DNA of 64,000 nucleotides from Myxococcales bacterium (GTDB lineage Bacteria; Myxococcota; Myxococcia; Myxococcales; Anaeromyxobacteraceae): the NCBI GenBank assembly GCA_021818285.1, contig JAKAEO010000002.1, positions 13,363 to 77,362 of the forward strand, written 5' to 3'. A program made the position numbers and the translations under genes. Positions 1 to 64,000 of the stretch are shown here, piece by piece (position 1 is the stretch's first letter; each line of letters begins with the position of its first letter). The notes beneath the pieces were generated by a model. It did no database searches and was not told the origin of the DNA. It was given only the letters and a program-made list of their open reading frames with translations.

Positions 1-359
1 GCCCCTGCCACTCGCGCAGGATCTCGCCCAGCACCGGGTGGATCGGCATCCACCGGACCACCTTCGTCTTCGTCCCACGCTTGTTGTAGGAGCGCGCCAC
101 GACGATGCGTCCGAGCGGACTCATCTCGAGTGTCACGTTCCGGAAGTGGAGCCCGCCCATCTCGCCGACGCGAAGGGCGGCGAGACCCAGGAGCGCGTTC
201 GCCACGCGCTCGTGCTCGGGGATGCTGGTCGCGCTCACGAGGGAGACAAGCTCCTCTCGCGTGTACTGGGCCTTGGCTCGCCACTCGGGATCCGCATCGA
301 CGATCTGCGGGAGCTGCGCGCGGCCGAGGATGCAGGGGGAGGCGTCGATGAGCCCCTCG
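1..359 (-). pseudogene. Phage-type tyrosine recombinase/integrase fragment, 5'-truncated by the IS insertion, with its 3' end beyond the window edge
   Basis: Minus-strand translation reads ...IPEHERVANALLGLAALRVGEMGGLHFRNVTLEMSPLGRIVVARSYNKRGTKTKVVRWMPIHPVLGEILREWQG, which matches the integrase catalytic-core Arg box and the K beta-hairpin region. There is no start codon; the reading frame abuts the IS left end at 360. Confidence 0.6.
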
Positions 360-404
360 TGGGCTTGATCCGGTTTGGTGGACACCAAGTGAAAGGCGGT
401 TACG

Positions 405-725
405 GTGTCCGACATGGCCGGAGAGACCAAGCAGCGGAGGCAGCGTAGGAGCTACACCGACGAGTTCAGGGCGGACGCGGTTCGCCTGGTCCTGACGGGA
501 GGGAAGAGCCTCCCGCAGGTGGCTCGGGACCTCGACCTGACGGAGTCCTCGCTGAGGACCTGGGTCGACCGGGCGCGGGCGGACGTGGGCAAGGGCAAGC
601 CCGGGGTGCTCACCTCGGCCGAGCGGGAGGAGCTGGCGGAGCTGCGCAAGGAGGTCCGGATCCTCAGGATGGAGCGGGACATTCTAAAAAAAGCCGCGGC
701 CTTCTTCGCCAAGGAGAACAGTTGA
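405..725 (+). CDS. IS3-family transposase OrfA (HTH/leucine-zipper part)
   Basis: 106 aa, MSDMAGETKQRRQRRSYTDEFRADAVRLV...ELAELRKEVRILRMERDILKKAAAFFAKENS, typical of IS3/IS911 OrfA. Confidence 0.9.
   Translation: MSDMAGETKQRRQRRSYTDEFRADAVRLVLTGGKSLPQVARDLDLTESSLRTWVDRARADVGKGKPGVLTSAEREELAELRKEVRILRMERDILKKAAAFFAKENS
686..693 (+). promoter_or_regulatory. Programmed -1 ribosomal frameshift site A AAA AAG for an OrfAB fusion
   Basis: AAAAAAAG sits in the orfA/orfB overlap. orfA is in frame 0 and orfB in frame -1, the classic IS3-family arrangement. Confidence 0.7.
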
Positions 726-1591
726 GTTTCGCGTTCATCCACGCGGAGAAGGCCTTGTACCCGATCACCTTGATGTGCCGGTCGCTGAAGGTCTCGCGGG
801 CCGGCTACTACGCCTGGGTTGATCGCCCACCGTCGGCGCACGCCAGGGACGACAAGCAGCTCGCCGTCCTGGTCCGTGAGGTCCACGAGCTCAGCCGCAA
901 GCGGTACGGCGCTCCGCGCGTCCAGAAGGAGCTGGCGGCCACGAACGACGTCCACGTGAGCGCCAAGAGGGTCGGCCGCCTGATGCGCCAGGAAGGGCTC
1001 AGGGCGCGTCCCAGGCGGCGTTTCAAGTGCACGACGATGAGCGAGCACGACCAGCCGGTGGCCGCCAACGTCCTCGACCGGAACTTCGAGGCGGCGGCGC
1101 CGAACCAGAAGTGGGTCGGCGACACGACCGAGCTGCTTACCGGGAACGGCAAGCTGTTCCTGGCCGCCATCCTGGACCTGTACTCGAAGTTCGTCGTCGG
1201 GTGGGCGCTGTCGCCCGTGAACGACCGGCACCTGACCATCGCGGCGCTCGAGATGGCCATCGGCCGGCGCTGCCCGGGCGCCGGCCTCCTCCACCACTCC
1301 GACCAGGGCTGCACCTACGCGAGCGAGGACTACCAGAAGATCCTCTCCACCCGGGGCATCGACTGCAGCATGAGCCGACGCGGCAACCCGTACGACAACG
1401 CCGTCATGGAGAGCTGGAACTCCACCTTCAAGATGGAGTGCGGGGAGCGGTTCCTCAACAACGACGTGGCCAGGACCGAGGCGTTCGACTTCATCGAGGT
1501 GTTCTACAACCAGAAGCGGCTGCACTCGGCCATCGGCTACGTCAGCCCGGCCGAGTTCGAACGCCTTCACCGAAAGGCACGTGCAGCGTGA
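722..1591 (+). CDS. IS3-family transposase OrfB (DDE integrase core), -1 frame relative to orfA
   Basis: 289 aa with an rve/DDE core (WVGDTTEL..., HSDQGCTYAS, NAVMESWNSTFKMEC) and a C-terminal YVSPAEFE motif. It overlaps orfA in the -1 frame. Confidence 0.9.
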   Translation: MSFAFIHAEKALYPITLMCRSLKVSRAGYYAWVDRPPSAHARDDKQLAVLVREVHELSRKRYGAPRVQKELAATNDVHVSAKRVGRLMRQEGLRARPRRRFKCTTMSEHDQPVAANVLDRNFEAAAPNQKWVGDTTELLTGNGKLFLAAILDLYSKFVVGWALSPVNDRHLTIAALEMAIGRRCPGAGLLHHSDQGCTYASEDYQKILSTRGIDCSMSRRGNPYDNAVMESWNSTFKMECGERFLNNDVARTEAFDFIEVFYNQKRLHSAIGYVSPAEFERLHRKARAA

Positions 1592-1788
1592 GGATCGCGG
1601 TTCGTCAGGGTCGGGATCCGAAACGAGGCCCCTGGCTGGCCCCAGGAGCGACGATCTCCACCCCGGGGGCACCCCAGGTACCCCCCTTCTCCGCGCTCCA
1701 CCGAGACAGGTGGTACCCTGGCGAGGGACTGATCAGCAGGACCGAGAGTGAGCAGAAGGAACGCAGTCAACCTGTCTGCTGAACCGGA

Positions 1789-2913
1789 TCAAGCCCAGTT
1801 CTGGAAGGCCGCCAGGTGGCGCAGCTCGTTCACGAAGGCGGGAGGTAGGCCATCGCGCTCCACGAAGAGCCGCTGGGCCTGAACCACGCGGAGGGCACTT
1901 GTGAGCGCTGCACCTTGAGGAGGCCGCCTCCATTCTCCAGAAGGCGGCCTGAGCCACGGCGCCTCCTCCTCGGCAACGCCTGAGAACCTGGCGCCGACGA
2001 CACGGTCCTGACGATGGGCTTCTCGAGCGATGAGCTCGACGGTCTGTACCGGGATCCTCCCAACCGACGCCAGGAAGGTCCACTGGTCCTCGAAAGGGTG
2101 CAACTCGTCGTCGAGGAACACGGTGTTCTCGTGCTGTCTCGCCTCGTGCTGCAACGGCAGGGCGATGAGGTTGCCGAACCCGCCCTTAGGCATCGTGTCC
2201 TGGTTCGGAAAGAGCCGATCGTATGAGGCCATGCCGAGCGTCGGTCGACGGGTCATGGTCTCCGTGAGGAGGCAGCAACCGAGCCTTCTCGCCAAGTGTG
2301 CGGGGACTGCCGCATCGAAAAAGAACCAGGCATGCGCGCCGTTTCCAGAGCGCGACCTTTCGAGGACGGCTGGCACCCCGATCGCGCGGCAGGTCCCTGC
2401 GAACGCCAAGACGTCGTCGCGCCACCCCTCCTTGTCGAAGTCGATGGCCAGGAGGTGACACCGCTCATCCTGAAGCAGAGGGTAGACGCCCATCACGTGC
2501 CGACCCTGGAGGTGGTCGAGCACCACCTGGTCCGAGACGGGCCGGAACGCCTGGTGGGGACATTGGCCGCACTTCACGCGCGGCTTCTCGCAAAGGCCTC
2601 GGCGCCACTCGTTCGAGCAGGCCGGCGAGTAGCCCTTGGTGCCCTTGCGTGGGTTCGACCACGAGAGCGGGAAGACGTCGTCGCGCCCGCGGAAGAGGCT
2701 GCGGAAGAGCGCCACTTTCTCGTGAGGCGCTGCGGGAGTCGTGGCGCGCCGGGTCGGAGGTGGGGCGACGGCGATGGGAGGACCGGGGCTGGCAGCGAGC
2801 TCGTCGCGGAGTCGGGCGATCTGCGCCTCTACAGACCGCCGCTCCTCTTCCAGCTTCGCGAGGCGCGCCTCGAGGCGCGCGAGTTCCTGCTTGAAGGAGT
2901 CCTGAGGGCCCAT
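1789..2913 (-). pseudogene. N-terminal coiled-coil, zinc-ribbon and archaeo-eukaryotic-primase (AEP)-type primase-polymerase domain of a primase-helicase, 3'-truncated at the IS boundary
   Basis: Translation is MGPQDSFKQELARLEARLAKLEEERR...; there is a CxxC...CxxC zinc-ribbon; AEP motifs are present (LLAIDFD, SGNGAHAWFFF). It ends FQNWA* at 1789, which lies inside the IS right inverted repeat. Full-length homologues continue from here into a helicase domain. Confidence 0.6.
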
Positions 2914-3053
2914 CGTCGTCGTTCCGCCCGGATCACGAGACCCGAGGAGACCAGGGGGTTGAGGCGCAGCTCCAAACCCTAGCGGGGAACCCTGACTTCC
3001 GTTTGCGCCGGGCCCCCCATGGTTGTATGTATTTTCCGGGAAAGGAAGTACCA

Positions 3054-3635
3054 ATGCCCGTCGCGATCCACCTTCATCTCCGCCCGGGACGCGCCTACCG
3101 GACCAGGGATCTGGCCGGCTGGAGCGCCAACGCGCCGAGGCTCGCCAAGCGCTTGGTGCGAGAAGGCCAGCTCGTCCCCTTGGCCCACGGCCTCTTCGCC
3201 CACCCACGCAGGAGCCGCTTCGGTGATGTGCCGCCGACAGACGAGGAGGTCATGCGAGCCTTCCTCGATGGGGGGAGATTCGTCTTCACCGGGCCCGAGC
3301 GCTGGAACGCCCTGGGACTCGGGACCACCGCCCTGTTCGCGGCGCCGCTCGTCTACAACACCAAGCGCAGCGGAAGTTTCGAGCTCGGCGGTCGGCGGTA
3401 CGTCCTGCGCCGTGTGGCGTTCCCGGCTCGCCCGTCCGCGGAGTGGTTCGTCGTCGACCTCTTCGAGAACGCGGACCGCGCAGGGGCGGCGCCAGAGGAA
3501 CTGGCCAGGGCACTGCGCCGGGCAGTGGCCGCCAAGGCGTTCGACGGCGACCGCCTCCGCGACATGGCGCGGCGCTACGGGACTCGCCGGACCCAGGCTT
3601 TCGTCGAGAGCGCGCTCGAAGCGAACGGTCCATGA
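3054..3635 (+). CDS. abiEi: AbiEi-family antitoxin (type IV toxin-antitoxin / abortive-infection system)
   Basis: About 193 aa starting MPVAIHLHLRPGRAYRTRDLAGW.... It overlaps the next gene by ATGA and is partnered with an AbiEii nucleotidyltransferase. Confidence 0.7.
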   Translation: MPVAIHLHLRPGRAYRTRDLAGWSANAPRLAKRLVREGQLVPLAHGLFAHPRRSRFGDVPPTDEEVMRAFLDGGRFVFTGPERWNALGLGTTALFAAPLVYNTKRSGSFELGGRRYVLRRVAFPARPSAEWFVVDLFENADRAGAAPEELARALRRAVAAKAFDGDRLRDMARRYGTRRTQAFVESALEANGP

Positions 3636-4597
3636 GCTATCCACACGAAGAGCGCGACTTCGCCGACCTAGTGGCCGTGGTCGCCACCCGCCGCCGTCTC
3701 GCGCCGGCGCTCGTCGAGAAGGACTACTGGGTCACTCACGTCCTGTGGGGCCTGCACCGGCTCGGCCTGGAAGTCTGGTTCAAGGGGGGAACGTCGCTGT
3801 CGAAGGGCTTCGGCCTCATCGAGCGATTCTCGGAAGACCTGGACCTCAAGATCGAGTCGGGTGTCCTGCGAACGCTGCCACCCGTCAGGAACTGGAAGAG
3901 CGAAGGGACCAGGGCGGTGCACGAGCGGCAGGCGCACTTCAACGCGCTGCTGGACCTCATCGAGCTTCCCGGAGTCGAGGTCTCGGCGGACCCCACCTAC
4001 GAGGATCCATCGCACCGAAGCGCGCAGCTCCGCGCGGTCTACCGGGGCGCGCACCTGAGCGGCCTCGGCATGCTTCGGCCGTTCGTGCTCCTCGAGATCG
4101 GCGACGCCCGGGTGACACCCTTCGTCCGCAGGGACATGACCTCCTTCGTCCACGAGGAGCTCGGTGCACAGGGTCAGTTCGCCTCATTCGATGACAACAG
4201 GCCGAAGGGTGTCCGCTGCGTCCATCCGCTCGTGACGCTCATCGAGAAGCTGGACGCGCTCAGGCGACGCGTCCCCCGAGGCGATGTGGCACCGGCCGCC
4301 TTCGTCCGCCACTTCGAGGACGCGGCGCACATCGTCGCGGCGGAGGCCGAGTTCCCACCGCTCGAGGGGTACGATAGCCCGCGCACCCTCGCGGAGGAGA
4401 TGCTCGCCCAGCGCCAGGTGGCAGCGATCCCGTCGGTCGCCGACGCCGCGTTCAATCCGGACGGGGGGCCGCGCTTCGCCGAGATCCAGCGAGCGCACGA
4501 AGCGATCGCGCCGATGTTCTGGGGGCCTCGGATCGGCGTCGAGGAGGCCTGCAGTGCCATTCGGAGTTGGGTGGCGCGGCGACTGGGCGCGCCTTAG
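3632..4597 (+). CDS. abiEii: AbiEii/AbiGii-family nucleotidyltransferase toxin (DUF1814)
   Basis: MSYPHEERDFADLVAVVATRRRL...KDYWVTHVLWGL...FKGGTSLSKGFGLIERFSEDLDL carries the hallmark motifs of this family. Confidence 0.8.
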   Translation: MSYPHEERDFADLVAVVATRRRLAPALVEKDYWVTHVLWGLHRLGLEVWFKGGTSLSKGFGLIERFSEDLDLKIESGVLRTLPPVRNWKSEGTRAVHERQAHFNALLDLIELPGVEVSADPTYEDPSHRSAQLRAVYRGAHLSGLGMLRPFVLLEIGDARVTPFVRRDMTSFVHEELGAQGQFASFDDNRPKGVRCVHPLVTLIEKLDALRRRVPRGDVAPAAFVRHFEDAAHIVAAEAEFPPLEGYDSPRTLAEEMLAQRQVAAIPSVADAAFNPDGGPRFAEIQRAHEAIAPMFWGPRIGVEEACSAIRSWVARRLGAP

Positions 4598-4972
4598 GTG
4601 CTCGACGACTCGCGGCCGAAGGCTTGATCATCGCGAGGCCTCGTAGCGCATCGCCGATCCTCAGTGAACACCGTCGATAGAGTTCGCCTTCTTTCCGAAG
4701 TGCGCCTTCATCTGGATTTCATCCTTTGCCGCGTGCACTCGCGTTCCCCAGGGTACCCCGTCGTGGCGATCGCTCGCGCGCCAACGCCTTGATCCTTCTG
4801 GAATCCACCGTAAGTACGCCCACCTGTCCGTATTACAGTTGGCTGCTGCGCATCCGAGGTGCACTTCCGTGGGCTCAGGTGCACCAAGGGATCCGAATGT
4901 GCAGTCGGTGCGGCGACTTGGCGTACCTCAAGACTTTCAGTGATGACCTGGCCATTGGATATTGAATCCGAA

Positions 4973-5002
4973 GGCCAGAGGTTCAAATCCTCTGGGGCAC
5001 CC
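4973..5002 (+). other. tRNA 3'-end remnant (T-arm plus acceptor 3' strand) with no 5' half; looks like an island attachment-site repeat
   Basis: ccAGAGGTTCAAATCCTCTggggcacc has a canonical T-loop (GTTCAAATC) closed by a 5-bp stem, then 7 nt of acceptor and a discriminator. No matching 5' acceptor, D or anticodon arm lies upstream. It sits in a lower-GC 480-bp non-coding stretch. Confidence 0.45.
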
Positions 5003-5082
5003 GACTCGGTGAGGCTCTCCCGGGACCCCCTGAAGGGACCGTGACCTTGCTTAACAGGTCATAGTCGAATAAACATTCGACC

Positions 5083-6324
5083 ATGACTGTAGACGAGTAT
5101 CGGCTCAGCTACCAGGAGTGCCGCGAGGTGCTCCGGAAGCGCCTTGCGGAAGACGCTCCCGGTAGGATCCAGTTGCTGTCCGGTCCCCGCCAGGTGGGGA
5201 AGACGACTCTCCTCCTCGAGCTCGCCCGCGAGGCGGGCGGCAGCGCGATCTACGCCGCTGCCGATGCACCCGATGCCGCGCTGCCAGGCTTCTGGGACCG
5301 CCTGCTGGGGCGGGCCGAGGAAACGGCAAAGGCGCAGGGGCACGCGGTGGTCCTGCTCGACGAGGCGCACCTTCTCCACGACTGGGCCGCCCGCCTCAAG
5401 GGCGCGTGGGACCGCTTCAAGCGGAACGAGATCCCCATTCACGTCGTCGCCACGGGCTCCTCGGCGCTCCACCTGGCGACGGGCTCTCGCGAGAGCTTGG
5501 CGGGGCGTTTCGAGCGGCTCACGCTTGCCCACTGGTCAGCCAGATCCCTCGCTGAGGTCTTCAAGCTCGAGCCCTCGGCAGCCGCCGACCTCTTCGTGCG
5601 CTTGGGGTCGTACCCTGGCACCTTCGCGATGCGAGACGACTTGCGTCGCTGGTCGGCGTACGTGCGCGAGGCCATTCTCGAACCTGCGATCGGGAGGGAC
5701 ATCCTCGCCTTGGCCACGGTTCGACGACCCGCCCTGTTGCGACAGGTCTTCGGAATCGCCGCCTCGTCACCGGCTCGGATCGTCTCCTTGCAGAAGATCC
5801 AGGGGCAGCTGCAGGACAGGGGCGCTCTCGAGACCATCGCCCACTACCTTGCGCTGCTGGAGGAAGCGTTCCTGATCGCGCCGGTTCCGAAGTACTCCGT
5901 CCAGGCGGCGCGGCAACGCGCGGCACCACCCAAGCTCGTGACCCTTAACAACGCTCTCGTCGCGGCCGTGCATCCCGATGGAGTCGCCGCGGCGCAGGAC
6001 CCGGCCACCTTCGGCACCTGGGTCGAGAACGCCTGCCTCGCCTGCGCGTGGAATGCGGGGCAGCGTCTTCACTACTGGCGGGAGGAGCCACTGGAGGTCG
6101 ATGGGGTCATGGAAGGTTCCTGGGGTCGCTGGGCCATCGAGGTGAAGACCGGGAAGCTTCAGGCCACCGATCTCAACGGGTTGCTCGAGTTCGTGCGCCG
6201 TTTCCCGCGGTTCACGCCCCTCGTGGTCTGCGACGCTGGATCCGTGCCCACCGCCGAGCGCCTCGGGGTGCGAGCGGTTACCTGGCAGCAGTACTTGGTC
6301 AAGGGGCCCGGTCGGTCTGGCTGA
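5083..6324 (+). CDS. AAA+ ATPase with DUF4143 C-terminal domain
   Basis: The Walker A motif is GPRQVGKTT. The architecture is an N-terminal AAA domain plus DUF4143, 413 aa. Confidence 0.8.
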   Translation: MTVDEYRLSYQECREVLRKRLAEDAPGRIQLLSGPRQVGKTTLLLELAREAGGSAIYAAADAPDAALPGFWDRLLGRAEETAKAQGHAVVLLDEAHLLHDWAARLKGAWDRFKRNEIPIHVVATGSSALHLATGSRESLAGRFERLTLAHWSARSLAEVFKLEPSAAADLFVRLGSYPGTFAMRDDLRRWSAYVREAILEPAIGRDILALATVRRPALLRQVFGIAASSPARIVSLQKIQGQLQDRGALETIAHYLALLEEAFLIAPVPKYSVQAARQRAAPPKLVTLNNALVAAVHPDGVAAAQDPATFGTWVENACLACAWNAGQRLHYWREEPLEVDGVMEGSWGRWAIEVKTGKLQATDLNGLLEFVRRFPRFTPLVVCDAGSVPTAERLGVRAVTWQQYLVKGPGRSG

Positions 6325-6457
6325 CGCCCCGCTCCCGACCTTGCCGACCATCTTCGCCCCGACGCCAGAACCACCACCTCCACGAGGCGCGAGGTGGACG
6401 GCGCCACGTTGCGCCGCAGCGCAACAGTCGCCTGGCCTGCTCCTCGACCATCGCCGC

Positions 6458-8047
6458 TCATCTGGCTCGAGGCCCGGGCTTTACCCCGATTCCCGCGAGC
6501 CATTGCCGCGCCCTCGCCTCGAGCTGCACGCTCTTGAACCCGAGCCACCGCTCGCGTTCCGCCGAGGAGTCCGCCAGGAAGCGCTTGAACCGCCCGAACG
6601 CGCCCTTGCCCGCGAGCGCGTCCTGGAGCCGCTGCCGGAGTGCCGGCTCGCGCACCGTCTGGACGAACTCCTCCATGTCCCGGTATGCGTGCCCGCCCTC
6701 CTCTGGCTCCACCAGCGCGAAGCGAGCGTCGTTCTCCATCACGTCCCGCGTCACCGGACCCTCGTCGGGCAGGTCTTCCGAGGTGAAGTGCAGCTCTCCG
6801 GACTCCCGATCGAGGTACCAGGCGTGCCCGGGTGCATGATCCTCGAGCGCGAGCATCAGGTCCTGCATGTTGACGTCGACGCTTCCCGGGCCCTGTCGCC
6901 AGACCGAGTATGGGTTGGCCCGCTCCTCCTCGCTCTCCTGCTGCTCCTCCCAGGTGAGCCCTCGCCGCGCGTCTTCGATCAGGAACCGCGCGCCCTGATT
7001 GTCCGATGGGTTGAGCCAGAGCATCCGCTCGAACACTCCGACCGCCTCCTCCCTCCTTCCGAGACGCCACAGGCACAAGCCGTAGCCGTGAAGGCATCGG
7101 AGAAACGGCCGGTTGTCGACAAGCCCCCATGGCAGCACGCCCTCGAAGCCGGCGCCGAGGCCGAGCTCGGCAATCCGCAGCCCGGCTTCGTAGTGCCGGA
7201 TCGCCAGTCGGGGTGAGTACTCGAACTCCTGGTTTCCGAGGTGCGCGTGCGCGTCAAGGCAGCGAAGGTCCCCTTCGAGCTGCTCCATGAGCAAGGCGCG
7301 CGCGCCGGCGTGATTCCCGGCCTCTCGCAGCTCCGCGGCCTCGGTGATGGGATCGGTGTCCCAGTTGGTCGGATCGGCGCCGGGGATCACCTGCTCCATC
7401 TCGAACTCGGGCCGCGGGCCGCGCGCCACCAGCGGCCGGGCCCACTCCGGAACGACGCCCTCCTCGCCCCAGTACTCCTCCGCCGGGTCCCAATCCGGGT
7501 GAGGCTCGAGCCGAAGGGGGACGAGATCGAGCCGATCGGCTTCGAGGCGTGAGCCCACGACCTCGCCGGAGGCGTACGGTCGGCCCGCATACCGCCAGGT
7601 CTTCTGGATTTGAATGGTCGCGATCTCCCCGGGCACCAAGCTGCCTACACTCTGGCAACGGAGCGTGAAGATGGCGCTCCCGCCCACGAGGCGGCACCTC
7701 GCCGCGGTCTTCTTCACGGCGAGGACGACCACCTCCGCGCGCGCGCCAATAGAGAGATCTGCCAGAGGCGCTGGAGCGGGCGCCGAGACGGACCGCTCGA
7801 TCCCGAGCATCGCCCGGTAGGCCGCGATCGTTCCGCGGAGGGGAGAAGAGGGCTCGACGTCGAGATCGGCGAGGGAGATCAGGTGAGTCATCCCCTTGCG
7901 CTCGACGCGTGCCACCAACCCGCGCCGATCGCCCTCGTGCTCGATGCAGAGCACCTGCACCCGCTCGCCCACGACCCTACCGGTCACGGGCGTGCGCAGC
8001 GCGGCCCGGGCCTCCGAGAGCAGCCGGGTGATGTCGCTGGAAGCCAT
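6458..8047 (-). CDS. Hypothetical protein with TPR-like middle region and C-terminal UPF0158 domain
   Basis: 529 aa. The C-terminus reads ...HAWYLDRESGELHFTSEDLPD...GKGAFGRFKRFLADSSAERERWLGF, which is UPF0158-like. The composition looks like clean coding sequence. Confidence 0.6.
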   Translation of the reverse strand: MASSDITRLLSEARAALRTPVTGRVVGERVQVLCIEHEGDRRGLVARVERKGMTHLISLADLDVEPSSPLRGTIAAYRAMLGIERSVSAPAPAPLADLSIGARAEVVVLAVKKTAARCRLVGGSAIFTLRCQSVGSLVPGEIATIQIQKTWRYAGRPYASGEVVGSRLEADRLDLVPLRLEPHPDWDPAEEYWGEEGVVPEWARPLVARGPRPEFEMEQVIPGADPTNWDTDPITEAAELREAGNHAGARALLMEQLEGDLRCLDAHAHLGNQEFEYSPRLAIRHYEAGLRIAELGLGAGFEGVLPWGLVDNRPFLRCLHGYGLCLWRLGRREEAVGVFERMLWLNPSDNQGARFLIEDARRGLTWEEQQESEEERANPYSVWRQGPGSVDVNMQDLMLALEDHAPGHAWYLDRESGELHFTSEDLPDEGPVTRDVMENDARFALVEPEEGGHAYRDMEEFVQTVREPALRQRLQDALAGKGAFGRFKRFLADSSAERERWLGFKSVQLEARARQWLAGIGVKPGPRAR

Positions 8048-8083
8048 TGCGGTCGCTCCTCCACGGAGTCGGGGCTCCCCTAT

Positions 8084-9091
8084 CTAACCCGATTCCCGTT
8101 CTGGGCGCTCAGCCACCAGGTCGAGCCCCCGGCGCCTCGAGCAGGCGTTCCAGCCGGCGGAGGTCTCGCATCGCGAGATCCACCCTGCCCCTCCGCAGCG
8201 CGTCGAGGACGGTCGAGACGGCGCGGAGCACGCCGGCTCGATCTGGTCGCATGTGCGACGCATTCCGCCGAGGTACTCCAGCGTGAAGCCTGCCGACCTG
8301 CACGTCGATCGCAGCCACCGCCTCGGCCATCCGCGGCCAGAGTGGATCCAACCGGCGGTAGAGGTCCTTCGCCTCCCGCGGGGATGGGTGGGTGACGATG
8401 TCGGCGAACCGCTCCAGATCCGGGCGCGCGGCGAGGACGAGGGAACGGAAGGTCGCGCGGGAGTCGGAATGGACGCGCTTGCGGAGGCCCAGGCGCGCAA
8501 GGTCGGCGGCGCAGCCACCTCGCCCGGCCGCAGGCCGGTCAAGAACTCGAGCGCGTAGGCGGCGCGGCGGAGCGCCGGTACACGCGCGGAGGTGAGGAGC
8601 TTCTCCAGTTCGTCCAGGGCCAGGAAGCCCCTCACCCTCCGGAGGGGATCGGCGTCCACGATGGCAGGAAGGTGCTTCCTGGCGTTCCACCGGCACGGGT
8701 TCGTGGAGAGCAACCCGTCCTCGACAGCCTCGCCGAAGACCGCCTTCACGGAGTCGGCGACGTTCTTGAGCGACCGGGGTGAGAGGGGTCTCGAGCCGTC
8801 CGCCCGGAGCCTGCCGGAGAGCGACCGCGCGTACGCAAGCATCCTCGGCGGCGCGACCGAGCGGAGCACCTCCCGCCCGAGCGCTGGGAACGCGTGAAGT
8901 CGCAGGCGGCGCTCGTGGTGGCGCCAGTCCAGCTTCTTCGCTCGCCGGCGACGGATGAGCCACGCTTTCGCATACTGCTCGAAGGTGAGGCCGACTCCGT
9001 CGTCAGGGTCGGCCAGTAGGTTGTCAGCATCGGGTTCCTGGACGGTGGCCCGGACCGCAGCAAGGAGGAGAGAGCTTGGCATCGAAGGCAT
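8084..9091 (-). pseudogene. Degraded tyrosine recombinase/integrase (frameshifted, possibly with an internal deletion)
   Basis: Frame A gives an integrase N-terminal and core-binding region up to FLTGLRPGEV (Arg I). Frame B (8109-8963) gives ...LRKRVHSDSRATFRSLVLAARPDLERFADIVTHPSPREAKDLYRRLDP (the H-x-x-R, H and Y boxes). The frame switches between about 8513 and 8596, and the approximately 40-aa Lys/beta-hairpin segment is missing. Confidence 0.55.
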
Positions 9092-9477
9092 TCCACCAGG
9101 CTTCGCGACGCTCGCGGCCGAAGCATCCGCAGGCTCCCAGGCGACAGGCCGCGATCCCCGGCGAGCTCCAGGTTGCGCTACAGCAGCGCCTGGAGAGGCA
9201 TTTTCGGTCCGAGTGGTCGAAGGCCGGCATCGACATCGTCGTCCGCTACCGGGGCCGCTTCGCCTACATCGGCTACTTGGAGCGCCGACGGGGAGAGCCC
9301 GAATCCGGCGCGCTGCCGCTGTTCAGACTCGAGTACACCGGCGACCCGCAGCGGTGGGTGTTTGCTCTGTTCACCTACAGCCACGAGGACTACGAGCTCT
9401 GCGCCGGGCCCACCGGCTCGTTCACCCCTACGCCCGAGCAGGCGTTCGACTGCGCGGCGCGTTTGTACCTGACCTGA
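9076..9477 (+). CDS. Hypothetical protein (conserved core IDIVVRYRGRFAYIGYLE...WVFALFTYSHEDYE); start uncertain
   Basis: 133-aa ORF. The Arg-rich first 30 aa overlap the integrase 5' end and are probably not translated. The conserved core follows, and the stop lies 4 bp before the next gene. Confidence 0.45.
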   Translation: MASKAFHQASRRSRPKHPQAPRRQAAIPGELQVALQQRLERHFRSEWSKAGIDIVVRYRGRFAYIGYLERRRGEPESGALPLFRLEYTGDPQRWVFALFTYSHEDYELCAGPTGSFTPTPEQAFDCAARLYLT

Positions 9478-9481
9478 CCCC

Positions 9482-10366
9482 GTGAGCGAGTACCAGTACT
9501 ACGAGTTCCTGGCCCTCGACGCGCCGTTGAGCCAGCGCCAGCAGCAGGAGCTGCGCGCGATCTCGTCGCGCGCGACCATCTCTTCCACCCGGTTCGCGAA
9601 CTTCTACACCTTCGGGGACCTCAAGGCCGACCCGGCGAGGCTCGTCGAACGGTATTTCGACGCGCACCTCTACCTTGCGAACTGGGGCACCCACGCACTC
9701 ACCTTTCGGTTCCCGAGCCGCCTTCTCGACCTGAAGACCGCGACCCGCTACTGCCGCAGCCGCGCCGCCTCGGCGCGCGCGAAGGGCGGATACGTCATCC
9801 TGGACTTCGCCTCCGAGGACGAGGAGTCGTCCGACTGGACCGACGAGGGCGACGGAACCGGTCAGGCCGCGGCCCTCTTCCCGGCGCGAGCCCTGATCGC
9901 CTCCGGTGACCGCCGGGCCCTCTACCTCGGCTGGCTCCTCGCGGTCCAGGACGGCGACCTCGCCGATTCCGAGGAGGAACCGCCATGCCCTCCCGGGCTC
10001 CGGGACCTCCCCGCCCCACTTGCGGCGATGGTCGACTTCCTCCGAATCGATCCGGACCTCTTCGTGGCAGCGGCGGCGGGGAGCGCCGATTCCCGCGACC
10101 CGAGCAGGAAGGAGCTCGTTCGGTGGGCGCGGTCGCTGCGGGACTCGGAGCGCGTAGCCCTCCTGGTGGAATTCGTGCAGGGAAGCGACCCGAGCCTTCG
10201 CCTCAAGGCGATGCAGAGCCTTCGAGCCTCGGAGCGGCAGGCGTCGGGCGGCAGCGCCAGGACACGAAGGACTGCTGGCCGCCTTCGCGCAGAGGCCGAG
10301 CGGCGTGGGGAGGCGCGACGGGAGGCGGAAACCAAGCGACCGAGCCGGAAGAGCGCGAGGCGATGA
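9482..10366 (+). CDS. Conserved hypothetical protein (MSEYQYYEFLALDAPL... family)
   Basis: 294 aa. The N-terminal 230 aa look like clean coding sequence; the C-terminal tail is Arg/Glu-rich. Confidence 0.55.
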   Translation: MSEYQYYEFLALDAPLSQRQQQELRAISSRATISSTRFANFYTFGDLKADPARLVERYFDAHLYLANWGTHALTFRFPSRLLDLKTATRYCRSRAASARAKGGYVILDFASEDEESSDWTDEGDGTGQAAALFPARALIASGDRRALYLGWLLAVQDGDLADSEEEPPCPPGLRDLPAPLAAMVDFLRIDPDLFVAAAAGSADSRDPSRKELVRWARSLRDSERVALLVEFVQGSDPSLRLKAMQSLRASERQASGGSARTRRTAGRLRAEAERRGEARREAETKRPSRKSARR

Positions 10367-10389
10367 CAAGCGGCACCAGCGTTTGCCTT

Positions 10390-10403
10390 GGGGGGGGGGG
10401 GGG
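10390..10403. repeat. G14 homopolymer tract in the intergenic region
   Basis: ccttGGGGGGGGGGGGGGccgatc is read directly from the sequence. It is the longest homopolymer in the window. Confidence 0.9.
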
Positions 10404-10475
10404 CCGATCGGTCGGCCTGCGCCATCGTCGCGGGAACTGCTCGGCCCCGTATACGCCAAGCAGACTGCGTTGGCT

Positions 10476-10510
10476 TTCATGACTAGTATAGGTTATCATA
10501 TGGTCATGAA
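10476..10510 (+). promoter_or_regulatory. Candidate vapBC operator: 8-bp perfect inverted repeat TTCATGAC-N19-GTCATGAA in an AT-rich island overlapping the vapB start
   Basis: The inverted repeat is seen directly in the sequence. It lies in the only AT-rich (about 35% GC) 60-bp stretch of the region, immediately 5' of the antitoxin gene. Confidence 0.4.
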
Positions 10511-10766
10511 AAGAGTCGGTATCGCCGATCTCAAGGCGCATCTGAGCGGACACCTGCGGACCGTGAAGAAGGGAGAGACCTTGGTCGTGGTAGATCGGGG
10601 CACGCCGGTGGCCCGGCTCGTGCCAGCGGGGGACCTGCGGGGCGCGGTCGTGACCCGTCCACCGACGCGAGACTTGGCGTCGGTGAGGCGGGTCCTGAAG
10701 GGCCTCCCACCGCTGGCCCTCCCGGTCGACAGCCTCGCGATCCTCCTGGAGGACCGTAAACGGTGA
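10500..10766 (+). CDS. vapB: Type II antitoxin (Phd/YefM/VapB-like)
   Basis: M(V)MKRVGIADLKAHLSGHLRTVKKGETLVVVDRGTPVARLVP.... The stop overlaps the vapC start. Start is either ATG 10500 or ATG 10506. Confidence 0.75.
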   Translation: MVMKRVGIADLKAHLSGHLRTVKKGETLVVVDRGTPVARLVPAGDLRGAVVTRPPTRDLASVRRVLKGLPPLALPVDSLAILLEDRKR

Positions 10767-11197
10767 TCGCGTACATCGATTCGTCGGTCATCCTCCGTCT
10801 GGTCCTGGGCGAGCACGATCCGCTCCGCGAGTGGCCGGACGTGACGCAGGGCGTCACGAGTTCGCTCGCGGAGGTGGAGGTGCTTCGCACGCTCGATCGC
10901 CTGCGGTTCTCGGTTCCGACCCTCGACTCGCGAGCGCTGGCTGGTCGGCGGGAAGCTGCGTTCCGACTCCTGGAAGGGCTCGAGACCGTGGAGATCACGC
11001 GCAGCGTGCTCGCCCGTGCCGCCCAGCCTCTCCCCACGCCGCTCGGGACGCTCGACGCGATCCACCTCGTCTCCGCCATGGGGTGGCGCGAGCAGTTCGA
11101 CGATCTGGTCTTCGCGACCCATGACCTCGCTCTGTCGGCGGCCGCTCGCGCGAGTGGCTTCGATGTCATTGGGACGACTCTGGAGACCGGACGGTAG
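10763..11197 (+). CDS. vapC: PIN-domain ribonuclease toxin VapC
   Basis: MIAYIDSSVILRLVLGE...LDAIHLVSAM.... The acidic residues of the PIN domain are at the expected spacing. There is a 4-bp overlap with the antitoxin gene. Confidence 0.85.
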   Translation: MIAYIDSSVILRLVLGEHDPLREWPDVTQGVTSSLAEVEVLRTLDRLRFSVPTLDSRALAGRREAAFRLLEGLETVEITRSVLARAAQPLPTPLGTLDAIHLVSAMGWREQFDDLVFATHDLALSAAARASGFDVIGTTLETGR

Positions 11198-11281
11198 GTC
11201 CGACGTGGTGCAACTGGTGCAGTCGGCCGTCCCCTACCCTCCCTCGTCGTCCTCGTTCGGCCAGAGATGATCACTCGAGCC

Positions 11282-11374
11282 GGAGTCGTTTCGAGGACTT
11301 GGAACCGCGTCGCCGATGCACACGGATCGTTGTAGTTCACCATTGGCGCGATTCGATTCCCGGCGCCTCCACCA
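11282..11374 (+). other. tRNA-like element or degenerate tRNA pseudogene ending ...GATTCGATTCCCGGCGCCTCCACCA
   Basis: The 3' end looks like a T-loop/acceptor/CCA. A possible 5' acceptor GGAGTCG lies about 93 nt upstream with one mismatch. The D and anticodon arms cannot be folded convincingly by eye. Confidence 0.25.
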
Positions 11375-11623
11375 CCTGACTACCGGACCTCACTCGGCTC
11401 GCTACCGCCGGGTGGGGTCGTCTCCAAACCGTTTCCAAACCGGGAGACGGGTCCGCCGTCCTGCTCGTCGTCGGCCGACCGGCGCGGTGGATCTCGAGGC
11501 CTTCCGGATGCGCGCTCGGGCGGCGTGGGCGGCATCCGGAGCGAGAAAGCCGTTCGATCGGGGCCCGGCGTAGCTACCCGAACGTTCCACCCCGGTCGTG
11601 CGCTCGCCCGCTAAGAGGGCAGA

Positions 11624-12616
11624 ATGGACCCCTCCCGCGAAGGTGGCCTCCTGGCCTGGCAGTTCGAGAACTACCCCAAGGGCCACCGAAACCGGCGCAA
11701 CCTGGCGCTGCATGCCGCAACGGCTCCGCTCTTCATCGCGGGAACCTGCGCCGTCGTCCTGGCGCCGTTCGCAAGCACCTGGTTCTTGGCCTTCGCGGTG
11801 CCCGCGGTCGTGCTGCCCCTGGTCGTCCAGGGGCGCGGCCACCGCCTGGAGGCCAACCCTCCCTCGCCGTTCCAGGGCCCCGGCGATTTCGCCGCGCGGC
11901 TCTTCGTCGAGCAGTGGGTGACCTTCCCACGCTACGTCTCGAGTGGAGGCTTCGCTCGTGCGTGGCGCGAGGCCGGGGCCGGATCGCCTCTGGAGCGTTC
12001 GCAGGTCACGTCGAGCGCCCCGCCCGCGTCTGCATCGCCCGCCGTCGAGTCCGCTCAGCGCCGCACCGTCATCGTTCCGGCCGTGAAGGTCCGCGCCGTG
12101 CCCGTCCCCGATGGCGGCCTTGCCGCGGCGACGTTCCCCAACGTCGACTACGCCGACGCCTACGCGGTCGGCCTTCCGCCGGGCGTCACCGCGCGCACGT
12201 TCACGGACGCCGTGTTCGCGTCGTCGCCGCGCTGGGTCACCGCGCTGCTGGCGCTGCGGAACGCCCTCGTCCGGCCGCTGGGGCTCATCGCCACGCGCTC
12301 TCCGCTCGAACGCGCCGCCGCTCCGGATGATGGCGGTGCGCGCATCGGCATCTTCCCAGTGCTCGCCGAGGCCGGAGACGAGGTCTTGCTCGGCCTCGAC
12401 GACCGGCACCTCGACTTCCGCCTCTCCGTTCGCGTGGTCGACGACGGCCGCGAGCGGCTCGGCGTGGTTGCCACGCTCGTGCGGTTCCACGGCCTGCTCG
12501 GCCGCGCGTACTTCGTGCCGGTCCGGCCCGCGCACCGGCTCATCGTGCCGGCGATGCTCCGCCACGGGGCGAGGAGCCTCGCCGCCGCTCGTCCGGTGCA
12601 CGCGGACGCCGGATGA
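11624..12616 (+). CDS. Membrane protein, DUF962 (Mpo1-like) N-terminal domain fused to a DUF2867-like C-terminal domain
   Basis: The N-terminus has WQFENYPKGHRNRRNLALH followed by transmembrane helices. The C-terminal half matches DUF2867-like sequence (VDYADAYAV...FPVLAEAGDEVLLG). Confidence 0.65.
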   Translation: MDPSREGGLLAWQFENYPKGHRNRRNLALHAATAPLFIAGTCAVVLAPFASTWFLAFAVPAVVLPLVVQGRGHRLEANPPSPFQGPGDFAARLFVEQWVTFPRYVSSGGFARAWREAGAGSPLERSQVTSSAPPASASPAVESAQRRTVIVPAVKVRAVPVPDGGLAAATFPNVDYADAYAVGLPPGVTARTFTDAVFASSPRWVTALLALRNALVRPLGLIATRSPLERAAAPDDGGARIGIFPVLAEAGDEVLLGLDDRHLDFRLSVRVVDDGRERLGVVATLVRFHGLLGRAYFVPVRPAHRLIVPAMLRHGARSLAAARPVHADAG

Positions 12617-12664
12617 ACCCGGCGCCACACCCTGGACTCACCTGCACCTGGACGGAGCTGGGCT

Positions 12665-12907
12665 TCAGGAACCACGCGTCTGCTTCCAGGTCTCGAACCG
12701 GCGCAGCAACTCGTCCTCGAGCTCCGGGGGGATCTCGGGGGGCGGGAGCTCCCCGAGCGCCGCCGCCGTGGCCTTCACCTGCCGCACGTACCGGCGGCAA
12801 TTGCGGCACATCCCGATGTGCAGCTGGAACCGCAGCCGATCCACGAGCGAGAGGTTCCCCTCCGCGTAGTCGGTGACGAGCTCCGTGATCTGCCGGCACG
12901 TCAGCAT
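12665..12907 (-). CDS. Zinc-finger (zf-HC2) anti-sigma factor
   Basis: MLTCRQITELVTDYAEGNLS...HIGMCRNCRRYVRQ. Its start overlaps the stop of the ECF sigma gene (ATGA). Confidence 0.8.
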   Translation of the reverse strand: MLTCRQITELVTDYAEGNLSLVDRLRFQLHIGMCRNCRRYVRQVKATAAALGELPPPEIPPELEDELLRRFETWKQTRGS

Positions 12908-13563
12908 CAGGGTCCGCCTCGCATGTGCTCCTCGAGGGCCTGCCGGACGCGCGCCCGCGCCCGATGGAGCAGCACCCTCTGGTTCGTCACCGTCAGACCG
13001 AGAAGATTACAGATCTCCTCCGTCTCGAGGCCATCCTCGTCCCGGAGGACGAGCACGGCGCGCTGGGCCGGCGGCAGCGCCTGGACGGCCGCCTCCATGA
13101 CGGCCCGGGTCTCGGCCGCGAGCGCGAGCCGCTCCGGGGTCTCGTCGGTCCACTCCGCGGGGGGGGCGCGCCACCTCCCCCCGGCGTCGAACCGGTCCGG
13201 GGCGACGGCGTGCTCGTCGCCTTCCCGCTCGGCGAGCGCCGAGAACGGCACGGTCCGGCCTTCCCGGACCGCGCGGGTCCGGGCCCGGTTCGCGAGGATC
13301 CGGTAGAGCCAGGTCTTGAACGAGGCACGACCCTCGAAGGCGCCGATCCCCTCGAGGACGGCCATCCAGGTGTCCTGCACGACCTCCTCGGCGACCGAGC
13401 TCTCCCGGACGAACAGCCGGGCCAACCGGAGCAGCGCGCCGCCGTGCCGCCGCACGAGCCCGGCGAACGCGTCCCGATCGCCGCCCTGGACGCGCGAGAC
13501 GAGGTTGGCGTCGTCCGCCCCTGCCCACGGGGTCGCGGCGTCACTGACGGTCGCGCTTCGCAT
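12907..13563 (-). CDS. ECF (sigma-70 family, group IV) RNA polymerase sigma factor
   Basis: Region 2 (FAGLVRRHGGALLRLARLFV...VQDTWMAV) and region 4 (QRAVLVLRDEDGLETEEICNLLGLTVTNQRVLLHRAR) are both present. An alternative start lies at 13605. Confidence 0.85.
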   Translation of the reverse strand: MRSATVSDAATPWAGADDANLVSRVQGGDRDAFAGLVRRHGGALLRLARLFVRESSVAEEVVQDTWMAVLEGIGAFEGRASFKTWLYRILANRARTRAVREGRTVPFSALAEREGDEHAVAPDRFDAGGRWRAPPAEWTDETPERLALAAETRAVMEAAVQALPPAQRAVLVLRDEDGLETEEICNLLGLTVTNQRVLLHRARARVRQALEEHMRGGP

Positions 13564-13806
13564 CCGAGGCGCCCGATGTTGTCCGGTTTTGCCCGGCACT
13601 TCCACCGAGAATCCGTCTGACCCGGCCGTGGGTCGCTCCGGGCTCTGCTGGTCCCGCGCGGGTACGTCCCTGCGGGGAAGTAATCAATCGCCTGGTCGCG
13701 AGACAACAGCTCGAGCCCGGGCGTCTGGGCACGCTCGGGGCAGGGTTCGAGGCGCGCTTGCACGCCTCTGAAGGGCACTCGCCGCTCGAGACAGGGAAGG
13801 ACGCAC

Positions 13807-14472
13807 ATGCTTCGCTTCGGAAACAGGGTGTGGCGCTCGCTGGCCGGGGTCGCTCTCGCGGCATCACTCGCGTGGTTCGGGAGCGCTCGAGCGGCGGAGC
13901 CCATCAAGCTCGACTTCGTCACACACGCGAGCTTCTTCTCGCGGGAGACCAAGCAGCCGCACCCGCTCGATCCGCAGGTGTTCGTGCGCGACGGCGCCGC
14001 CCCCGCGGCGCTCGGCCCCCAGGGGATCGAGCACGCGGCCGGGTTCCGCCCGCTCCTCCTCGGCGACGCACCGGGCACGATGCTGCACTCGGCGAAGGGG
14101 ACGCCGCTCGGATTCACGGCGGGGGAATGGCTCGGCGCGACCGGCCGCGTGACCATCACGCCCGACGCGAAGGGTGGTGCCACGATCCGTGCGCGCTTCG
14201 AGGGCCTGCGGCCGGGTGGCACGTACAGCCTGTTCGAGAACCACTTCGACACCAGGCCCATCGGCTTCACGCCCCTGGACGGGAAGGGAACGCGCAATTC
14301 GTTCCATGCCAAGCGGAACGGTTCGGCCTCCGTGACCGTTCGCAGCCCGGACGTGCCCACTGGCGTGAACGCCCTCCTGCTCGTCTACCACAGCGACGGC
14401 AAGAGCCACGGCGAGTCACGCGGCCAGATCGGCGTGAACGCGCATCACCAGCTGATCGCGAAGGTTCCGTGA
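13807..14472 (+). CDS. Secreted hypothetical protein with signal peptide, divergent from the ECF sigma operon
   Basis: MLRFGNRVWRSLAGVALAASLAWFGSARA|AEP.... 221 aa, clean composition. Confidence 0.65.
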   Translation: MLRFGNRVWRSLAGVALAASLAWFGSARAAEPIKLDFVTHASFFSRETKQPHPLDPQVFVRDGAAPAALGPQGIEHAAGFRPLLLGDAPGTMLHSAKGTPLGFTAGEWLGATGRVTITPDAKGGATIRARFEGLRPGGTYSLFENHFDTRPIGFTPLDGKGTRNSFHAKRNGSASVTVRSPDVPTGVNALLLVYHSDGKSHGESRGQIGVNAHHQLIAKVP

Positions 14473-14696
14473 CGCCAACCGCCGGGCTCGCCGGGGCGGT
14501 GACCTCTGCCCTGGAAGCTGGACCGAAACGGGGTCGAGGATCCTGCTTCCCCGGGGTCTCTGAAGAGAGGGGCCGGGGAAGGGTCAGCCTCGCCTCGGGT
14601 GTGCCGGGCTGCGTGACGTCACCGGGGGGAGACCGATGAGCGAAGCGCAATCCCCAGGGCCCGCGCCTCCTCCGAGGCCGCGCGTGGAGCGAAGGT

Positions 14697-14969
14697 GTGG
14701 TGCGCATCCAGCGCGAGGCGGGGCACCGGACGGTCGAAGACGGTCCCTACCGCCGGATCCGCCACCCCGGGTACCTGGGGCTCGTGCCGTGGGCGCTCGC
14801 GACCCCACTTCTCCTCGGCTCTTCCTGGGCGTTCTTCCCGGCGCTGGCGACGACGGCCTGGGTCGTCGTGCGAACGGCGCTCGAGGACGCGGCCCTGCGC
14901 CGGGAACCCAGCGGTGCTGGCCCGGTCCCCGCGACCTACGGCAGCGGGTTGGCCAGGAGCCACGAGTAG
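14697..14969 (+). pseudogene. C-terminal remnant of an isoprenylcysteine carboxyl methyltransferase (ICMT/PEMT-like) family protein
   Basis: GPYRRIRHPGYLG is the conserved C-terminal motif. There is an in-frame stop at 14637 and no upstream start or transmembrane region, so only about 90 aa remain. Confidence 0.45.
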
Positions 14970-16653
14970 ACGTCCATCCCCAGCGCGCCGTTGAAGACCT
15001 GCCAGGCGATGCCGTGGCCGGCCCCGGGGACGAGCGTGTAGTCGACCGCGCGGCGGGGCGGCGAGGGACAGGCCGCGAGATCGACCATGACCGCCTGCTC
15101 CGGGGCGTAGGGAACGTTCGGATCGGTGTCGCCGTGGATGGCCCAGATCGCGGTGTTGCCCAGGGCGCAATGGGCGCGGTCCCACTCCATCCCCGGGGAG
15201 CCGGCGACCAGGACCTCGGCGGCCACCACGCCGTCGCCGTTATACCAGCCCGTGTAGCTCCACCCTCCGTACGCGCCGCAGGAGTAGCCGGTGAGGTACA
15301 CCCGCTTCGGGTCCACGGTGTACTGGCCGACGGCCCAGGCCAGGAAGTCCCGGATCTCGCCGGCGTTGAAGCAGTCCGTGGTCAGCGCGTGGTGCTGCGG
15401 AGCGAGGACGATGAACGGGCGGGCCGCGGGCCACTCGCCGGCCGCGACCAGGGCGGGCAACTGGCCCCAGCTCACCCTCGAGAGCTCGCCGGCCCCGTTC
15501 CCCTCCGCGCCGCTCCCGTGCAGATCCACCAGCAAGGGGCGGGGCGTCCCGTCCCCGTACCCTGGCGGGAGGTACTCCAGGTAGCCGTTGGGTGCGCCCG
15601 CCGTGCCGATGGGCCTGGCGGCGAGGGGGCTCACCCGGACCAGCGAGCGCGCCGTCTTCGAGCCGAACGTCGCCACCACCCACGCCTCCTCGAGGGGGCC
15701 GGGGGCGGACGGCGGCGTGTAGGTGACCACGGCGCCGTGCGTGCTCGAGAGCGTGCCCAGCGCGGGGGTCAGCGACCAGTCCGCCTCGACCGGCGCGCCG
15801 CCCTGCTGCGCCCAGAGGGTCCAGGCGCTCGGCCAGCGCATCGCGGTCAGCCGGACGGGGAACACCTCGAGCGACGACTCGCCGACGTCGCGAAGGACGG
15901 CCAGGGGATAGGCGGCGCCCAGCGCCGGGAAGGCACCCGCGGTATGGGGCGGATCCCAGTACACCCGCTGGTTCAGGACGACGACGTCCGGCCGGCCGTC
16001 GCCGTCCAGGTCGGCGACCGCCAGTGCGTGCGGAGCCATCACGCCCGCGCGGTGGGTGGTCGCCGCCGCGAACGTGCCGTGCCCGGTGGCCGGGTAGACG
16101 ATGAGGTCGTCGTCGGCCGCGTTGGCGACGATGAGGTCCGGCCAGCCGTTCCCGTCGAGGTCGGCGACCGCGACCGCCGATGAGGTCACGCCGGCGACGC
16201 GGTAGGTGGGCGCGCCGAAGGTCCCGTCGCCCCTGCCCGCGAGCACGGCCACGCTGGCGTCCACGCGGTGGGCGACCACCGCGTCGAGCTTCCCGTCGCC
16301 GTCGACGTCAGCCAGCGCCAGCCGCCAGGCCCCGGCTCCGGTCGGGACCACCGCGCCGGCCGCGAACGCGCCGCCTCCGGCTCCCCGGAGGACGCGGATC
16401 CCGCCGGAGTCGTGCTCGGCGACCACCAGGTCGACTTTCCCGTCGCCGTCGAGATCCCCCGCGGCCACGGCCGCGGGGTGCGCGCCGACGGCGACGTCCG
16501 CCCTCGGCTGGAAGGTGCCGTCGCCGTTCCCGCGCAGGACGCTAACCGTGCCGGCAGTCCAGTTGGCCGTGACCAGGTCCAACCATCCGTCCCCGTCGAC
16601 GTCCCGAGAATTGCGGCGGCGAGCACTACCAGGCATCCGTCGAGGCGCGCCAT
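14936..16653 (-). CDS. FG-GAP/VCBS-repeat protein with C-terminal esterase/PHB-depolymerase-like domain; apparent frameshift just after the signal peptide
   Basis: There are repeated DxDGDGxxD (FG-GAP) motifs and a C-terminal alpha/beta-hydrolase-like region. A GGAGG RBS, an ATG at 16653 and the signal peptide MARLDGCLVVLAAAILG are in one frame; the FG-GAP body is in another, with the switch near 16600-16615. Confidence 0.6.
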
Positions 16654-16869
16654 GATCGCTCCTCCCCTGGAGCGGGCCCGGCCCGCGCGTGCCTGGCCTT
16701 GCCCGCGTGTCCGGCGAGGTCCTCGGCGAGCCAGCATCCGACCCTGCGAGTGTGCGACCCGGCGTCGAGCAGGCAAATGCGGTCCCGCGCCGCATGCCCG
16801 GAGGGAGCGCGCGCCACCCGGACCATGCCGCACCCGAAGTGGACGTGGGCGGCGCGTCAGGCCCGAGTG

Positions 16870-17265
16870 CTACCGCCGCGCCGCCGACTCGTTCAGGGCG
16901 ACGGCCGCGCGGACCAGGGCCTTCAGCGCCGCCTCGTCGATGGTCTCGCCCTCGCGGATGTCGATGGCGCGCCGGGCGTTGCCCTCGAGGCTGGAGTTGA
17001 AGAGCCGCGCCGGATCCTTCAGCGAGGCGCCCTTGAAGAAGGTCATCTTCACGACGCTCTTGTAGGTCTCACCGGTGCAGATGATCCCGCCGTGGGACCA
17101 CACCGGGACGCCCCTCCACTTCCACTCCTCGACCACCTCGGGATCGGCCTGCCGGACGAGCGCGCGCAGCCGGGCGAGCGTCTCGCCCCGCCAGTCGCCC
17201 AGCTCCTCGATCCTCGCGTCGATCAGCTCCGAGGGAGAACCGCCCTTCGCACGGCCCTTCTTCAT
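16870..17265 (-). CDS. DUF1801 (YdhG-like) domain protein
   Basis: MKKGRAKGGSPSELIDARIEELGDWRGETLARLRALV..., 131 aa. Confidence 0.75.
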   Translation of the reverse strand: MKKGRAKGGSPSELIDARIEELGDWRGETLARLRALVRQADPEVVEEWKWRGVPVWSHGGIICTGETYKSVVKMTFFKGASLKDPARLFNSSLEGNARRAIDIREGETIDEAALKALVRAAVALNESAARR

Positions 17266-17415
17266 GGCGCCTCCGCGTCCTCCGCGCGCCCATGTGTCCC
17301 GCCCGGCCGCGCGGCCGCAAGCCCAGGCCCCTCCTGAGGGTACGCGCAGGCCGGACCGGACCCGAAAGGAGTCCGGGCGGCGAACCGGGCCCCGGCGCCG
17401 GGCCCGGCGTGGCCG

Positions 17416-18729
17416 TCAAGCCGCCCGTTCGGGAGCGGCCGCCGCGCTCTCCGCCGGCCGTGGCGCGCGCCTCGCGAGGACGAGCGTCACCGCGGCCGAG
17501 ACCACGAGGAGCGCGGCGACGAAGTAGAGGCCGCCGGCGAAGCTCCCGGTCCGCAGCTTGATCCAGCCGATCATCGCGGGGCCGACGAACCCGCCCAGGT
17601 TGCCGATGGAGTTGATGGTCGCGATGCCGGCGGCGGCGGCGGGGCCGGAGAGGAAGAGCGTGGGCATCGACCAGAGCGGCGGCTTGGCCGCGCTGATGCC
17701 GATGTTGACGAAGGTGAGGGCGAGGATCACGGCCGCGAGGCTCGCCCCCGACCTGCCGGCCATGACCAGCCCCGCCGAGGCCAGGAGGCAGGCCCAGACC
17801 ACGTGCCAGGAGCGCTCCCCGGTCCGGTCCGAGTTCCGCGCCCAGAGCACCATGGCCACGACCGAGACGGTGGGCGGGACCATGTTGAGGAAGCCGACGG
17901 TCATCGAGCTCACGCCGAGCTGCTTGATGATCTGGGGCGCCCAGATGCCCAGGGTGTACAGGCCCGCCGAGGTGCCGAAGTAGACCAGGGACAGCGCCAG
18001 GACCCGCGGGTCGAACAGGCCGCGCCACGGCGAGTGCCTGGCGTGCCCCGACCGCGCCGCCACCTCGGCGTCCATGGTCGCGACCAGCCATCCCCGCTCC
18101 TCCTCCGGGAGCCACCGCGCCTCGGCGGGGCGGTCGGTCATGAAGAAGAAGGTGACGAACCCCAGGATCACGGCCGGGATCGCCTCGATCACGAACAGCC
18201 ACTGCCAGCCGGTGAGCCCGAGGACGCCGTGCATCTCGAGCAGCGCCGCCGAGACGGGGGAGCCGAGCGCGGTGGAGACGGGCGCCGCGGCCATGAACAG
18301 CGCGGTGACGGCGGCGCGGTGGCGGGCCGGGAACCAGTAGCTGAGGTAGAGGATGATGCCCGGGAAGAAGCCGGCCTCGGCGGCCCCGAGCAGGAAGCGC
18401 AGCGCGTAGAAGCTCGCCGGTCCGCGCACGAACGCCATCGCCCCGGAGATCACGCCCCACGTCACCATGACGCGGGCGATCCAGAGCCGCGCGCCCACCT
18501 TCTCGAGGATGAGGTTCGACGGCACCTCGAAGAGGAAGTAGCCGAGGAAGAAGATCCCGGCGCCGAACCCGTACGCGGAGGGCGACAGGCCGATGTCCCT
18601 GTTCATCGTCAGCGCGGCGAAGCCGATGTTCACCCGGTCGATGAAGGCGATGAAGTACAGCAGCATGACGAACGGGACGATGCGCCAGGTGATCCGGCGC
18701 AGGGTGCGCTGCTCGAGGGACGCGTCCAT
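17416..18729 (-). CDS. ttuB: MFS transporter, anion:cation symporter (TtuB/tartrate-permease-like)
   Basis: 437 aa with 12 predicted transmembrane segments and MFS signatures (FIDRVNIGFAAL..., GYFLFEVPSN). It is co-oriented directly downstream of ttdAB. Confidence 0.8.
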   Translation of the reverse strand: MDASLEQRTLRRITWRIVPFVMLLYFIAFIDRVNIGFAALTMNRDIGLSPSAYGFGAGIFFLGYFLFEVPSNLILEKVGARLWIARVMVTWGVISGAMAFVRGPASFYALRFLLGAAEAGFFPGIILYLSYWFPARHRAAVTALFMAAAPVSTALGSPVSAALLEMHGVLGLTGWQWLFVIEAIPAVILGFVTFFFMTDRPAEARWLPEEERGWLVATMDAEVAARSGHARHSPWRGLFDPRVLALSLVYFGTSAGLYTLGIWAPQIIKQLGVSSMTVGFLNMVPPTVSVVAMVLWARNSDRTGERSWHVVWACLLASAGLVMAGRSGASLAAVILALTFVNIGISAAKPPLWSMPTLFLSGPAAAAGIATINSIGNLGGFVGPAMIGWIKLRTGSFAGGLYFVAALLVVSAAVTLVLARRAPRPAESAAAAPERAA

Positions 18730-18775
18730 GGCACGACCTCCCGTTTCGCGGAGCGAGGGGGCTTCCGAAGCTCGG

Positions 18776-19384
18776 CTACCTGATGAACCGGACCTGACGG
18801 CTGATCTCCTCGACGATGGCGGCCTTGCGCGCGTTGAAGAGCGCCTTGTTCGAGTCGACGAGGTTGTTGCCCTTCGCGTCGATGGAGACGATGAGCGGGC
18901 CGAAGCGGGAGACGCGCGACACCCAGAGCGCCTCGGGCATCCCCAGGTCGCGCCACTCGACGCGCTCGATCTCCTCGACCTGCCGCGCCGCGACGACCGC
19001 GCAGCCCCCCGGGAAGATGGCGTGGATCGCCTTGTGGCGCCGGCAGCCCTCCACGGTCTCCGGGCCCATGCCGCCCTTCCCCACGATGAGCTTCACGCCG
19101 GTGCGGGCGATGAAGTCCTTCTCGAACTTCTCCATGCGCATGCTGGTGGTCGGCCCGACGGAGACCATCTCGAACCGGCCGCCGCCGCGATCCGCGACGA
19201 TGGGGCCGGCGTGGAGGATCGCGCCCCCGCGCAGGTCGACGGGCAGCTCCATCCCCCGCTCGACGAGCCGGCGGTGGCCGACGTCACGGCAGGTGACGAG
19301 GGAGCCGTCGAGGAAGACGATGTCGCCGGCGGTGAGCTGCTCGACGCCGGCGTCGCTGATGGGGGTCTTCAGGACCTTGCTCAC
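18776..19384 (-). CDS. ttdB: L(+)-tartrate dehydratase / class I fumarate hydratase beta subunit
   Basis: A GTG start overlaps the ttdA stop (GTGA). ...[35 protein letters not shown]... is the Fe-S hydro-lyase beta-type domain. Confidence 0.8.
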
Positions 19385-20280
19385 AGCGTCACCCCGTGGT
19401 GCGTGAGGACCTGGTGGCGCAGGGACCCGTCGAAGCGGATCGTCCCCCGGCGGTGCGCCCAGCAGCCGGTCGACACGCCGACCCCGATGACCGACGGGTG
19501 GCGGGCGGTGGACTCGACGTGCACTCCCATCACCGAGGCCTTGCCGGAGAGGCCCTGCGGCCCGAGGCCCAGCGCGTTCAGGCCGTCCTCGAGGAGGCGC
19601 TCCAGCTCCGCCGCCTTCGGGTTCGGGTGGTGCGTCCCGATCCGCCTCTGGATGGCGCGCTTCGACAGGAGCGCGGCGGTCTCCACCGAGGTGGAGATCC
19701 CCACGCCGACGAGGAGCGGGGGGCAAGCGTTCACGCCGTAGGAGGTGACGACGTCGAAGACGAACTGGACGACGCCCTCGTAGCCCTCGCCGGGCATGAG
19801 CACCTTGGCCGACCCCGGGAGGGTGCAGCCGCCGCCCGCCATGTAGACGTCGATCTCGGCGGTCGCGTCGTCCGAGACGATCTCCCAGTCGATCCACGGG
19901 AGGTTGGTGCCGGTGTTGGTCCCGGTGTTCCTCTCCTCGAAGGTCTCGACCGCGTTGTGCCGGAGCGGCGCCGTGCGGGTGGCCTCGCGCACCGCCTCGG
20001 TGAGGATCGAGCGAAGCCGGCCGAGGAGCGGGAACCGGGCGCCGGCGCGGACGAAGAACTGGAGGGCCCCGGTGTCCTGGCAGCAGGGCCGGTCCAGCTC
20101 GGCCGCCAGCTCGAGGTTCTTGAACATCGTGTCGTAGACGATCCGGGGGAGCGGGCCGTCCTCGACCTTCCGCAGCCTCCCGAGCTGGGTCAGCACGTCG
20201 TCCGGGAGCCGCTTCGCGAGGAGCGCGGTGAACCGCGCCATCGTGCCGGTCATCTCCTGCGCTTCCCGATCGGTCGCCAT
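19381..20280 (-). CDS. ttdA: L(+)-tartrate dehydratase / class I fumarate hydratase alpha subunit
   Basis: 299 aa containing ...[12 protein letters not shown]...[21 protein letters not shown]..., the Fe-S hydro-lyase alpha-type catalytic domain. Confidence 0.8.
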
Positions 20281-20368
20281 CCCGCCTCCTCGACGGCGCC
20301 ACCGTAGGCCCCGCCGGACGTGTTAGAAATGGCTTGCAAGTCAGAGCACTCGTTCCCTGGAGTTATCA

Positions 20369-21292
20369 ATGCGCGCCACCTCGGATCTCGCCTTCTTCGC
20401 GGCGGTGGTGAAGGAGGGCAGCCTGTCGGCCGCGGCGCGCGCCCTCGACGTCTCTCCCCCGGCGGTGAGCAAGCGCCTGGCGCAGCTCGAGCGCCGCCTC
20501 GGCGTCCGGCTCCTGCACCGGACGACGCGCCGGATCGGCCTCACCGCCGAGGGCGAGCTCTACGTCGAGGCCGCCCGCCGCGTCACCGCCGACATCGAGG
20601 AGGTGGAGCGGCGGATCTCCGCCGCGCGCGCCGCGCCGAAGGGGCTCCTGCGCGTGAACGCGACGCTGGGGTTCGGCCGCGCCTACGTGGCGCCGGTCGT
20701 CTCCGCCTTCCGGCGCCGGTACCCGGAGGTGGAGGTCCTGCTCCAGCTGACGGACCGGCCCGTGAACCTCACCGACGAGGCGTTCGACGTGGGGGTCCGG
20801 TTCGGCGACCTGCCCGACGCCCGGATCGTCGCGCGGAAGATCGCCAACAACCGCCGGCTGCTCTGCGCGGCGCCGCGGTACCTCGACCAGCGCGGCCGGC
20901 CCTCCACGCCCCACGACCTGGCCCGCCACGACTGCATCGTGCTGCGGCAGAACGACAGCGTCTACGGGCTGTGGCGGCTCCTCCGCGGCCGGAGGAGCGA
21001 GTCGGTGAAGGTCCGCGGACCGCTCAGCAGCAACGACGGGTCCGTCGTCCTGGGCTGGGCCCTCGACGGCCACGGGATCCTGATGAGGGCCGAGTGGGAG
21101 ATCGCCGACCACCTCCGCGCCGGCAGGCTCGAGCAGGTCCTCGCCGACTACCTGCTCCCGCCCGCGGACGTCTACGCCGTCTACCCCGAGCGGCACCACC
21201 TCTCGGCGCGGGTGCGGGTCTTCGTCGACTTCCTGGTGGAGCGGTTCCGGGCCTACGCGCAGCACGGCCCCGGGAAGCCCTCCCGGTGGTGA
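20369..21292 (+). CDS. ttdR: LysR-family transcriptional regulator, divergent from ttdA
   Basis: The N-terminal HTH is FFAAVVKEGSLSAAARALDVSPPAVSKRLAQLERRLGVRLLHR, followed by a LysR substrate-binding domain. Confidence 0.85.
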   Translation: MRATSDLAFFAAVVKEGSLSAAARALDVSPPAVSKRLAQLERRLGVRLLHRTTRRIGLTAEGELYVEAARRVTADIEEVERRISAARAAPKGLLRVNATLGFGRAYVAPVVSAFRRRYPEVEVLLQLTDRPVNLTDEAFDVGVRFGDLPDARIVARKIANNRRLLCAAPRYLDQRGRPSTPHDLARHDCIVLRQNDSVYGLWRLLRGRRSESVKVRGPLSSNDGSVVLGWALDGHGILMRAEWEIADHLRAGRLEQVLADYLLPPADVYAVYPERHHLSARVRVFVDFLVERFRAYAQHGPGKPSRW

Positions 21293-21443
21293 CCGGGGCG
21301 ACCTCTTCTACGCCGGCGGCGGCGGGAGCGGCCGGATCCGCGCCGTGCGGAGGCCACGCCGCCGGCCAGCTCGCGGGCCGGTTCGCCTCCCGCGCCGGGC
21401 CCGGCCGTGAGAGAGTCCCGATGGCACCCGGGAGGAACGGTCG

Positions 21444-22442
21444 ATGAGCACCCGAAACAGGCAGTGGCTACTCGCGAGCCGGCCCCGTGGTCCGGTGGAG
21501 GAGTCGAACTTCCGACTCGCCGAGGCCGACGTCCCGGCGCCGCGCGACGGCGAGGTCCTGGTCCGCGTCCACTACCTCTCGCTCGACCCGTACATGCGCG
21601 GCCGCATGGACGACGCGAAGTCCTACGCCGCGCCCCAGGCGCTCGGCGAGGTGATGATCGGCGGCACGGTCGGCGAGGTCGTCGAGTCGCGGAACCCGCG
21701 CTGGTCGAAGGGCGATCTCGCCGTGGGACCCGGGGGCTGGCAGGAGTACCACCTCTCCGACGGCAAGGGCCTCGTGAAGATCCCGCCGGGCCTGCCCGAA
21801 TCGGTCTACCTCGGTGCCGTCGGGATGCCCGGCATCACCGCGTGGTACGGCCTGCTCCAGATCGGGAAGCCCAGGCCCGGCGAGACCGTCGTGGTGTCGG
21901 CGGCGAGCGGTGCCGTCGGCAGCGTCGTCGGGCAGCTCGCGAAGCTCCGCGGCTGCCGCGCCGTCGGGATCGCGGGCGGTCCGGCCAAGTGCGCGCACGT
22001 CGTGAGTGACCTCGGCTTCGACGCCTGCGTGGACTACAAGTCCCACGAGTTCCGCGACGCCTTCCAGGCGGCGGTGCCGGGCGGCATCGACGTCCTGTTC
22101 GAGAACGTCGGTGGCGCGGTCCTCGACGCCTCGCTCGCGCGCATGAACGCCTTCGGACGGATCGCGGTCTGCGGCCTCATCGCCGGCTACGGTGGACAGG
22201 ACATCGCCGTGCGAAACGTCCGCTCCATCCTCGTGAACCGGCTCCTGGTGCAGGGCTTCATCGTCTCGGAGCACCTGGAGCTCTGGCCGCAGGCCATGCA
22301 GGAGCTCGGCGCCGCGGTGGCGGAGGGGAAGCTCCGGTACCGCGAGACCGTCGCCCAGGGCATCGAGAGCGCACCCCGCGCGTTCATCGGGCTCCTGCGC
22401 GGCGAGAACCTGGGGAAGCAGCTCGTCCGGATGGGCGGCTGA
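21444..22442 (+). CDS. NADP-dependent oxidoreductase, medium-chain dehydrogenase/reductase (CurA/YncB/prostaglandin-reductase-like)
   Basis: 332 aa; a GGAGG RBS is present; the Rossmann motif is SAASGAVGSVVGQLAK. Confidence 0.8.
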   Translation: MSTRNRQWLLASRPRGPVEESNFRLAEADVPAPRDGEVLVRVHYLSLDPYMRGRMDDAKSYAAPQALGEVMIGGTVGEVVESRNPRWSKGDLAVGPGGWQEYHLSDGKGLVKIPPGLPESVYLGAVGMPGITAWYGLLQIGKPRPGETVVVSAASGAVGSVVGQLAKLRGCRAVGIAGGPAKCAHVVSDLGFDACVDYKSHEFRDAFQAAVPGGIDVLFENVGGAVLDASLARMNAFGRIAVCGLIAGYGGQDIAVRNVRSILVNRLLVQGFIVSEHLELWPQAMQELGAAVAEGKLRYRETVAQGIESAPRAFIGLLRGENLGKQLVRMGG

Positions 22443-22487
22443 CCGCGGCCTCGATCCCGGCCGGCTCACGCGACGCGGACGACCACC

Positions 22488-23696
22488 TTGCCCACCGTCC
22501 CGCCCGACTCGAGCGCCGCGTCCCGCCGCCTCCCCGTGGGCGTCTGGGTGCTCGGCGGCGTCAGCCTGCTCATGGACGTCTCCTCGGAGATGATCCACGG
22601 CCTGCTGCCGCTGTTCCTGGTCACCACGCTCGGCGCCGGCGCCCTCGCCGTCGGGCTGATCGAGGGGCTCGCCGAGTCCACCGCGCTCGTGGTCAAGGTC
22701 TTCTCGGGAGCGCTGAGCGATCACCTGGGCCGGCGCAAGGGGCTGGCGGTGGCGGGCTACGCGCTGGGCGCGGTGTCGAAGCCGCTGTTCGCGCTGGCGC
22801 CGACCGCGGGGCTGGTGCTCGCGGCCCGCCTCCTCGACCGGGTGGGCAAGGGCGTGCGCGGCGCCCCGCGGGACGCGCTGATCGCGGACCTGGTGCCCGC
22901 GGAGGCGCGCGGGGCCGCCTTCGGCCTGCGCCAGTCCCTCGACACGGTGGGCGCCTTCCTGGGCCCGCTCCTCGGGACGGCGCTGATGCTGGCGTGGGCC
23001 GACGACTTCCGCTCGATCTTCTGGGTCGCGGTGCTCCCGGCGGCGGCGTCGGTGGCCCTGCTCCAGCTCGGGCTGCGCGAGCCGGCGCGCCCGGCGGCCG
23101 GACCGCGCCCCGGCCGCCTCCGCCTGGAGCGCCTGGCGGGGCTGGGCGCGGGCTACTGGTGGGTGGTCGCCGTCGGCGCGGCCTCCACGCTGGCCCGGTT
23201 CAGCGAGGCCTTCCTGGTGCTGCGGGCGCGCCAGGGCGGCGTCCCGCTGGCGCTGGTGCCGCTGGTGATGGTGGCGATGAACGCGGTCTACTCGCTGGCC
23301 GCCTACCCCTTCGGCAGGCTCTCGGATCGCGTCGACCGCACGCGGCTGCTGTTCGCCGGGCTCCTGGTCCTCGCCGCCGCCGACCTGGTGCTGGCCCTGG
23401 ACGGCGGCTGGGGCGTCGTGCTGGCCGGCGTGGCGCTCTGGGGCGTCCACATGGGCATGACCCAGGGCCTGCTCGCCGCCCTGGTCGCGGACGCCGCGCC
23501 CGCCGGGCTGCGCGGCACCGCCTTCGGCCTCTTCAACCTGGTGTGCGGGATCGCCGTGCTCGCCGCCAGCGCCCTGGCCGGGCTCCTCTGGGACCGGGCG
23601 GGCCCCTCCTCCACCTTCCACGCCGGCGCGATCTTCTGCGGGATCGCGCTCCTCGGGCTGGCCTGGAGGCCGGTCGGCCGGCCGGCGCGCACCTGA
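22488..23696 (+). CDS. MFS transporter
   Basis: 402 aa, 12 predicted transmembrane segments, with the motif GRLSDRVDRTRLL. Confidence 0.75.
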   Translation: MPTVPPDSSAASRRLPVGVWVLGGVSLLMDVSSEMIHGLLPLFLVTTLGAGALAVGLIEGLAESTALVVKVFSGALSDHLGRRKGLAVAGYALGAVSKPLFALAPTAGLVLAARLLDRVGKGVRGAPRDALIADLVPAEARGAAFGLRQSLDTVGAFLGPLLGTALMLAWADDFRSIFWVAVLPAAASVALLQLGLREPARPAAGPRPGRLRLERLAGLGAGYWWVVAVGAASTLARFSEAFLVLRARQGGVPLALVPLVMVAMNAVYSLAAYPFGRLSDRVDRTRLLFAGLLVLAAADLVLALDGGWGVVLAGVALWGVHMGMTQGLLAALVADAAPAGLRGTAFGLFNLVCGIAVLAASALAGLLWDRAGPSSTFHAGAIFCGIALLGLAWRPVGRPART

Positions 23697-23759
23697 GGGG
23701 CCGCGTCGGCCTGGGACCGCGGCCACGCGCCCTCCCCGCGCTTCTGGTAGGTTCCGGCC

Positions 23760-24566
23760 ATGAAGCTCGTCGTCCTCGCGCGCGCGCCGGCCGACCCCGA
23801 CGGGGCGGCGAGGAGCCTGGCGGAGGCGGCCGGGCTCGCGCTGGCGGAGGCGCGGATGCGCCTGGCGCGCGAGCCGCCGGCCCTCCTGGCCCGGCTGGAG
23901 CCGGAGCGCGCCGACGCGCTCGCCGCCGGCCTGCGCGCGGCGGGTCTCGCCGCGCTGGCGCTCCCCGACCGCGCCCCGACCGACCGCGACCGGACCGTCG
24001 CCCACGCCTTCTCGCTCGAGCCCGCCGGCCTCGGCTGCACGCCCCGGTTCGGGGAGCCGCTGCGGATCGCCTGGGGCGACGTGCTCGCCGTCCTGCGCGG
24101 GATCCGCGCCACCCGCTCCGAGTCCGAGCACACCGAGGTGTCGAAGCGGCTCTCGGTCGGCACGGCCGTGGCGACCGGGGGGCTGAAGCTGACCCGCACC
24201 GAGTCGAGGACGGTGCGCTCCTCCGAGGAGACCACCGAGCAGGTGATCCTCGTCTACGCGCGGGACGGGCGCGTCGCCGCGCTGGCGGAGCGCGAGCTGG
24301 ACTTCTCCTGCCTGGGGCCGGGCATGCAGCCCTCCAGCACCGCCAACATGGCCGAGCTGGCCCGGCGGCTGCGCGAGCGCGCGCCCGGGGCCTTCCACGA
24401 CGACCGGCTGCTGCGGCTCGGCCGCCGGCCGCTGCCCTTCGTGGCGGGCGGCGAGTCCACCTCCCGGACGGCCTCGGCCACGGCGACGCGCGCCGACACC
24501 GCCGGCGCGCTCGACCTGCTCGCCGAGGCGATGCGGCAGGCGCTGGCGGCCGGGCTGCTCCCGTAG
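23760..24566 (+). CDS. Hypothetical protein
   Basis: 268 aa. The middle region (ESEHTEVSKRLSVGTAVATGGLKLTRTESRTVRSSEETTEQVILVYARDGR) has clean coding composition. Confidence 0.5.
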   Translation: MKLVVLARAPADPDGAARSLAEAAGLALAEARMRLAREPPALLARLEPERADALAAGLRAAGLAALALPDRAPTDRDRTVAHAFSLEPAGLGCTPRFGEPLRIAWGDVLAVLRGIRATRSESEHTEVSKRLSVGTAVATGGLKLTRTESRTVRSSEETTEQVILVYARDGRVAALAERELDFSCLGPGMQPSSTANMAELARRLRERAPGAFHDDRLLRLGRRPLPFVAGGESTSRTASATATRADTAGALDLLAEAMRQALAAGLLP

Positions 24567-24692
24567 GCGGCGCGACCGCCCGGCGCCCGCCCGTGGTACC
24601 TTCTCGCGCCCGACCCCACCATCCCTCCCGCTCCCTCGCGCCCCGCTCCCGGCGGGCGGGCGCGGCGCCGCCGGGACCGAGGAGCGCCTGCA

Positions 24693-25111
24693 TGGCCGAG
24701 GACGTCACCGCGATGCTGAACCACCTGCCCGGCTGGGCGCGGGAGATGGGCGTCACCATCCTCTCCGCCGGACCCGACGAGGTGACCTGCGAGTGGCAGG
24801 TGACCGGGAAGCACCTGCAGCCCTACGGCATCGTCCACGGCGGCGTGCACTGCGGCGTGATCGAGAGCCTGGCGTCGATCGGCGCGGCCCTGGTGGCCCG
24901 GCCGCGGGGCCAGCGCGTGGTCGGGCTCGAGAACAACACCTCCTTCGTCCGCGCCGTCCGGTCCGGGACGCTGCGCGGCGTCGCCCGCCCGGTGACCCGC
25001 GGGCGCACCACCCAGGTCTGGGAGGCCTGGATCCGCGACGAGCAGGGGCAGCTGGTGGCGCAGGGGCGCGTCCGGCTGCTCTGCGTCGGCGAGGAGCAGG
25101 CGATCGGGTAG
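24693..25111 (+). CDS. PaaI-family (hotdog-fold) thioesterase
   Basis: MAEDVTAMLNHLPGWAREMGV...PYGIVHGGVHCGVIESLASIGAAL..., 139 aa. Confidence 0.75.
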
Positions 25112-25131
25112 GATCCCGCCCGGAGGCGCCC

Positions 25132-25407
25132 GTGTACTTCATCCTCTCCTACGACTACGTCCCCGACGTCCTCGAGAAGCGCACCCCGCACCGGGCGGCC
25201 CACCTGGCCCACGCCCGGGCGATGCAGGAGGCGGGCAAGCTCCTCATGGCGGGCGCCTTCGACCCGCCCTCGGACGGCGCCCTCTTCGTGTTCCGGGCCG
25301 ACCGCGCCGCCGACGTGGAGGAGTTCGTCCGCCAGGATCCCTACGTGCGCAACGGCGTGGTCACCGGCTGGCGGGTCCGGCCCTGGACCGTGGTCATCGG
25401 CCCGTGA
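25132..25407 (+). CDS. YciI-like (Dabb) family protein
   Basis: A GTG start sits 7 nt after a GGAGG RBS. VYFILSYDYVPDVLEKRTPHRAAHLAHARAM...FVRQDPYV. Confidence 0.65.
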   Translation: MYFILSYDYVPDVLEKRTPHRAAHLAHARAMQEAGKLLMAGAFDPPSDGALFVFRADRAADVEEFVRQDPYVRNGVVTGWRVRPWTVVIGP

Positions 25408-26312
25408 AGGTCGTCGTCTGCGGGGCGGGCGCTGTGGGGAGCGCCCACGCCGCCCGGCTCCACGACGTGGACCCGGACGGCGTCGCGGTGCTGGCCGGCG
25501 GCGAGCGGCTCGCCCGCTACCGGCGCGACGGGATCACCGTCAACGGCCGCCGCTACGACTTCCGGCTGCTCCCCGCCGGCGGCACGGGAGATCCCGCCGA
25601 CCTGGTGATCCTGGCGGTGAAGCAGCACCACCTCGACGCCGCCGTCGCCGACCTGCGCGGCTGGGTGGGGCCCCGCACCCTGCTGCTCCCGCTCCTCAAC
25701 GGCATCGCCAGCGAGGGCGTCCTGGCCCGCGCCTTCGGGGCGGAGAAGGTGCTGCCGGCCTTCGTCGTCGGCACCGACGCGGTCCGCGAGGGGCAGGTGG
25801 TCCGCTTCTCCTCCATGGGCCGCGTCTTCTTCGGCGCGCCCTCGAACGACCGGGCCGACCCGCGCGTCGCCGCGGTGCGGGAGCTCTTCGTCCGCGCCGG
25901 CATCCCCCACGTCGTGCCCGACGACGTCCTCCGCGAGCAGTGGTGGAAGTTCATGCTCAACGTGGGCGTGAACCAGGTCTCGGCGGTGCTGCGCGCCCCC
26001 TACGCGGCCTTCGCGCTCCCCGAGGTGGGCGGGCTGGCGCGCGACGCCATGCGCGAGGTGGTGGCGCTCTCCGGGCCGGCGGGCGTCGCCCTCGGCGAGG
26101 CCGACGTGGAGCGCTGCTTCCCGATCCTGGCGGCGCTGGCGCCGGACGGGAAGACCTCGATGCTCCAGGACGTCGAGGCGGGCCGGAAGACCGAGGTGGA
26201 GATCTTCGCCGGCACGGTGGTGAGGCTGGGGCGCGAGCACGGGATCCCCACGCCGGTGAACGAGCTGCTCGGGCGCCTGCTGGCGGCGCTGGAGCGGATG
26301 GCGGGGGCCTGA
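25404..26312 (+). CDS. panE: 2-dehydropantoate 2-reductase (ketopantoate reductase, ApbA/PanE family)
   Basis: MKVVVCGAGAVGS...; an NAD(P)-binding N-terminal domain and the PanE C-terminal domain are present. The GTG start overlaps the previous stop. Confidence 0.8.
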   Translation: MKVVVCGAGAVGSAHAARLHDVDPDGVAVLAGGERLARYRRDGITVNGRRYDFRLLPAGGTGDPADLVILAVKQHHLDAAVADLRGWVGPRTLLLPLLNGIASEGVLARAFGAEKVLPAFVVGTDAVREGQVVRFSSMGRVFFGAPSNDRADPRVAAVRELFVRAGIPHVVPDDVLREQWWKFMLNVGVNQVSAVLRAPYAAFALPEVGGLARDAMREVVALSGPAGVALGEADVERCFPILAALAPDGKTSMLQDVEAGRKTEVEIFAGTVVRLGREHGIPTPVNELLGRLLAALERMAGA

Positions 26313-26442
26313 TCCCCGGACGGCGCGCGGCCCGGTCCGGCCGGAGCCGTGACCGCGCGCCCGCCGCCCGGGACGGGGGCCCCGAATTTCCCGCGCCCCC
26401 CCGGGGCCGCTCCCGTCTACATTGAGGCCCCTGGAGGTCCCG

Positions 26443-26901
26443 ATGATCAAGCTCGAGGTGAACGGGACGGTCCACCAGGTGGACGTCCCCCGCGACATGC
26501 CGCTGCTCTGGGTGCTGCGCGACGAGCTGGGGCTCACCGGGACCAAGTTCGGCTGCGGGTTGGGGCTGTGCGGCGCCTGCACCGTCCACGTGGACGGCGC
26601 CGAGACCCGCTCCTGCTCCACCGACGTCGGCGCCGTCGACGGGAAGGCGATCACCACCATCGAGGGGCTGGCCGGGGAGAAGCTGCACCCGGTGCAGCAG
26701 GCCTGGCTGGACGCCGACGTCAGCCAGTGCGGCTACTGCCAGCCGGGCCAGATCATGACGGCGGCCGCCCTGCTGGCCCGCAAGCCCCACCCCACCGACG
26801 CCGAGATCGACGACGCCATGTCCGGGAACCTCTGCCGCTGCGGCACCTACGCGCGGATCCGGACGGCCATCCACCGGGCGGCGGGCCAGGGCGGCCGGTG
26901 A
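26443..26901 (+). CDS. Mo-hydroxylase small subunit, (2Fe-2S)-binding (IorA/CoxS-like)
   Basis: [12 protein letters not shown] and CGYCQPG...CRCGTY are the two cluster-binding motifs. A GGAGG RBS is present. Confidence 0.85.
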
Positions 26902-29081
26902 GCCTCACGCGGCGCGGCTTCCTGAAGGTCGGCGCCGCGGTGGGCGGCGGGCTGCTCGTCGAGATCCACGCCCCGCGGCTGGCGCGGGCAGCGCCGCCCG
27001 GCGGCGCGCGCTTCGCGCCCAGCGCCTTCCTGCGCATCGGGGCGGAGGGCGTCACCTTCGTCTGCCCGGAGGTGGAGATGGGCCAGGGCGTGCTCACCGG
27101 GCTCGCCATGCTGGTGGCGGAGGAGCTGGAGATCGCCCCGGAGGCGATGCGGGTGGTGCCGGCGCCGGCCGACCGCGCCTACGACAACCCGGCCTTCCAC
27201 GTGCAGCTCACCGGCGGGAGCACCAGCGTGAAGTCGGGCTTCGACCCCCTGCGGACGGCGGGCGCCACCGCACGGGAGATGCTCCGGGCCGCCGCGGCGC
27301 GCCGCTGGGGGGTGCCGGCGGAGGAGGTCGTCGCCGAGGACGGCGCCGTGCGCCACCCGGCGAGCGGCAAGCGGGCCACCTACCCCGAGCTGGCGGTGGC
27401 CGCCGCCGACGAGCGCGCGCCGCGCCACCCCCCGCTCAAGTCCGGCGGCTTCAAGGTGATCGGGAAGCCGCTTCCCCGCCTCGACGCGCGTCCCCGGGTG
27501 GACGGCTCCGGCCGCTTCGGCATCGACGTGCGGGTGCCCGGGGCGCTGGTGGCGGTGGTGGTCCGCAGCCCGGTGCCGGGAGGCCAGCCCCGCACCTTCG
27601 ACGCCGCCGCGGCGAAGGGCGTGCCGGGCGTGGAGGCGGTGATCCGGATCCCGTCCGGCGTCGCGGTGCTGGCCAGGGGCTACTGGCAGGCGCGCCAGGG
27701 GGCGGAGCGGCTCGGCGTCGCCTGGGACGACGGGCCGGGCGCCGGGCTCGACTCCGCCGCCCTCCTCGCCGCCTACCGCGAGGCCGCGGGCCGCGAGGGG
27801 CGGAGCGTGGCGTCGGCCGGCGACGCGGCCCGGGCGCTGGCGGGAGCGGCGCGGGTGGTCGAGGCCACCTACACCGCGCCCTTCCTGGCGCACGCCACCA
27901 TGGAGCCCCAGAACGCCACCGCCCACGTCACCGCCGACCGGTGCGAGATCTGGGCGCCCACCCAGGGGCCGGGCGTCGCCAAGGAGATCGCGCGACAGCT
28001 CACCGGCCTGGGGTCGGGCCAGATCGTGGTCCACACCACGCTGGTGGGCGGCGGCTTCGGGCGGCGCATCCCGCAGGACTACGTCGCCGAGGCGGTCCGG
28101 CTCTCGCGGGAGGCGGGGCGCCCGGTGAAGGTGGTCTGGTCCCGGGAGGACGACATCCGGCACGACCTCTACCGGCCGGCGGCGCTGCACGCCATCCGCG
28201 GCGGGCTGGCGGCCGACGGCACCCCGGTGGCCTGGTCGCACCGGGTGGTGACCCAGGCCATCATCCGGCAAGCGGGCGGCGACTTCGTCGCCGGGGCGCT
28301 CCCGTTCTGGGTGCCCACCGCGGTGAAGCGCGCGCTGGCGTCGGCCGCGACGGCCTGGATGGCGCGCACCGACGAGACCGCGGTCGAGGGCACCGACCAC
28401 ATCCCCTACGCCGTCCCCAACCTGTCGGTGGAGTTCGTGGAGCAGGAGCCGGGCGTCCCGGTCGGCTTCTGGCGGTCGGTGGGCCACTCCCACTCCGCCT
28501 TCGCGGTGGAGGGCTTCGTGGACGAGCTGGCCCACGCCGCCGGGAAGGACCCCTACCTCTTCCGCCGCGACCTGCTGCGGGGCGCGCCGCGCCACCGGGC
28601 GGTCCTGGAGCTGGCCGCGGCCCGCGCCGGCTGGGACCGGCCGCCGCCCCCGGGCCGGTTCCGGGGGATCGCCCAGCACGCCTCCTTCGGTAGCCACACC
28701 GCCGCCGTCGCCGAGGTGGAGGTCCAGGGGCGGGAGATCCGGGTGCGGCGGGTGGTGGTGGCCTTCGACTGCGGCCGGGTGGTGAACCCCAACCTGGTGT
28801 CGGGGCAGCTCGAGTCGGCGGTGGTCTTCGGCCTCTCGGCCGCGCTGAAGCAGGAGATCACCTTCGCGCGCGGGCGGGTGCGGCAGGGCAACTTCGACGA
28901 CTACCCGCTCCTGCCCTTCGACGAGTGCCCGGCCATCGAGACCCACCTGGTCCCGAGCGAGGAGCCGCCCTCGGGCGTGGGGGAGCCCGGCGTCCCGCCG
29001 ATCGCGCCGGCCGTCGCCAACGCGGTCTTCGCCGCGACCGGCAAGCGGCTGCGCGCCCTCCCGCTCGCACTACCCGCTTAG
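26898..29081 (+). CDS. Mo-hydroxylase large (molybdopterin-binding) subunit, IorB/aldehyde-oxidoreductase-like, Tat-secreted
   Basis: The GTG start overlaps the previous stop. The twin-arginine signal is [16 protein letters not shown]. The aldehyde oxidase/xanthine dehydrogenase Mo-binding fold (about 727 aa) follows. Confidence 0.8.
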
Positions 29082-29161
29082 GCCGGGTGCCGCGGCGCCC
29101 TGGCGCCGGCCGCCGCCGCCCGCTACACCCCGCTCTTCCCCTCCGGCGAGGAGGACGGTCC

Positions 29162-30367
29162 ATGGCGAGACCCAGCCCGAAGCGAGCGGCCCGAGGGAGG
29201 CCCGCGGTGCCGCCGCGGGGGAAGGCGGCGCGCCCGCGGCCGGCCCGCGTGGCGGTGCTGGTGGCGACGCGCAAGGGCGCCTGGATCTTCCGCGGCGACG
29301 GGGCGCGCCGGAGCTGGCGCGCCGACGGGCCCCACTTCCTGGGCCACGTGCTGAACCACCTGGTCCTCGACCCGCGCGACGGGCGGACGCTGCTCGCCGC
29401 CGCCAAGACCGGCCACCTCGGCCCCACGGTGTTCCGCTCCTCCGACATGGGCCGGAGCTGGAAGGAGGCGGAGCGCCCGCCCGCCTTCCCCAAGGCGCCG
29501 GAGGGGGAGAAGGGCCGGGTCGTCGACCACACCTTCTGGCTCACTCCCGGCCACCCCGGCGAGCCGGGCACCTGGTACGCCGGCACCTCGCCCCACGGCC
29601 TCTTCCGCAGCGGCGACGGCGGCGCCACCTGGGAGCCGGTCTCCGGGCTGAACGACGACCCCCAGTACCGCGAGTGGATGGGCGGCGCGCAGGACGGCAC
29701 GCCCAACGGGCCCAAGCTGCACTCGGTCATCGTCGACCCGCGCGACCCGGCCCACCTCTACCTGGGCATGTCCAGCGGCGGCGTCCACGAGTCGCGCGAC
29801 CGGGGCGCGACCTGGTCGAAGCTCCTCCGCGGGCTCGAGGTGGTGGAGGGGTTCGACCCCTCCAGGGTCCAGTTCCACGACCCGCACTGCGTCCGGATCT
29901 GCCCGACCGCGCCGGACCGGCTCTGGCAGCAGAACCACTGCGGCATCTACCGGATCGACCGGCCCTCCGACGAGTGGGTGCGGGTCGGCCGGAACATGCC
30001 GGCGCGGGTCGGCGACATCGGCTTCCCCATGGTGGTCCACCCGCGGGACCCGGACAGCGCCTGGGTGTTCCCCATGGACGGCACCAGCGTCTGGCCGCGC
30101 ACCAGCCCCGAGGGGAAGCCGGCCGCCTACCGCACCCGGAACGGCGGCCGGAGCTGGACGCGCCTCGACGGCGGCCTCCCCCGCTCCGGCGCCTGGTGGA
30201 CGGTGAAGCGCCAGGCGATGGCCGCCGACGCCGGGGAGCCGGTCGGCCTCTACGTCGGCACCTCCAGCGGCGAGCTCTGGGCCAGCCGCGACGAGGGCCG
30301 GCGCTGGGGCTGCGTCGCCCGCCACCTGCCGGAGATCTACGCGGTGGAGGCCGCCGCCCTCGCCTAG
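29162..30367 (+). CDS. BNR/Asp-box repeat beta-propeller protein (sialidase-like / Ycf48-like fold)
   Basis: There are several S-x-D-x-G-x-T-W Asp-box motifs (SSDMGRSW, SGDGGATW, SRDRGATW, RNGGRSW). A GAGGAG RBS is present. Confidence 0.7.
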   Translation: MARPSPKRAARGRPAVPPRGKAARPRPARVAVLVATRKGAWIFRGDGARRSWRADGPHFLGHVLNHLVLDPRDGRTLLAAAKTGHLGPTVFRSSDMGRSWKEAERPPAFPKAPEGEKGRVVDHTFWLTPGHPGEPGTWYAGTSPHGLFRSGDGGATWEPVSGLNDDPQYREWMGGAQDGTPNGPKLHSVIVDPRDPAHLYLGMSSGGVHESRDRGATWSKLLRGLEVVEGFDPSRVQFHDPHCVRICPTAPDRLWQQNHCGIYRIDRPSDEWVRVGRNMPARVGDIGFPMVVHPRDPDSAWVFPMDGTSVWPRTSPEGKPAAYRTRNGGRSWTRLDGGLPRSGAWWTVKRQAMAADAGEPVGLYVGTSSGELWASRDEGRRWGCVARHLPEIYAVEAAALA

Positions 30368-30395
30368 GCGGGGCCGGGGGACGGCGAGGCGCCGC

Positions 30396-30653
30396 GTGAA
30401 GGTGCTGATCCCGAGCCCGCTGCGCTCCTACACCGGGGAGCGCGAGGTCGAGGCCTCCGGCGGGACGCTGGCGGCGGTGCTCGCCGACCTCGACCGGCGC
30501 CACCCCGGCCTCCGCTTCCGGATCGTGGACGAGCAGGACCGGATGCGCCCCCACGTGCGCTTCTTCGTCAACGGGGAGCAGGTCTTCGACCTCGGCCGGC
30601 CCCTCGCTCCGTCCGACGAGCTCCAGATCGTCCAGGCGCTGAGCGGCGGCTGA
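30396..30653 (+). CDS. MoaD/ThiS/CysO-family sulfur-carrier (ubiquitin-like) protein ending in GG
   Basis: 85 aa, MKVLIPSPLRSYTGERE...FVNGEQV...DELQIVQALSGG; the beta-grasp signature and C-terminal Gly-Gly are present. Confidence 0.75.
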   Translation: MKVLIPSPLRSYTGEREVEASGGTLAAVLADLDRRHPGLRFRIVDEQDRMRPHVRFFVNGEQVFDLGRPLAPSDELQIVQALSGG

Positions 30654-30717
30654 CCTCCCGGGGCGCGTCAACGGCGTCCGCCCACCGGGGCGCCTCTCGG
30701 GTATAAGGGGCGCCGGG

Positions 30718-31866
30718 ATGCTCGAGATCGTCGAATGCCCGGTGAATTTGGCCCTCCCGGTCGGCCAGCACCGCCACTGCCTGCTGGCGCAGATCCCGGT
30801 CCACCTGCGGCGCGGCGAGGGCGGGTACACGGTCGCCGATGCGGCGGCGCAGTGGCGCCTGGTGCAGTCGGTGCTGGACACCGTCGGCGAGCACGAGGCC
30901 TCCTTCCGCAAGCTGGACTTCCTGGTCTTCCCGGAAGGTTGCCTGCCGCTGGCCCACCTCGACGACATGCTCGCGGCGGTCGGCCGGCTGCGCAACAACA
31001 CCGTGACCATGTTCGGCCTGGAGCACGTCCCGCTCCGCGCCTACCGCGAGCTGCTCGGGCGCCACGCCGCCGACAACCGCGAGGCCCTGGGCCTGCTGGA
31101 CCGGGACAGCGCGGCCCACGACGCCGGCGCCAAGCCGGTGAACGTCTGCTGCATCGCGGTGAAGGAGGACGACGGCCGGTTGCGCGTCTTCCTCGAGGCC
31201 AAGGGCCACCCGTTCCACGGGGAGGAGTTCCTCGACAAGGACCGGGACCTGTACCAGGGGCGGCACGTCTACCTCTTCCGCAGCCACGCCGCCTTCAACT
31301 TCATGGTCCTGATCTGCCTCGACTACCTGTACCGGGACCTCTACTCCTCCAACATCCGGCGGATCGTCGACCACGCCAACCAGATGTACTTCACCAGCCG
31401 GCAGGGGCTCGACGTGCTCTTCGTGGTGCAGTGCAACCCCAAGCCGGAGCACCCCGCCTACCGGGAGATCCTCAGCGGCTTCTACGGGGAGTACCTGGAG
31501 GACACCCCGGGGGTGCGCGAGACGGCCACGGTCTTCGGCAACTGCTCGGAGGAGAGCGTGGTCGAGGCCTCGGGGCGGCGCAGCCGCTTCGGCTGCTCCT
31601 CGGTGGTGATCGGCCGGCGCCACAAGCTGGCGCGGGTGCAGATGCCGGAGTTCTCCACCGACGACCTCCACGGGGCGCCGCTGGGCCGGCTGCGCTTCGG
31701 CACCGGCACGCGGCTCTACTACCTGAACCTCCCGCTGCACCACGAGCTGGATCCCCGCTCCTACCGCATCCCGCTGAAGGTGCACGCCATCCTGCGCCCC
31801 GCCGGCGACGCCTGGGTCAGGCTCAGCGGCGAGGAGATGCTGCAGGGGCTCGCGGCGGACGAGTAG
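30718..31866 (+). CDS. Carbon-nitrogen hydrolase (nitrilase-superfamily)-like protein with a roughly 100-aa C-terminal extension
   Basis: A candidate Glu-Lys-Cys triad is visible: LVFPEG (Glu), EAKGHPFHGEEF (Lys) and MVLICLDYLY (Cys), at the spacing typical of the nitrilase fold. Confidence 0.55.
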   Translation: MLEIVECPVNLALPVGQHRHCLLAQIPVHLRRGEGGYTVADAAAQWRLVQSVLDTVGEHEASFRKLDFLVFPEGCLPLAHLDDMLAAVGRLRNNTVTMFGLEHVPLRAYRELLGRHAADNREALGLLDRDSAAHDAGAKPVNVCCIAVKEDDGRLRVFLEAKGHPFHGEEFLDKDRDLYQGRHVYLFRSHAAFNFMVLICLDYLYRDLYSSNIRRIVDHANQMYFTSRQGLDVLFVVQCNPKPEHPAYREILSGFYGEYLEDTPGVRETATVFGNCSEESVVEASGRRSRFGCSSVVIGRRHKLARVQMPEFSTDDLHGAPLGRLRFGTGTRLYYLNLPLHHELDPRSYRIPLKVHAILRPAGDAWVRLSGEEMLQGLAADE

Positions 31867-31920
31867 CCCGGACTGGTCGGCGGGGGTGCGGTGGTGCCGC
31901 CTTTCGGCTAGAAGATCGGG

Positions 31921-32589
31921 ATGGACGCGCCGACGCCGAGCCTCGCCCCGACCGCCACCCTCGACTTCCAGCACCCCGCCGTCGCCGCGTTCACGCGGCG
32001 CCACGCCGGCGGGGGCGGCGCCCGGGAACGGGCCGTCCGGCTCTACTACGCGGTCCGGGACGGCATCCGCTACGACCCCTACGCCTTCCGGCTCTCGGCC
32101 GGGTGGCTGGCCGCCAGCCGGACCCTCCAGGCCGGCGCCGCCTGGTGCGTGCCCAAGGCGATCCTGCTCGCCGCCAGCTGCCGCGCCGAGGGGATCCCGG
32201 CGCGGCTCGGCTTCGCCGACGTGCGCAACCACCTCGCCACCGAGCGCCTGCGGAAGCTCATGGGGAGCGACCTCTTCCTCTGGCACGGCTACGTCTCGCT
32301 GCTCCTCGACGGGCGCTGGGTGAAGGCCACCCCGGCCTTCAACATCGAGATGTGCCGGCGCTTCGACGTGCTGCCGCTGGAGTTCGACGGGACCGCCGAC
32401 TCGCTCATGCAGCCCTACGACGCCCGGAGCCGGCGCCACATGGAGTACGTGCGCGACCGCGGCCTCTACGACGACCTGCCGCTCGAGGAGCTGGCCGCCG
32501 ACCTGCGCGCCGCCTACCCGGGGCTGGTGGCCGCCGCCGAGCAGCCGGCGGGGAGCTTCGAGCGGGAGGCGGTCCGCCGCGAGCCCTGA
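31921..32589 (+). CDS. Transglutaminase-like superfamily cysteine peptidase/ligase domain protein
   Basis: The GAAWCVPKAILLAASCRAEGIPAR core (nucleophilic Cys) is followed by a downstream HGYVSL... His motif. 222 aa. Confidence 0.65.
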   Translation: MDAPTPSLAPTATLDFQHPAVAAFTRRHAGGGGARERAVRLYYAVRDGIRYDPYAFRLSAGWLAASRTLQAGAAWCVPKAILLAASCRAEGIPARLGFADVRNHLATERLRKLMGSDLFLWHGYVSLLLDGRWVKATPAFNIEMCRRFDVLPLEFDGTADSLMQPYDARSRRHMEYVRDRGLYDDLPLEELAADLRAAYPGLVAAAEQPAGSFEREAVRREP

Positions 32590-33504
32590 TCAGCGGGCGG
32601 CCGGACGCCCCTCCACCAGCCTCCGCCGGGCCAGCTCGATCCAGGCGCGGGTGGCGGGCGGGAGGTGCCGGTCGCGGCGCCAGATGAGCGCCACGTCCCA
32701 GGGGATGGGCGGCCCTTCCAGGGCGACGGCACGCACCCGGCGCCGGTCCAGCTGCCGGCAGATGGTCCCGGGGAGGAAGGCGGCGCCGATGCCGGCCGCC
32801 ACCAGGCCGACGATGAAGTCCCAGTGGGAGCTCTCGCACACCACCCGGGGCTCGAAGCCGCGCCGCCGGCAGGCGTCGAGCACGTGGCCGTGGAGGGCGA
32901 ACTCGGGCCGGTAGAGGACGAAGGGGGTGTCGCGCAGCGCCTCGAGCGGCAGCGTCCGCCTCCCGGCCAGCGGGTGGGCCGGGTGGAGGGCGGCCCGCAG
33001 CTCGTCGCGGGCGAAGGGCAGCGCGTCGAAGGTGCGCTCGTCGGTGGGGAGCACCAGGCCGCCCACGTCCAGCTCCCGCTCCTGGACCAGGGCCTCGATG
33101 CGGCGCGACCCCTCCTCGCGCAGCTCCAGCACGATGCCGGGGTGGGCCCGGTGGAACTCGGCCAGCAGCGGCGGCAGGAAGGTCACGCCCACCATGGGCG
33201 GCACGCCGATGCGCAGCCGCCCGCGCCGGAGCTTCGCGACGCCGGCCACCTCCTCCTCGATGGCCCGCAGCGCGTCGAGCACGCCCTGGGCCCGCTCCAG
33301 CACCATCCGCCCGGCGTCGGTGGGCCGGACCCGGCGCCGGTCGCGCTCCAGCAGCGGCGCCCCCAGCTCCTCCTCCAGCGCCTTCACCGCCTTGCTCACC
33401 GCCGGCTGGGTGAGGTGCAGCGCCTGGCCGGCGCGGGTGAAGCCCTCGCGCCGGGCCACCTCGACGAAGGTGCGCAGTCCCTGGATCTCCACGTGGACCT
33501 CCAT
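32590..33504 (-). CDS. LysR-family transcriptional regulator
   Basis: The HTH is LRTFVEVARREGFTRAGQALHLTQPAVSKAVKALEEELG; a LysR substrate-binding domain follows. Confidence 0.85.
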   Translation of the reverse strand: MEVHVEIQGLRTFVEVARREGFTRAGQALHLTQPAVSKAVKALEEELGAPLLERDRRRVRPTDAGRMVLERAQGVLDALRAIEEEVAGVAKLRRGRLRIGVPPMVGVTFLPPLLAEFHRAHPGIVLELREEGSRRIEALVQERELDVGGLVLPTDERTFDALPFARDELRAALHPAHPLAGRRTLPLEALRDTPFVLYRPEFALHGHVLDACRRRGFEPRVVCESSHWDFIVGLVAAGIGAAFLPGTICRQLDRRRVRAVALEGPPIPWDVALIWRRDRHLPPATRAWIELARRRLVEGRPAAR

Positions 33505-33623
33505 GAATCGTGGTTATGCTCATCATAGCGACAATGCATTTCCTTTATGGACGGGAATCGGCGAGGTTGCCGCGCCGTGGGGAGCGCACCGCTCCCCGGA
33601 GAAGGGACGCGAGGAGCGACACC

Positions 33624-33815
33624 ATGTGGACGAACGCAGCCCGCCGCGACCACGACCTGCGCAGCGCCCGGGAGGTGGCCCGGTCCGTGGCCCGGGTGGG
33701 CCAGGCCCGCCGGGCCGCCGAGCGGGCGACGCACAGCCGCGGCCCCGACATCTTCCAGCTCGCCGCCAGCCCCTTCCCCGACGCCTGCGCCGAGCACCAC
33801 GCCTGGCCGGTCTGA
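33624..33815 (+). CDS. Possible small protein (63 aa) in the LysR / dienelactone hydrolase divergent region
   Basis: A GAGGAG RBS sits 6 nt before the ATG. The composition is Arg/Ala-rich, so this may be spurious. Confidence 0.25.
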   Translation: MWTNAARRDHDLRSAREVARSVARVGQARRAAERATHSRGPDIFQLAASPFPDACAEHHAWPV

Positions 33816-33968
33816 GCGGGACCGGCCCGGCACGGCCCCGCGCGCGGCCGTCCGGGCACCCTGGCCCCGATGGGGCCTGACCCGCCCGCGCGCTGCCCGC
33901 GTCCGCTCCTCGCGCCACCTTGCCCCGGGCGACGGCGCCTCCGCCGTCCGGGAGGCGAGGAGCGATCC

Positions 33969-34643
33969 ATGGGCGCGATGATCGAGTTCCCCCGCGTCGA
34001 CGGCCGGCCGGCCCGGGGCTACCTGGCCGAGGCGCGGGACGCGAAGGCGCCGGGCGTGGTCGTCATCCAGGAGTGGTGGGGGCTGCAGGGGCAGATCAAG
34101 TCGATCTGCGACCGGCTCGCCGGGGAGGGCTTCCACGCCCTGGCGCCGGACCTCTTCGGCGGCAAGGTGGTGCCGTACCACGACGCCGCCGCGGCCAGCG
34201 CCGCGATGCAGGCGCTCGACTTCCAGGACGCCACCGGCCAGGCGGTCCGCGGGGCGGTCCGCCACCTCAAGGCGCGCGGCGGCAAGGTCGGCCTCACCGG
34301 CTTCTGCATGGGCGGCGCCGTCACCGTCATCGGCGCGGCGCACATCCCCGAGCTGGACGCGGCGGTGTGCTTCTACGGCCTGCCGCCCGAGAGCGTGGCC
34401 GCCCCGGGGGACCTCCGGGTGCCCTTCCAGGGCCACTTCGCCGCCCACGACGACTGGGTCACCCCGGCGCTGGTGGACGCCTTCGAGAAGAAGCTGAAGG
34501 CGGCCGGGAAGCGGGCGGAGATCTTCCGCTACCCCGGCAGCCACGCCTTCATGAACTCCGACCGGAAGGAGGTCTACGACGACGGCGCGGCCCGGCAGGC
34601 CTGGGACCGCTGCGTCGCCTTCTTCCGGAAGAACCTGGCCTGA
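33969..34643 (+). CDS. Dienelactone hydrolase family protein
   Basis: VVVIQEWWGL...GFCMGG (nucleophile elbow)...HAF. A GGAGG RBS is present. Confidence 0.85.
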   Translation: MGAMIEFPRVDGRPARGYLAEARDAKAPGVVVIQEWWGLQGQIKSICDRLAGEGFHALAPDLFGGKVVPYHDAAAASAAMQALDFQDATGQAVRGAVRHLKARGGKVGLTGFCMGGAVTVIGAAHIPELDAAVCFYGLPPESVAAPGDLRVPFQGHFAAHDDWVTPALVDAFEKKLKAAGKRAEIFRYPGSHAFMNSDRKEVYDDGAARQAWDRCVAFFRKNLA

Positions 34644-34646
34644 CCG

Positions 34647-37622
34647 CTAGACCGCGGCGATGAAGTCCCCGCCGCGGTTGCGCTCCTCCTCGGGCTCGCG
34701 CGGCTCGACGTCGTAGAGCTTCTCGTAGGGCGACATCACCACCGCCTTGAGGTGCTCCAGCGTCCGGGAGCGCCGCTCGCGCTCCACCTCGCGCGGATCC
34801 ACCGGGACGAACTTCTCGTCCGGGGTGATCTTGAAGAGCGGCTGGCCCTTCTGCACCACCGTGCCGTCCGGCCCCGTCATCAGGACCCTGTCGATGGTCC
34901 CGGAGAAGGGGGCGCGGACGGTGTTGAACATCTTCATCACCTCGATGATGTAGAGCGGCTGCCCCTTGTCGAAGTGGGCCCCCTCGGCGACGAAGGGCGG
35001 GCGTCCCGGCGCTTCCTGCCGGTAGAGCATGCCGCCGAACGGCGCCACCAGCTCGTCGGCCTTGGTGGCCGGCGGCGGGACCAGCACCTTCTTCATCCGG
35101 GCCTGGAGGTCCGGGTCGGCGAGGTGCGCCGGGATCACCACCTCCAGGTCCGGCTCCACCCGGAAGTCGAAGAACTTCACCCGCTCGGCCAGCATGAAGA
35201 GCAGGCCGATGAGCTCGTTGCCGGCCTCGTAGCCCAGGTGGGCGGCGCGGATGCGGGCCCAGGTGGCGGCGTCGTACCCCCCCTGCGGCTCCTCGTTCTT
35301 CAGGATGTCGTTGAGCTTGTAGAACTCCTCGCGGCGCAGCCCGAAGGTCTTGCGGAGCGCCACGTAGAAGCGGATCGACGTCTGCAGCAGCTCGTGGTCG
35401 TGCTGCCAGATCACCTCGGCGGCGGGCGCCTGGGGATCGTGGGCCATGTTCAGGTACTCGTAGGTGTCGTTCAGCACCCCGAGCGGGTTGCGGATCCAGA
35501 ACACCTTCCCGCCGTCGATCCGGTAGTTCTTGCGGTTGAGCGCGAGCCAGCCGGAGAGCAGGTGCGGCTCCTCCAGCAGCCGGTCGATGGCCCGGGTGAG
35601 CAGCGTGCCCTTCCGGTCGATCACCGCCGCCATGGCCTTGGCGGCGGCCGGGTCGCCGCCGGTCTCGGCCGCCACCTGCGCCAGGTAGTGCTTCTTCATC
35701 TCGGCGAAGGCGAAGGCGGTGTCGATCTTGTTCGCCTCGTCCTTGAGCTGCCCCACCAGCGTGAGGTACGGCACCACGAAGCGGGTGGTGGGCTTGGCCA
35801 TCACGTTCTGGCCGATGAACCAGTTCACCAGGCCGTAGTGGAAGTCCAGGTTGGTGGCGAGGCCCACGCCGCGCAGCGAGGTGCGGGCCAGCACCCGGGA
35901 GAGCTGCTGGTAGCTGGCGAGCCGGTCGTCGGCCCGGGTGAGCAGCAGGGCGATGTTGGAGTCGTAGGCGCCCGCCACCCGGTAGCGCATGAACATCCCG
36001 GTGTCGGGGTTGGGCATGCTGATGCCCTGGTCGTCGCGGATCTCCCCCTCGATGGGCTTGGACCAGAAGCGGATCAGCCCGCCGGCGTGCGGGGAGAGCG
36101 ACGAGTCGGTGGCGTTGAGCCGGGCCTCGGCGGCGGCGCCGAACCGCGGGACGCGGGTGGGCCGGGGCAGCCGCGCCTTGTGGCGCGCCAGCAGCGCCAT
36201 GGCCTCCACCAGCGACTCGACCACGAAGGAGTCGTCCGGGTCGTCGGGGTTGGTGAACTTCAGCGAGTAGCAGAGCTCGGTGACCCGGTGCTCCACCTGG
36301 ATGCGGGTGTTCACCTCCATGAAGTAGTAGCGGTCCCGGTCGACGATGCACTCGAAGGTGGAGGCCGAGTCGAGCCCCACCGCCTGGCCGAAGCGGGCGG
36401 CGTCCTCCTCCATGCGCTTCAGGATCCCCAGGTCCACCTCGAGGGCGGCCGCCTCCTCCTGGCGCCCCGCCTTGCGGGCCCGGGCGACGGCCGCGGCCAG
36501 CCCCTCCTGCGTCACCGAGATCTCCAGCAGCTTCTGCTCGTGCATCTGCAGCGAGCAGTCGCGGCCGCCCAGCGAGACGCACCAGCTGCCGTTGCCGAGC
36601 AGCTGGATCTCGTTGTGGCGGGTCTGCTCGATGTTCAGCTCGATGAGGACGTTCTTGTTGTCGCCGACCCCGGTGGCCTTCACCTCGTTCAGCACCTCGC
36701 GGACCATCGCCGGGGCCTCGGCGGCCGCCGCCTCGACGGCCTTGGCGTCGGGCTTCCTGGTGCCCAGCAGGCTGGCGCCGAGGATGCGCTGCCCCTTCCC
36801 GCCGCCGCCGCCGATGGCCTTGAGCCGCACCCGGCTGGCCGGGTGCTCGCGGAACATCGCGGCCACCTCCCGCTGCACCTGCGCCCCCAGCTCGTCGATG
36901 GTGTAGAGGTCGATCCCCTTGGCGTAGGAGGCCATCAGCACGTGGTCGGCGAGCTGCTCCAGGGGGAGCTTCTCGTCGGCCAGCACCTTCGGGTCGCAGG
37001 CCAGCCCCTCGGCCTCGGCCAGCGCCAGCAGCTGCTTGCGGGTCTTGTGCTTGGCCACCAGGGTGCGGGCGGCGACGTCGTTGACGCCCGGGGTGACGCT
37101 GACCTTCACCTCCAGCGCGGTGCGCTTGGCCTCGTCCTTCTTGCCGGCCCGCGCCTGGGTGCCCGAGTTGGGGCCGATGAACTTCAGGCCGGCCTTCTCG
37201 ATGGTGGCGACGAACTCCTCGTCCTCGGCCATGAAGCCGTACCCGGCGAAGACCGAGTCGTAGCCGTTGTCGCGGGCGATCTGGACGATCTGCTGCATCC
37301 GCTCGACCCGCTCCTCCTTGGTGGCGCCGCTGTAGTCGGGGACGCGGTGGACCCGGCTGGTGTCGGTGAGCTGGCGCAGCTCCGGGGCCAGGGCGTTGGG
37401 GTAGACGATGGAGTCCTTCTCGGAGAGCAGGATCCCGTAGTGGCGGATCCCCATCTCCTCGAAGACGTCCATGGCCTCCTTGCGGATGGGGCCGCGGCAG
37501 ACGATGAGGGGCTTCAGGTCCTCGCAGGCGAAGGAGCGCACCCAGGCCGAGGAGGCGTTCGCCAGCCGGCGGTCGCGGTGGGTGAGCGGGTTGTTCCGGT
37601 ACCAGTCCAGGGTGGAGGCCAT
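34647..37622 (-). CDS. Biotin-dependent acyl-CoA carboxylase alpha-type subunit: biotin carboxylase (ATP-grasp) fused to a C-terminal biotin-carrier (BCCP) domain, unusually long at about 991 aa
   Basis: The biotin carboxylase active-site region is GRDCSLQMHEQKLLEISVTQE. The C-terminal biotinyl-Lys motif is IIEVMKMFN. An approximately 300-aa linker/insertion separates the two domains. Confidence 0.8.
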   Translation of the reverse strand: MASTLDWYRNNPLTHRDRRLANASSAWVRSFACEDLKPLIVCRGPIRKEAMDVFEEMGIRHYGILLSEKDSIVYPNALAPELRQLTDTSRVHRVPDYSGATKEERVERMQQIVQIARDNGYDSVFAGYGFMAEDEEFVATIEKAGLKFIGPNSGTQARAGKKDEAKRTALEVKVSVTPGVNDVAARTLVAKHKTRKQLLALAEAEGLACDPKVLADEKLPLEQLADHVLMASYAKGIDLYTIDELGAQVQREVAAMFREHPASRVRLKAIGGGGGKGQRILGASLLGTRKPDAKAVEAAAAEAPAMVREVLNEVKATGVGDNKNVLIELNIEQTRHNEIQLLGNGSWCVSLGGRDCSLQMHEQKLLEISVTQEGLAAAVARARKAGRQEEAAALEVDLGILKRMEEDAARFGQAVGLDSASTFECIVDRDRYYFMEVNTRIQVEHRVTELCYSLKFTNPDDPDDSFVVESLVEAMALLARHKARLPRPTRVPRFGAAAEARLNATDSSLSPHAGGLIRFWSKPIEGEIRDDQGISMPNPDTGMFMRYRVAGAYDSNIALLLTRADDRLASYQQLSRVLARTSLRGVGLATNLDFHYGLVNWFIGQNVMAKPTTRFVVPYLTLVGQLKDEANKIDTAFAFAEMKKHYLAQVAAETGGDPAAAKAMAAVIDRKGTLLTRAIDRLLEEPHLLSGWLALNRKNYRIDGGKVFWIRNPLGVLNDTYEYLNMAHDPQAPAAEVIWQHDHELLQTSIRFYVALRKTFGLRREEFYKLNDILKNEEPQGGYDAATWARIRAAHLGYEAGNELIGLLFMLAERVKFFDFRVEPDLEVVIPAHLADPDLQARMKKVLVPPPATKADELVAPFGGMLYRQEAPGRPPFVAEGAHFDKGQPLYIIEVMKMFNTVRAPFSGTIDRVLMTGPDGTVVQKGQPLFKITPDEKFVPVDPREVERERRSRTLEHLKAVVMSPYEKLYDVEPREPEEERNRGGDFIAAV

Positions 37623-37672
37623 CGGTCTCGTTCTCCCGTCGGGATGGTGGGGGCCGTGCGGTCCGCCCGGGC

Positions 37673-39397
37673 TCAGTGGAACTCGCGCTGCGGGCCGGTC
37701 ATCGGCCCCGGCTTGTAGTGGCGCAGCAGGAAGTGGAGGTTCTTGCCCAGCACCTCGCGCAGGTCGGTGGGCATCACCAGCGAGGAGATGGAGCCGAGGG
37801 CCAGGCCCTCCTTCGGGTTCATCAGCTCCTTCTCGTAGCGCCGGTTCAGGGCCGCCTCCTGCCCCTTGAGCCACTCGGCCGCCTCCTTCTCCGCCTCCTT
37901 CCTGGCGGCGGCGCCCTCCATGCCGGCGGCGGTGCGCTCCTGCGTGCCCTTCTTCACCATCTCGGCGGCGGCGCCGCGGGCCTTGCGCAGCTCGTCCTTG
38001 TAGATGAACTCCTTGCCGGCCGGCCCCATCACCGCCAGGCGGGTGGTGGGGAGCGCCAGCACCAGGTCGGCGCCGGTGGGGTAGTTGTTGTAGGAGGCGT
38101 AGGCGCCGCCGAAGGCGTTGCGGAGGATCAGCAGGATGCGCGGGGTGCGCACGTCCACGATGGCGTCGAGCATCGAGCGGCCGGCCTGCACGATGCCCCG
38201 CGCCTCCTGCTCGCGGCCGGGGAGGAAGCCGGTGGTGTCCTCCATGAAGATGATGGGGATGTTGTAGATGTTGCAGAAGCGGACGAACCTGGCGATCTTC
38301 AGCGCCGAGTCGCAGTCGATCTGGCCCGAGGCCACCGCGCTGTTGTTCGCCACGAAGCCGACCACGTGGCCGCCCACCCGGCCGAAGGCGGTCACCACCT
38401 CCTTGGCGCGCTCCGGCTGCATCTCGAAGTAGTCGCCGTAGTCGCAGACCGCCTGGATGATGATCGACACGTCGAAGGGGGTGTTGAACCCGGTCGGCGA
38501 GTTGAAGGCCTTCTTCAGGAGCGTGTTGATCTCCCAGGTCTTGCGGTCGAGGGGATCGCTGGTCTCCTCGAAGGGCGGCGCCACCGCGTTGTTGTCGGGC
38601 AGGTAGGCGAGCAGCCGCACCGCCTGGCGCAGCGCCGCCAGCTCGTCGGCCACGGTGAGGTCGGCCACGCCCGAGGCGCCGTGGACCTTGGGGCCGCCCA
38701 GCTCCTCGGGGGTGATGTCCTCGCCCAGCACCGACTTCACCACGCCCGGGCCGGTGAGGCCGAAGAAGGTGTCGGCCGGCTGGATCACGAAGCTGCCCTG
38801 GCGCGGCAGGTAGGAGCCGCCGCCGGCGTTGAAGCCGAACATGCACATGATCGAGGGCACCACGCCGCTGATCTTCCGCAGCGCCGTGAAGGCCTCGGCG
38901 TAGCCGTCGAGCCCGCCCACCCCGGCGGGCACGAAGGCGCCGGCGCTGTCGTTCATGCCGATGAGCGGGATGCCCTTCTCGCCGGCCAGCCGGAAGAGGC
39001 GCGCCAGCTTGTTGCCGTTGGTGGCGTCCATCGACCCGGCGCGCACCGTGAAGTCGTGGCCGTAGCAGGCCACGTCGCGGCCGCCGACGTTCAGCACCGC
39101 GGTCACCAGCGAGGCGCCGTCCAGGTTCTTGCCCCAGTTCTGGTAGAGGACGATCGGGTCCTTGTCGGAGAGCACCCGCATCCGCTCCCAGACCGTCATC
39201 CGCTTCTTGGCGTGCTGCTTCTCGATCTGGTCGATGGGGATGGAGCGCAGCGGGCGCTGGACGAGGTCGTGCCCCTCCTTCATCACCTCCTCGTAGGGCC
39301 CGGTGGCGCGCGAGATCTCGCCGGGGATCGTGAACTCGACCTTCTCCTCGACGTCGAGGGGGTTCTGCAGGGTCGGCAGGATCGCCTTCTTCGACAT
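37673..39397 (-). CDS. Acyl-CoA carboxylase carboxyltransferase subunit (AccD/PccB family)
   Basis: 574 aa with tandem crotonase-like carboxyltransferase domains (...[15 protein letters not shown]..., ...[13 protein letters not shown]...). An RBS is present. It is co-operonic with the biotin carboxylase/BCCP gene. Confidence 0.85.
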
Positions 39398-39674
39398 GGT
39401 CGGTTCCTCAGGCGTGTGGGGCGCTTCCAAGAGATCCGGGCGGCGCGGGGCCCGGTTGCCCGGCGGCGGGACGGGCCTCGCGCTGCGGCGGGCCGGCCGG
39501 CCACCCCGCCGTCCGTCCGCGGCCCTCCCGTTTGGGGAGCGGGCATCCTGACAAGGCGCGGCCGCCGAGGCAAGCGCTTCCCCGTGCCGCGGCGCGGCGT
39601 CTCGGCGCGGCGCGTCACGCGGGGCCGGGGGCTGGTAGGCTCCTCTCCGCGGGCCGCCGCCCCGAGGAGGAGCC

Positions 39675-40919
39675 ATGTTCGACTTCCTGCTGACCGACGC
39701 CCAGCGGGCGCTGCGCGAGGAGGTGCGGGACCTGGTCCGCTGGGTCCCGCGCCAGATGATCCTGGACATGGACCAGGAGAAGATCCGCTTCCCCACCGGG
39801 TTCCTCCGCGAGGCGGGACGGCGCGGGCTGATGGGCGTGCGCTACCCGCGGCGCTGGGGCGGGCGGGACATGGACTGGGTCACCACCTGCATGGTGATGG
39901 AGGAGGTGGGGACGCTCGGCTACATCTTCGCCTGCGTCTTCGGGATCGGCGCCGAGCTGGTCTGCGACGCGCTGGTGCTCCACGGCACCGACGCCCAGCG
40001 CGAGAAGTACGTGAAGCCGCTGCTGCGCGGCGAGATCTTCGCCGCCGAGTGCCTCACCGAGCCGCGCGGCGGCTCCGACTTCTTCGGCACCACCACCGTG
40101 GCCGAGGACCGGGGCGATCACTTCGTGGTGAACGGCCAGAAGCGCTTCATCGTCGGGGCCGAGGCGGCCGACTACTTCCTGGTCTACGCCCGCACCGACC
40201 CGGAGGCGAAGCCGCACGAGGGCATCAGCTGCCTCATCGTGGACAAGGGGCCGGGGGTGGAGGTGAAGTACCTCTACGGGCTGATGGGCTGCCGCGGGGG
40301 CGGCGCCGCCCGGATGGTGTTCCGGGACGTGGTGGTGCCGAAGGAGAACGTGGTCGGCCGCCTGAACGGCGGGGCCGCGGTCTTCGACACCATGATGGTC
40401 CCGGAGCGGCTCGGCACCGCCGCCATGACCATCGGCGCGGCCCGGCCGGCGCTGGAGATCGCCACCGGCTACACCCTGAAGCGCAAGGCCTTCGGCCAGC
40501 CCATCCACCAGTTCCAGGGGGTGAGCTTCCAGGTGGCGCAGGCGGCGACGCTGCTCGACGCCTCCCGCGCGCTGGTGGACGCCACCAGCCGGGCGGTGGA
40601 CCGCGGCGCCGACCGCGCCACCATCCGGCGGATGGTCTCGGAGACCAAGAAGTTCGTCACCGAGTCCTGCCAGCAGGTGGCCCACCACGCCATGCAGGTG
40701 ATGGGCGGCATCGGCTACACCGACGTCTTCCCGGTGGAGCGCATCGTCCGCGACCTGCGGCTGGCCTCGATCTGGACCGGGACCAACGAGGTGATGGCGA
40801 TGATCACCGCCAGCGAGTGGTACCGGGACTTCAAGACGGCGCGGGCCGCGGCCCGCCTCCGCCCCCACGAGGAGGACGCCATCTCCGCCGACCGGCTGGA
40901 GGAGAAGGACTTCGGGTAG
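39675..40919 (+). CDS. Acyl-CoA dehydrogenase
   Basis: 414 aa with the acyl-CoA dehydrogenase N-terminal, middle and C-terminal domains; ...[12 protein letters not shown]...; the catalytic region is near IWTGTNEV. Confidence 0.85.
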
Positions 40920-41268
40920 CGGTGAGGCATGGACCCATCCGGCTGCGGACGCGGTTGCGCCTGCGGCAGCGGTTCCGGCTTCGGCTGCGGTAGCGGTTCC
41001 GGCCGCGGCTCCCGGGTGCGGATGCGGCCGCGGCCCCGTGTGACAGCCGGCAGAGCCGTCGGCGGGAGCAAAGACCGGCTGGCGCGGGGCGTGCGCCTTC
41101 CGGCAACCCCACCCGAAAAGGAGCCGGGCGAGGGATCGACAGGGGCGGCGGGGCATGATCCCCGCGGACATGAAGAAGCCCCCGTCCTGGTCACCGACCC
41201 AGGGGTTCCTGCTTCCGTCCTCGCCGCAAGGGGCTATGCGTCTTCGCCGAAACGCCCCGAAGCTCGAC

Positions 41269-41559
41269 TCATCGGAGGCCCGGCGATTCAGCCGCATTGG
41301 CCGCAGGACAGGACGTGACGTCTACCCACGTGTAGTCAGTGCCGTATCGCCCGAGATTCTGGTACCGGCGGGCGCTTCCACAGACGTCCATCTCGACCGA
41401 GCGGCCGTCGTCGCTGCGGCGCGTGACGGCGATGCGCTCCGGTGCGCAGCGATGGTCGAACGACGCCTGGCGAATCACGGGGGCCGCACCGATGCAGGCT
41501 GAAGCGGGACAGAGCGTGACGAGGAGAAGTGCCGCTGGGAAGGAGAGACGCAAAGCCAC
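41269..41559 (-). CDS. Small secreted Cys-containing hypothetical protein (96 aa) in a lower-GC insert
   Basis: The signal peptide is MALRLSFPAALLLVTLCPASAC. The mature part has four Cys. It lies directly downstream of the lipoprotein gene on the same strand. Confidence 0.4.
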   Translation of the reverse strand: MALRLSFPAALLLVTLCPASACIGAAPVIRQASFDHRCAPERIAVTRRSDDGRSVEMDVCGSARRYQNLGRYGTDYTWVDVTSCPAANAAESPGLR

Positions 41560-41565
41560 ACCTCC

Positions 41566-42849
41566 CTACTGCTGACCTATCCACGTCCACGTATTCGCAC
41601 CTGGGTCAGAGACCCAGCCGACGATGGCGTAGCCGCGTCTGAGAAGCGGATCGACCTCCAGTTCATTGGTGGTGACGAGCAGAGGCCGCGCGATGGTATC
41701 CCCGGCGACGCGCGAACCTACGAAGATCAGGCCTCCCCCGCCGTCTCGGCCGAGCGCGGTGATCACGTAGCCGTCGGACGCTATCGTGGCGGCGACCGAT
41801 GCCGCATTGGCCAGCGAGGCGCTTCGAACCGTGGTCTCGTACGTCGTGGACGGCGCGCCGGTCCATCCATAGGCCAGGAACTCGGCTGCACCTGCGCGAT
41901 GGGCGATGGCGGTGACGACCCGGCCTGCGGAGCCCTCCTTGCCGACCTCGTCCGCGAGAGAGTCGAGTGGCACTGCCTGATGGTGAACGAGATCGAACCC
42001 GCCAACGCCAGGTATCTCCGCACGCGAAAGCGCGTAGGTGTTGTTCGCCTCCTCCACGTCCAGCGAGGTGACCACGCCGGCCGCAGAGCCGAGAACCGCA
42101 TCGAGCGAAACAAGAGAGCCCGAGGAGTACACGGCGGTCACGGCGTACTGTACGTATTGCGGCCATGCAGCCAAGAAGAACCAGGAGCACGTGCCATCAG
42201 GCGGAGGAGCGCACGAACCAGGCCCCATGAGCAGCGGCGTGCCCGCCAGGCCGCCCAGCGTCACGCGCCCCGACAGGAAGTTCGAGATGAACTGCGGAAC
42301 TCGAACGGGCGCGGCATCGACACCCTGGAAGCGAAGATCTCCTGCTGGAGGCGCCCTGGGTGCTTGGCTCACCGTGAGAGTGGCCGTTCCACTCGTCAGG
42401 GACCCAACGCCGTCGGACACGACAACCCGGAACGCCGTCCCGTTGTCGGCCACCTCGGCCGGCCGGGTCGTCAGAACGGCCTGGACGGCTCCCGGAATCG
42501 ACTTGCCGTTCCAGTACCACTGATACCGCAGCGCCGAGGATGACTCAGCTGACACCGTGAACGTCGCTGGTTCCCCGACGCCAACCGTCTGGCTCACAGG
42601 TTGCGAAAGGATACTTAGAGCCTTTGCGGCGTGTTCCGCTCCACCACACGAAACGCAGGCCACGGCAAGGACAGCCGCGACGCCACGAAGCCACCAGGCA
42701 TCGACTTTCCCGGACAGCACGGTCCCTGTAGAGCGTATGCGACACCCGAGCCCGAGGCGGCCGGAGCGAGCCTGGCAGGGCGGCCTCACGGACAGGCCTG
42801 GCATTACCGAGATCCGCATGGCACTCGAAGTAGATACTCTTCGCTTCAC
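41566..42849 (-). CDS. Probable lipoprotein with Ig-like/beta-sandwich repeats (hypothetical); start uncertain
   Basis: A hydrophobic stretch ending in the lipobox-like sequence AVLAVAC|VSCGG lies about 50 aa into the ORF. The mature region is Thr/Ser/Gly/Val-rich. The region is lower-GC (about 60%). Confidence 0.5.
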   Translation of the reverse strand: MKRRVSTSSAMRISVMPGLSVRPPCQARSGRLGLGCRIRSTGTVLSGKVDAWWLRGVAAVLAVACVSCGGAEHAAKALSILSQPVSQTVGVGEPATFTVSAESSSALRYQWYWNGKSIPGAVQAVLTTRPAEVADNGTAFRVVVSDGVGSLTSGTATLTVSQAPRAPPAGDLRFQGVDAAPVRVPQFISNFLSGRVTLGGLAGTPLLMGPGSCAPPPDGTCSWFFLAAWPQYVQYAVTAVYSSGSLVSLDAVLGSAAGVVTSLDVEEANNTYALSRAEIPGVGGFDLVHHQAVPLDSLADEVGKEGSAGRVVTAIAHRAGAAEFLAYGWTGAPSTTYETTVRSASLANAASVAATIASDGYVITALGRDGGGGLIFVGSRVAGDTIARPLLVTTNELEVDPLLRRGYAIVGWVSDPGANTWTWIGQQ

Positions 42850-43111
42850 GTGTCAAGGACGTTGAGTGAGAACGGATGGATTGCTTTGCCAGACCCGCTT
42901 GGCATTCCATCAGTGAACTCCGCGCACGCGCAGGCTCGGGCCGAGACGTGATGAAGTGGCTGCGACTTCTTGTCGCGAGGTCGACCTCGGGCAAGTCCCG
43001 GGAACGTCCCGGCCGGCTCGAGGACCCGGGCGCCGAGCACCGTCGCCCGGCGCGGAGCCCCGATTCCCGAGCGGCTCCGATCGGTCGGCCGCCGAACGAT
43101 CGGCGTCGTCC

Positions 43112-44199
<1,088 letters not shown>

Positions 44200-44203
<4 letters not shown>

Positions 44204-45597
44204 GGCGCCTCCTCCCGGTAGCGATCGGCGGTGAAGCGGTAGAGCCGCGTGCCCGGCAGCCAGCCCGGCGGCAGCCCGGCCTTGGCGCGCAGCCGGGCCA
44301 GGAACTGGCGCGGGTCGGGGAGCTGCTCCCACATCGACGGGATGAAGACGCCGCGGCGCCCGGCCGCCTGGAGCACCAGGCCGTCCACCCCCGGCCGCAG
44401 CGACCGGAGCGCCTCCTCCTCGCCGTCGGCGGGCAGCGGCTCGAGGGGGGAGAGCACGCTCACCTCGATCTCCAGCCCGGGCAGCTCCTCCGGCCGGACC
44501 GGCGGGAAGCGCGGGTCCTCGGCGGCGGCGGAGGCGGCGCTGCGGACGATCTCCTCGAAGAGGGTGCCGCGGGGCTCCAGCGAGCCGACGCAGCCGCGCA
44601 GCGCCCCGTCCCGGTGCAGGCTCACGAAGCAGCTGCGCCGCTCCTCGAGCCAGGGCTCGCCGGGCGGGAGCGCCGGGGGCCGTCCCCCGGCCCGGGCCGC
44701 GGCCAGCGCCTCCCGGGCGACGCCCACGGCGACGCCGGCCCGCCGCCGCTCCTCGGGCTCCCCCAGGCGCCGGACCGCGACCTCGGGCTCGTGCACCGCG
44801 AAGGCGCCGTAGCCCACCACCGCGTGCCGGTCGCCCCCGGTGTCGCCCGAGCTGCGCAGGTCGAGCTGCTCCAGGACCAGGGAGCGGCGGCGCGCCACCA
44901 CCAGCAGCCCCTGCAGGCCGCAGCGCCCGCAGGCCTGCTCGAACTCCAGCCCCTCGGCGTCGAGCGCCAGGATCTGCCGGGCGGTGCGCCGGTCCAGGGC
45001 CCGCCCCTCCTCGTAGGAGAGGTAGTGGGAGAGGTCGGTGGAGATCACCACCAGCGTCTCGGGGCCGCCCCAGAGCGCCTCCAGCACCTCGGCGACGTCG
45101 GCCGGGGAGGCCCGCCCCACCGCCAGCGGCACCAGGGTGAAGCGGCCCAGCACCTCCTGCAGGAAGGGCAGCTGCACCTCCAGCGAGTGCTCCAGCCCGT
45201 GCGCGGCGGCGCTGCGCGTGACTTGCGGGAAGCCCGCCGCCCGGCGGGCCCCCGCCTCCTCCACCGGGACCTCGCCGAGCGGCGTCTGGAACCGCGCCGC
45301 CTCGGGGAGCGCCAGGCCCGCCACCGGGACGTGGTGGGCCGGGCCGGCCATCACCACGCGCTCCACGGCCGGGCCGGGCGCGCGCAGCTGGGCGTAGGCG
45401 GTGGCGGCCACCGGCCCGGAGTAGACGTAGCCGGCGTGGGGGACGACCAGCCCCTTGGGGCGCCGGGCTCCCGGGGGCGGCGCCGCGGCGAGCAGGCGGG
45501 CCACCTCGCCGCGCAGCGCCTCCGGGGTCCGCGGGTAGAAGGTCCCGGCCACGGCCGGCGGCCGCACCGTCGCGGCGCTGGTGGCGCGGGCGGCCAC
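44200..45597 (-). CDS. Fusion of MEMO1-family protein (AmmeMemoRadiSam protein B) with a C-terminal AMMECR1 domain (protein A)
   Basis: The N-terminal half is AGTFYPRTPEALRGEV...VPHAGYVYSG...ISTDLSHY (MEMO1). The C-terminal half is ...CFVSLHRDGALRGCVGSLEPRGTLF...GVFIPSMWEQ (AMMECR1). 465 aa. Confidence 0.8.
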
Positions 45598-45606
45598 GGC
45601 CCTCGC

Positions 45607-46053
45607 CTAGGCCTGCTCCTGCTCCTGGTACTCGTGCTCCACCACCTGGCGCGCCACCTCGGCGGCGCGGGCGTCCTCGCCCTCGGCCCGGAGCATGTCG
45701 GCCAGCGTGAGCGCGCCCAGCAGCCTCCCGGTGCGCTCCTCGCAGACCAGGATGCGCGGCTTGTGGGTCTCGTTCATCAGCTCCTCGGCGCGCTCCACGT
45801 CGTCGCTGTCGAAGCAGGTGATGGGGTGGATCTCCATGACGTCGCGCGCCGGAACCTTGGAGGGCTGCAGGTCGCCGGCGCAGACGGCGCGGACGATGTC
45901 GAAGTCGGTCACGACTCCGACCGGCCGCCCGGCGTCGTCGCAGACGGGGACGAACTCCATCCCCACGTCGCGCATCCGCATCGCGATCACGTGCACGGGG
46001 TCATCCATGCGAAACGCCTCGATACCGGTCTTCATCGCGTCCTTGCACCTCAT
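45607..46053 (-). CDS. CBS-domain pair protein
   Basis: The ATG at 46053 is preceded by a GGAGG RBS. A tandem CBS domain pair is present (two CBS repeats). Confidence 0.7.
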   Translation of the reverse strand: MRCKDAMKTGIEAFRMDDPVHVIAMRMRDVGMEFVPVCDDAGRPVGVVTDFDIVRAVCAGDLQPSKVPARDVMEIHPITCFDSDDVERAEELMNETHKPRILVCEERTGRLLGALTLADMLRAEGEDARAAEVARQVVEHEYQEQEQA

Positions 46054-46249
46054 GGGACACCTCCGTCCGCTCGGCGTCGGCAACGGTCGTCGGCGCTTCG
46101 GAAAGGATGCGCCCATTTTTGGGGAGGGGATGGGGACCCGGCGGGGATCGCCCGAACGGGTGATCCCCGATCGCGCAGCCGCCCGGGACGGGTATGGTGC
46201 GCGGCGGGAGCCGGCGCGTCGGCCGGCCCGGAGCGCGGGGAGGCGGTGC

Positions 46250-48403
46250 GTGAATGCACTCGTGGTGATGTCCGTCGCGCTGGCCGCGGCGGCGGGCGGC
46301 GCGGCGCCGCCGGCCGGCGACGGCGTGGAGCTGGCGGGGCCGGAGGCGGGCGGCGTGAGCGTGCCGAGCGCCCCCGGCGCCTGGGGCGGGGAGCGGACCG
46401 GGCGGGAGCCGACCCTCTCCGACCGCGTCGCCGACTACGAGCTGCGCGCCGTCCTCGACCCGGTGAAGCACACCATCGACGGCACCGAGCGGCTCACCTG
46501 GCGCAACCGCAGCGCCGTCGCCGTCCGCAGCCTCTACCTGCACCTCTACCTGAACGCCTTCGAGTCCGGGGGCTCCACCTTCCTCACCGAGCGGGCGCGC
46601 CTCGGCGCCTCCCGCGGCGGCGCCCGGATCGAGAAGGGGGAGTGGGGCTCCATCGAGCTGCGCGCGGTGTCCCAGGGCGGGAGGCCGGTGCCCTGGCGTT
46701 TCGTCCACCCCGACGGCGGCCCCGGGACCGACCACACCGTGGTGCGCCTCGACCTGCCGGAGCCGGTGGCGCCGGGCGCGACCACCGTCCTCGACGTCCG
46801 CTTCCTCGACCAGCTGCCGCGGGTGATCGCCCGCACCGGCTGGTTCGGCCGCTTCCACCTGGCCGGGCAGTGGTACCCGAAGATCGGGGTGCTGGAGCTC
46901 CCGGGCGAGCGCGGCGCCGTCCGGCCGCGCTGGAACTGCCACGAGTTCCACCTGAACAGCGAGTTCTACGCCGACTTCGGCAGCTACCGGCTGGAGGTGG
47001 TGGCGCCGGCCGGCTTCACGGTGGCGGCGAGCGGCCTCCCCGACGGCGCCCCGCGGGCCGGCCCGGAGGGCGTCGTCCACCGCTTCCGCGCCGACGACGT
47101 CCACGACGTGGCCTTCACCGCCTGGGACGGCTTCGCCCCGCCCCTCGCCGCGACCTGGCGCGGCCCGGGGAGCCCCGAGGTCCGGGTCCAGGTGCTCTTC
47201 CCGCCCGAGTACGCGGCCCAGGGGCGCGAGGCGCTCCAGGCCACCGTCGACGCCCTGGGCTTCTTCTCCCGCACCCTGTTCCCCTACCCCTACGCCGCCG
47301 TCACCTGCGTGATCCCGCCCTTCAACGCCGTCGAGGCCGGGGGCATGGAGTACGAGACCTTCTTCACCTCGATGGCCGCGAACTCCTTCCCGCGCGACAC
47401 CTCCGGGTTCACCCGCTACGTCACCGTCCACGAGTTCGGCCACGGCTACTTCATGGGGCTCGTCGCCAGCAACGAGTTCGAGGAGCCCTTCCTGGACGAG
47501 GGGCTGGACGAGCTGTGGGACGTGCGGATGCTGGAGGGAGAGCGGCTGGTCCCCCGCCTGCCCGCGGCGCTGCGCCTCCTCGGGCTCGGCCTGCCCGCCT
47601 TCGGGCTCCTCGATCTCGAGCGGCTCACCGGCGGCACGCGCCACCCCGCCGACGCCCTGGCGCAGAGCTCCTGGAACCGCTGGTCGACCGGCACCTACGC
47701 CTCGATCTACCCGCGCACCGTGCTCGCCTTCCGCGACCTGGAGCGGGAGGTCGGCGCGGGGCCCTTCGCCCGCGGCATGGCGCTCTACGCGCGGCGCTGG
47801 CGCTTCCGCCACCCCTCCACCGCCGACCTGGAGGCGGCGCTGGTGGACGGCGGCGCCGACCCGGCCCGGGTGCGCCGCTTCTTCGCGCAGCAGGTGTACG
47901 GGGTGGCCCAGCCCGACGACCGCCTGGTGCACCTCGACTCGACCGAGCTCCTGCCCGTGGCCGGGCTGGTGGAGCGGGACGGCAAGCGCGTCGAGCGGGA
48001 CGCGAAGGCGATCGCCCGAGAGGTGGCCGAGCGGCGCCGGGCGTGGCGCGCGGCGCACGGCGCCCCGGCCGACGGCAAGCCCGGTCCCTTCCCCTGGCTC
48101 ACCGTCGTCGAGGCGCGGCGCATGGGCGCGCTCGACCTGCCGCACGAGCTGGTCGTCACCTTCGAGGACGGCTCCACCCGCAAGGCCGCCTGGCCGGCCG
48201 GGGAGCGCTGGGGCCGCTGGAGCTTCGAGGCGCCGGTCCCGGCGCGCGCGGCGAAGCTGGACCCCGGCGCGGCATGGGCCACCGACCTCGCCCGCCTCGA
48301 CGACGGCCGCACCCGCAAGGCGGTGCCCGCCGCGGCCCGCCGCTGGGGGGCCGACGCCTGGGCCTGGCTGCAGCTCCTCTTCGCCGCCGCGGAGGCCCTG
48401 TGA
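46250..48403 (+). CDS. M1-family zinc metallopeptidase (secreted)
   Basis: The HEFGHGYF...E zinc-binding motif is present. There is an N-terminal signal-like sequence, and a GTG start after a GGGGAGG RBS. Confidence 0.8.
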   Translation: MNALVVMSVALAAAAGGAAPPAGDGVELAGPEAGGVSVPSAPGAWGGERTGREPTLSDRVADYELRAVLDPVKHTIDGTERLTWRNRSAVAVRSLYLHLYLNAFESGGSTFLTERARLGASRGGARIEKGEWGSIELRAVSQGGRPVPWRFVHPDGGPGTDHTVVRLDLPEPVAPGATTVLDVRFLDQLPRVIARTGWFGRFHLAGQWYPKIGVLELPGERGAVRPRWNCHEFHLNSEFYADFGSYRLEVVAPAGFTVAASGLPDGAPRAGPEGVVHRFRADDVHDVAFTAWDGFAPPLAATWRGPGSPEVRVQVLFPPEYAAQGREALQATVDALGFFSRTLFPYPYAAVTCVIPPFNAVEAGGMEYETFFTSMAANSFPRDTSGFTRYVTVHEFGHGYFMGLVASNEFEEPFLDEGLDELWDVRMLEGERLVPRLPAALRLLGLGLPAFGLLDLERLTGGTRHPADALAQSSWNRWSTGTYASIYPRTVLAFRDLEREVGAGPFARGMALYARRWRFRHPSTADLEAALVDGGADPARVRRFFAQQVYGVAQPDDRLVHLDSTELLPVAGLVERDGKRVERDAKAIAREVAERRRAWRAAHGAPADGKPGPFPWLTVVEARRMGALDLPHELVVTFEDGSTRKAAWPAGERWGRWSFEAPVPARAAKLDPGAAWATDLARLDDGRTRKAVPAAARRWGADAWAWLQLLFAAAEAL

Positions 48404-49260
48404 CCGCCTCCGGGAGCTTCCGCCGCGCCTTCGCCCGCGCCGCCGGCTGGCGGCTGCTGCTGATCTTCGCCGTGGCCAGCGCCGTCCCGGCGCTGCTGGC
48501 GGCCCTCCCCGTCTGGTCCTTCCTCTCGGCCCAGCTCGACCACGCCCTGCACGCCGCCGCGCTGGCCCGGGCCCTCGACGCCTCGGCGCTCGGCGACCTG
48601 CTCCACGCCCAGGCCGCGGTCCCGGGCGGCGCCGCCGCCCTCCCCACCGGGCTCGCCGCCGGCGCCCTGGCCGCCTTCCTGCTCGCGCCGGTCCACGCCG
48701 GCGCGGTGCTGGCCGCGGCGCGCACCGGCGAGCCGATGCCGCTGCGCGAGCTGCTGCGCGGCGCCGGCGAGCACTACGGGCGGCTGCTGCGGCTGGCCCT
48801 GGTCGGCCTCCTCCCGCTGGGGCTGGCCGGCGCCCTCTCGGCCGCCGTCCTGCGGCTGGCGCGCCACGCCGGCGAGCGGGCGGTCACCGAGGCCGCCGCG
48901 CGGCAGGCGCACCTCGCCGCCCTCGGCGCGGCGGCCCTCCTGGTCTGGCTCGCCCACCTCACCCTCGACGCCGGCCGGGCCCAGCTCGCCGTCCGCCCGT
49001 CGCGGAGCAGCGCCCTCCTCGCCTGGGGAGCGGGGCTGCGGCTGCTCCTGCGCCGGCCGCTCGCCGCCGGGTGGCTCGGGCTCGCCGGCACCGCCGCCGG
49101 CCTGGGCGGGGCCCTGGCCGTCACCGCCCTGCGGCAGCGCCTGCTGCCCGGCACGGCGGGGCTGTGGCTCTCGCCGGTCGCCGCCGCCTTCGTCGGCTGG
49201 GGACACGGGGCCCGGCTCCTGGGCCTCGCCGCCGTCGGCCGTGCCGACGCGGGCGCGTGA
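48400..49260 (+). CDS. Polytopic membrane protein (hypothetical)
   Basis: The GTG start overlaps the M1 peptidase stop and follows a GGAGG RBS. At least six hydrophobic Ala/Leu-rich helices are predicted. Confidence 0.5.
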   Translation: MTASGSFRRAFARAAGWRLLLIFAVASAVPALLAALPVWSFLSAQLDHALHAAALARALDASALGDLLHAQAAVPGGAAALPTGLAAGALAAFLLAPVHAGAVLAAARTGEPMPLRELLRGAGEHYGRLLRLALVGLLPLGLAGALSAAVLRLARHAGERAVTEAAARQAHLAALGAAALLVWLAHLTLDAGRAQLAVRPSRSSALLAWGAGLRLLLRRPLAAGWLGLAGTAAGLGGALAVTALRQRLLPGTAGLWLSPVAAAFVGWGHGARLLGLAAVGRADAGA

Positions 49261-49290
49261 TAGGCTTCGGCGTTCACGAGGAGGAAGGCC

Positions 49291-50340
49291 ATGGCCCTGT
49301 GGGATGCCGTCAAGAAGCAGTTCCTCGACGTCCTGGAGTGGACCGAGACCGACGACCAGACCCTGGCGTGGCGCTTCCCCATCCAGGACAACGAGATCCA
49401 GAGCGGCGGCCAACTCACCGTCCGCGAGTCGCAGGTCGCCCTCTTCGTGGACCAGGGGCGCGTCGCCGACTCCTTCAAGCCCGGCCGGTACCTGCTCACC
49501 ACCCAGAACCTCCCCGTCCTCACCACGCTGAAGTCCTGGCCCTTCGGCTTCAACAGCCCCTTCAAGAGCGAGGTCTACTTCTTCTCCACCCGCCAGAAGC
49601 TGGGGCAGAAGTGGGGCACGCCGCAGCCGGTGGCGGTGCGCGACCGCGAGCTGGGCTCGGTGCAGCTGCGGATGTTCGGGACCTTCGCCTACCACCTCGC
49701 CGACGAGAAGATCTTCTACAAGGAGATCAGCGGCACCCGCGAGGTGTACCGGACCGAGGACCTGGCGGCGCAGCTCGTCCCGGTCATCACCGTCAACGCC
49801 GCCACCGCCTTCGCCCAGAGCGGGGTGCCCTTCCTGGACATGGCGGCCAACCAGCAGGCCCTCTCCGCCGAGCTGCAGAAGCGGCTGGCCGAGCCCTTCG
49901 GCAAGCTGGGGGTGGCGCTCGACGCCTTCGTGGTGGAGAGCATCACCCTGCCGGACGCCCTCCAGGACGCGCTGGTGCAGCGCCAGTCCATGGGCATCGT
50001 CGGCGACCCGGCCCGCTACGCGCAGTACCAGGCGGCGCGCTCCATCCCCATCGCCGCCGGGAACCCGGGCGGCATCGCCGGGATCGGCGCCGGGGTGGGG
50101 GCGGGCGCGGCCATCGGGCAGATGATGGGCGCCGCCATGGCCGGCACCGTCGGCGCGGTCGGCGGCGCCGCCGCGGCCGCCGCGGCGGCGGCCTGCGTCG
50201 CCTGCGGCAAGCCCATCGCCGCCGGCGATCCTTTCTGCAAGCACTGCGGCAAGCCCCAGCAGCGCGCCTGCCCGCAGTGCCAGGCCGAGGCGCCGGCCGG
50301 CGCCGCCTTCTGCCCGAAGTGCGGAGCCAAGCTCGCGTGA
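49291..50340 (+). CDS. SPFH/band-7-like domain protein with C-terminal Gly-Ala-rich segment and double zinc ribbon
   Basis: MALWDAVKKQFLDVLEWTE...; the C-terminus has CVACGKP...CKHCGKP...CPQC...CPKCG. Confidence 0.7.
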   Translation: MALWDAVKKQFLDVLEWTETDDQTLAWRFPIQDNEIQSGGQLTVRESQVALFVDQGRVADSFKPGRYLLTTQNLPVLTTLKSWPFGFNSPFKSEVYFFSTRQKLGQKWGTPQPVAVRDRELGSVQLRMFGTFAYHLADEKIFYKEISGTREVYRTEDLAAQLVPVITVNAATAFAQSGVPFLDMAANQQALSAELQKRLAEPFGKLGVALDAFVVESITLPDALQDALVQRQSMGIVGDPARYAQYQAARSIPIAAGNPGGIAGIGAGVGAGAAIGQMMGAAMAGTVGAVGGAAAAAAAAACVACGKPIAAGDPFCKHCGKPQQRACPQCQAEAPAGAAFCPKCGAKLA

Positions 50341-50717
50341 GCGCCGCGGCGCCGCCCGCCACCGGCACCGAGTGGATCGTCGAGGCGCGGGGCTGCCGTC
50401 CCGAGGCGCTGCGGTCCGAGGCGGCGCTGCGCGCCCTCTTCGACCGCGCCGTGGCCGAGCTGGGGCTGAAGCCGGTGGCGCCGCCGGTGTTCCACCGCTT
50501 CCCGGCGCCCGGCGGGCTCACCGGCGTCCTGCTGCTCGCCGAGTCCCACCTCACCTGCCACACCTTCCCGGAGAGCGGCTACGCGGCGCTGAACCTCTAC
50601 TGCTGCCGGCCGCGGCCGGCCTGGGACTTCCCGGCCCGCTGCGCCGAGCTCCTCGGCGCCACCGGCACCGAGGTCCGGACGGTGGTCCGCGGGGGCCTGG
50701 CGGGGGGGCCGCGGTGA
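50337..50717 (+). CDS. speH: S-adenosylmethionine decarboxylase proenzyme (small bacterial SpeH/SpeD type)
   Basis: GVLLLAESHLTCHTFPESG carries the self-processing ES|H site that generates the pyruvoyl group. Confidence 0.8.
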   Translation: MSAAAPPATGTEWIVEARGCRPEALRSEAALRALFDRAVAELGLKPVAPPVFHRFPAPGGLTGVLLLAESHLTCHTFPESGYAALNLYCCRPRPAWDFPARCAELLGATGTEVRTVVRGGLAGGPR

Positions 50718-52648
50718 CCACCGGCGTCGCCTCGGCCTGCCCGCAGTGCGGCGCGCCGCTCCGCTTCGGCGGGGCCGCCAGCCTGGCGGCGGCCTGCGCG
50801 TACTGCCGCGCCGCGGTGGTGCGGAAGGGGGCCGACCTCACCCTCGCCGGCAAGGTGCCGGACCTGGTGGCGGTGGACAGCCGCCTGGCGCTGGGGATGA
50901 CCGGCACCGCCGGCGGCGAGCCCTTCGTGGTGCTGGGCCGCATCCAGCTCTCCCGCGGCGACGCCGCCTGGAACGAGTGGTACGCCAGCTTCCCGCGCGG
51001 CTTCGGCTGGATCGCCGAGGCCCAGGGGCGCCTCTTCCTCACCCGGCGCCAGGAGCCGCGCCCCGGCCTGCCCCGGCGCCGGGCGCTCCACGCCGGGATG
51101 GAGTTCGACCTGCGCGGCGCCGGCCGCTACGCGGTGGACGAGGTGGACGAGGCCCGGCTGGTCTCCTTCGAGGGCGAGCTGCCCTTCGTGCCCGAGCCGG
51201 GCGCCACCTACGGCTACGCCGACGCCACCGCCGGGGACGGGAGCTTCGTCACCCTCGACTACGGCACCGGCGACGAGGATCCCGAGCTCTACGCCGGGCG
51301 CGAGCTGCCCTGGAGCGCGGTGGGGCTGCCGGCGGCGGCCGCCCCGGCCGCGGGCGGCGAGAAGGCGGCGGCCCTGGCCTGCCCGGGGTGCGGCGGGCCC
51401 GTCACCCTGAAGCTCGCCGAGTCCCGCGCCGCCACCTGCCCGTCGTGCCACGGCCTGCTCGACGTCTCGGCCGGCGCCCTGCGGGTGGTCGGCGTCCTCG
51501 CCGGGCGCGGCCAGCCGCCCGTCCCGCTGGGGGCGAAGGGGACGCTGCGCGGCGAGCCGGTGGAGGTGCTGGGCTGGCTCCGGCGCTCGAGCGAGTCGGA
51601 CGGCGAGACCTTCGGCTGGGACGAGCTGCTGCTGCACGGCCCGGGCGGATACCGCTGGCTCTCCCACGACCAGGGCCACTGGCTGTTCCTGCGCCCCGTC
51701 CCGGCCGGCAAGGTGAGCGGCGTCGAGGGGCGCGCCTACCGCTGCGACGGCCGCACCTTCAAGCACTTCCAGAGCTCCGAGGCCCGGACCGACGAGCTGC
51801 AGGGGGAGTTCTACTGGGAGCTGCGCCAGGGCGAGACCATCCGCACCGAGGACTACGTGGCCCCGCCCTACCTCCTCTCGGTGGAGCGCACCGAGGGGGA
51901 GGTGGCCTGGACCCGCGGCGAGGACGTGCCCGGCGCCGAGATCTGGGCGGCCCTCGGCCTCCCGGGGCGCCCGCCGCGGCCGGTGGGCGTGGGCGCCGCC
52001 GAGCCGAACCCCTGGAAGCCCCGGGCCGCGAGCGCCTGGAAGGTGGGCGGCGTCGCCCTGCTGGCGCTCGGCGCGGCGGCGCTGCTGCTCGCGGTGCTGG
52101 CGCCGCGGCAGGTGGTGGCGGAGCTGGACGCGCCGCTCGACCCGGGGCGCGTCACCCTCTCCGAGCCCTTCGACCTCCCGGACGGCCGCCAGGCGGTGGC
52201 CATCGAGGCCTCGGCCGCGGTGCGCCAGGCCTGGGTGGGGCTCGACGTGGCGCTGATCGACGACTCGACCGGGAAGAGCGAGGCGGTGGGCTTCGAGCTC
52301 TCCCGCTTCAGCGGGCGCGACGGCGGCGAGGACTGGTCGGAGGGCTCGGACCACGGCCGGGCGGTGGCCGGCGGCCTGCCCGGCGGGCGCTACGTGCTCC
52401 GCGTCGAGCCGGTGCTCGATCCGGCCTCTCGCGCCCGGGTGGGCCCGAGCGCCCACGTCAAGGTGGTGCGCGGCGTCTTCCTGCTGCCCCCGCTGCTGCT
52501 GGCGCTGCTCGCCGTCCTGGCCTGGCCGCTGCTCGCCACCGTGGCCGTCGCCTCCTTCGAGAAGCGGCGCTGGGACGGGAGCGACCACGTCCCCGGCGCC
52601 GCCCTGAAGGCGGCGGCGCGCCAGGTCTCCGGGGAGGAGGACGGATGA
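50714..52648 (+). CDS. Tandem DUF4178 protein with N-terminal zinc ribbon and C-terminal transmembrane segments
   Basis: CPQCGAPL...CAYC; there are two DUF4178-like repeats. The GTG start overlaps the speH stop. Confidence 0.65.
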   Translation: MTTGVASACPQCGAPLRFGGAASLAAACAYCRAAVVRKGADLTLAGKVPDLVAVDSRLALGMTGTAGGEPFVVLGRIQLSRGDAAWNEWYASFPRGFGWIAEAQGRLFLTRRQEPRPGLPRRRALHAGMEFDLRGAGRYAVDEVDEARLVSFEGELPFVPEPGATYGYADATAGDGSFVTLDYGTGDEDPELYAGRELPWSAVGLPAAAAPAAGGEKAAALACPGCGGPVTLKLAESRAATCPSCHGLLDVSAGALRVVGVLAGRGQPPVPLGAKGTLRGEPVEVLGWLRRSSESDGETFGWDELLLHGPGGYRWLSHDQGHWLFLRPVPAGKVSGVEGRAYRCDGRTFKHFQSSEARTDELQGEFYWELRQGETIRTEDYVAPPYLLSVERTEGEVAWTRGEDVPGAEIWAALGLPGRPPRPVGVGAAEPNPWKPRAASAWKVGGVALLALGAAALLLAVLAPRQVVAELDAPLDPGRVTLSEPFDLPDGRQAVAIEASAAVRQAWVGLDVALIDDSTGKSEAVGFELSRFSGRDGGEDWSEGSDHGRAVAGGLPGGRYVLRVEPVLDPASRARVGPSAHVKVVRGVFLLPPLLLALLAVLAWPLLATVAVASFEKRRWDGSDHVPGAALKAAARQVSGEEDG

Positions 52649-52827
52649 AGGCCTACGCCCTGTTCTGCGCCCTGGTGGTCGCCGGCTTCGCCGTCCTGGA
52701 GCGGCGCGGCGTCAACCTGGTCCCCGAGACACACCACGTCGTCGTCCCGGCGTCGGTCCGCGGCTCGCCTGGCGGCTACCGCGTCTACCGCAGCTGGGGC
52801 GGCGGCGGATTCCGAGGAGGCAAGTGA
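52645..52827 (+). CDS. Small (60 aa) hydrophobic hypothetical protein
   Basis: An ATG follows a GGAGGAGG RBS. MKAYALFCALVVAGFAVLERRG...; the stop overlaps the DUF350 start. Confidence 0.4.
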   Translation: MKAYALFCALVVAGFAVLERRGVNLVPETHHVVVPASVRGSPGGYRVYRSWGGGGFRGGK

Positions 52828-53036
52828 TGGGTCCCACCCTGTCGAACCTGCTCGCCAGCGTCGCCTACTCGGCGATCGGCATCGTCATCTTCGTCGTCGC
52901 CTACAAGGTGATGGAGCGCATCCTCCCCTACAACCTCGACAAGGAGCTGGCCGAGGACCACAACACCGCGGTGGGGCTGGTGATCGGCTCGATCATGCTC
53001 GGGCTGGCCATCATCATCGCCGCGGCGATCCACTGA
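52827..53036 (+). CDS. DUF350 (YjfL-like) small membrane protein
   Basis: 69 aa with two transmembrane segments: MMGPTLSNLLASVAYSAIGIVIFVVAYKVME... Confidence 0.75.
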   Translation: MGPTLSNLLASVAYSAIGIVIFVVAYKVMERILPYNLDKELAEDHNTAVGLVIGSIMLGLAIIIAAAIH

Positions 53037-53039
53037 GCG

Positions 53040-54575
53040 ATGGAGACGGCCGAGCCGGAGCGCCCGCCCGCGGCGCGCACCGCCGCCCTGTTCGCGGCGG
53101 TGCTGCTGGTCTCCGCCTGCGGCCTGGCCTACGAGCTGGCCGCCGGGGCGCTGGCCTCCTACGTCCTCGGCGACTCGGTCACCCAGTTCTCGCTGGTCAT
53201 CGGGCTCTACCTCTCGGCCATGGGGGTGGGGGCCTACCTCTCCCGCTGGCTGGACCGGGGGCTGGCGCGCGCCTTCGTCGAGGTGGAGCTGGGGGTGGCG
53301 CTGCTCGGCGGCTGGTCGGTCCCGGTGCTGTTCCTGGCCTTCGGCCGGGTGGCCCACTTCCGCCCGCTGCTCTGGGCCGCGGTCCTGCTGGTGGGCACGC
53401 TGGTGGGGCTGGAGATCCCGCTCTTCCTGCGGCTGCTGCGCCGGCGGCTGGCCTTCAAGGAGCTGGTGGCCCGGGTGCTCTCGCTCGACTACCTGGGCGC
53501 GCTGGTGGCCTCGATCCTCTTCCCCCTGCTCTTCGTGCCGCGGCTCGGCCTGGTGCGGACCTCGCTGGTGCTGGGGGCGGTGAACGCCCTGGTGGCGCTC
53601 TGGAGCACCTGGCTCCTGGCCGACGAGCTGCGGGCCCCGGGCCGCCTGCGGGCGCGCGCCCTGCTGGTGCTGGCGGTGCTGGGCGGCGGGGTGGCGGCCG
53701 CCGACCGCCTCACCTCGCTCTCCGAGGAGGCGCTCTTCACCGACCCCATCGTCTTCGCCCGGCAGACGCCCTACCAGCGCATCGTCGTCACCGCCGGGCG
53801 CGGCAGCTTCCAGCTCTTCCTCGACGGCAACCTGCAGTTCTCCTCGTCCGACGAGTACCGCTACCACGAGGCGCTGGTGCACCCGGCCATGGCGGCGGCC
53901 GCCTCGCGGCGGGAGGTGCTGGTGCTGGGCGGCGGCGACGGCCTGGCGGTGCGGGAGATCCTGCTCCACCCCGACGTCGCCCACGTCACCCTGGTGGACC
54001 TCGATCCGGAGATGACGGCGCTGGCGGTCGGGTTGCCGATGGTGCGGGAGCTGAACCGGGGCTCGCTGCTCGACGCCCGGGTGCGGGTGGTGAACGACGA
54101 CGCCATGGCCTGGCTGGCCGGGCTGCCGGCGGCGCGCCGCTTCGACGTGGTCTTCGCCGACTTCCCCGATCCCAACAACTTCGCGCTGGGGAAGCTCTAC
54201 ACCACCCGCTTCTACCGGCTGGTCCGGGCCCACCTGGCGCCGGGCGGGGCCTTCGCCGTCCAGGCCACCTCGCCGCTGCTGGCGCGGCGCTCCTTCTGGT
54301 GCATCGCCGCCACCCTGGAGGCGGCCGGCTTCGCGGTGCGCCCCTACCACACCGCCGTGCCCTCCTTCGGGGAGTGGGGCTTCATGCTGGCGCGCACCGA
54401 GCCCTTCGCGCTGCCCGGCACCCTGCAGCCGGGGCTGCGCTCGCTCACCGCCGCGCAGCTCCCCGGCCTCTTCTCCTTCGGCCCCGACCTGGCGCGGGTG
54501 CCGGCCGAGGTGAACCGCCTCGACAACCAGGTGCTGGTGCACACCTACGAGGAGGAGTGGAGGCGCGTCGAGTGA
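53040..54575 (+). CDS. speE: Polyamine aminopropyltransferase (spermidine-synthase-like) with N-terminal multi-transmembrane domain
   Basis: The first roughly 230 aa are membrane-embedded. The C-terminal class I AdoMet-dependent methyltransferase-like fold contains VLVLGGGDGLAVREIL...VDLDPEM...DFPDP. Confidence 0.8.
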   Translation: METAEPERPPAARTAALFAAVLLVSACGLAYELAAGALASYVLGDSVTQFSLVIGLYLSAMGVGAYLSRWLDRGLARAFVEVELGVALLGGWSVPVLFLAFGRVAHFRPLLWAAVLLVGTLVGLEIPLFLRLLRRRLAFKELVARVLSLDYLGALVASILFPLLFVPRLGLVRTSLVLGAVNALVALWSTWLLADELRAPGRLRARALLVLAVLGGGVAAADRLTSLSEEALFTDPIVFARQTPYQRIVVTAGRGSFQLFLDGNLQFSSSDEYRYHEALVHPAMAAAASRREVLVLGGGDGLAVREILLHPDVAHVTLVDLDPEMTALAVGLPMVRELNRGSLLDARVRVVNDDAMAWLAGLPAARRFDVVFADFPDPNNFALGKLYTTRFYRLVRAHLAPGGAFAVQATSPLLARRSFWCIAATLEAAGFAVRPYHTAVPSFGEWGFMLARTEPFALPGTLQPGLRSLTAAQLPGLFSFGPDLARVPAEVNRLDNQVLVHTYEEEWRRVE

Positions 54576-54603
54576 GGCCCTCCCTCGCCAGGCGGGCGGA
54601 GCG

Positions 54604-56220
54604 GTGAAGGCGCTCTCGCGCCGCGAGCTGCTCACCCTCTTCCTGGGCGCGCCGGTGGCCGCCGCCTGCCGCGCCCGGCCGGCACCGGCGCTGGACTTCG
54701 ACGGCCGCATCGCCGGGGCCGACCACGCGGTCGGGCACCGGGTGCGCGACGGCTTCCGGCCGCGCCCCGAGACCGAGTCGCGCTGCGGCGTGCTCGTCGT
54801 CGGCGGGGGCATCGCCGGCCTCTCGGCCGGCTGGCGCCTCTCCCGGGCCGGGGTCGAGGACTGGCGCCTGCTGGAGCTGGACGGGGTGCCGGGCGGCACC
54901 GCCCGCGGCGGAGCGTCGGCGGTGGGCCCCTACCCCTGGGGCGCCCACTACCTCCCCTGCCCGCTCCCCCACGCCCGCGCCACCGTGGAGCTGCTCCGGG
55001 AGATGGGGGCCGCGACGGTGGACGGCGAGGGCCGGCTCGCCTTCGACGAGGCCCAGCTCTGCCGCGCCCCGCAGGAGCGGCTCTTCGTCGCCGACCGCTG
55101 GTACGAGGGGCTCTTCCCGCGGGCCGGCGCCAGCGACCGGGACCTGGCCGAGTGGGCGCGCTTCCAGGCCGAGACGGCGCGCCTCGCCGCGCTGCACGAC
55201 GGGCGCGGCCGGAAGGTCTTCGCGGTGCCGTCGGCCCACGGGAGCGACGACCCCGCCTGGACGGCGCTCGACCGGCTGTCCTTCGCCGACTGGTTCGCGG
55301 CGCGGGGCTTCCGCAGCCCCCGGCTGCGCTGGATGCTGGAGTACGCCTGCCGCGACGACTACGGCTCGACCCCGGAGGACACCAGCGCCTGGGCCGGCCT
55401 CCACTACTTCGCCTGCCGGACCGAGACCGGGGGGCCGGACGACCTGCTCACCTGGCCGGAGGGCAACGCCCGGATCGCCTCCTGGCTGGCCCGGGGCGCC
55501 GGGCGCCGCGTCGAGACCGGCGTGGCGGTGCTGGCGGTCGAGCCGCTGGCGCGCGGCGCGGCGGTCCTGGCCTGGCGGCCCTCCACCGGGAGGGCGGAGC
55601 GGATCGTCGCCGACCAGGTGGTGCTGGCGGTGCCCCGCGTGGTGGCGGCGCGGATGCTGCCCCACCCGCGCCTCGCCGCCGAGGCGCGCGAGTTCCGGGC
55701 GGGCGCCTGGCTGGTGGCGAACCTCACCCTGCGCCGCCGGCCCCGCTCCCGCGGCTTCCCGGAGGCCTGGGACAACGTGCTCTACGGGTCGAAGAGCCTG
55801 GGCTACGTGGTGGCCACCCACCAGACCGACCGGCACGGCCCGCCGGGCCCGGGGCAGTGGACCTGGTACCTGTCGCTCACCGACGCCGACGCCCCGGCCG
55901 CGCACCGCTGGCTGGCGGGGCTCTCCTGGCGCGAGGGGGCGGAGCTGGTGGTGGCCGACCTGTCGCGCGCCCACCCCGACGTCGGCGCCTGCATCGAGCG
56001 GCTCGACCTCTGGCGCTGGGGCCACGCCATGATCCGCCCGCGCCCGGGCTTCGTCTTCTCGCCGCTGCGGCGCGAGGCCTGGCGGCCGATCGGCGACGTC
56101 CACTTCGCCCACACCGACCTCTCCGCGCTGCCGCTCTTCGAGGAGGCGCAGCACCACGGCGTCCGCGCCGCCGAGGAGATCCTCCGGAAGCGGGGGGTGC
56201 GGTCGCCCAGCTTGCTCTAG
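54604..56220 (+). CDS. FAD-dependent amine-oxidase-like oxidoreductase with Tat signal
   Basis: The Tat signal is RRELLTLFLGAPVAAAC. The FAD-binding motif is VLVVGGGIAGLSAG. Confidence 0.75.
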   Translation: MKALSRRELLTLFLGAPVAAACRARPAPALDFDGRIAGADHAVGHRVRDGFRPRPETESRCGVLVVGGGIAGLSAGWRLSRAGVEDWRLLELDGVPGGTARGGASAVGPYPWGAHYLPCPLPHARATVELLREMGAATVDGEGRLAFDEAQLCRAPQERLFVADRWYEGLFPRAGASDRDLAEWARFQAETARLAALHDGRGRKVFAVPSAHGSDDPAWTALDRLSFADWFAARGFRSPRLRWMLEYACRDDYGSTPEDTSAWAGLHYFACRTETGGPDDLLTWPEGNARIASWLARGAGRRVETGVAVLAVEPLARGAAVLAWRPSTGRAERIVADQVVLAVPRVVAARMLPHPRLAAEAREFRAGAWLVANLTLRRRPRSRGFPEAWDNVLYGSKSLGYVVATHQTDRHGPPGPGQWTWYLSLTDADAPAAHRWLAGLSWREGAELVVADLSRAHPDVGACIERLDLWRWGHAMIRPRPGFVFSPLRREAWRPIGDVHFAHTDLSALPLFEEAQHHGVRAAEEILRKRGVRSPSLL

Positions 56221-56227
56221 CGCCGGG

Positions 56228-58165
56228 ATGGGGCCGGCGTGGGTGCTTCTCCCACCGCCGGCCCGGCGGGAGCGCGCCGCCCGGATGCTCGCTCCGGTCC
56301 GCGGATGGGCGATACTGGACGGCGTGGCATACTCGGGGGAAGGCCACGACGAGGTCGAGGTGCGACCTGCCGCCGGAACGGTGAAGGACCCGGCCGCGGA
56401 GCTGGACGTCCGCGCGGCGGACGCCCGCGCGCCCGGCGAGAGCGAGGAGCGCTACCGCCAGCTGGTGGAGCTGGTGCCGGACGCGGTGGCGATCCACGCG
56501 GGCGGCCGGCTGGTCTTCGTCAACGAGGCGGCGGCCCGGCTCCTCGGCGCGGGCGACCGGGCGGCGCTCCTCGGGCGGCCGGTCCTCGACTTCGTCCACC
56601 CCTCGTCGCGAGACGCGGTCGCGGCGCGGATGCGCCGGGCGGCGGGGGGCGAGCGCCTGCCGCCGATGGAGGAGCTGCTGGTGCGCGCCGACGGCGGCGC
56701 CCTCGCCGTCGAGGCCTCGGCCGCTCCCTGCCGCTTCGAGGGACGGCCCGCGGTGATGGTGGCCCTGCGCGACCTCACCGCCACCCGGCGGACCGAGCGG
56801 ATCCAGTCGGCGCTGTTCCGCATCGCCGAGCTCACCAGCGTCCAGCCCGACATGGCGGCGTTCTACGCCTCCATCCACGCCATCGTCTCCGAGCTGATGT
56901 ACGCGCACAACTTCTACATCGCGCTCCGGGACGAGGAGGGGGGGACCATCCACTTCCCCTACTTCGCGGACGCCGTCGACCCGAACCCCGGGCGCATCGA
57001 CGCGGGCAAGACCCTCACCGGCTGGGTGCTGCGCACCGGCCGGCCCATGCTGGTTCCGCCCGAGGTGTTCCAGGAGATGGTGGACCGGGGCGACATCGAG
57101 CTGGTGGGCAGCCCCTCGCTGGACTGGCTGGGGGTGCCGCTGCGGCGCGGCGACGAGGTCTTCGGGGTGCTGGTGGTGCAGAGCTACACCGAGCGTCGCC
57201 GCTACGGCGCGGCCGACTGCGACCTGCTCACCTTCGTGTCGCAGCACGTCGCCAGCGCCATCGACCGCAAGCGCGCCGCCGACGCCCTCCGCGAGAGCGA
57301 GGCCAAGTTCCGGACGCTGGCCGAGACCACGCCGGTGGCCACCTTCATCGCCCAGGGGGGCGCGCTGCGCTACGTGAACGCCGCCATGGAGGCGCTCACC
57401 GGGTACCGGCGCGACGAGCTGCTGCGGATGAGCCTCGCCGACCTGGTCCACCCCGCCCACCGCGAACGGCTCCCGCTGAACGACCTGGCCCCGGTGGAGG
57501 CGGCGTCCGACGGCGGGGAGATCCTCTTCACCTGCAAGGACGGCGGCGGCAGGTGGCTGGCCCTCTCGACGGGCTACCTCGAGTACGAGGGGCGGCCGGC
57601 GCTGCTGGTCTCGGCCTTCGACACCACCGAGCGCCGCCGCGTCGAGGAACAGGTCCGCGACCTGGCCTTCCAGGACCCGCTCACCGGCCTCCCCAACCGC
57701 CGACTCTTCGTGGACCGGCTTCAGCTGGCGGTGGCCCAGGCCCACCGGACCGTGCAGCCGCTGGCGGTCTTCTTCCTGGACCTCGACCGGTTCAAGAGCA
57801 TCAACGACACGCTGGGCCACGGCGTCGGCGACCAGATCCTCATCGAGGTCGGGCGGCGCCTCCGCGAGTCGGTGCGCGAGGGCGACACGGTGGCGCGCCT
57901 GGGCGGCGACGAGTTCATCCTGCTCCTGCCCGGCGTCGGCCGGCCCGAGGACGTGAACGCGGTCGCCGGGAAGCTGCTGGAGGGCTTCCGCGCCCCGTTC
58001 CTCGTCGCCGGCAGCGAGCTGGCCGTCACCGCCAGCCTCGGGGTGAGCGTCTTCCCCGGCGACGGCGGCGGGGGGGAGGCGCTGCTGCGCAGCGCCGACA
58101 CCGCCATGTACCGGGCCAAGCAGGAGGGGCGCGCCACCTGGCGGCTCCACAAGCCCGCGGCCTGA
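56228..58165 (+). CDS. Diguanylate cyclase with PAS-GAF-PAS sensor domains (GGDEF)
   Basis: The C-terminus has ...RLGGDEFILLL... (GGDEF) with RxxD-type context. The start is uncertain: ATG at 56228 or 56285. Confidence 0.8.
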   Translation: MGPAWVLLPPPARRERAARMLAPVRGWAILDGVAYSGEGHDEVEVRPAAGTVKDPAAELDVRAADARAPGESEERYRQLVELVPDAVAIHAGGRLVFVNEAAARLLGAGDRAALLGRPVLDFVHPSSRDAVAARMRRAAGGERLPPMEELLVRADGGALAVEASAAPCRFEGRPAVMVALRDLTATRRTERIQSALFRIAELTSVQPDMAAFYASIHAIVSELMYAHNFYIALRDEEGGTIHFPYFADAVDPNPGRIDAGKTLTGWVLRTGRPMLVPPEVFQEMVDRGDIELVGSPSLDWLGVPLRRGDEVFGVLVVQSYTERRRYGAADCDLLTFVSQHVASAIDRKRAADALRESEAKFRTLAETTPVATFIAQGGALRYVNAAMEALTGYRRDELLRMSLADLVHPAHRERLPLNDLAPVEAASDGGEILFTCKDGGGRWLALSTGYLEYEGRPALLVSAFDTTERRRVEEQVRDLAFQDPLTGLPNRRLFVDRLQLAVAQAHRTVQPLAVFFLDLDRFKSINDTLGHGVGDQILIEVGRRLRESVREGDTVARLGGDEFILLLPGVGRPEDVNAVAGKLLEGFRAPFLVAGSELAVTASLGVSVFPGDGGGGEALLRSADTAMYRAKQEGRATWRLHKPAA

Positions 58166-58461
58166 GGCCGCCGGGGCCGCTGCGGGCCCGTCGCCCACCG
58201 GACCCGGCTCGCGCCCGGGCGCACCGGAACGTCGCGCAGCCTTTGCGGGGCGGGGCGCCTAGTTGCGCGTCCCGCCCCGGTCCTCTTTTTCGCGTCCGAT
58301 CGAAATCTCCCCTCGCGGCGCCTGGTTCGCCGATCGCCGCTCCCTGGCGCAGGCCGTGCATGCCCGCGCGGCACCGGAGAGAAGCTCCGCCGCTGCCGCC
58401 CCGCCGAAAAGCCCGGTGGCGCACCACTTATCGGCCCGCGCGGCCGGAACGGAGGAAGGTC

Positions 58462-58650
58462 ATGGCGAACAAGATCACCGAGGACTGCACCAGCTGCGGC
58501 GCCTGCGAGCCGGAGTGCTCGACGCAGGCCATCTCCCAGGGCGACGACTACTACGTCATCGACGCCGCCAAGTGCGACGAGTGCAAGGCCGCCGGCCAGG
58601 ACCCGGCCTGCATGTCGGTCTGCCCGACCGACTGCATCGTCAAGGCGTAG
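58462..58650 (+). CDS. 4Fe-4S ferredoxin (62 aa)
   Basis: The cluster-binding motifs are [11 protein letters not shown] and [31 protein letters not shown] is present. Confidence 0.8.
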
Positions 58651-58689
58651 CGCGCCCGCGCCCGCCACCGGCCCCGCGGGCCGGCCGTG

Positions 58690-58720
58690 CCCCGGTCCCT
58701 CGACCGGGGCATTTTCTTGT
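58690..58720 (+). terminator. Intrinsic (rho-independent) terminator after the ferredoxin gene
   Basis: The hairpin is CCCCGGTC-cctc-GACCGGGG, followed by cATTTTCTTGT. Confidence 0.6.
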
Positions 58721-58897
58721 CTTCCCGCGCGCCGCCGGCGGGCCGCGCCTGACGCGCGACGCCGTCCCTGCCGGGATCCGCGGTCCGGTCACACGTGGGG
58801 GGGCGGGTTGATCCGCCGCGGCTCCGCGGCAAAGAGTCTGTTCACTCGTCGATGGCTTCCCGCCGGGCGCCCCGCCCGGCCTTCCCGGGAGTGAACG

Positions 58898-59368
<471 letters not shown>

Positions 59369-59370
59369 CC

Positions 59371-61731
<2,361 letters not shown>

Positions 61732-61741
61732 GGGAGGAGCC

Positions 61742-62536
61742 ATGCAGAACTTCGGATTCCAGAAGCCCCGGGACCTGGCCGCCGCGGTGGCGGCGGCGAA
61801 GAAGGCACCGGAGGGGAAGTACCTGGGCGGCGGCCAGAGCCTGCTGCCGGTGATGAAGCTGGGGCTGGCGGCGCCCAGCGAGCTCATCGCCCTGTCCGGG
61901 CTCGCCGAGCTGAAGGGCGTCCGCGTCGAGGGCAAGGAGCTGGTGATCGGCGCCGGCACCACCCACGCCGAGGTGGCCGCCTCGGCCGAGGTGAAGAAGG
62001 CCATCCCCGCCCTCGCCGACCTGGCCGGTCACATCGGCGATCCCCAGGTGCGCAACCGCGGGACGCTGGGCGGCTCGCTGGCCCACGACGACCCCTCGGC
62101 CGACTACCCGGCGGCGGTGCTGGCGCTCGGCGCCACGGTGGTCACCGACCGCCGCAGGATCGCCGCCGACGCCTTCTTCCAGGGGATGTTCCAGACGGCG
62201 CTGGCGCCCGACGAGGTGATCACCGCGGTCCGCTTCCCGCTGCCGGAGAAGGCGGCCTACGCCAAGTTCCCGCACCCGGCGTCGAAGTTCGCCCTGGTGG
62301 GCGTCTTCGTGGCCCGGGGGGCGGGCGGCGTGCGCGTCGCCGTCACCGGCGCCGGTCCCTCGGTGCACCGCTCGGCGCCGCTGGAGAAGGCGCTCGCCGC
62401 CCGCTTCGCCCCGGAGGCGCTCGCCGGGGTGGCGGTGCCGGCCGGCGGGCTGCAGAACGACCCCTTCGGCAGCGCCGAGTACCGCGCCCACCTGGTGGCG
62501 GTGATGGCCCGCCGGGCGGTGGCCGCGTGCGGCTGA
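61742..62536 (+). CDS. coxM: CO-dehydrogenase-like medium subunit (FAD-binding)
   Basis: [16 protein letters not shown]...[14 protein letters not shown]..., the FAD-binding PCMH-type fold. Confidence 0.85.
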
Positions 62537-62543
62537 GCCGGAT

Positions 62544-63470
62544 ATGGGGAGGGACGTGAGCGCGCCCCTCCCCCTGCCGGCCAGCGTGGACCAGGCCCAG
62601 GCGCTGCTCGCCGCGGGCGACTACGTCGCCGACCGGGCGCTGGCCACGGCGCTGTTCCTCTCGCTGCGGCTCGGCCGCCCCCTCTTCCTCGAGGGCGAGG
62701 CCGGGGTGGGCAAGACCGAGGTCGCCAAGGTCCTGGCCCAGGGGCTCTCCCGCCGGCTCATCCGGCTGCAGTGCTACGAGGGGCTGGACCTGGCCTCCGC
62801 CGCCTACGAGTGGGACGTGAAGCGGCAGATGCTGGAGATCCGCGTGGCCGAGGCGGCCCACGAGCTGGGGCGGCAGCGCATCGAGGAGGGGCTCTACGAC
62901 CGCCGCTTCCTGGTGCGGCGGCCGCTGCTCGAGGCCCTGGAGCCCGACCCGGCCGGCCCGCCGGTGCTGCTCATCGACGAGCTGGACCGGACCGACGAGC
63001 CCTTCGAGGCCTTCCTGCTCGAGGTGCTCTCCGAGTTCCAGCTCACCATCCCCGAGCTGGGCACGGTGACGGCCCGCGAGCCGCCGCTGGTGATCGTCAC
63101 CTCCAACCGCACCCGGGAGATCCACGACGCCCTGAAGCGCCGCTGCTTCTACGCCTGGATCGACTACCCCGACGCCACCCGCGAGCTGGAGATCGTCCGC
63201 CGCAAGGTGCCGGCCGCCGCCGAGCGCCTGGCGCGCGAGGTGGTGGGCTTCGTGCAGGCGCTGCGGACCCGCGACCTGTTCAAGGTGCCGGGCGTGGCCG
63301 AGACCCTCGACTGGACCCAGGCCCTCATCGCCCTCGACCGGACGGCGCTCGACGCCGAGGCGGTGGACGGCACGCTCGGGGTGCTGCTCAAGTACCAGGA
63401 CGACATCGCCCGGATCCGCGGCGCCGAGGCCGGGGCGCTGCTCGCCGCCGCCCAGGCGCCGGGCGGGTGA
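62544..63470 (+). CDS. coxD: MoxR-like AAA+ ATPase (CoxD-type maturation factor)
   Basis: The Walker A motif is GEAGVGKT and the Walker B motif is LLIDELD. Confidence 0.85.
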   Translation: MGRDVSAPLPLPASVDQAQALLAAGDYVADRALATALFLSLRLGRPLFLEGEAGVGKTEVAKVLAQGLSRRLIRLQCYEGLDLASAAYEWDVKRQMLEIRVAEAAHELGRQRIEEGLYDRRFLVRRPLLEALEPDPAGPPVLLIDELDRTDEPFEAFLLEVLSEFQLTIPELGTVTAREPPLVIVTSNRTREIHDALKRRCFYAWIDYPDATRELEIVRRKVPAAAERLAREVVGFVQALRTRDLFKVPGVAETLDWTQALIALDRTALDAEAVDGTLGVLLKYQDDIARIRGAEAGALLAAAQAPGG

Positions 63471-64000
63471 TGGAGGCCGGCGGGCAGCTGGTGGCGCACG
63501 TGGTCCGGCTGGCCCGGGCGCTGCGCGCCGCCGGGATGCCGGTGGGCACCGGCCGGGTGCTGGACGCGGTGGGCGCCGCCTCCGAGGTCGGCCTCTCGGC
63601 GCGCCGGGACCTCTACTGGGCGCTCCACGCCGCCCTGGTGAGCCGGCCCGAGCACCGGCCGCTCTTCGACGAGGCCTTCCGGCTGGTGTTCCGCGAGCCC
63701 TCGCCGCTCCCCGCGGGGCTGGAGCTGCTCCTGCCTCGCTCCGGCCTGCCGCCGCCGGAGCGGCGCGAGCCGATCCGCCGCGTCGCCGAGGCGCTGGCCG
63801 TCCCCCGCACCGGCCGGCTGGCGGCCCCGGACCGGACCCTGGAGGTGGACGCGGTGGCGGCCTGGTCCGACCGGGAGCGGCTGCGCCACCGCGACTTCGA
63901 GCAGATGACGGCCGAGGAGGTGCGCGAGGCCGAGGCGGCGGTGGCCCGGCTGCGGCTCCCGGTCCGCGCGCTGCCCACCCGGCGCCAGGTCCCCGACCCG
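63470..64000 (+). CDS. coxE: CoxE-like VWA-domain maturation protein, 3'-partial at the window edge
   Basis: The ATG overlaps the coxD stop (TGATG). MEAGGQLVAHVVRLARALRAAGMPVGTGRVLDAV... is the typical CoxE N-terminus. Confidence 0.7.
   Translation, partial: MEAGGQLVAHVVRLARALRAAGMPVGTGRVLDAVGAASEVGLSARRDLYWALHAALVSRPEHRPLFDEAFRLVFREPSPLPAGLELLLPRSGLPPPERREPIRRVAEALAVPRTGRLAAPDRTLEVDAVAAWSDRERLRHRDFEQMTAEEVREAEAAVARLRLPVRALPTRRQVPDP

What the first reader, a model, noticed from the sequence alone, without database searches (positions are those of the whole stretch)
1..5082. Remnant integrative island: integrase fragment, IS3, primase-helicase truncated exactly at the IS inverted repeat, AbiE pair, and a tRNA 3'-end att-like repeat
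The IS3 element's 16-bp perfect inverted repeats define its ends precisely at 360 and 1797. Neither flank shows a target-site duplication. The two flanking genes are unrelated partial genes: an integrase missing its 5' end, and an AEP primase gene whose stop codon lies inside the right inverted repeat. That pattern indicates IS insertion followed by IS-mediated deletion or rearrangement, not simple insertion. About 3 kb downstream, a tRNA T-arm/acceptor remnant with no 5' half sits in a lower-GC non-coding stretch, as expected for the duplicated att site at an island border. The DUF4143 ATPase beyond it would then be chromosomal backbone. The AEP-helicase genes of this type belong to poorly characterised conflict systems.
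Basis: partly seen in the sequence, partly recalled or inferred. Interest (0 to 1): 0.5.

Follow-up and report, generated by a model that had tools for sequence, protein, structure and literature searches.

The report
Decayed defence island at tmRNA gene
This stretch is the broken-down inner half of two mobile "defence islands" inserted one after the other at the bacterium's tmRNA gene, with a jumping gene (IS3) that has deleted parts of two island genes.

Summary
An IS3-family element lies at 360-1797 with perfect 16-bp terminal repeats and no target duplication. To its left is a tyrosine integrase lacking its first 148 codons. To its right is an AEP-TOTE primase gene cut after codon 372, whose last two codons and stop lie in the IS repeat; homologues continue for 430-620 residues of SF2 helicase. 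An intact AbiEi/AbiEii pair and a 5'-truncated tRNA-like relic (4953-5001) follow.

The border call is wrong. The integrase's close relatives (82-84% identical) overlap the 3' end of the tmRNA gene (ssrA). In near-identical metagenome contigs, a 23-bp ssrA 3'-end core occurs three times in direct orientation:
- in the intact ssrA, 10.2 kb left of the window;
- 440 bp left of the window;
- at window 11352-11374.

So two islands sit in tandem: island A (9.7 kb, restriction-modification plus OLD nuclease) and island B (11.8 kb, this finding). GC is 65-68% in the islands against 74% beyond them. The tRNA relic and the DUF4143 ATPase (PADLOC candidate PDC-S01) lie inside island B. Island B is immobilised: its integrase is truncated and no excisionase gene was detected.

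In passing, AbiE pairs sit next to AEP-helicase genes in about 16% of 82 metagenome loci.

The parts
1..359 (-). C-terminal part of tyrosine integrase int1. It runs off the window start, and its N-terminal 148 codons are missing at the IS junction.
   Evidence: Translation. It is 82% identical to P0122 residues 149-426. DNA homology to the L101 integrase stops at base 359. Intact homologues overlap the tmRNA gene 3' end. The Pfam Phage_integrase match is only 21.6 bits, below the 27.1 cutoff.
360..1797 (+). IS3-family insertion sequence, 1438 bp. Inverted repeats 360-384 and 1773-1797 (first 16 bp perfect, TG...CA ends); orfA 405-725; A7 slippery run 686-692; orfB 722-1591 in the -1 frame.
   Evidence: There is no flanking direct repeat (TCG versus GTT). 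The closest plasmid-borne IS3 transposases are under 50% identical.
1789..2913 (-). Truncated AEP-TOTE primase-polymerase gene (374 codons). Codons 1-372 are genuine; W373, A374 and the stop (1789-1797) are read from the IS right repeat. The SF2 helicase part is missing.
   Evidence: PF22548 E=6.8e-97 over residues 65-293. Homologues continue ...FQN|PEFYKKQ.... All 80 metagenome matches stop at query residue 372, and most uninterrupted reading frames run on 430-620 aa. Full-length forms carry ResIII/DEAD/Helicase_C, with or without DUF559.
2914..3053 (.). Divergent intergenic region between the AEP gene and abiEi, 62% GC. Presumed to hold both promoters (inferred).
   Evidence: No promoter test was run.
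3054..3635 (+). AbiEi antitoxin / transcriptional regulator, 193 aa, apparently intact.
   Evidence: PADLOC AbiEi E=3e-59, covering model positions 8-190 of 191. Pfam AbiEi_4 scores 22 bits, below the cutoff of 25.
3635..4597 (+). AbiEii nucleotidyltransferase toxin, 320 aa, apparently intact. Its start overlaps the abiEi stop by 1 nt.
   Evidence: Pfam PF08843 E=4e-21. PADLOC AbiEii E=2e-43.
4953..5001 (+). Relic of the 3' two-thirds of a tRNA gene (anticodon arm, variable loop, T arm, acceptor 3' strand). Single copy, degenerate, and internal to the island.
   Evidence: Rfam tRNA 5'-truncated hit, 23.6 bits, E=0.0026 in an 88-nt search. Not detected by ARAGORN, at the Rfam gathering score, or in a 501-nt Rfam search. 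The T-loop motif is unique in the window. It is 72% identical over 54 nt to a tRNA-Arg(ACG) in L016. No partner copy was found.
5083..6324 (+). AAA_14/DUF4143 ATPase, a PADLOC candidate defence protein (PDC-S01). It is island cargo, not backbone.
   Evidence: Pfam; PDC-S01 E=1.9e-95. It lies between the att copies, and its GC is 68%.
6458..8047 (-). 529-aa protein with a C-terminal UPF0158 domain and weak TPR matches. Function unknown.
   Evidence: No PADLOC hit. A 56%-identical homologue lies 5 kb from an AEP-helicase gene in L074.
8510..9091 (-). N-terminal relic (about 195 codons) of a second tyrosine integrase, int2. It ends just after the first catalytic Arg motif.
   Evidence: It is 38-40% identical to int1 over 70 aa and 34% identical to P0122 residues 61-217. 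A shorter relic sits at the same place in the related element L101.
9076..10366 (+). Two ORFs of unknown function (133 aa at 9076-9477; 294 aa at 9482-10366).
   Evidence: Called as genes in L001. No Pfam or PADLOC match.
10500..11197 (+). Phd/YefM antitoxin (10500-10766) and PIN toxin (10763-11197), a type II toxin-antitoxin pair at the distal end of island B.
   Evidence: Pfam matches. It is 80% identical in DNA to the same pair at the distal end of the ssrA element in L101.
11352..11375 (+). Distal att site of island B: a direct repeat of the last 23 nt of the tmRNA gene (TTCGATTCCCGGCGCCTCCACCA). A 24th base is shared with the middle copy.
   Evidence: It is identical to L105 345-367 (inside the intact ssrA) and to L105 10081-10103 (window -462..-440). 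The flank 11286-11373 is homologous to the distal end of the L101 element. GC steps up to the right.
11383..11439 (-). 19-codon relic resembling the C-terminus of the island-A integrase, just outside the last att copy. It may be the trace of a still older occupant of the site.
   Evidence: tblastn with intA residues 419-437: 74% identity, E=5e-4. The flanks downstream of att copies 1 and 3 are similar.

Best explanation
Window 1-11375 is most of "island B", the older and outer of two genomic islands inserted in tandem at the 3' end of the tmRNA gene (ssrA) of a high-GC bacterium.

How the islands formed (established model for tDNA islands, e.g. Islander, PMC4383910): each island entered by tyrosine-integrase recombination between its own copy of the last ~23 nt of ssrA and the gene itself. 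This regenerates ssrA and leaves a displaced copy of the core at the far end of the island.

Order on the + strand:
- ssrA
- island A: intA, xis, a HATPase_c_3 protein, an XhoI-like restriction-modification pair, an OLD nuclease
- att core
- island B: int1 (truncated), IS3, AEP-TOTE (truncated), AbiEi-AbiEii, tRNA relic, DUF4143/PDC-S01 ATPase, UPF0158 protein, int2 relic, two unknown ORFs, Phd-PIN
- att core
- chromosome

What happened inside island B (inferred): an IS3-family element inserted. A deletion next to it, or recombination between two IS copies, then removed three things:
- the first 148 codons of int1;
- DNA upstream of int1, where related elements carry an excisionase gene (none is detectable in island B);
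- the whole helicase half of the AEP-helicase gene.

This left the IS without a target duplication and fused its right repeat to codon 372 as a new stop.

Consequences:
- Island B can no longer excise by itself, and its primase-helicase defence gene is dead.
- AbiE, the PDC-S01-type ATPase and Phd-PIN look intact.

Shown: the anatomy, the three att cores, the truncation points and the homology to intact ssrA elements. Inferred: the order of events and the deletion mechanism.
For: - IS anatomy and missing target duplication.
- Truncation points coincide with the IS ends. The integrase DNA homology to L101 (82%) ends at base 359, and the protein alignment starts at residue 149 of 445. AEP homology ends at residue 372 in all 80 metagenome loci. 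Most of those reading frames that are not cut by a contig end or a frameshift continue 430-620 aa, with helicase domains.
- ssrA targeting. The intact homologues P0122 (84%) and P0129 (66%) lie tail-to-tail with a tmRNA gene and overlap its 3' end. The int1 C-terminus "WWRRRES" is the reverse reading of that 3' end.
- Three direct copies of the 23-bp core exist, one of them inside a full-length tmRNA gene (ARAGORN; Rfam 132.8 bits). The contigs carrying them are 99.9% identical to the window.
- The element in L101 shares the integrase, an int2-like relic, Phd-PIN and the distal att flank, in the same order.
- GC: island A 65%, island B 68%, the rest of the window 74%.
- No homologue of the L101 excisionase is found in island B.
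- Cargo is defence-type.
Against: - The intact ssrA and two of the three att copies lie outside the window. They were read from metagenome contigs that are 99.9% identical, not from the source genome itself.
- No relative with an empty site was examined.
- The deletion mechanism is inferred only from the missing target duplication and the two truncations. A reciprocal junction elsewhere in the genome (inversion or translocation between two IS copies) cannot be excluded, because the genome was not available.
- That island B once carried an excisionase gene is assumed from related elements, not shown.
- The tRNA-like relic and the int2 relic are not explained by this model alone.
- The Pfam integrase scores for int1 and int2 are below their gathering cutoffs.
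Confidence: 0.85

Rival explanations
1. One reading: the island ends at the tRNA-like fragment (4953-5001). That fragment is the duplicated att site of a tRNA-targeting integrase, and the DUF4143 gene begins the chromosomal backbone.
For: The fragment is truly tRNA-derived. It sits in a 58.8% GC non-coding stretch.
Against: - There is no second copy in the window or in 10.5 kb upstream.
- No genome in the 185,579-species collection has a tRNA with this T arm and acceptor. This test is weak, because the source genome is not in that collection.
- int1 belongs to an ssrA-targeting lineage, and ssrA-core repeats bracket the region out to 11375.
- GC stays at 68-70% until about 11.4 kb.
- Phd-PIN and the distal att flank beyond DUF4143 are homologous to the end of the related element L101.
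- DUF4143 matches the defence candidate PDC-S01.
Confidence: 0.04
2. Nested or merged element: the segment AEP...UPF0158 (about 1.8-8.1 kb), together with the tRNA relic and the int2 relic, comes from a second integrative element that targeted a tRNA gene. It became incorporated into the ssrA island, and the tRNA relic is that element's att scar. This adds to the best explanation rather than replacing it.
For: - In L101 the interval between xis and the int2-like relic is about 270 bp, against over 6 kb here.
- int2 is a different integrase, 34-40% identical to int1 and P0122.
- AEP-helicase genes often lie near tRNA genes: ARAGORN found tRNA genes in 15 of the AEP-helicase loci. The relic's best match is a tRNA-Arg(ACG) 170 nt from such a gene in L016.
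Against: - There is no repeat partner and no int2 C-terminus.
- The int2 relic is also present in L101, which lacks this cargo. The difference could equally be a deletion in L101.
- The relic is too decayed to assign a parent tRNA.
Confidence: 0.3
3. Assembly artefact: the int1-IS-AEP join is a chimera made by a short-read assembler walking through a multi-copy IS.
For: Logan contigs from several samples all break 290-390 nt inside the IS, from either side. That is the behaviour expected of a repeated sequence.
Against: - The same join is found in the window and in contigs from four ENA assemblies (ERZ27237538, ERZ27237563, ERZ27237587, ERZ27237541).
- Both sides belong to one ssrA element by independent criteria: an ssrA-type integrase on the left, and an ssrA-core repeat with an L101-like distal end on the right.
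Confidence: 0.04
4. Plain IS insertion without rearrangement: the IS simply landed between two genes that were already adjacent and already short.
For: None beyond the presence of the IS.
Against: - There is no 2-5 bp target duplication.
- Both genes lose homology to full-length relatives exactly at the IS ends.
- The AEP stop codon is supplied by the IS.
Confidence: 0.02

Closest known systems
Genomic islands integrated in tandem at the tmRNA gene (ssrA), as catalogued by Islander (PMC4383910) and described for Dehalococcoides ssrA islands (PMC3146451)
   Same: A tyrosine integrase gene sits tail-to-tail with ssrA. The island supplies a replacement 3' end, and a displaced copy of the ssrA 3' end marks each far border. 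Islands are stacked successively, and their GC is lower than the host's.
   Different: The outer island has lost its integrase N-terminus and has no detectable excisionase gene, through an IS-associated deletion. The cargo is almost entirely phage-defence and toxin-antitoxin genes.
IS3-family insertion sequences
   Same: Size 1.44 kb, TG...CA inverted repeats, orfA (HTH) and orfB (DDE/rve) in frames 0 and -1 with an A7 slippery run, and an NCBIfam IS3 score above cutoff.
   Different: There is no target-site duplication at this copy. The transposase is under 50% identical to any plasmid-borne IS3 transposase searched, so the element is an unnamed member.
AEP-TOTE primase-polymerase fused to an XPB/RadD-like SF2 helicase (Pfam PF22548; the PADLOC 'PrimPol' model labelled as cas-associated)
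   Same: The N-terminal coiled-coil and the complete AEP domain are present, 55-63% identical to homologues.
   Different: The helicase (and, in the longer class, the DUF559 nuclease) is deleted. No TPR-OB or TBP partner genes of TOTE systems (as defined in PMC12458937, citing Aravind et al. 2022) were seen here, and no conserved neighbour of that kind emerged among 82 related loci. To my knowledge the family has not been tested experimentally.
AbiE type IV toxin-antitoxin / abortive-infection system (PMC3985639)
   Same: A bicistronic abiEi-abiEii pair with overlapping stop and start, a DUF1814 nucleotidyltransferase toxin, and a full-length match to the PADLOC AbiEi model.
   Different: Here it lies divergently next to an AEP-helicase gene, an adjacency that recurs in other loci. 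Activity was not tested.
PADLOC candidate system PDC-S01 (AAA_14 + DUF4143 ATPase)
   Same: Full-length match, E=1.9e-95.
   Different: It is only a candidate defence gene, with no known mechanism.

Membership tests
ssrA (tmRNA gene)-integrated genomic island | Tyrosine integrase gene at the island end next to the target gene | tested here: met
   int1 is 82-84% identical to integrases that overlap tmRNA genes. Island A has an intact 437-aa integrase directly after ssrA. int1 itself is truncated.
ssrA (tmRNA gene)-integrated genomic island | Direct repeats identical to the 3' end of the target gene at both island borders | tested here: met
   The 23-bp core is present three times in direct orientation, including window 11352-11374.
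ssrA (tmRNA gene)-integrated genomic island | Intact, regenerated target gene at the proximal end | tested here: met
   A full-length tmRNA lies at L105 20-367 (ARAGORN; Rfam 132.8 bits against 47). It is outside the window, on a 99.9%-identical contig.
ssrA (tmRNA gene)-integrated genomic island | Empty site in a related genome | not tested
   No close relative's genome was available. The source genome is not in the representative-genome collection.
IS3 family | DDE (rve) transposase made from two overlapping frames by -1 frameshifting | tested here: met
   NCBIfam NF033516: orfA matches model positions 1-86 and orfB 91-369, 320.8 bits against 160. An A7 run lies in the overlap.
IS3 family | Terminal inverted repeats ending TG...CA | tested here: met
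IS3 family | Short target-site duplication flanking the element | tested here: not met
   The flanks are TCG and GTT, with no match at 2-5 bp. This is explained by a later deletion or recombination and does not argue against family membership.
AEP-TOTE primase-helicase | AEP-TOTE domain | tested here: met
   PF22548, 324 bits against 27.
AEP-TOTE primase-helicase | C-terminal SF2 helicase in the same polypeptide | tested here: not met
   The gene ends at codon 372 plus 2 IS codons. Homologues carry ResIII/DEAD/Helicase_C. It is a truncated remnant of a member.
TOTE conflict system (TPR, OB, TBP, effector) | Neighbouring TPR-OB and TBP genes | tested here: inconclusive
   None was recognised in the window or as a conserved neighbour in 82 loci. 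The 529-aa UPF0158 protein has only weak TPR hits. No dedicated profile search for TBP or OB was run.
AbiE type IV toxin-antitoxin system | Adjacent abiEi and abiEii (DUF1814 nucleotidyltransferase) genes in one operon | tested here: met
   Genes at 3054-3635 and 3635-4597 with a 1-nt overlap. PADLOC E=3e-59 and 2e-43. Pfam AbiEii is above cutoff; AbiEi_4 is below.
AbiE type IV toxin-antitoxin system | Toxicity neutralised by AbiEi; abortive infection | not testable with these tools
   Needs experiment.
tRNA gene / tRNA-derived att repeat | Complete cloverleaf, or a second identical copy attached to an intact tRNA gene | tested here: not met
   Only model positions 24-71 are present, at 23.6 bits against 29. 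ARAGORN finds nothing. No second copy exists in the sequence available.

The most novel reading that the evidence does not exclude
AbiEi-AbiEii pairs may be functional partners of the AEP-TOTE primase-helicase, acting as a sensor/regulator or second effector in a three-gene (sometimes four-gene, with an SNF2 helicase) defence module. They would then be more than chance neighbours.

For this reading: AbiEii genes lie within 3 kb of the AEP-helicase gene in 13 of 82 unrelated metagenome loci. That is 14 hits in 325 kb against 1 in 307 kb farther out. They are often co-directional with gaps of only 16-90 nt, and the window itself and its closest named relative (an Anaeromyxobacter sp. Fw109-5 protein) show the same neighbourhood.

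Against it: there is no co-divergence of the two genes (Spearman -0.07). The AbiE pairs are very diverse. AbiE also persists here after the helicase was lost.
Probability: 0.2. Interest if true: 0.45.

Novelty: new member of a known kind. Interest (0 to 1): 0.2.

Why it matters
As it stands this is routine genome archaeology, but it has three uses.
- It corrects the island map. The borders are tmRNA-gene repeats, not the tRNA relic, so the cargo list (AbiE, the PDC-S01-type ATPase, Phd-PIN, and upstream a restriction-modification pair and an OLD nuclease) can be read as one ~21.6-kb defence hotspot at ssrA.
- It gives a clean example of how an IS can both kill a defence gene and lock an island in place, by removing its integrase N-terminus and the adjoining DNA.
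- The recurrent AbiE / AEP-helicase adjacency is a cheap, testable lead for an uncharacterised defence gene family.

Tried and rejected
- Exact-sequence look-ups of the two IS transposase ORFs found nothing, because the deposited copies differ by a residue. Other IS copies and a possible reciprocal junction therefore could not be traced.
- Two scans of the representative-genome collection for the tRNA relic gave 0 hits (exact T arm plus acceptor) and 9 hits (T stem degenerate). None of the 9 is a tRNA gene. The source genome is evidently not in that collection.
- From memory I first read the relic as a tRNA-His remnant (C at the discriminator position, GUG-type acceptor) with a UUG-like loop. 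Nothing supported this. The best real match is a tRNA-Arg(ACG), at 72%.
- I tested whether the relic is a tmRNA 3' end. It is not: its T arm and acceptor differ from the ssrA sequence.
- jackhmmer seeded with the window's AbiE proteins under-detected neighbours. It was replaced by profiles built from two seeds.
- Neighbour clustering by all-vs-all BLAST was dominated by shadow ORFs in high-GC DNA. Only the lower-ranked clusters were informative.
It was reached instead through the last homology search.
- No second IS copy exists in any sequence in hand.

Full report
**1. What is in the sequence**

The region is high-GC DNA (66-70%). An IS3-family element occupies 360-1797.
- The 16-mer TGGGCTTGATCCGGTT occurs only at 360-375(+) and 1782-1797(-), against 0.03 expected. 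The inverted repeat extends to 25 nt at 84% complementarity.
- orfA (405-725) is HTH_Tnp_1. orfB (722-1591, -1 frame) carries rve domains.
- Together they cover the NCBIfam IS3 model: orfA matches positions 1-86 and orfB 91-369, at 320.8 bits against a cutoff of 160.
- An A7 run at 686-692 lies in the overlap.
- The flanks read ...CCCTCG | IS | GTTCTGG..., so there is no 2-5 bp target duplication.
- The transposase is under 50% identical to any plasmid-borne IS3 transposase searched.

**2. The two cut genes**

*Integrase (left of the IS, minus strand).* The frame at 1-359 translates to an integrase-like sequence.
- With upstream DNA from a 99.9%-identical metagenome contig (L001 = window + 4918), it aligns at 82% identity to residues 149-426 of a 445-aa integrase, P0122.
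- DNA homology to that relative's gene stops at base 359, the last base before the IS.

*AEP primase (right of the IS, minus strand).* The ORF 2913->1789 is an AEP-TOTE primase-polymerase (PF22548, E=7e-97, residues 65-293).
- Its last homologous codon is N372 (1798-1800). W373, A374 and the stop are read from the IS repeat.
- In 80 related metagenome loci, every match ends at query residue 372.
- Where they are not cut by a contig end or a frameshift, the reading frames continue another 430-470 aa or 600-625 aa.
- Full-length proteins are AEP + ResIII/DEAD/Helicase_C, some with a C-terminal DUF559 nuclease. The helicase is XPB/RadD-like.
- About nine loci carry frameshifts or internal stops, but helicase-coding DNA always follows. 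No homologue ends naturally here.

**3. The AbiE pair and the tRNA-like piece**

- AbiEi (3054-3635) and AbiEii (3635-4597) are full-length by PADLOC (E=3e-59 and 2e-43). AbiEii also passes Pfam.
- The 485-bp non-coding stretch after them has 58.8% GC.
- At 4953-5001 it holds a piece that matches the Rfam tRNA model only as a 5'-truncated hit (positions 24-71, 23.6 bits, below the 29-bit gathering score).
- ARAGORN, Rfam at gathering score and a 501-nt Rfam search do not report it.
- The T-loop motif GGTTCRAATCC is unique in the window, against 0.02 expected. The piece is therefore truly tRNA-derived, but degenerate.
- Its best match among tRNAs in hand is a tRNA-Arg(ACG), at 72% over 54 nt.
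- It has no second copy in the window or in the upstream contigs.
- Its T arm plus acceptor is absent from 185,579 representative genomes. A degenerate version found nine sites, none of them a tRNA gene. The source genome is not in that collection, so this test is weak.

**4. Where the island really ends**

- The closest intact relatives of int1, P0122 (84%) and P0129 (66%), each follow an HTH_17 excisionase gene. They lie tail-to-tail with a tmRNA gene and overlap its 3' end.
- The conserved integrase C-terminus "WWRRGESNPGP" is the reverse reading of the tmRNA T arm and acceptor. int1 keeps "WWRRRES".
- Searching with the tmRNA 3' end found the core TTCGATTCCCGGCGCCTCCACCA at L001 4456-4478 (window -462..-440, under the int1 3' end) and at window 11352-11374, both on the + strand.
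- Farther upstream, a full-length tmRNA gene lies at L105 20-367 (L105 = window + 10543, so window -10523..-10176). ARAGORN reports the tag ANEPMALAA and Rfam scores it 132.8 bits. It ends in the same 23-bp core.
- Directly after it comes an intact 437-aa integrase with an HTH_17 gene.

The resulting map is:
- ssrA
- island A, 9.7 kb: intA, xis, a HATPase_c_3 protein, an XhoI-like REase, an Eco57I-like MTase, an OLD-family nuclease
- att core
- island B, 11.8 kb
- att core
- chromosome

GC is 65% in island A, 68% in island B and 74% in the remaining 52.6 kb of the window.

**5. Independent support from a related element**

The 4.9-kb ssrA element in L101 shares four features with island B, in the same order:
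- the integrase (82% in DNA);
- a short int2-like relic (window 8820-9019);
- the Phd-PIN pair (80%; window 10478-11176);
- the distal att flank (window 11286-11373).

Both sides of the IS therefore belong to one ssrA element. This argues against an assembly chimera, even though several Logan contigs break inside the IS, which suggests the IS is multi-copy. Contigs from four ENA assemblies carry the same join.

**6.

- The tRNA relic and the DUF4143 gene lie inside island B.
- DUF4143 is a full-length match to the PADLOC candidate defence protein PDC-S01 (E=1.9e-95).
- Also inside island B are a UPF0158 protein, the N-terminal 195 codons of a second, different integrase (int2, 8510-9091), two unknown ORFs, and Phd-PIN.
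- Just outside the last att copy is a 19-codon relic resembling the island-A integrase C-terminus. It hints at an even older occupant of the site.

**7. Most likely history (inferred)**

1. Island B integrated at ssrA.
2. Island A integrated later into the regenerated ssrA end and pushed B outward. This is the standard model for tDNA islands (PMC4383910; tandem ssrA islands in PMC3146451).
3. An IS3 element inserted within island B.
4. A deletion next to the IS, or recombination between two IS copies, then removed at least 1.7 kb on the basis of homologue lengths:
   - the int1 5' end (444 bp);
   - the DNA upstream of int1, where L101 and L103 carry an excisionase gene (one search finds no homologue of the L101 gene here);
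   - the AEP gene's helicase half (1.3-1.9 kb).

Island B is therefore immobilised and its primase-helicase is dead. AbiE, the PDC-S01-type ATPase and Phd-PIN appear intact. Island A looks complete and may still be mobile; this was not tested.

**8. What stays unexplained**

The origin of the tRNA relic and of int2 is not settled. One reading, at about 0.3, is that the AEP-to-UPF0158 segment came from a second, tRNA-targeting element that merged into the ssrA island.
- In L101 the corresponding interval is only about 270 bp.
- AEP-helicase loci often lie near tRNA genes: ARAGORN found tRNA genes in 15 of these loci.
- However, L101 also has the int2-like relic, so a deletion in L101 explains the difference equally well.

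**9. A side observation**

- Among 82 non-redundant loci with AEP-helicase genes, profile searches found AbiEii genes within 3 kb in 13 loci. That is 14 hits in 325 kb, against 1 hit in 307 kb farther out (binomial p=0.001).
- Some pairs are co-directional with gaps of 16-90 nt; others are divergent, as in the window.
- The closest named relative of the window's AEP protein is from Anaeromyxobacter sp. Fw109-5 (P0002, 63% identical). Its locus also has an AbiE pair, with an SNF2 helicase in between.
- The AbiE pairs are very diverse and show no co-divergence with the AEP domain (Spearman -0.07).
- The adjacency is therefore real, but a functional link is not shown.
- I found no paper that describes it. 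TOTE systems are defined by TPR, OB and TBP partners (PMC12458937), and none of these was seen as a conserved neighbour here.

**10. Verdict**

The observations are mostly right, but the border and the att assignment are wrong. The object is a decayed member of a well-known kind: tandem genomic islands at the tmRNA gene, with an IS-associated deletion. Interest is low. The only mildly novel lead is the AbiE / AEP-helicase neighbourhood.

Noticed in passing
L105 20-10103 (window -10523..-440), outside the window: An intact tmRNA gene is followed by an apparently complete 9.7-kb island A: a 437-aa integrase, an HTH_17 excisionase, a 638-aa HATPase_c_3 protein, an XhoI-like REase plus an Eco57I-like MTase, and an OLD-family ATPase-Toprim nuclease. 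It is bounded by the same 23-bp ssrA core.
   Followed up: partly
82 loci L008-L091 (for example L028 upstream flank, L032, L061, L074): AbiEi/AbiEii pairs lie directly beside AEP-TOTE helicase genes in about 16% of loci (13 of 82), a 13-fold enrichment over the more distant flanks. Both co-directional and divergent arrangements occur. There is no co-divergence.
   Followed up: partly
L008 6849-9857; L051 6040-8667: A large SNF2-type helicase (best PADLOC matches ZorD and DpdE) is a second recurrent neighbour of the AEP-helicase gene, in 6 loci. In the L008 locus of the Anaeromyxobacter-like homologue P0002 it sits between AbiE and the AEP gene.
   Followed up: no
L008, L010, L014, L023, L024, L035, L043, L045, L077: About 9 of roughly 68 AEP-helicase genes not cut by a contig end carry frameshifts, an internal stop or an insertion, while the helicase-coding DNA is retained. 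Several database proteins (P0002, P0020, P0022, P0098) are such broken forms. These are either frequent recent inactivation or assembly errors in high-GC DNA.
   Followed up: partly
window 11383-11439 (-): A 19-codon relic resembles the C-terminus of the island-A integrase and lies immediately outside the last att copy. The flanks downstream of att copies 1 and 3 are similar, which suggests an older, eroded occupant of the ssrA site.
   Followed up: partly
window 8510-9091 (-) and L101 5754-5952: The N-terminal relic of a second integrase (int2) is conserved in position between island B and the smaller related element L101. It therefore predates their divergence.
   Followed up: partly
L005, L006, L007, L107, L108 contig ends: Logan contigs from several samples all terminate 290-390 nt inside the IS, from either side. 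This suggests the IS is multi-copy in these genomes.
   Followed up: no
L001 5323-5643 versus window 405-725: In L001 the IS orfA product reads ...ILNKAAAFF where the window's reads ...ILKKAAAFF. A base change inside the A7 slippery run may reduce frameshifting in that copy.
   Followed up: no
window 35000-43000: A second stretch has lower GC (0.65-0.72, minimum 0.647 at 42-43 kb) than its 0.75-0.79 surroundings. It may be another acquired segment.
   Followed up: no
L103 89-11311: A 66%-identical ssrA integrase carries quite different cargo: a DnaG-type primase, a Replic_Relax relaxase, a deaminase, and Prok-JAB and ThiF genes. This integrase lineage evidently moves varied cargo, including mobilisation-type genes.
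   Followed up: no
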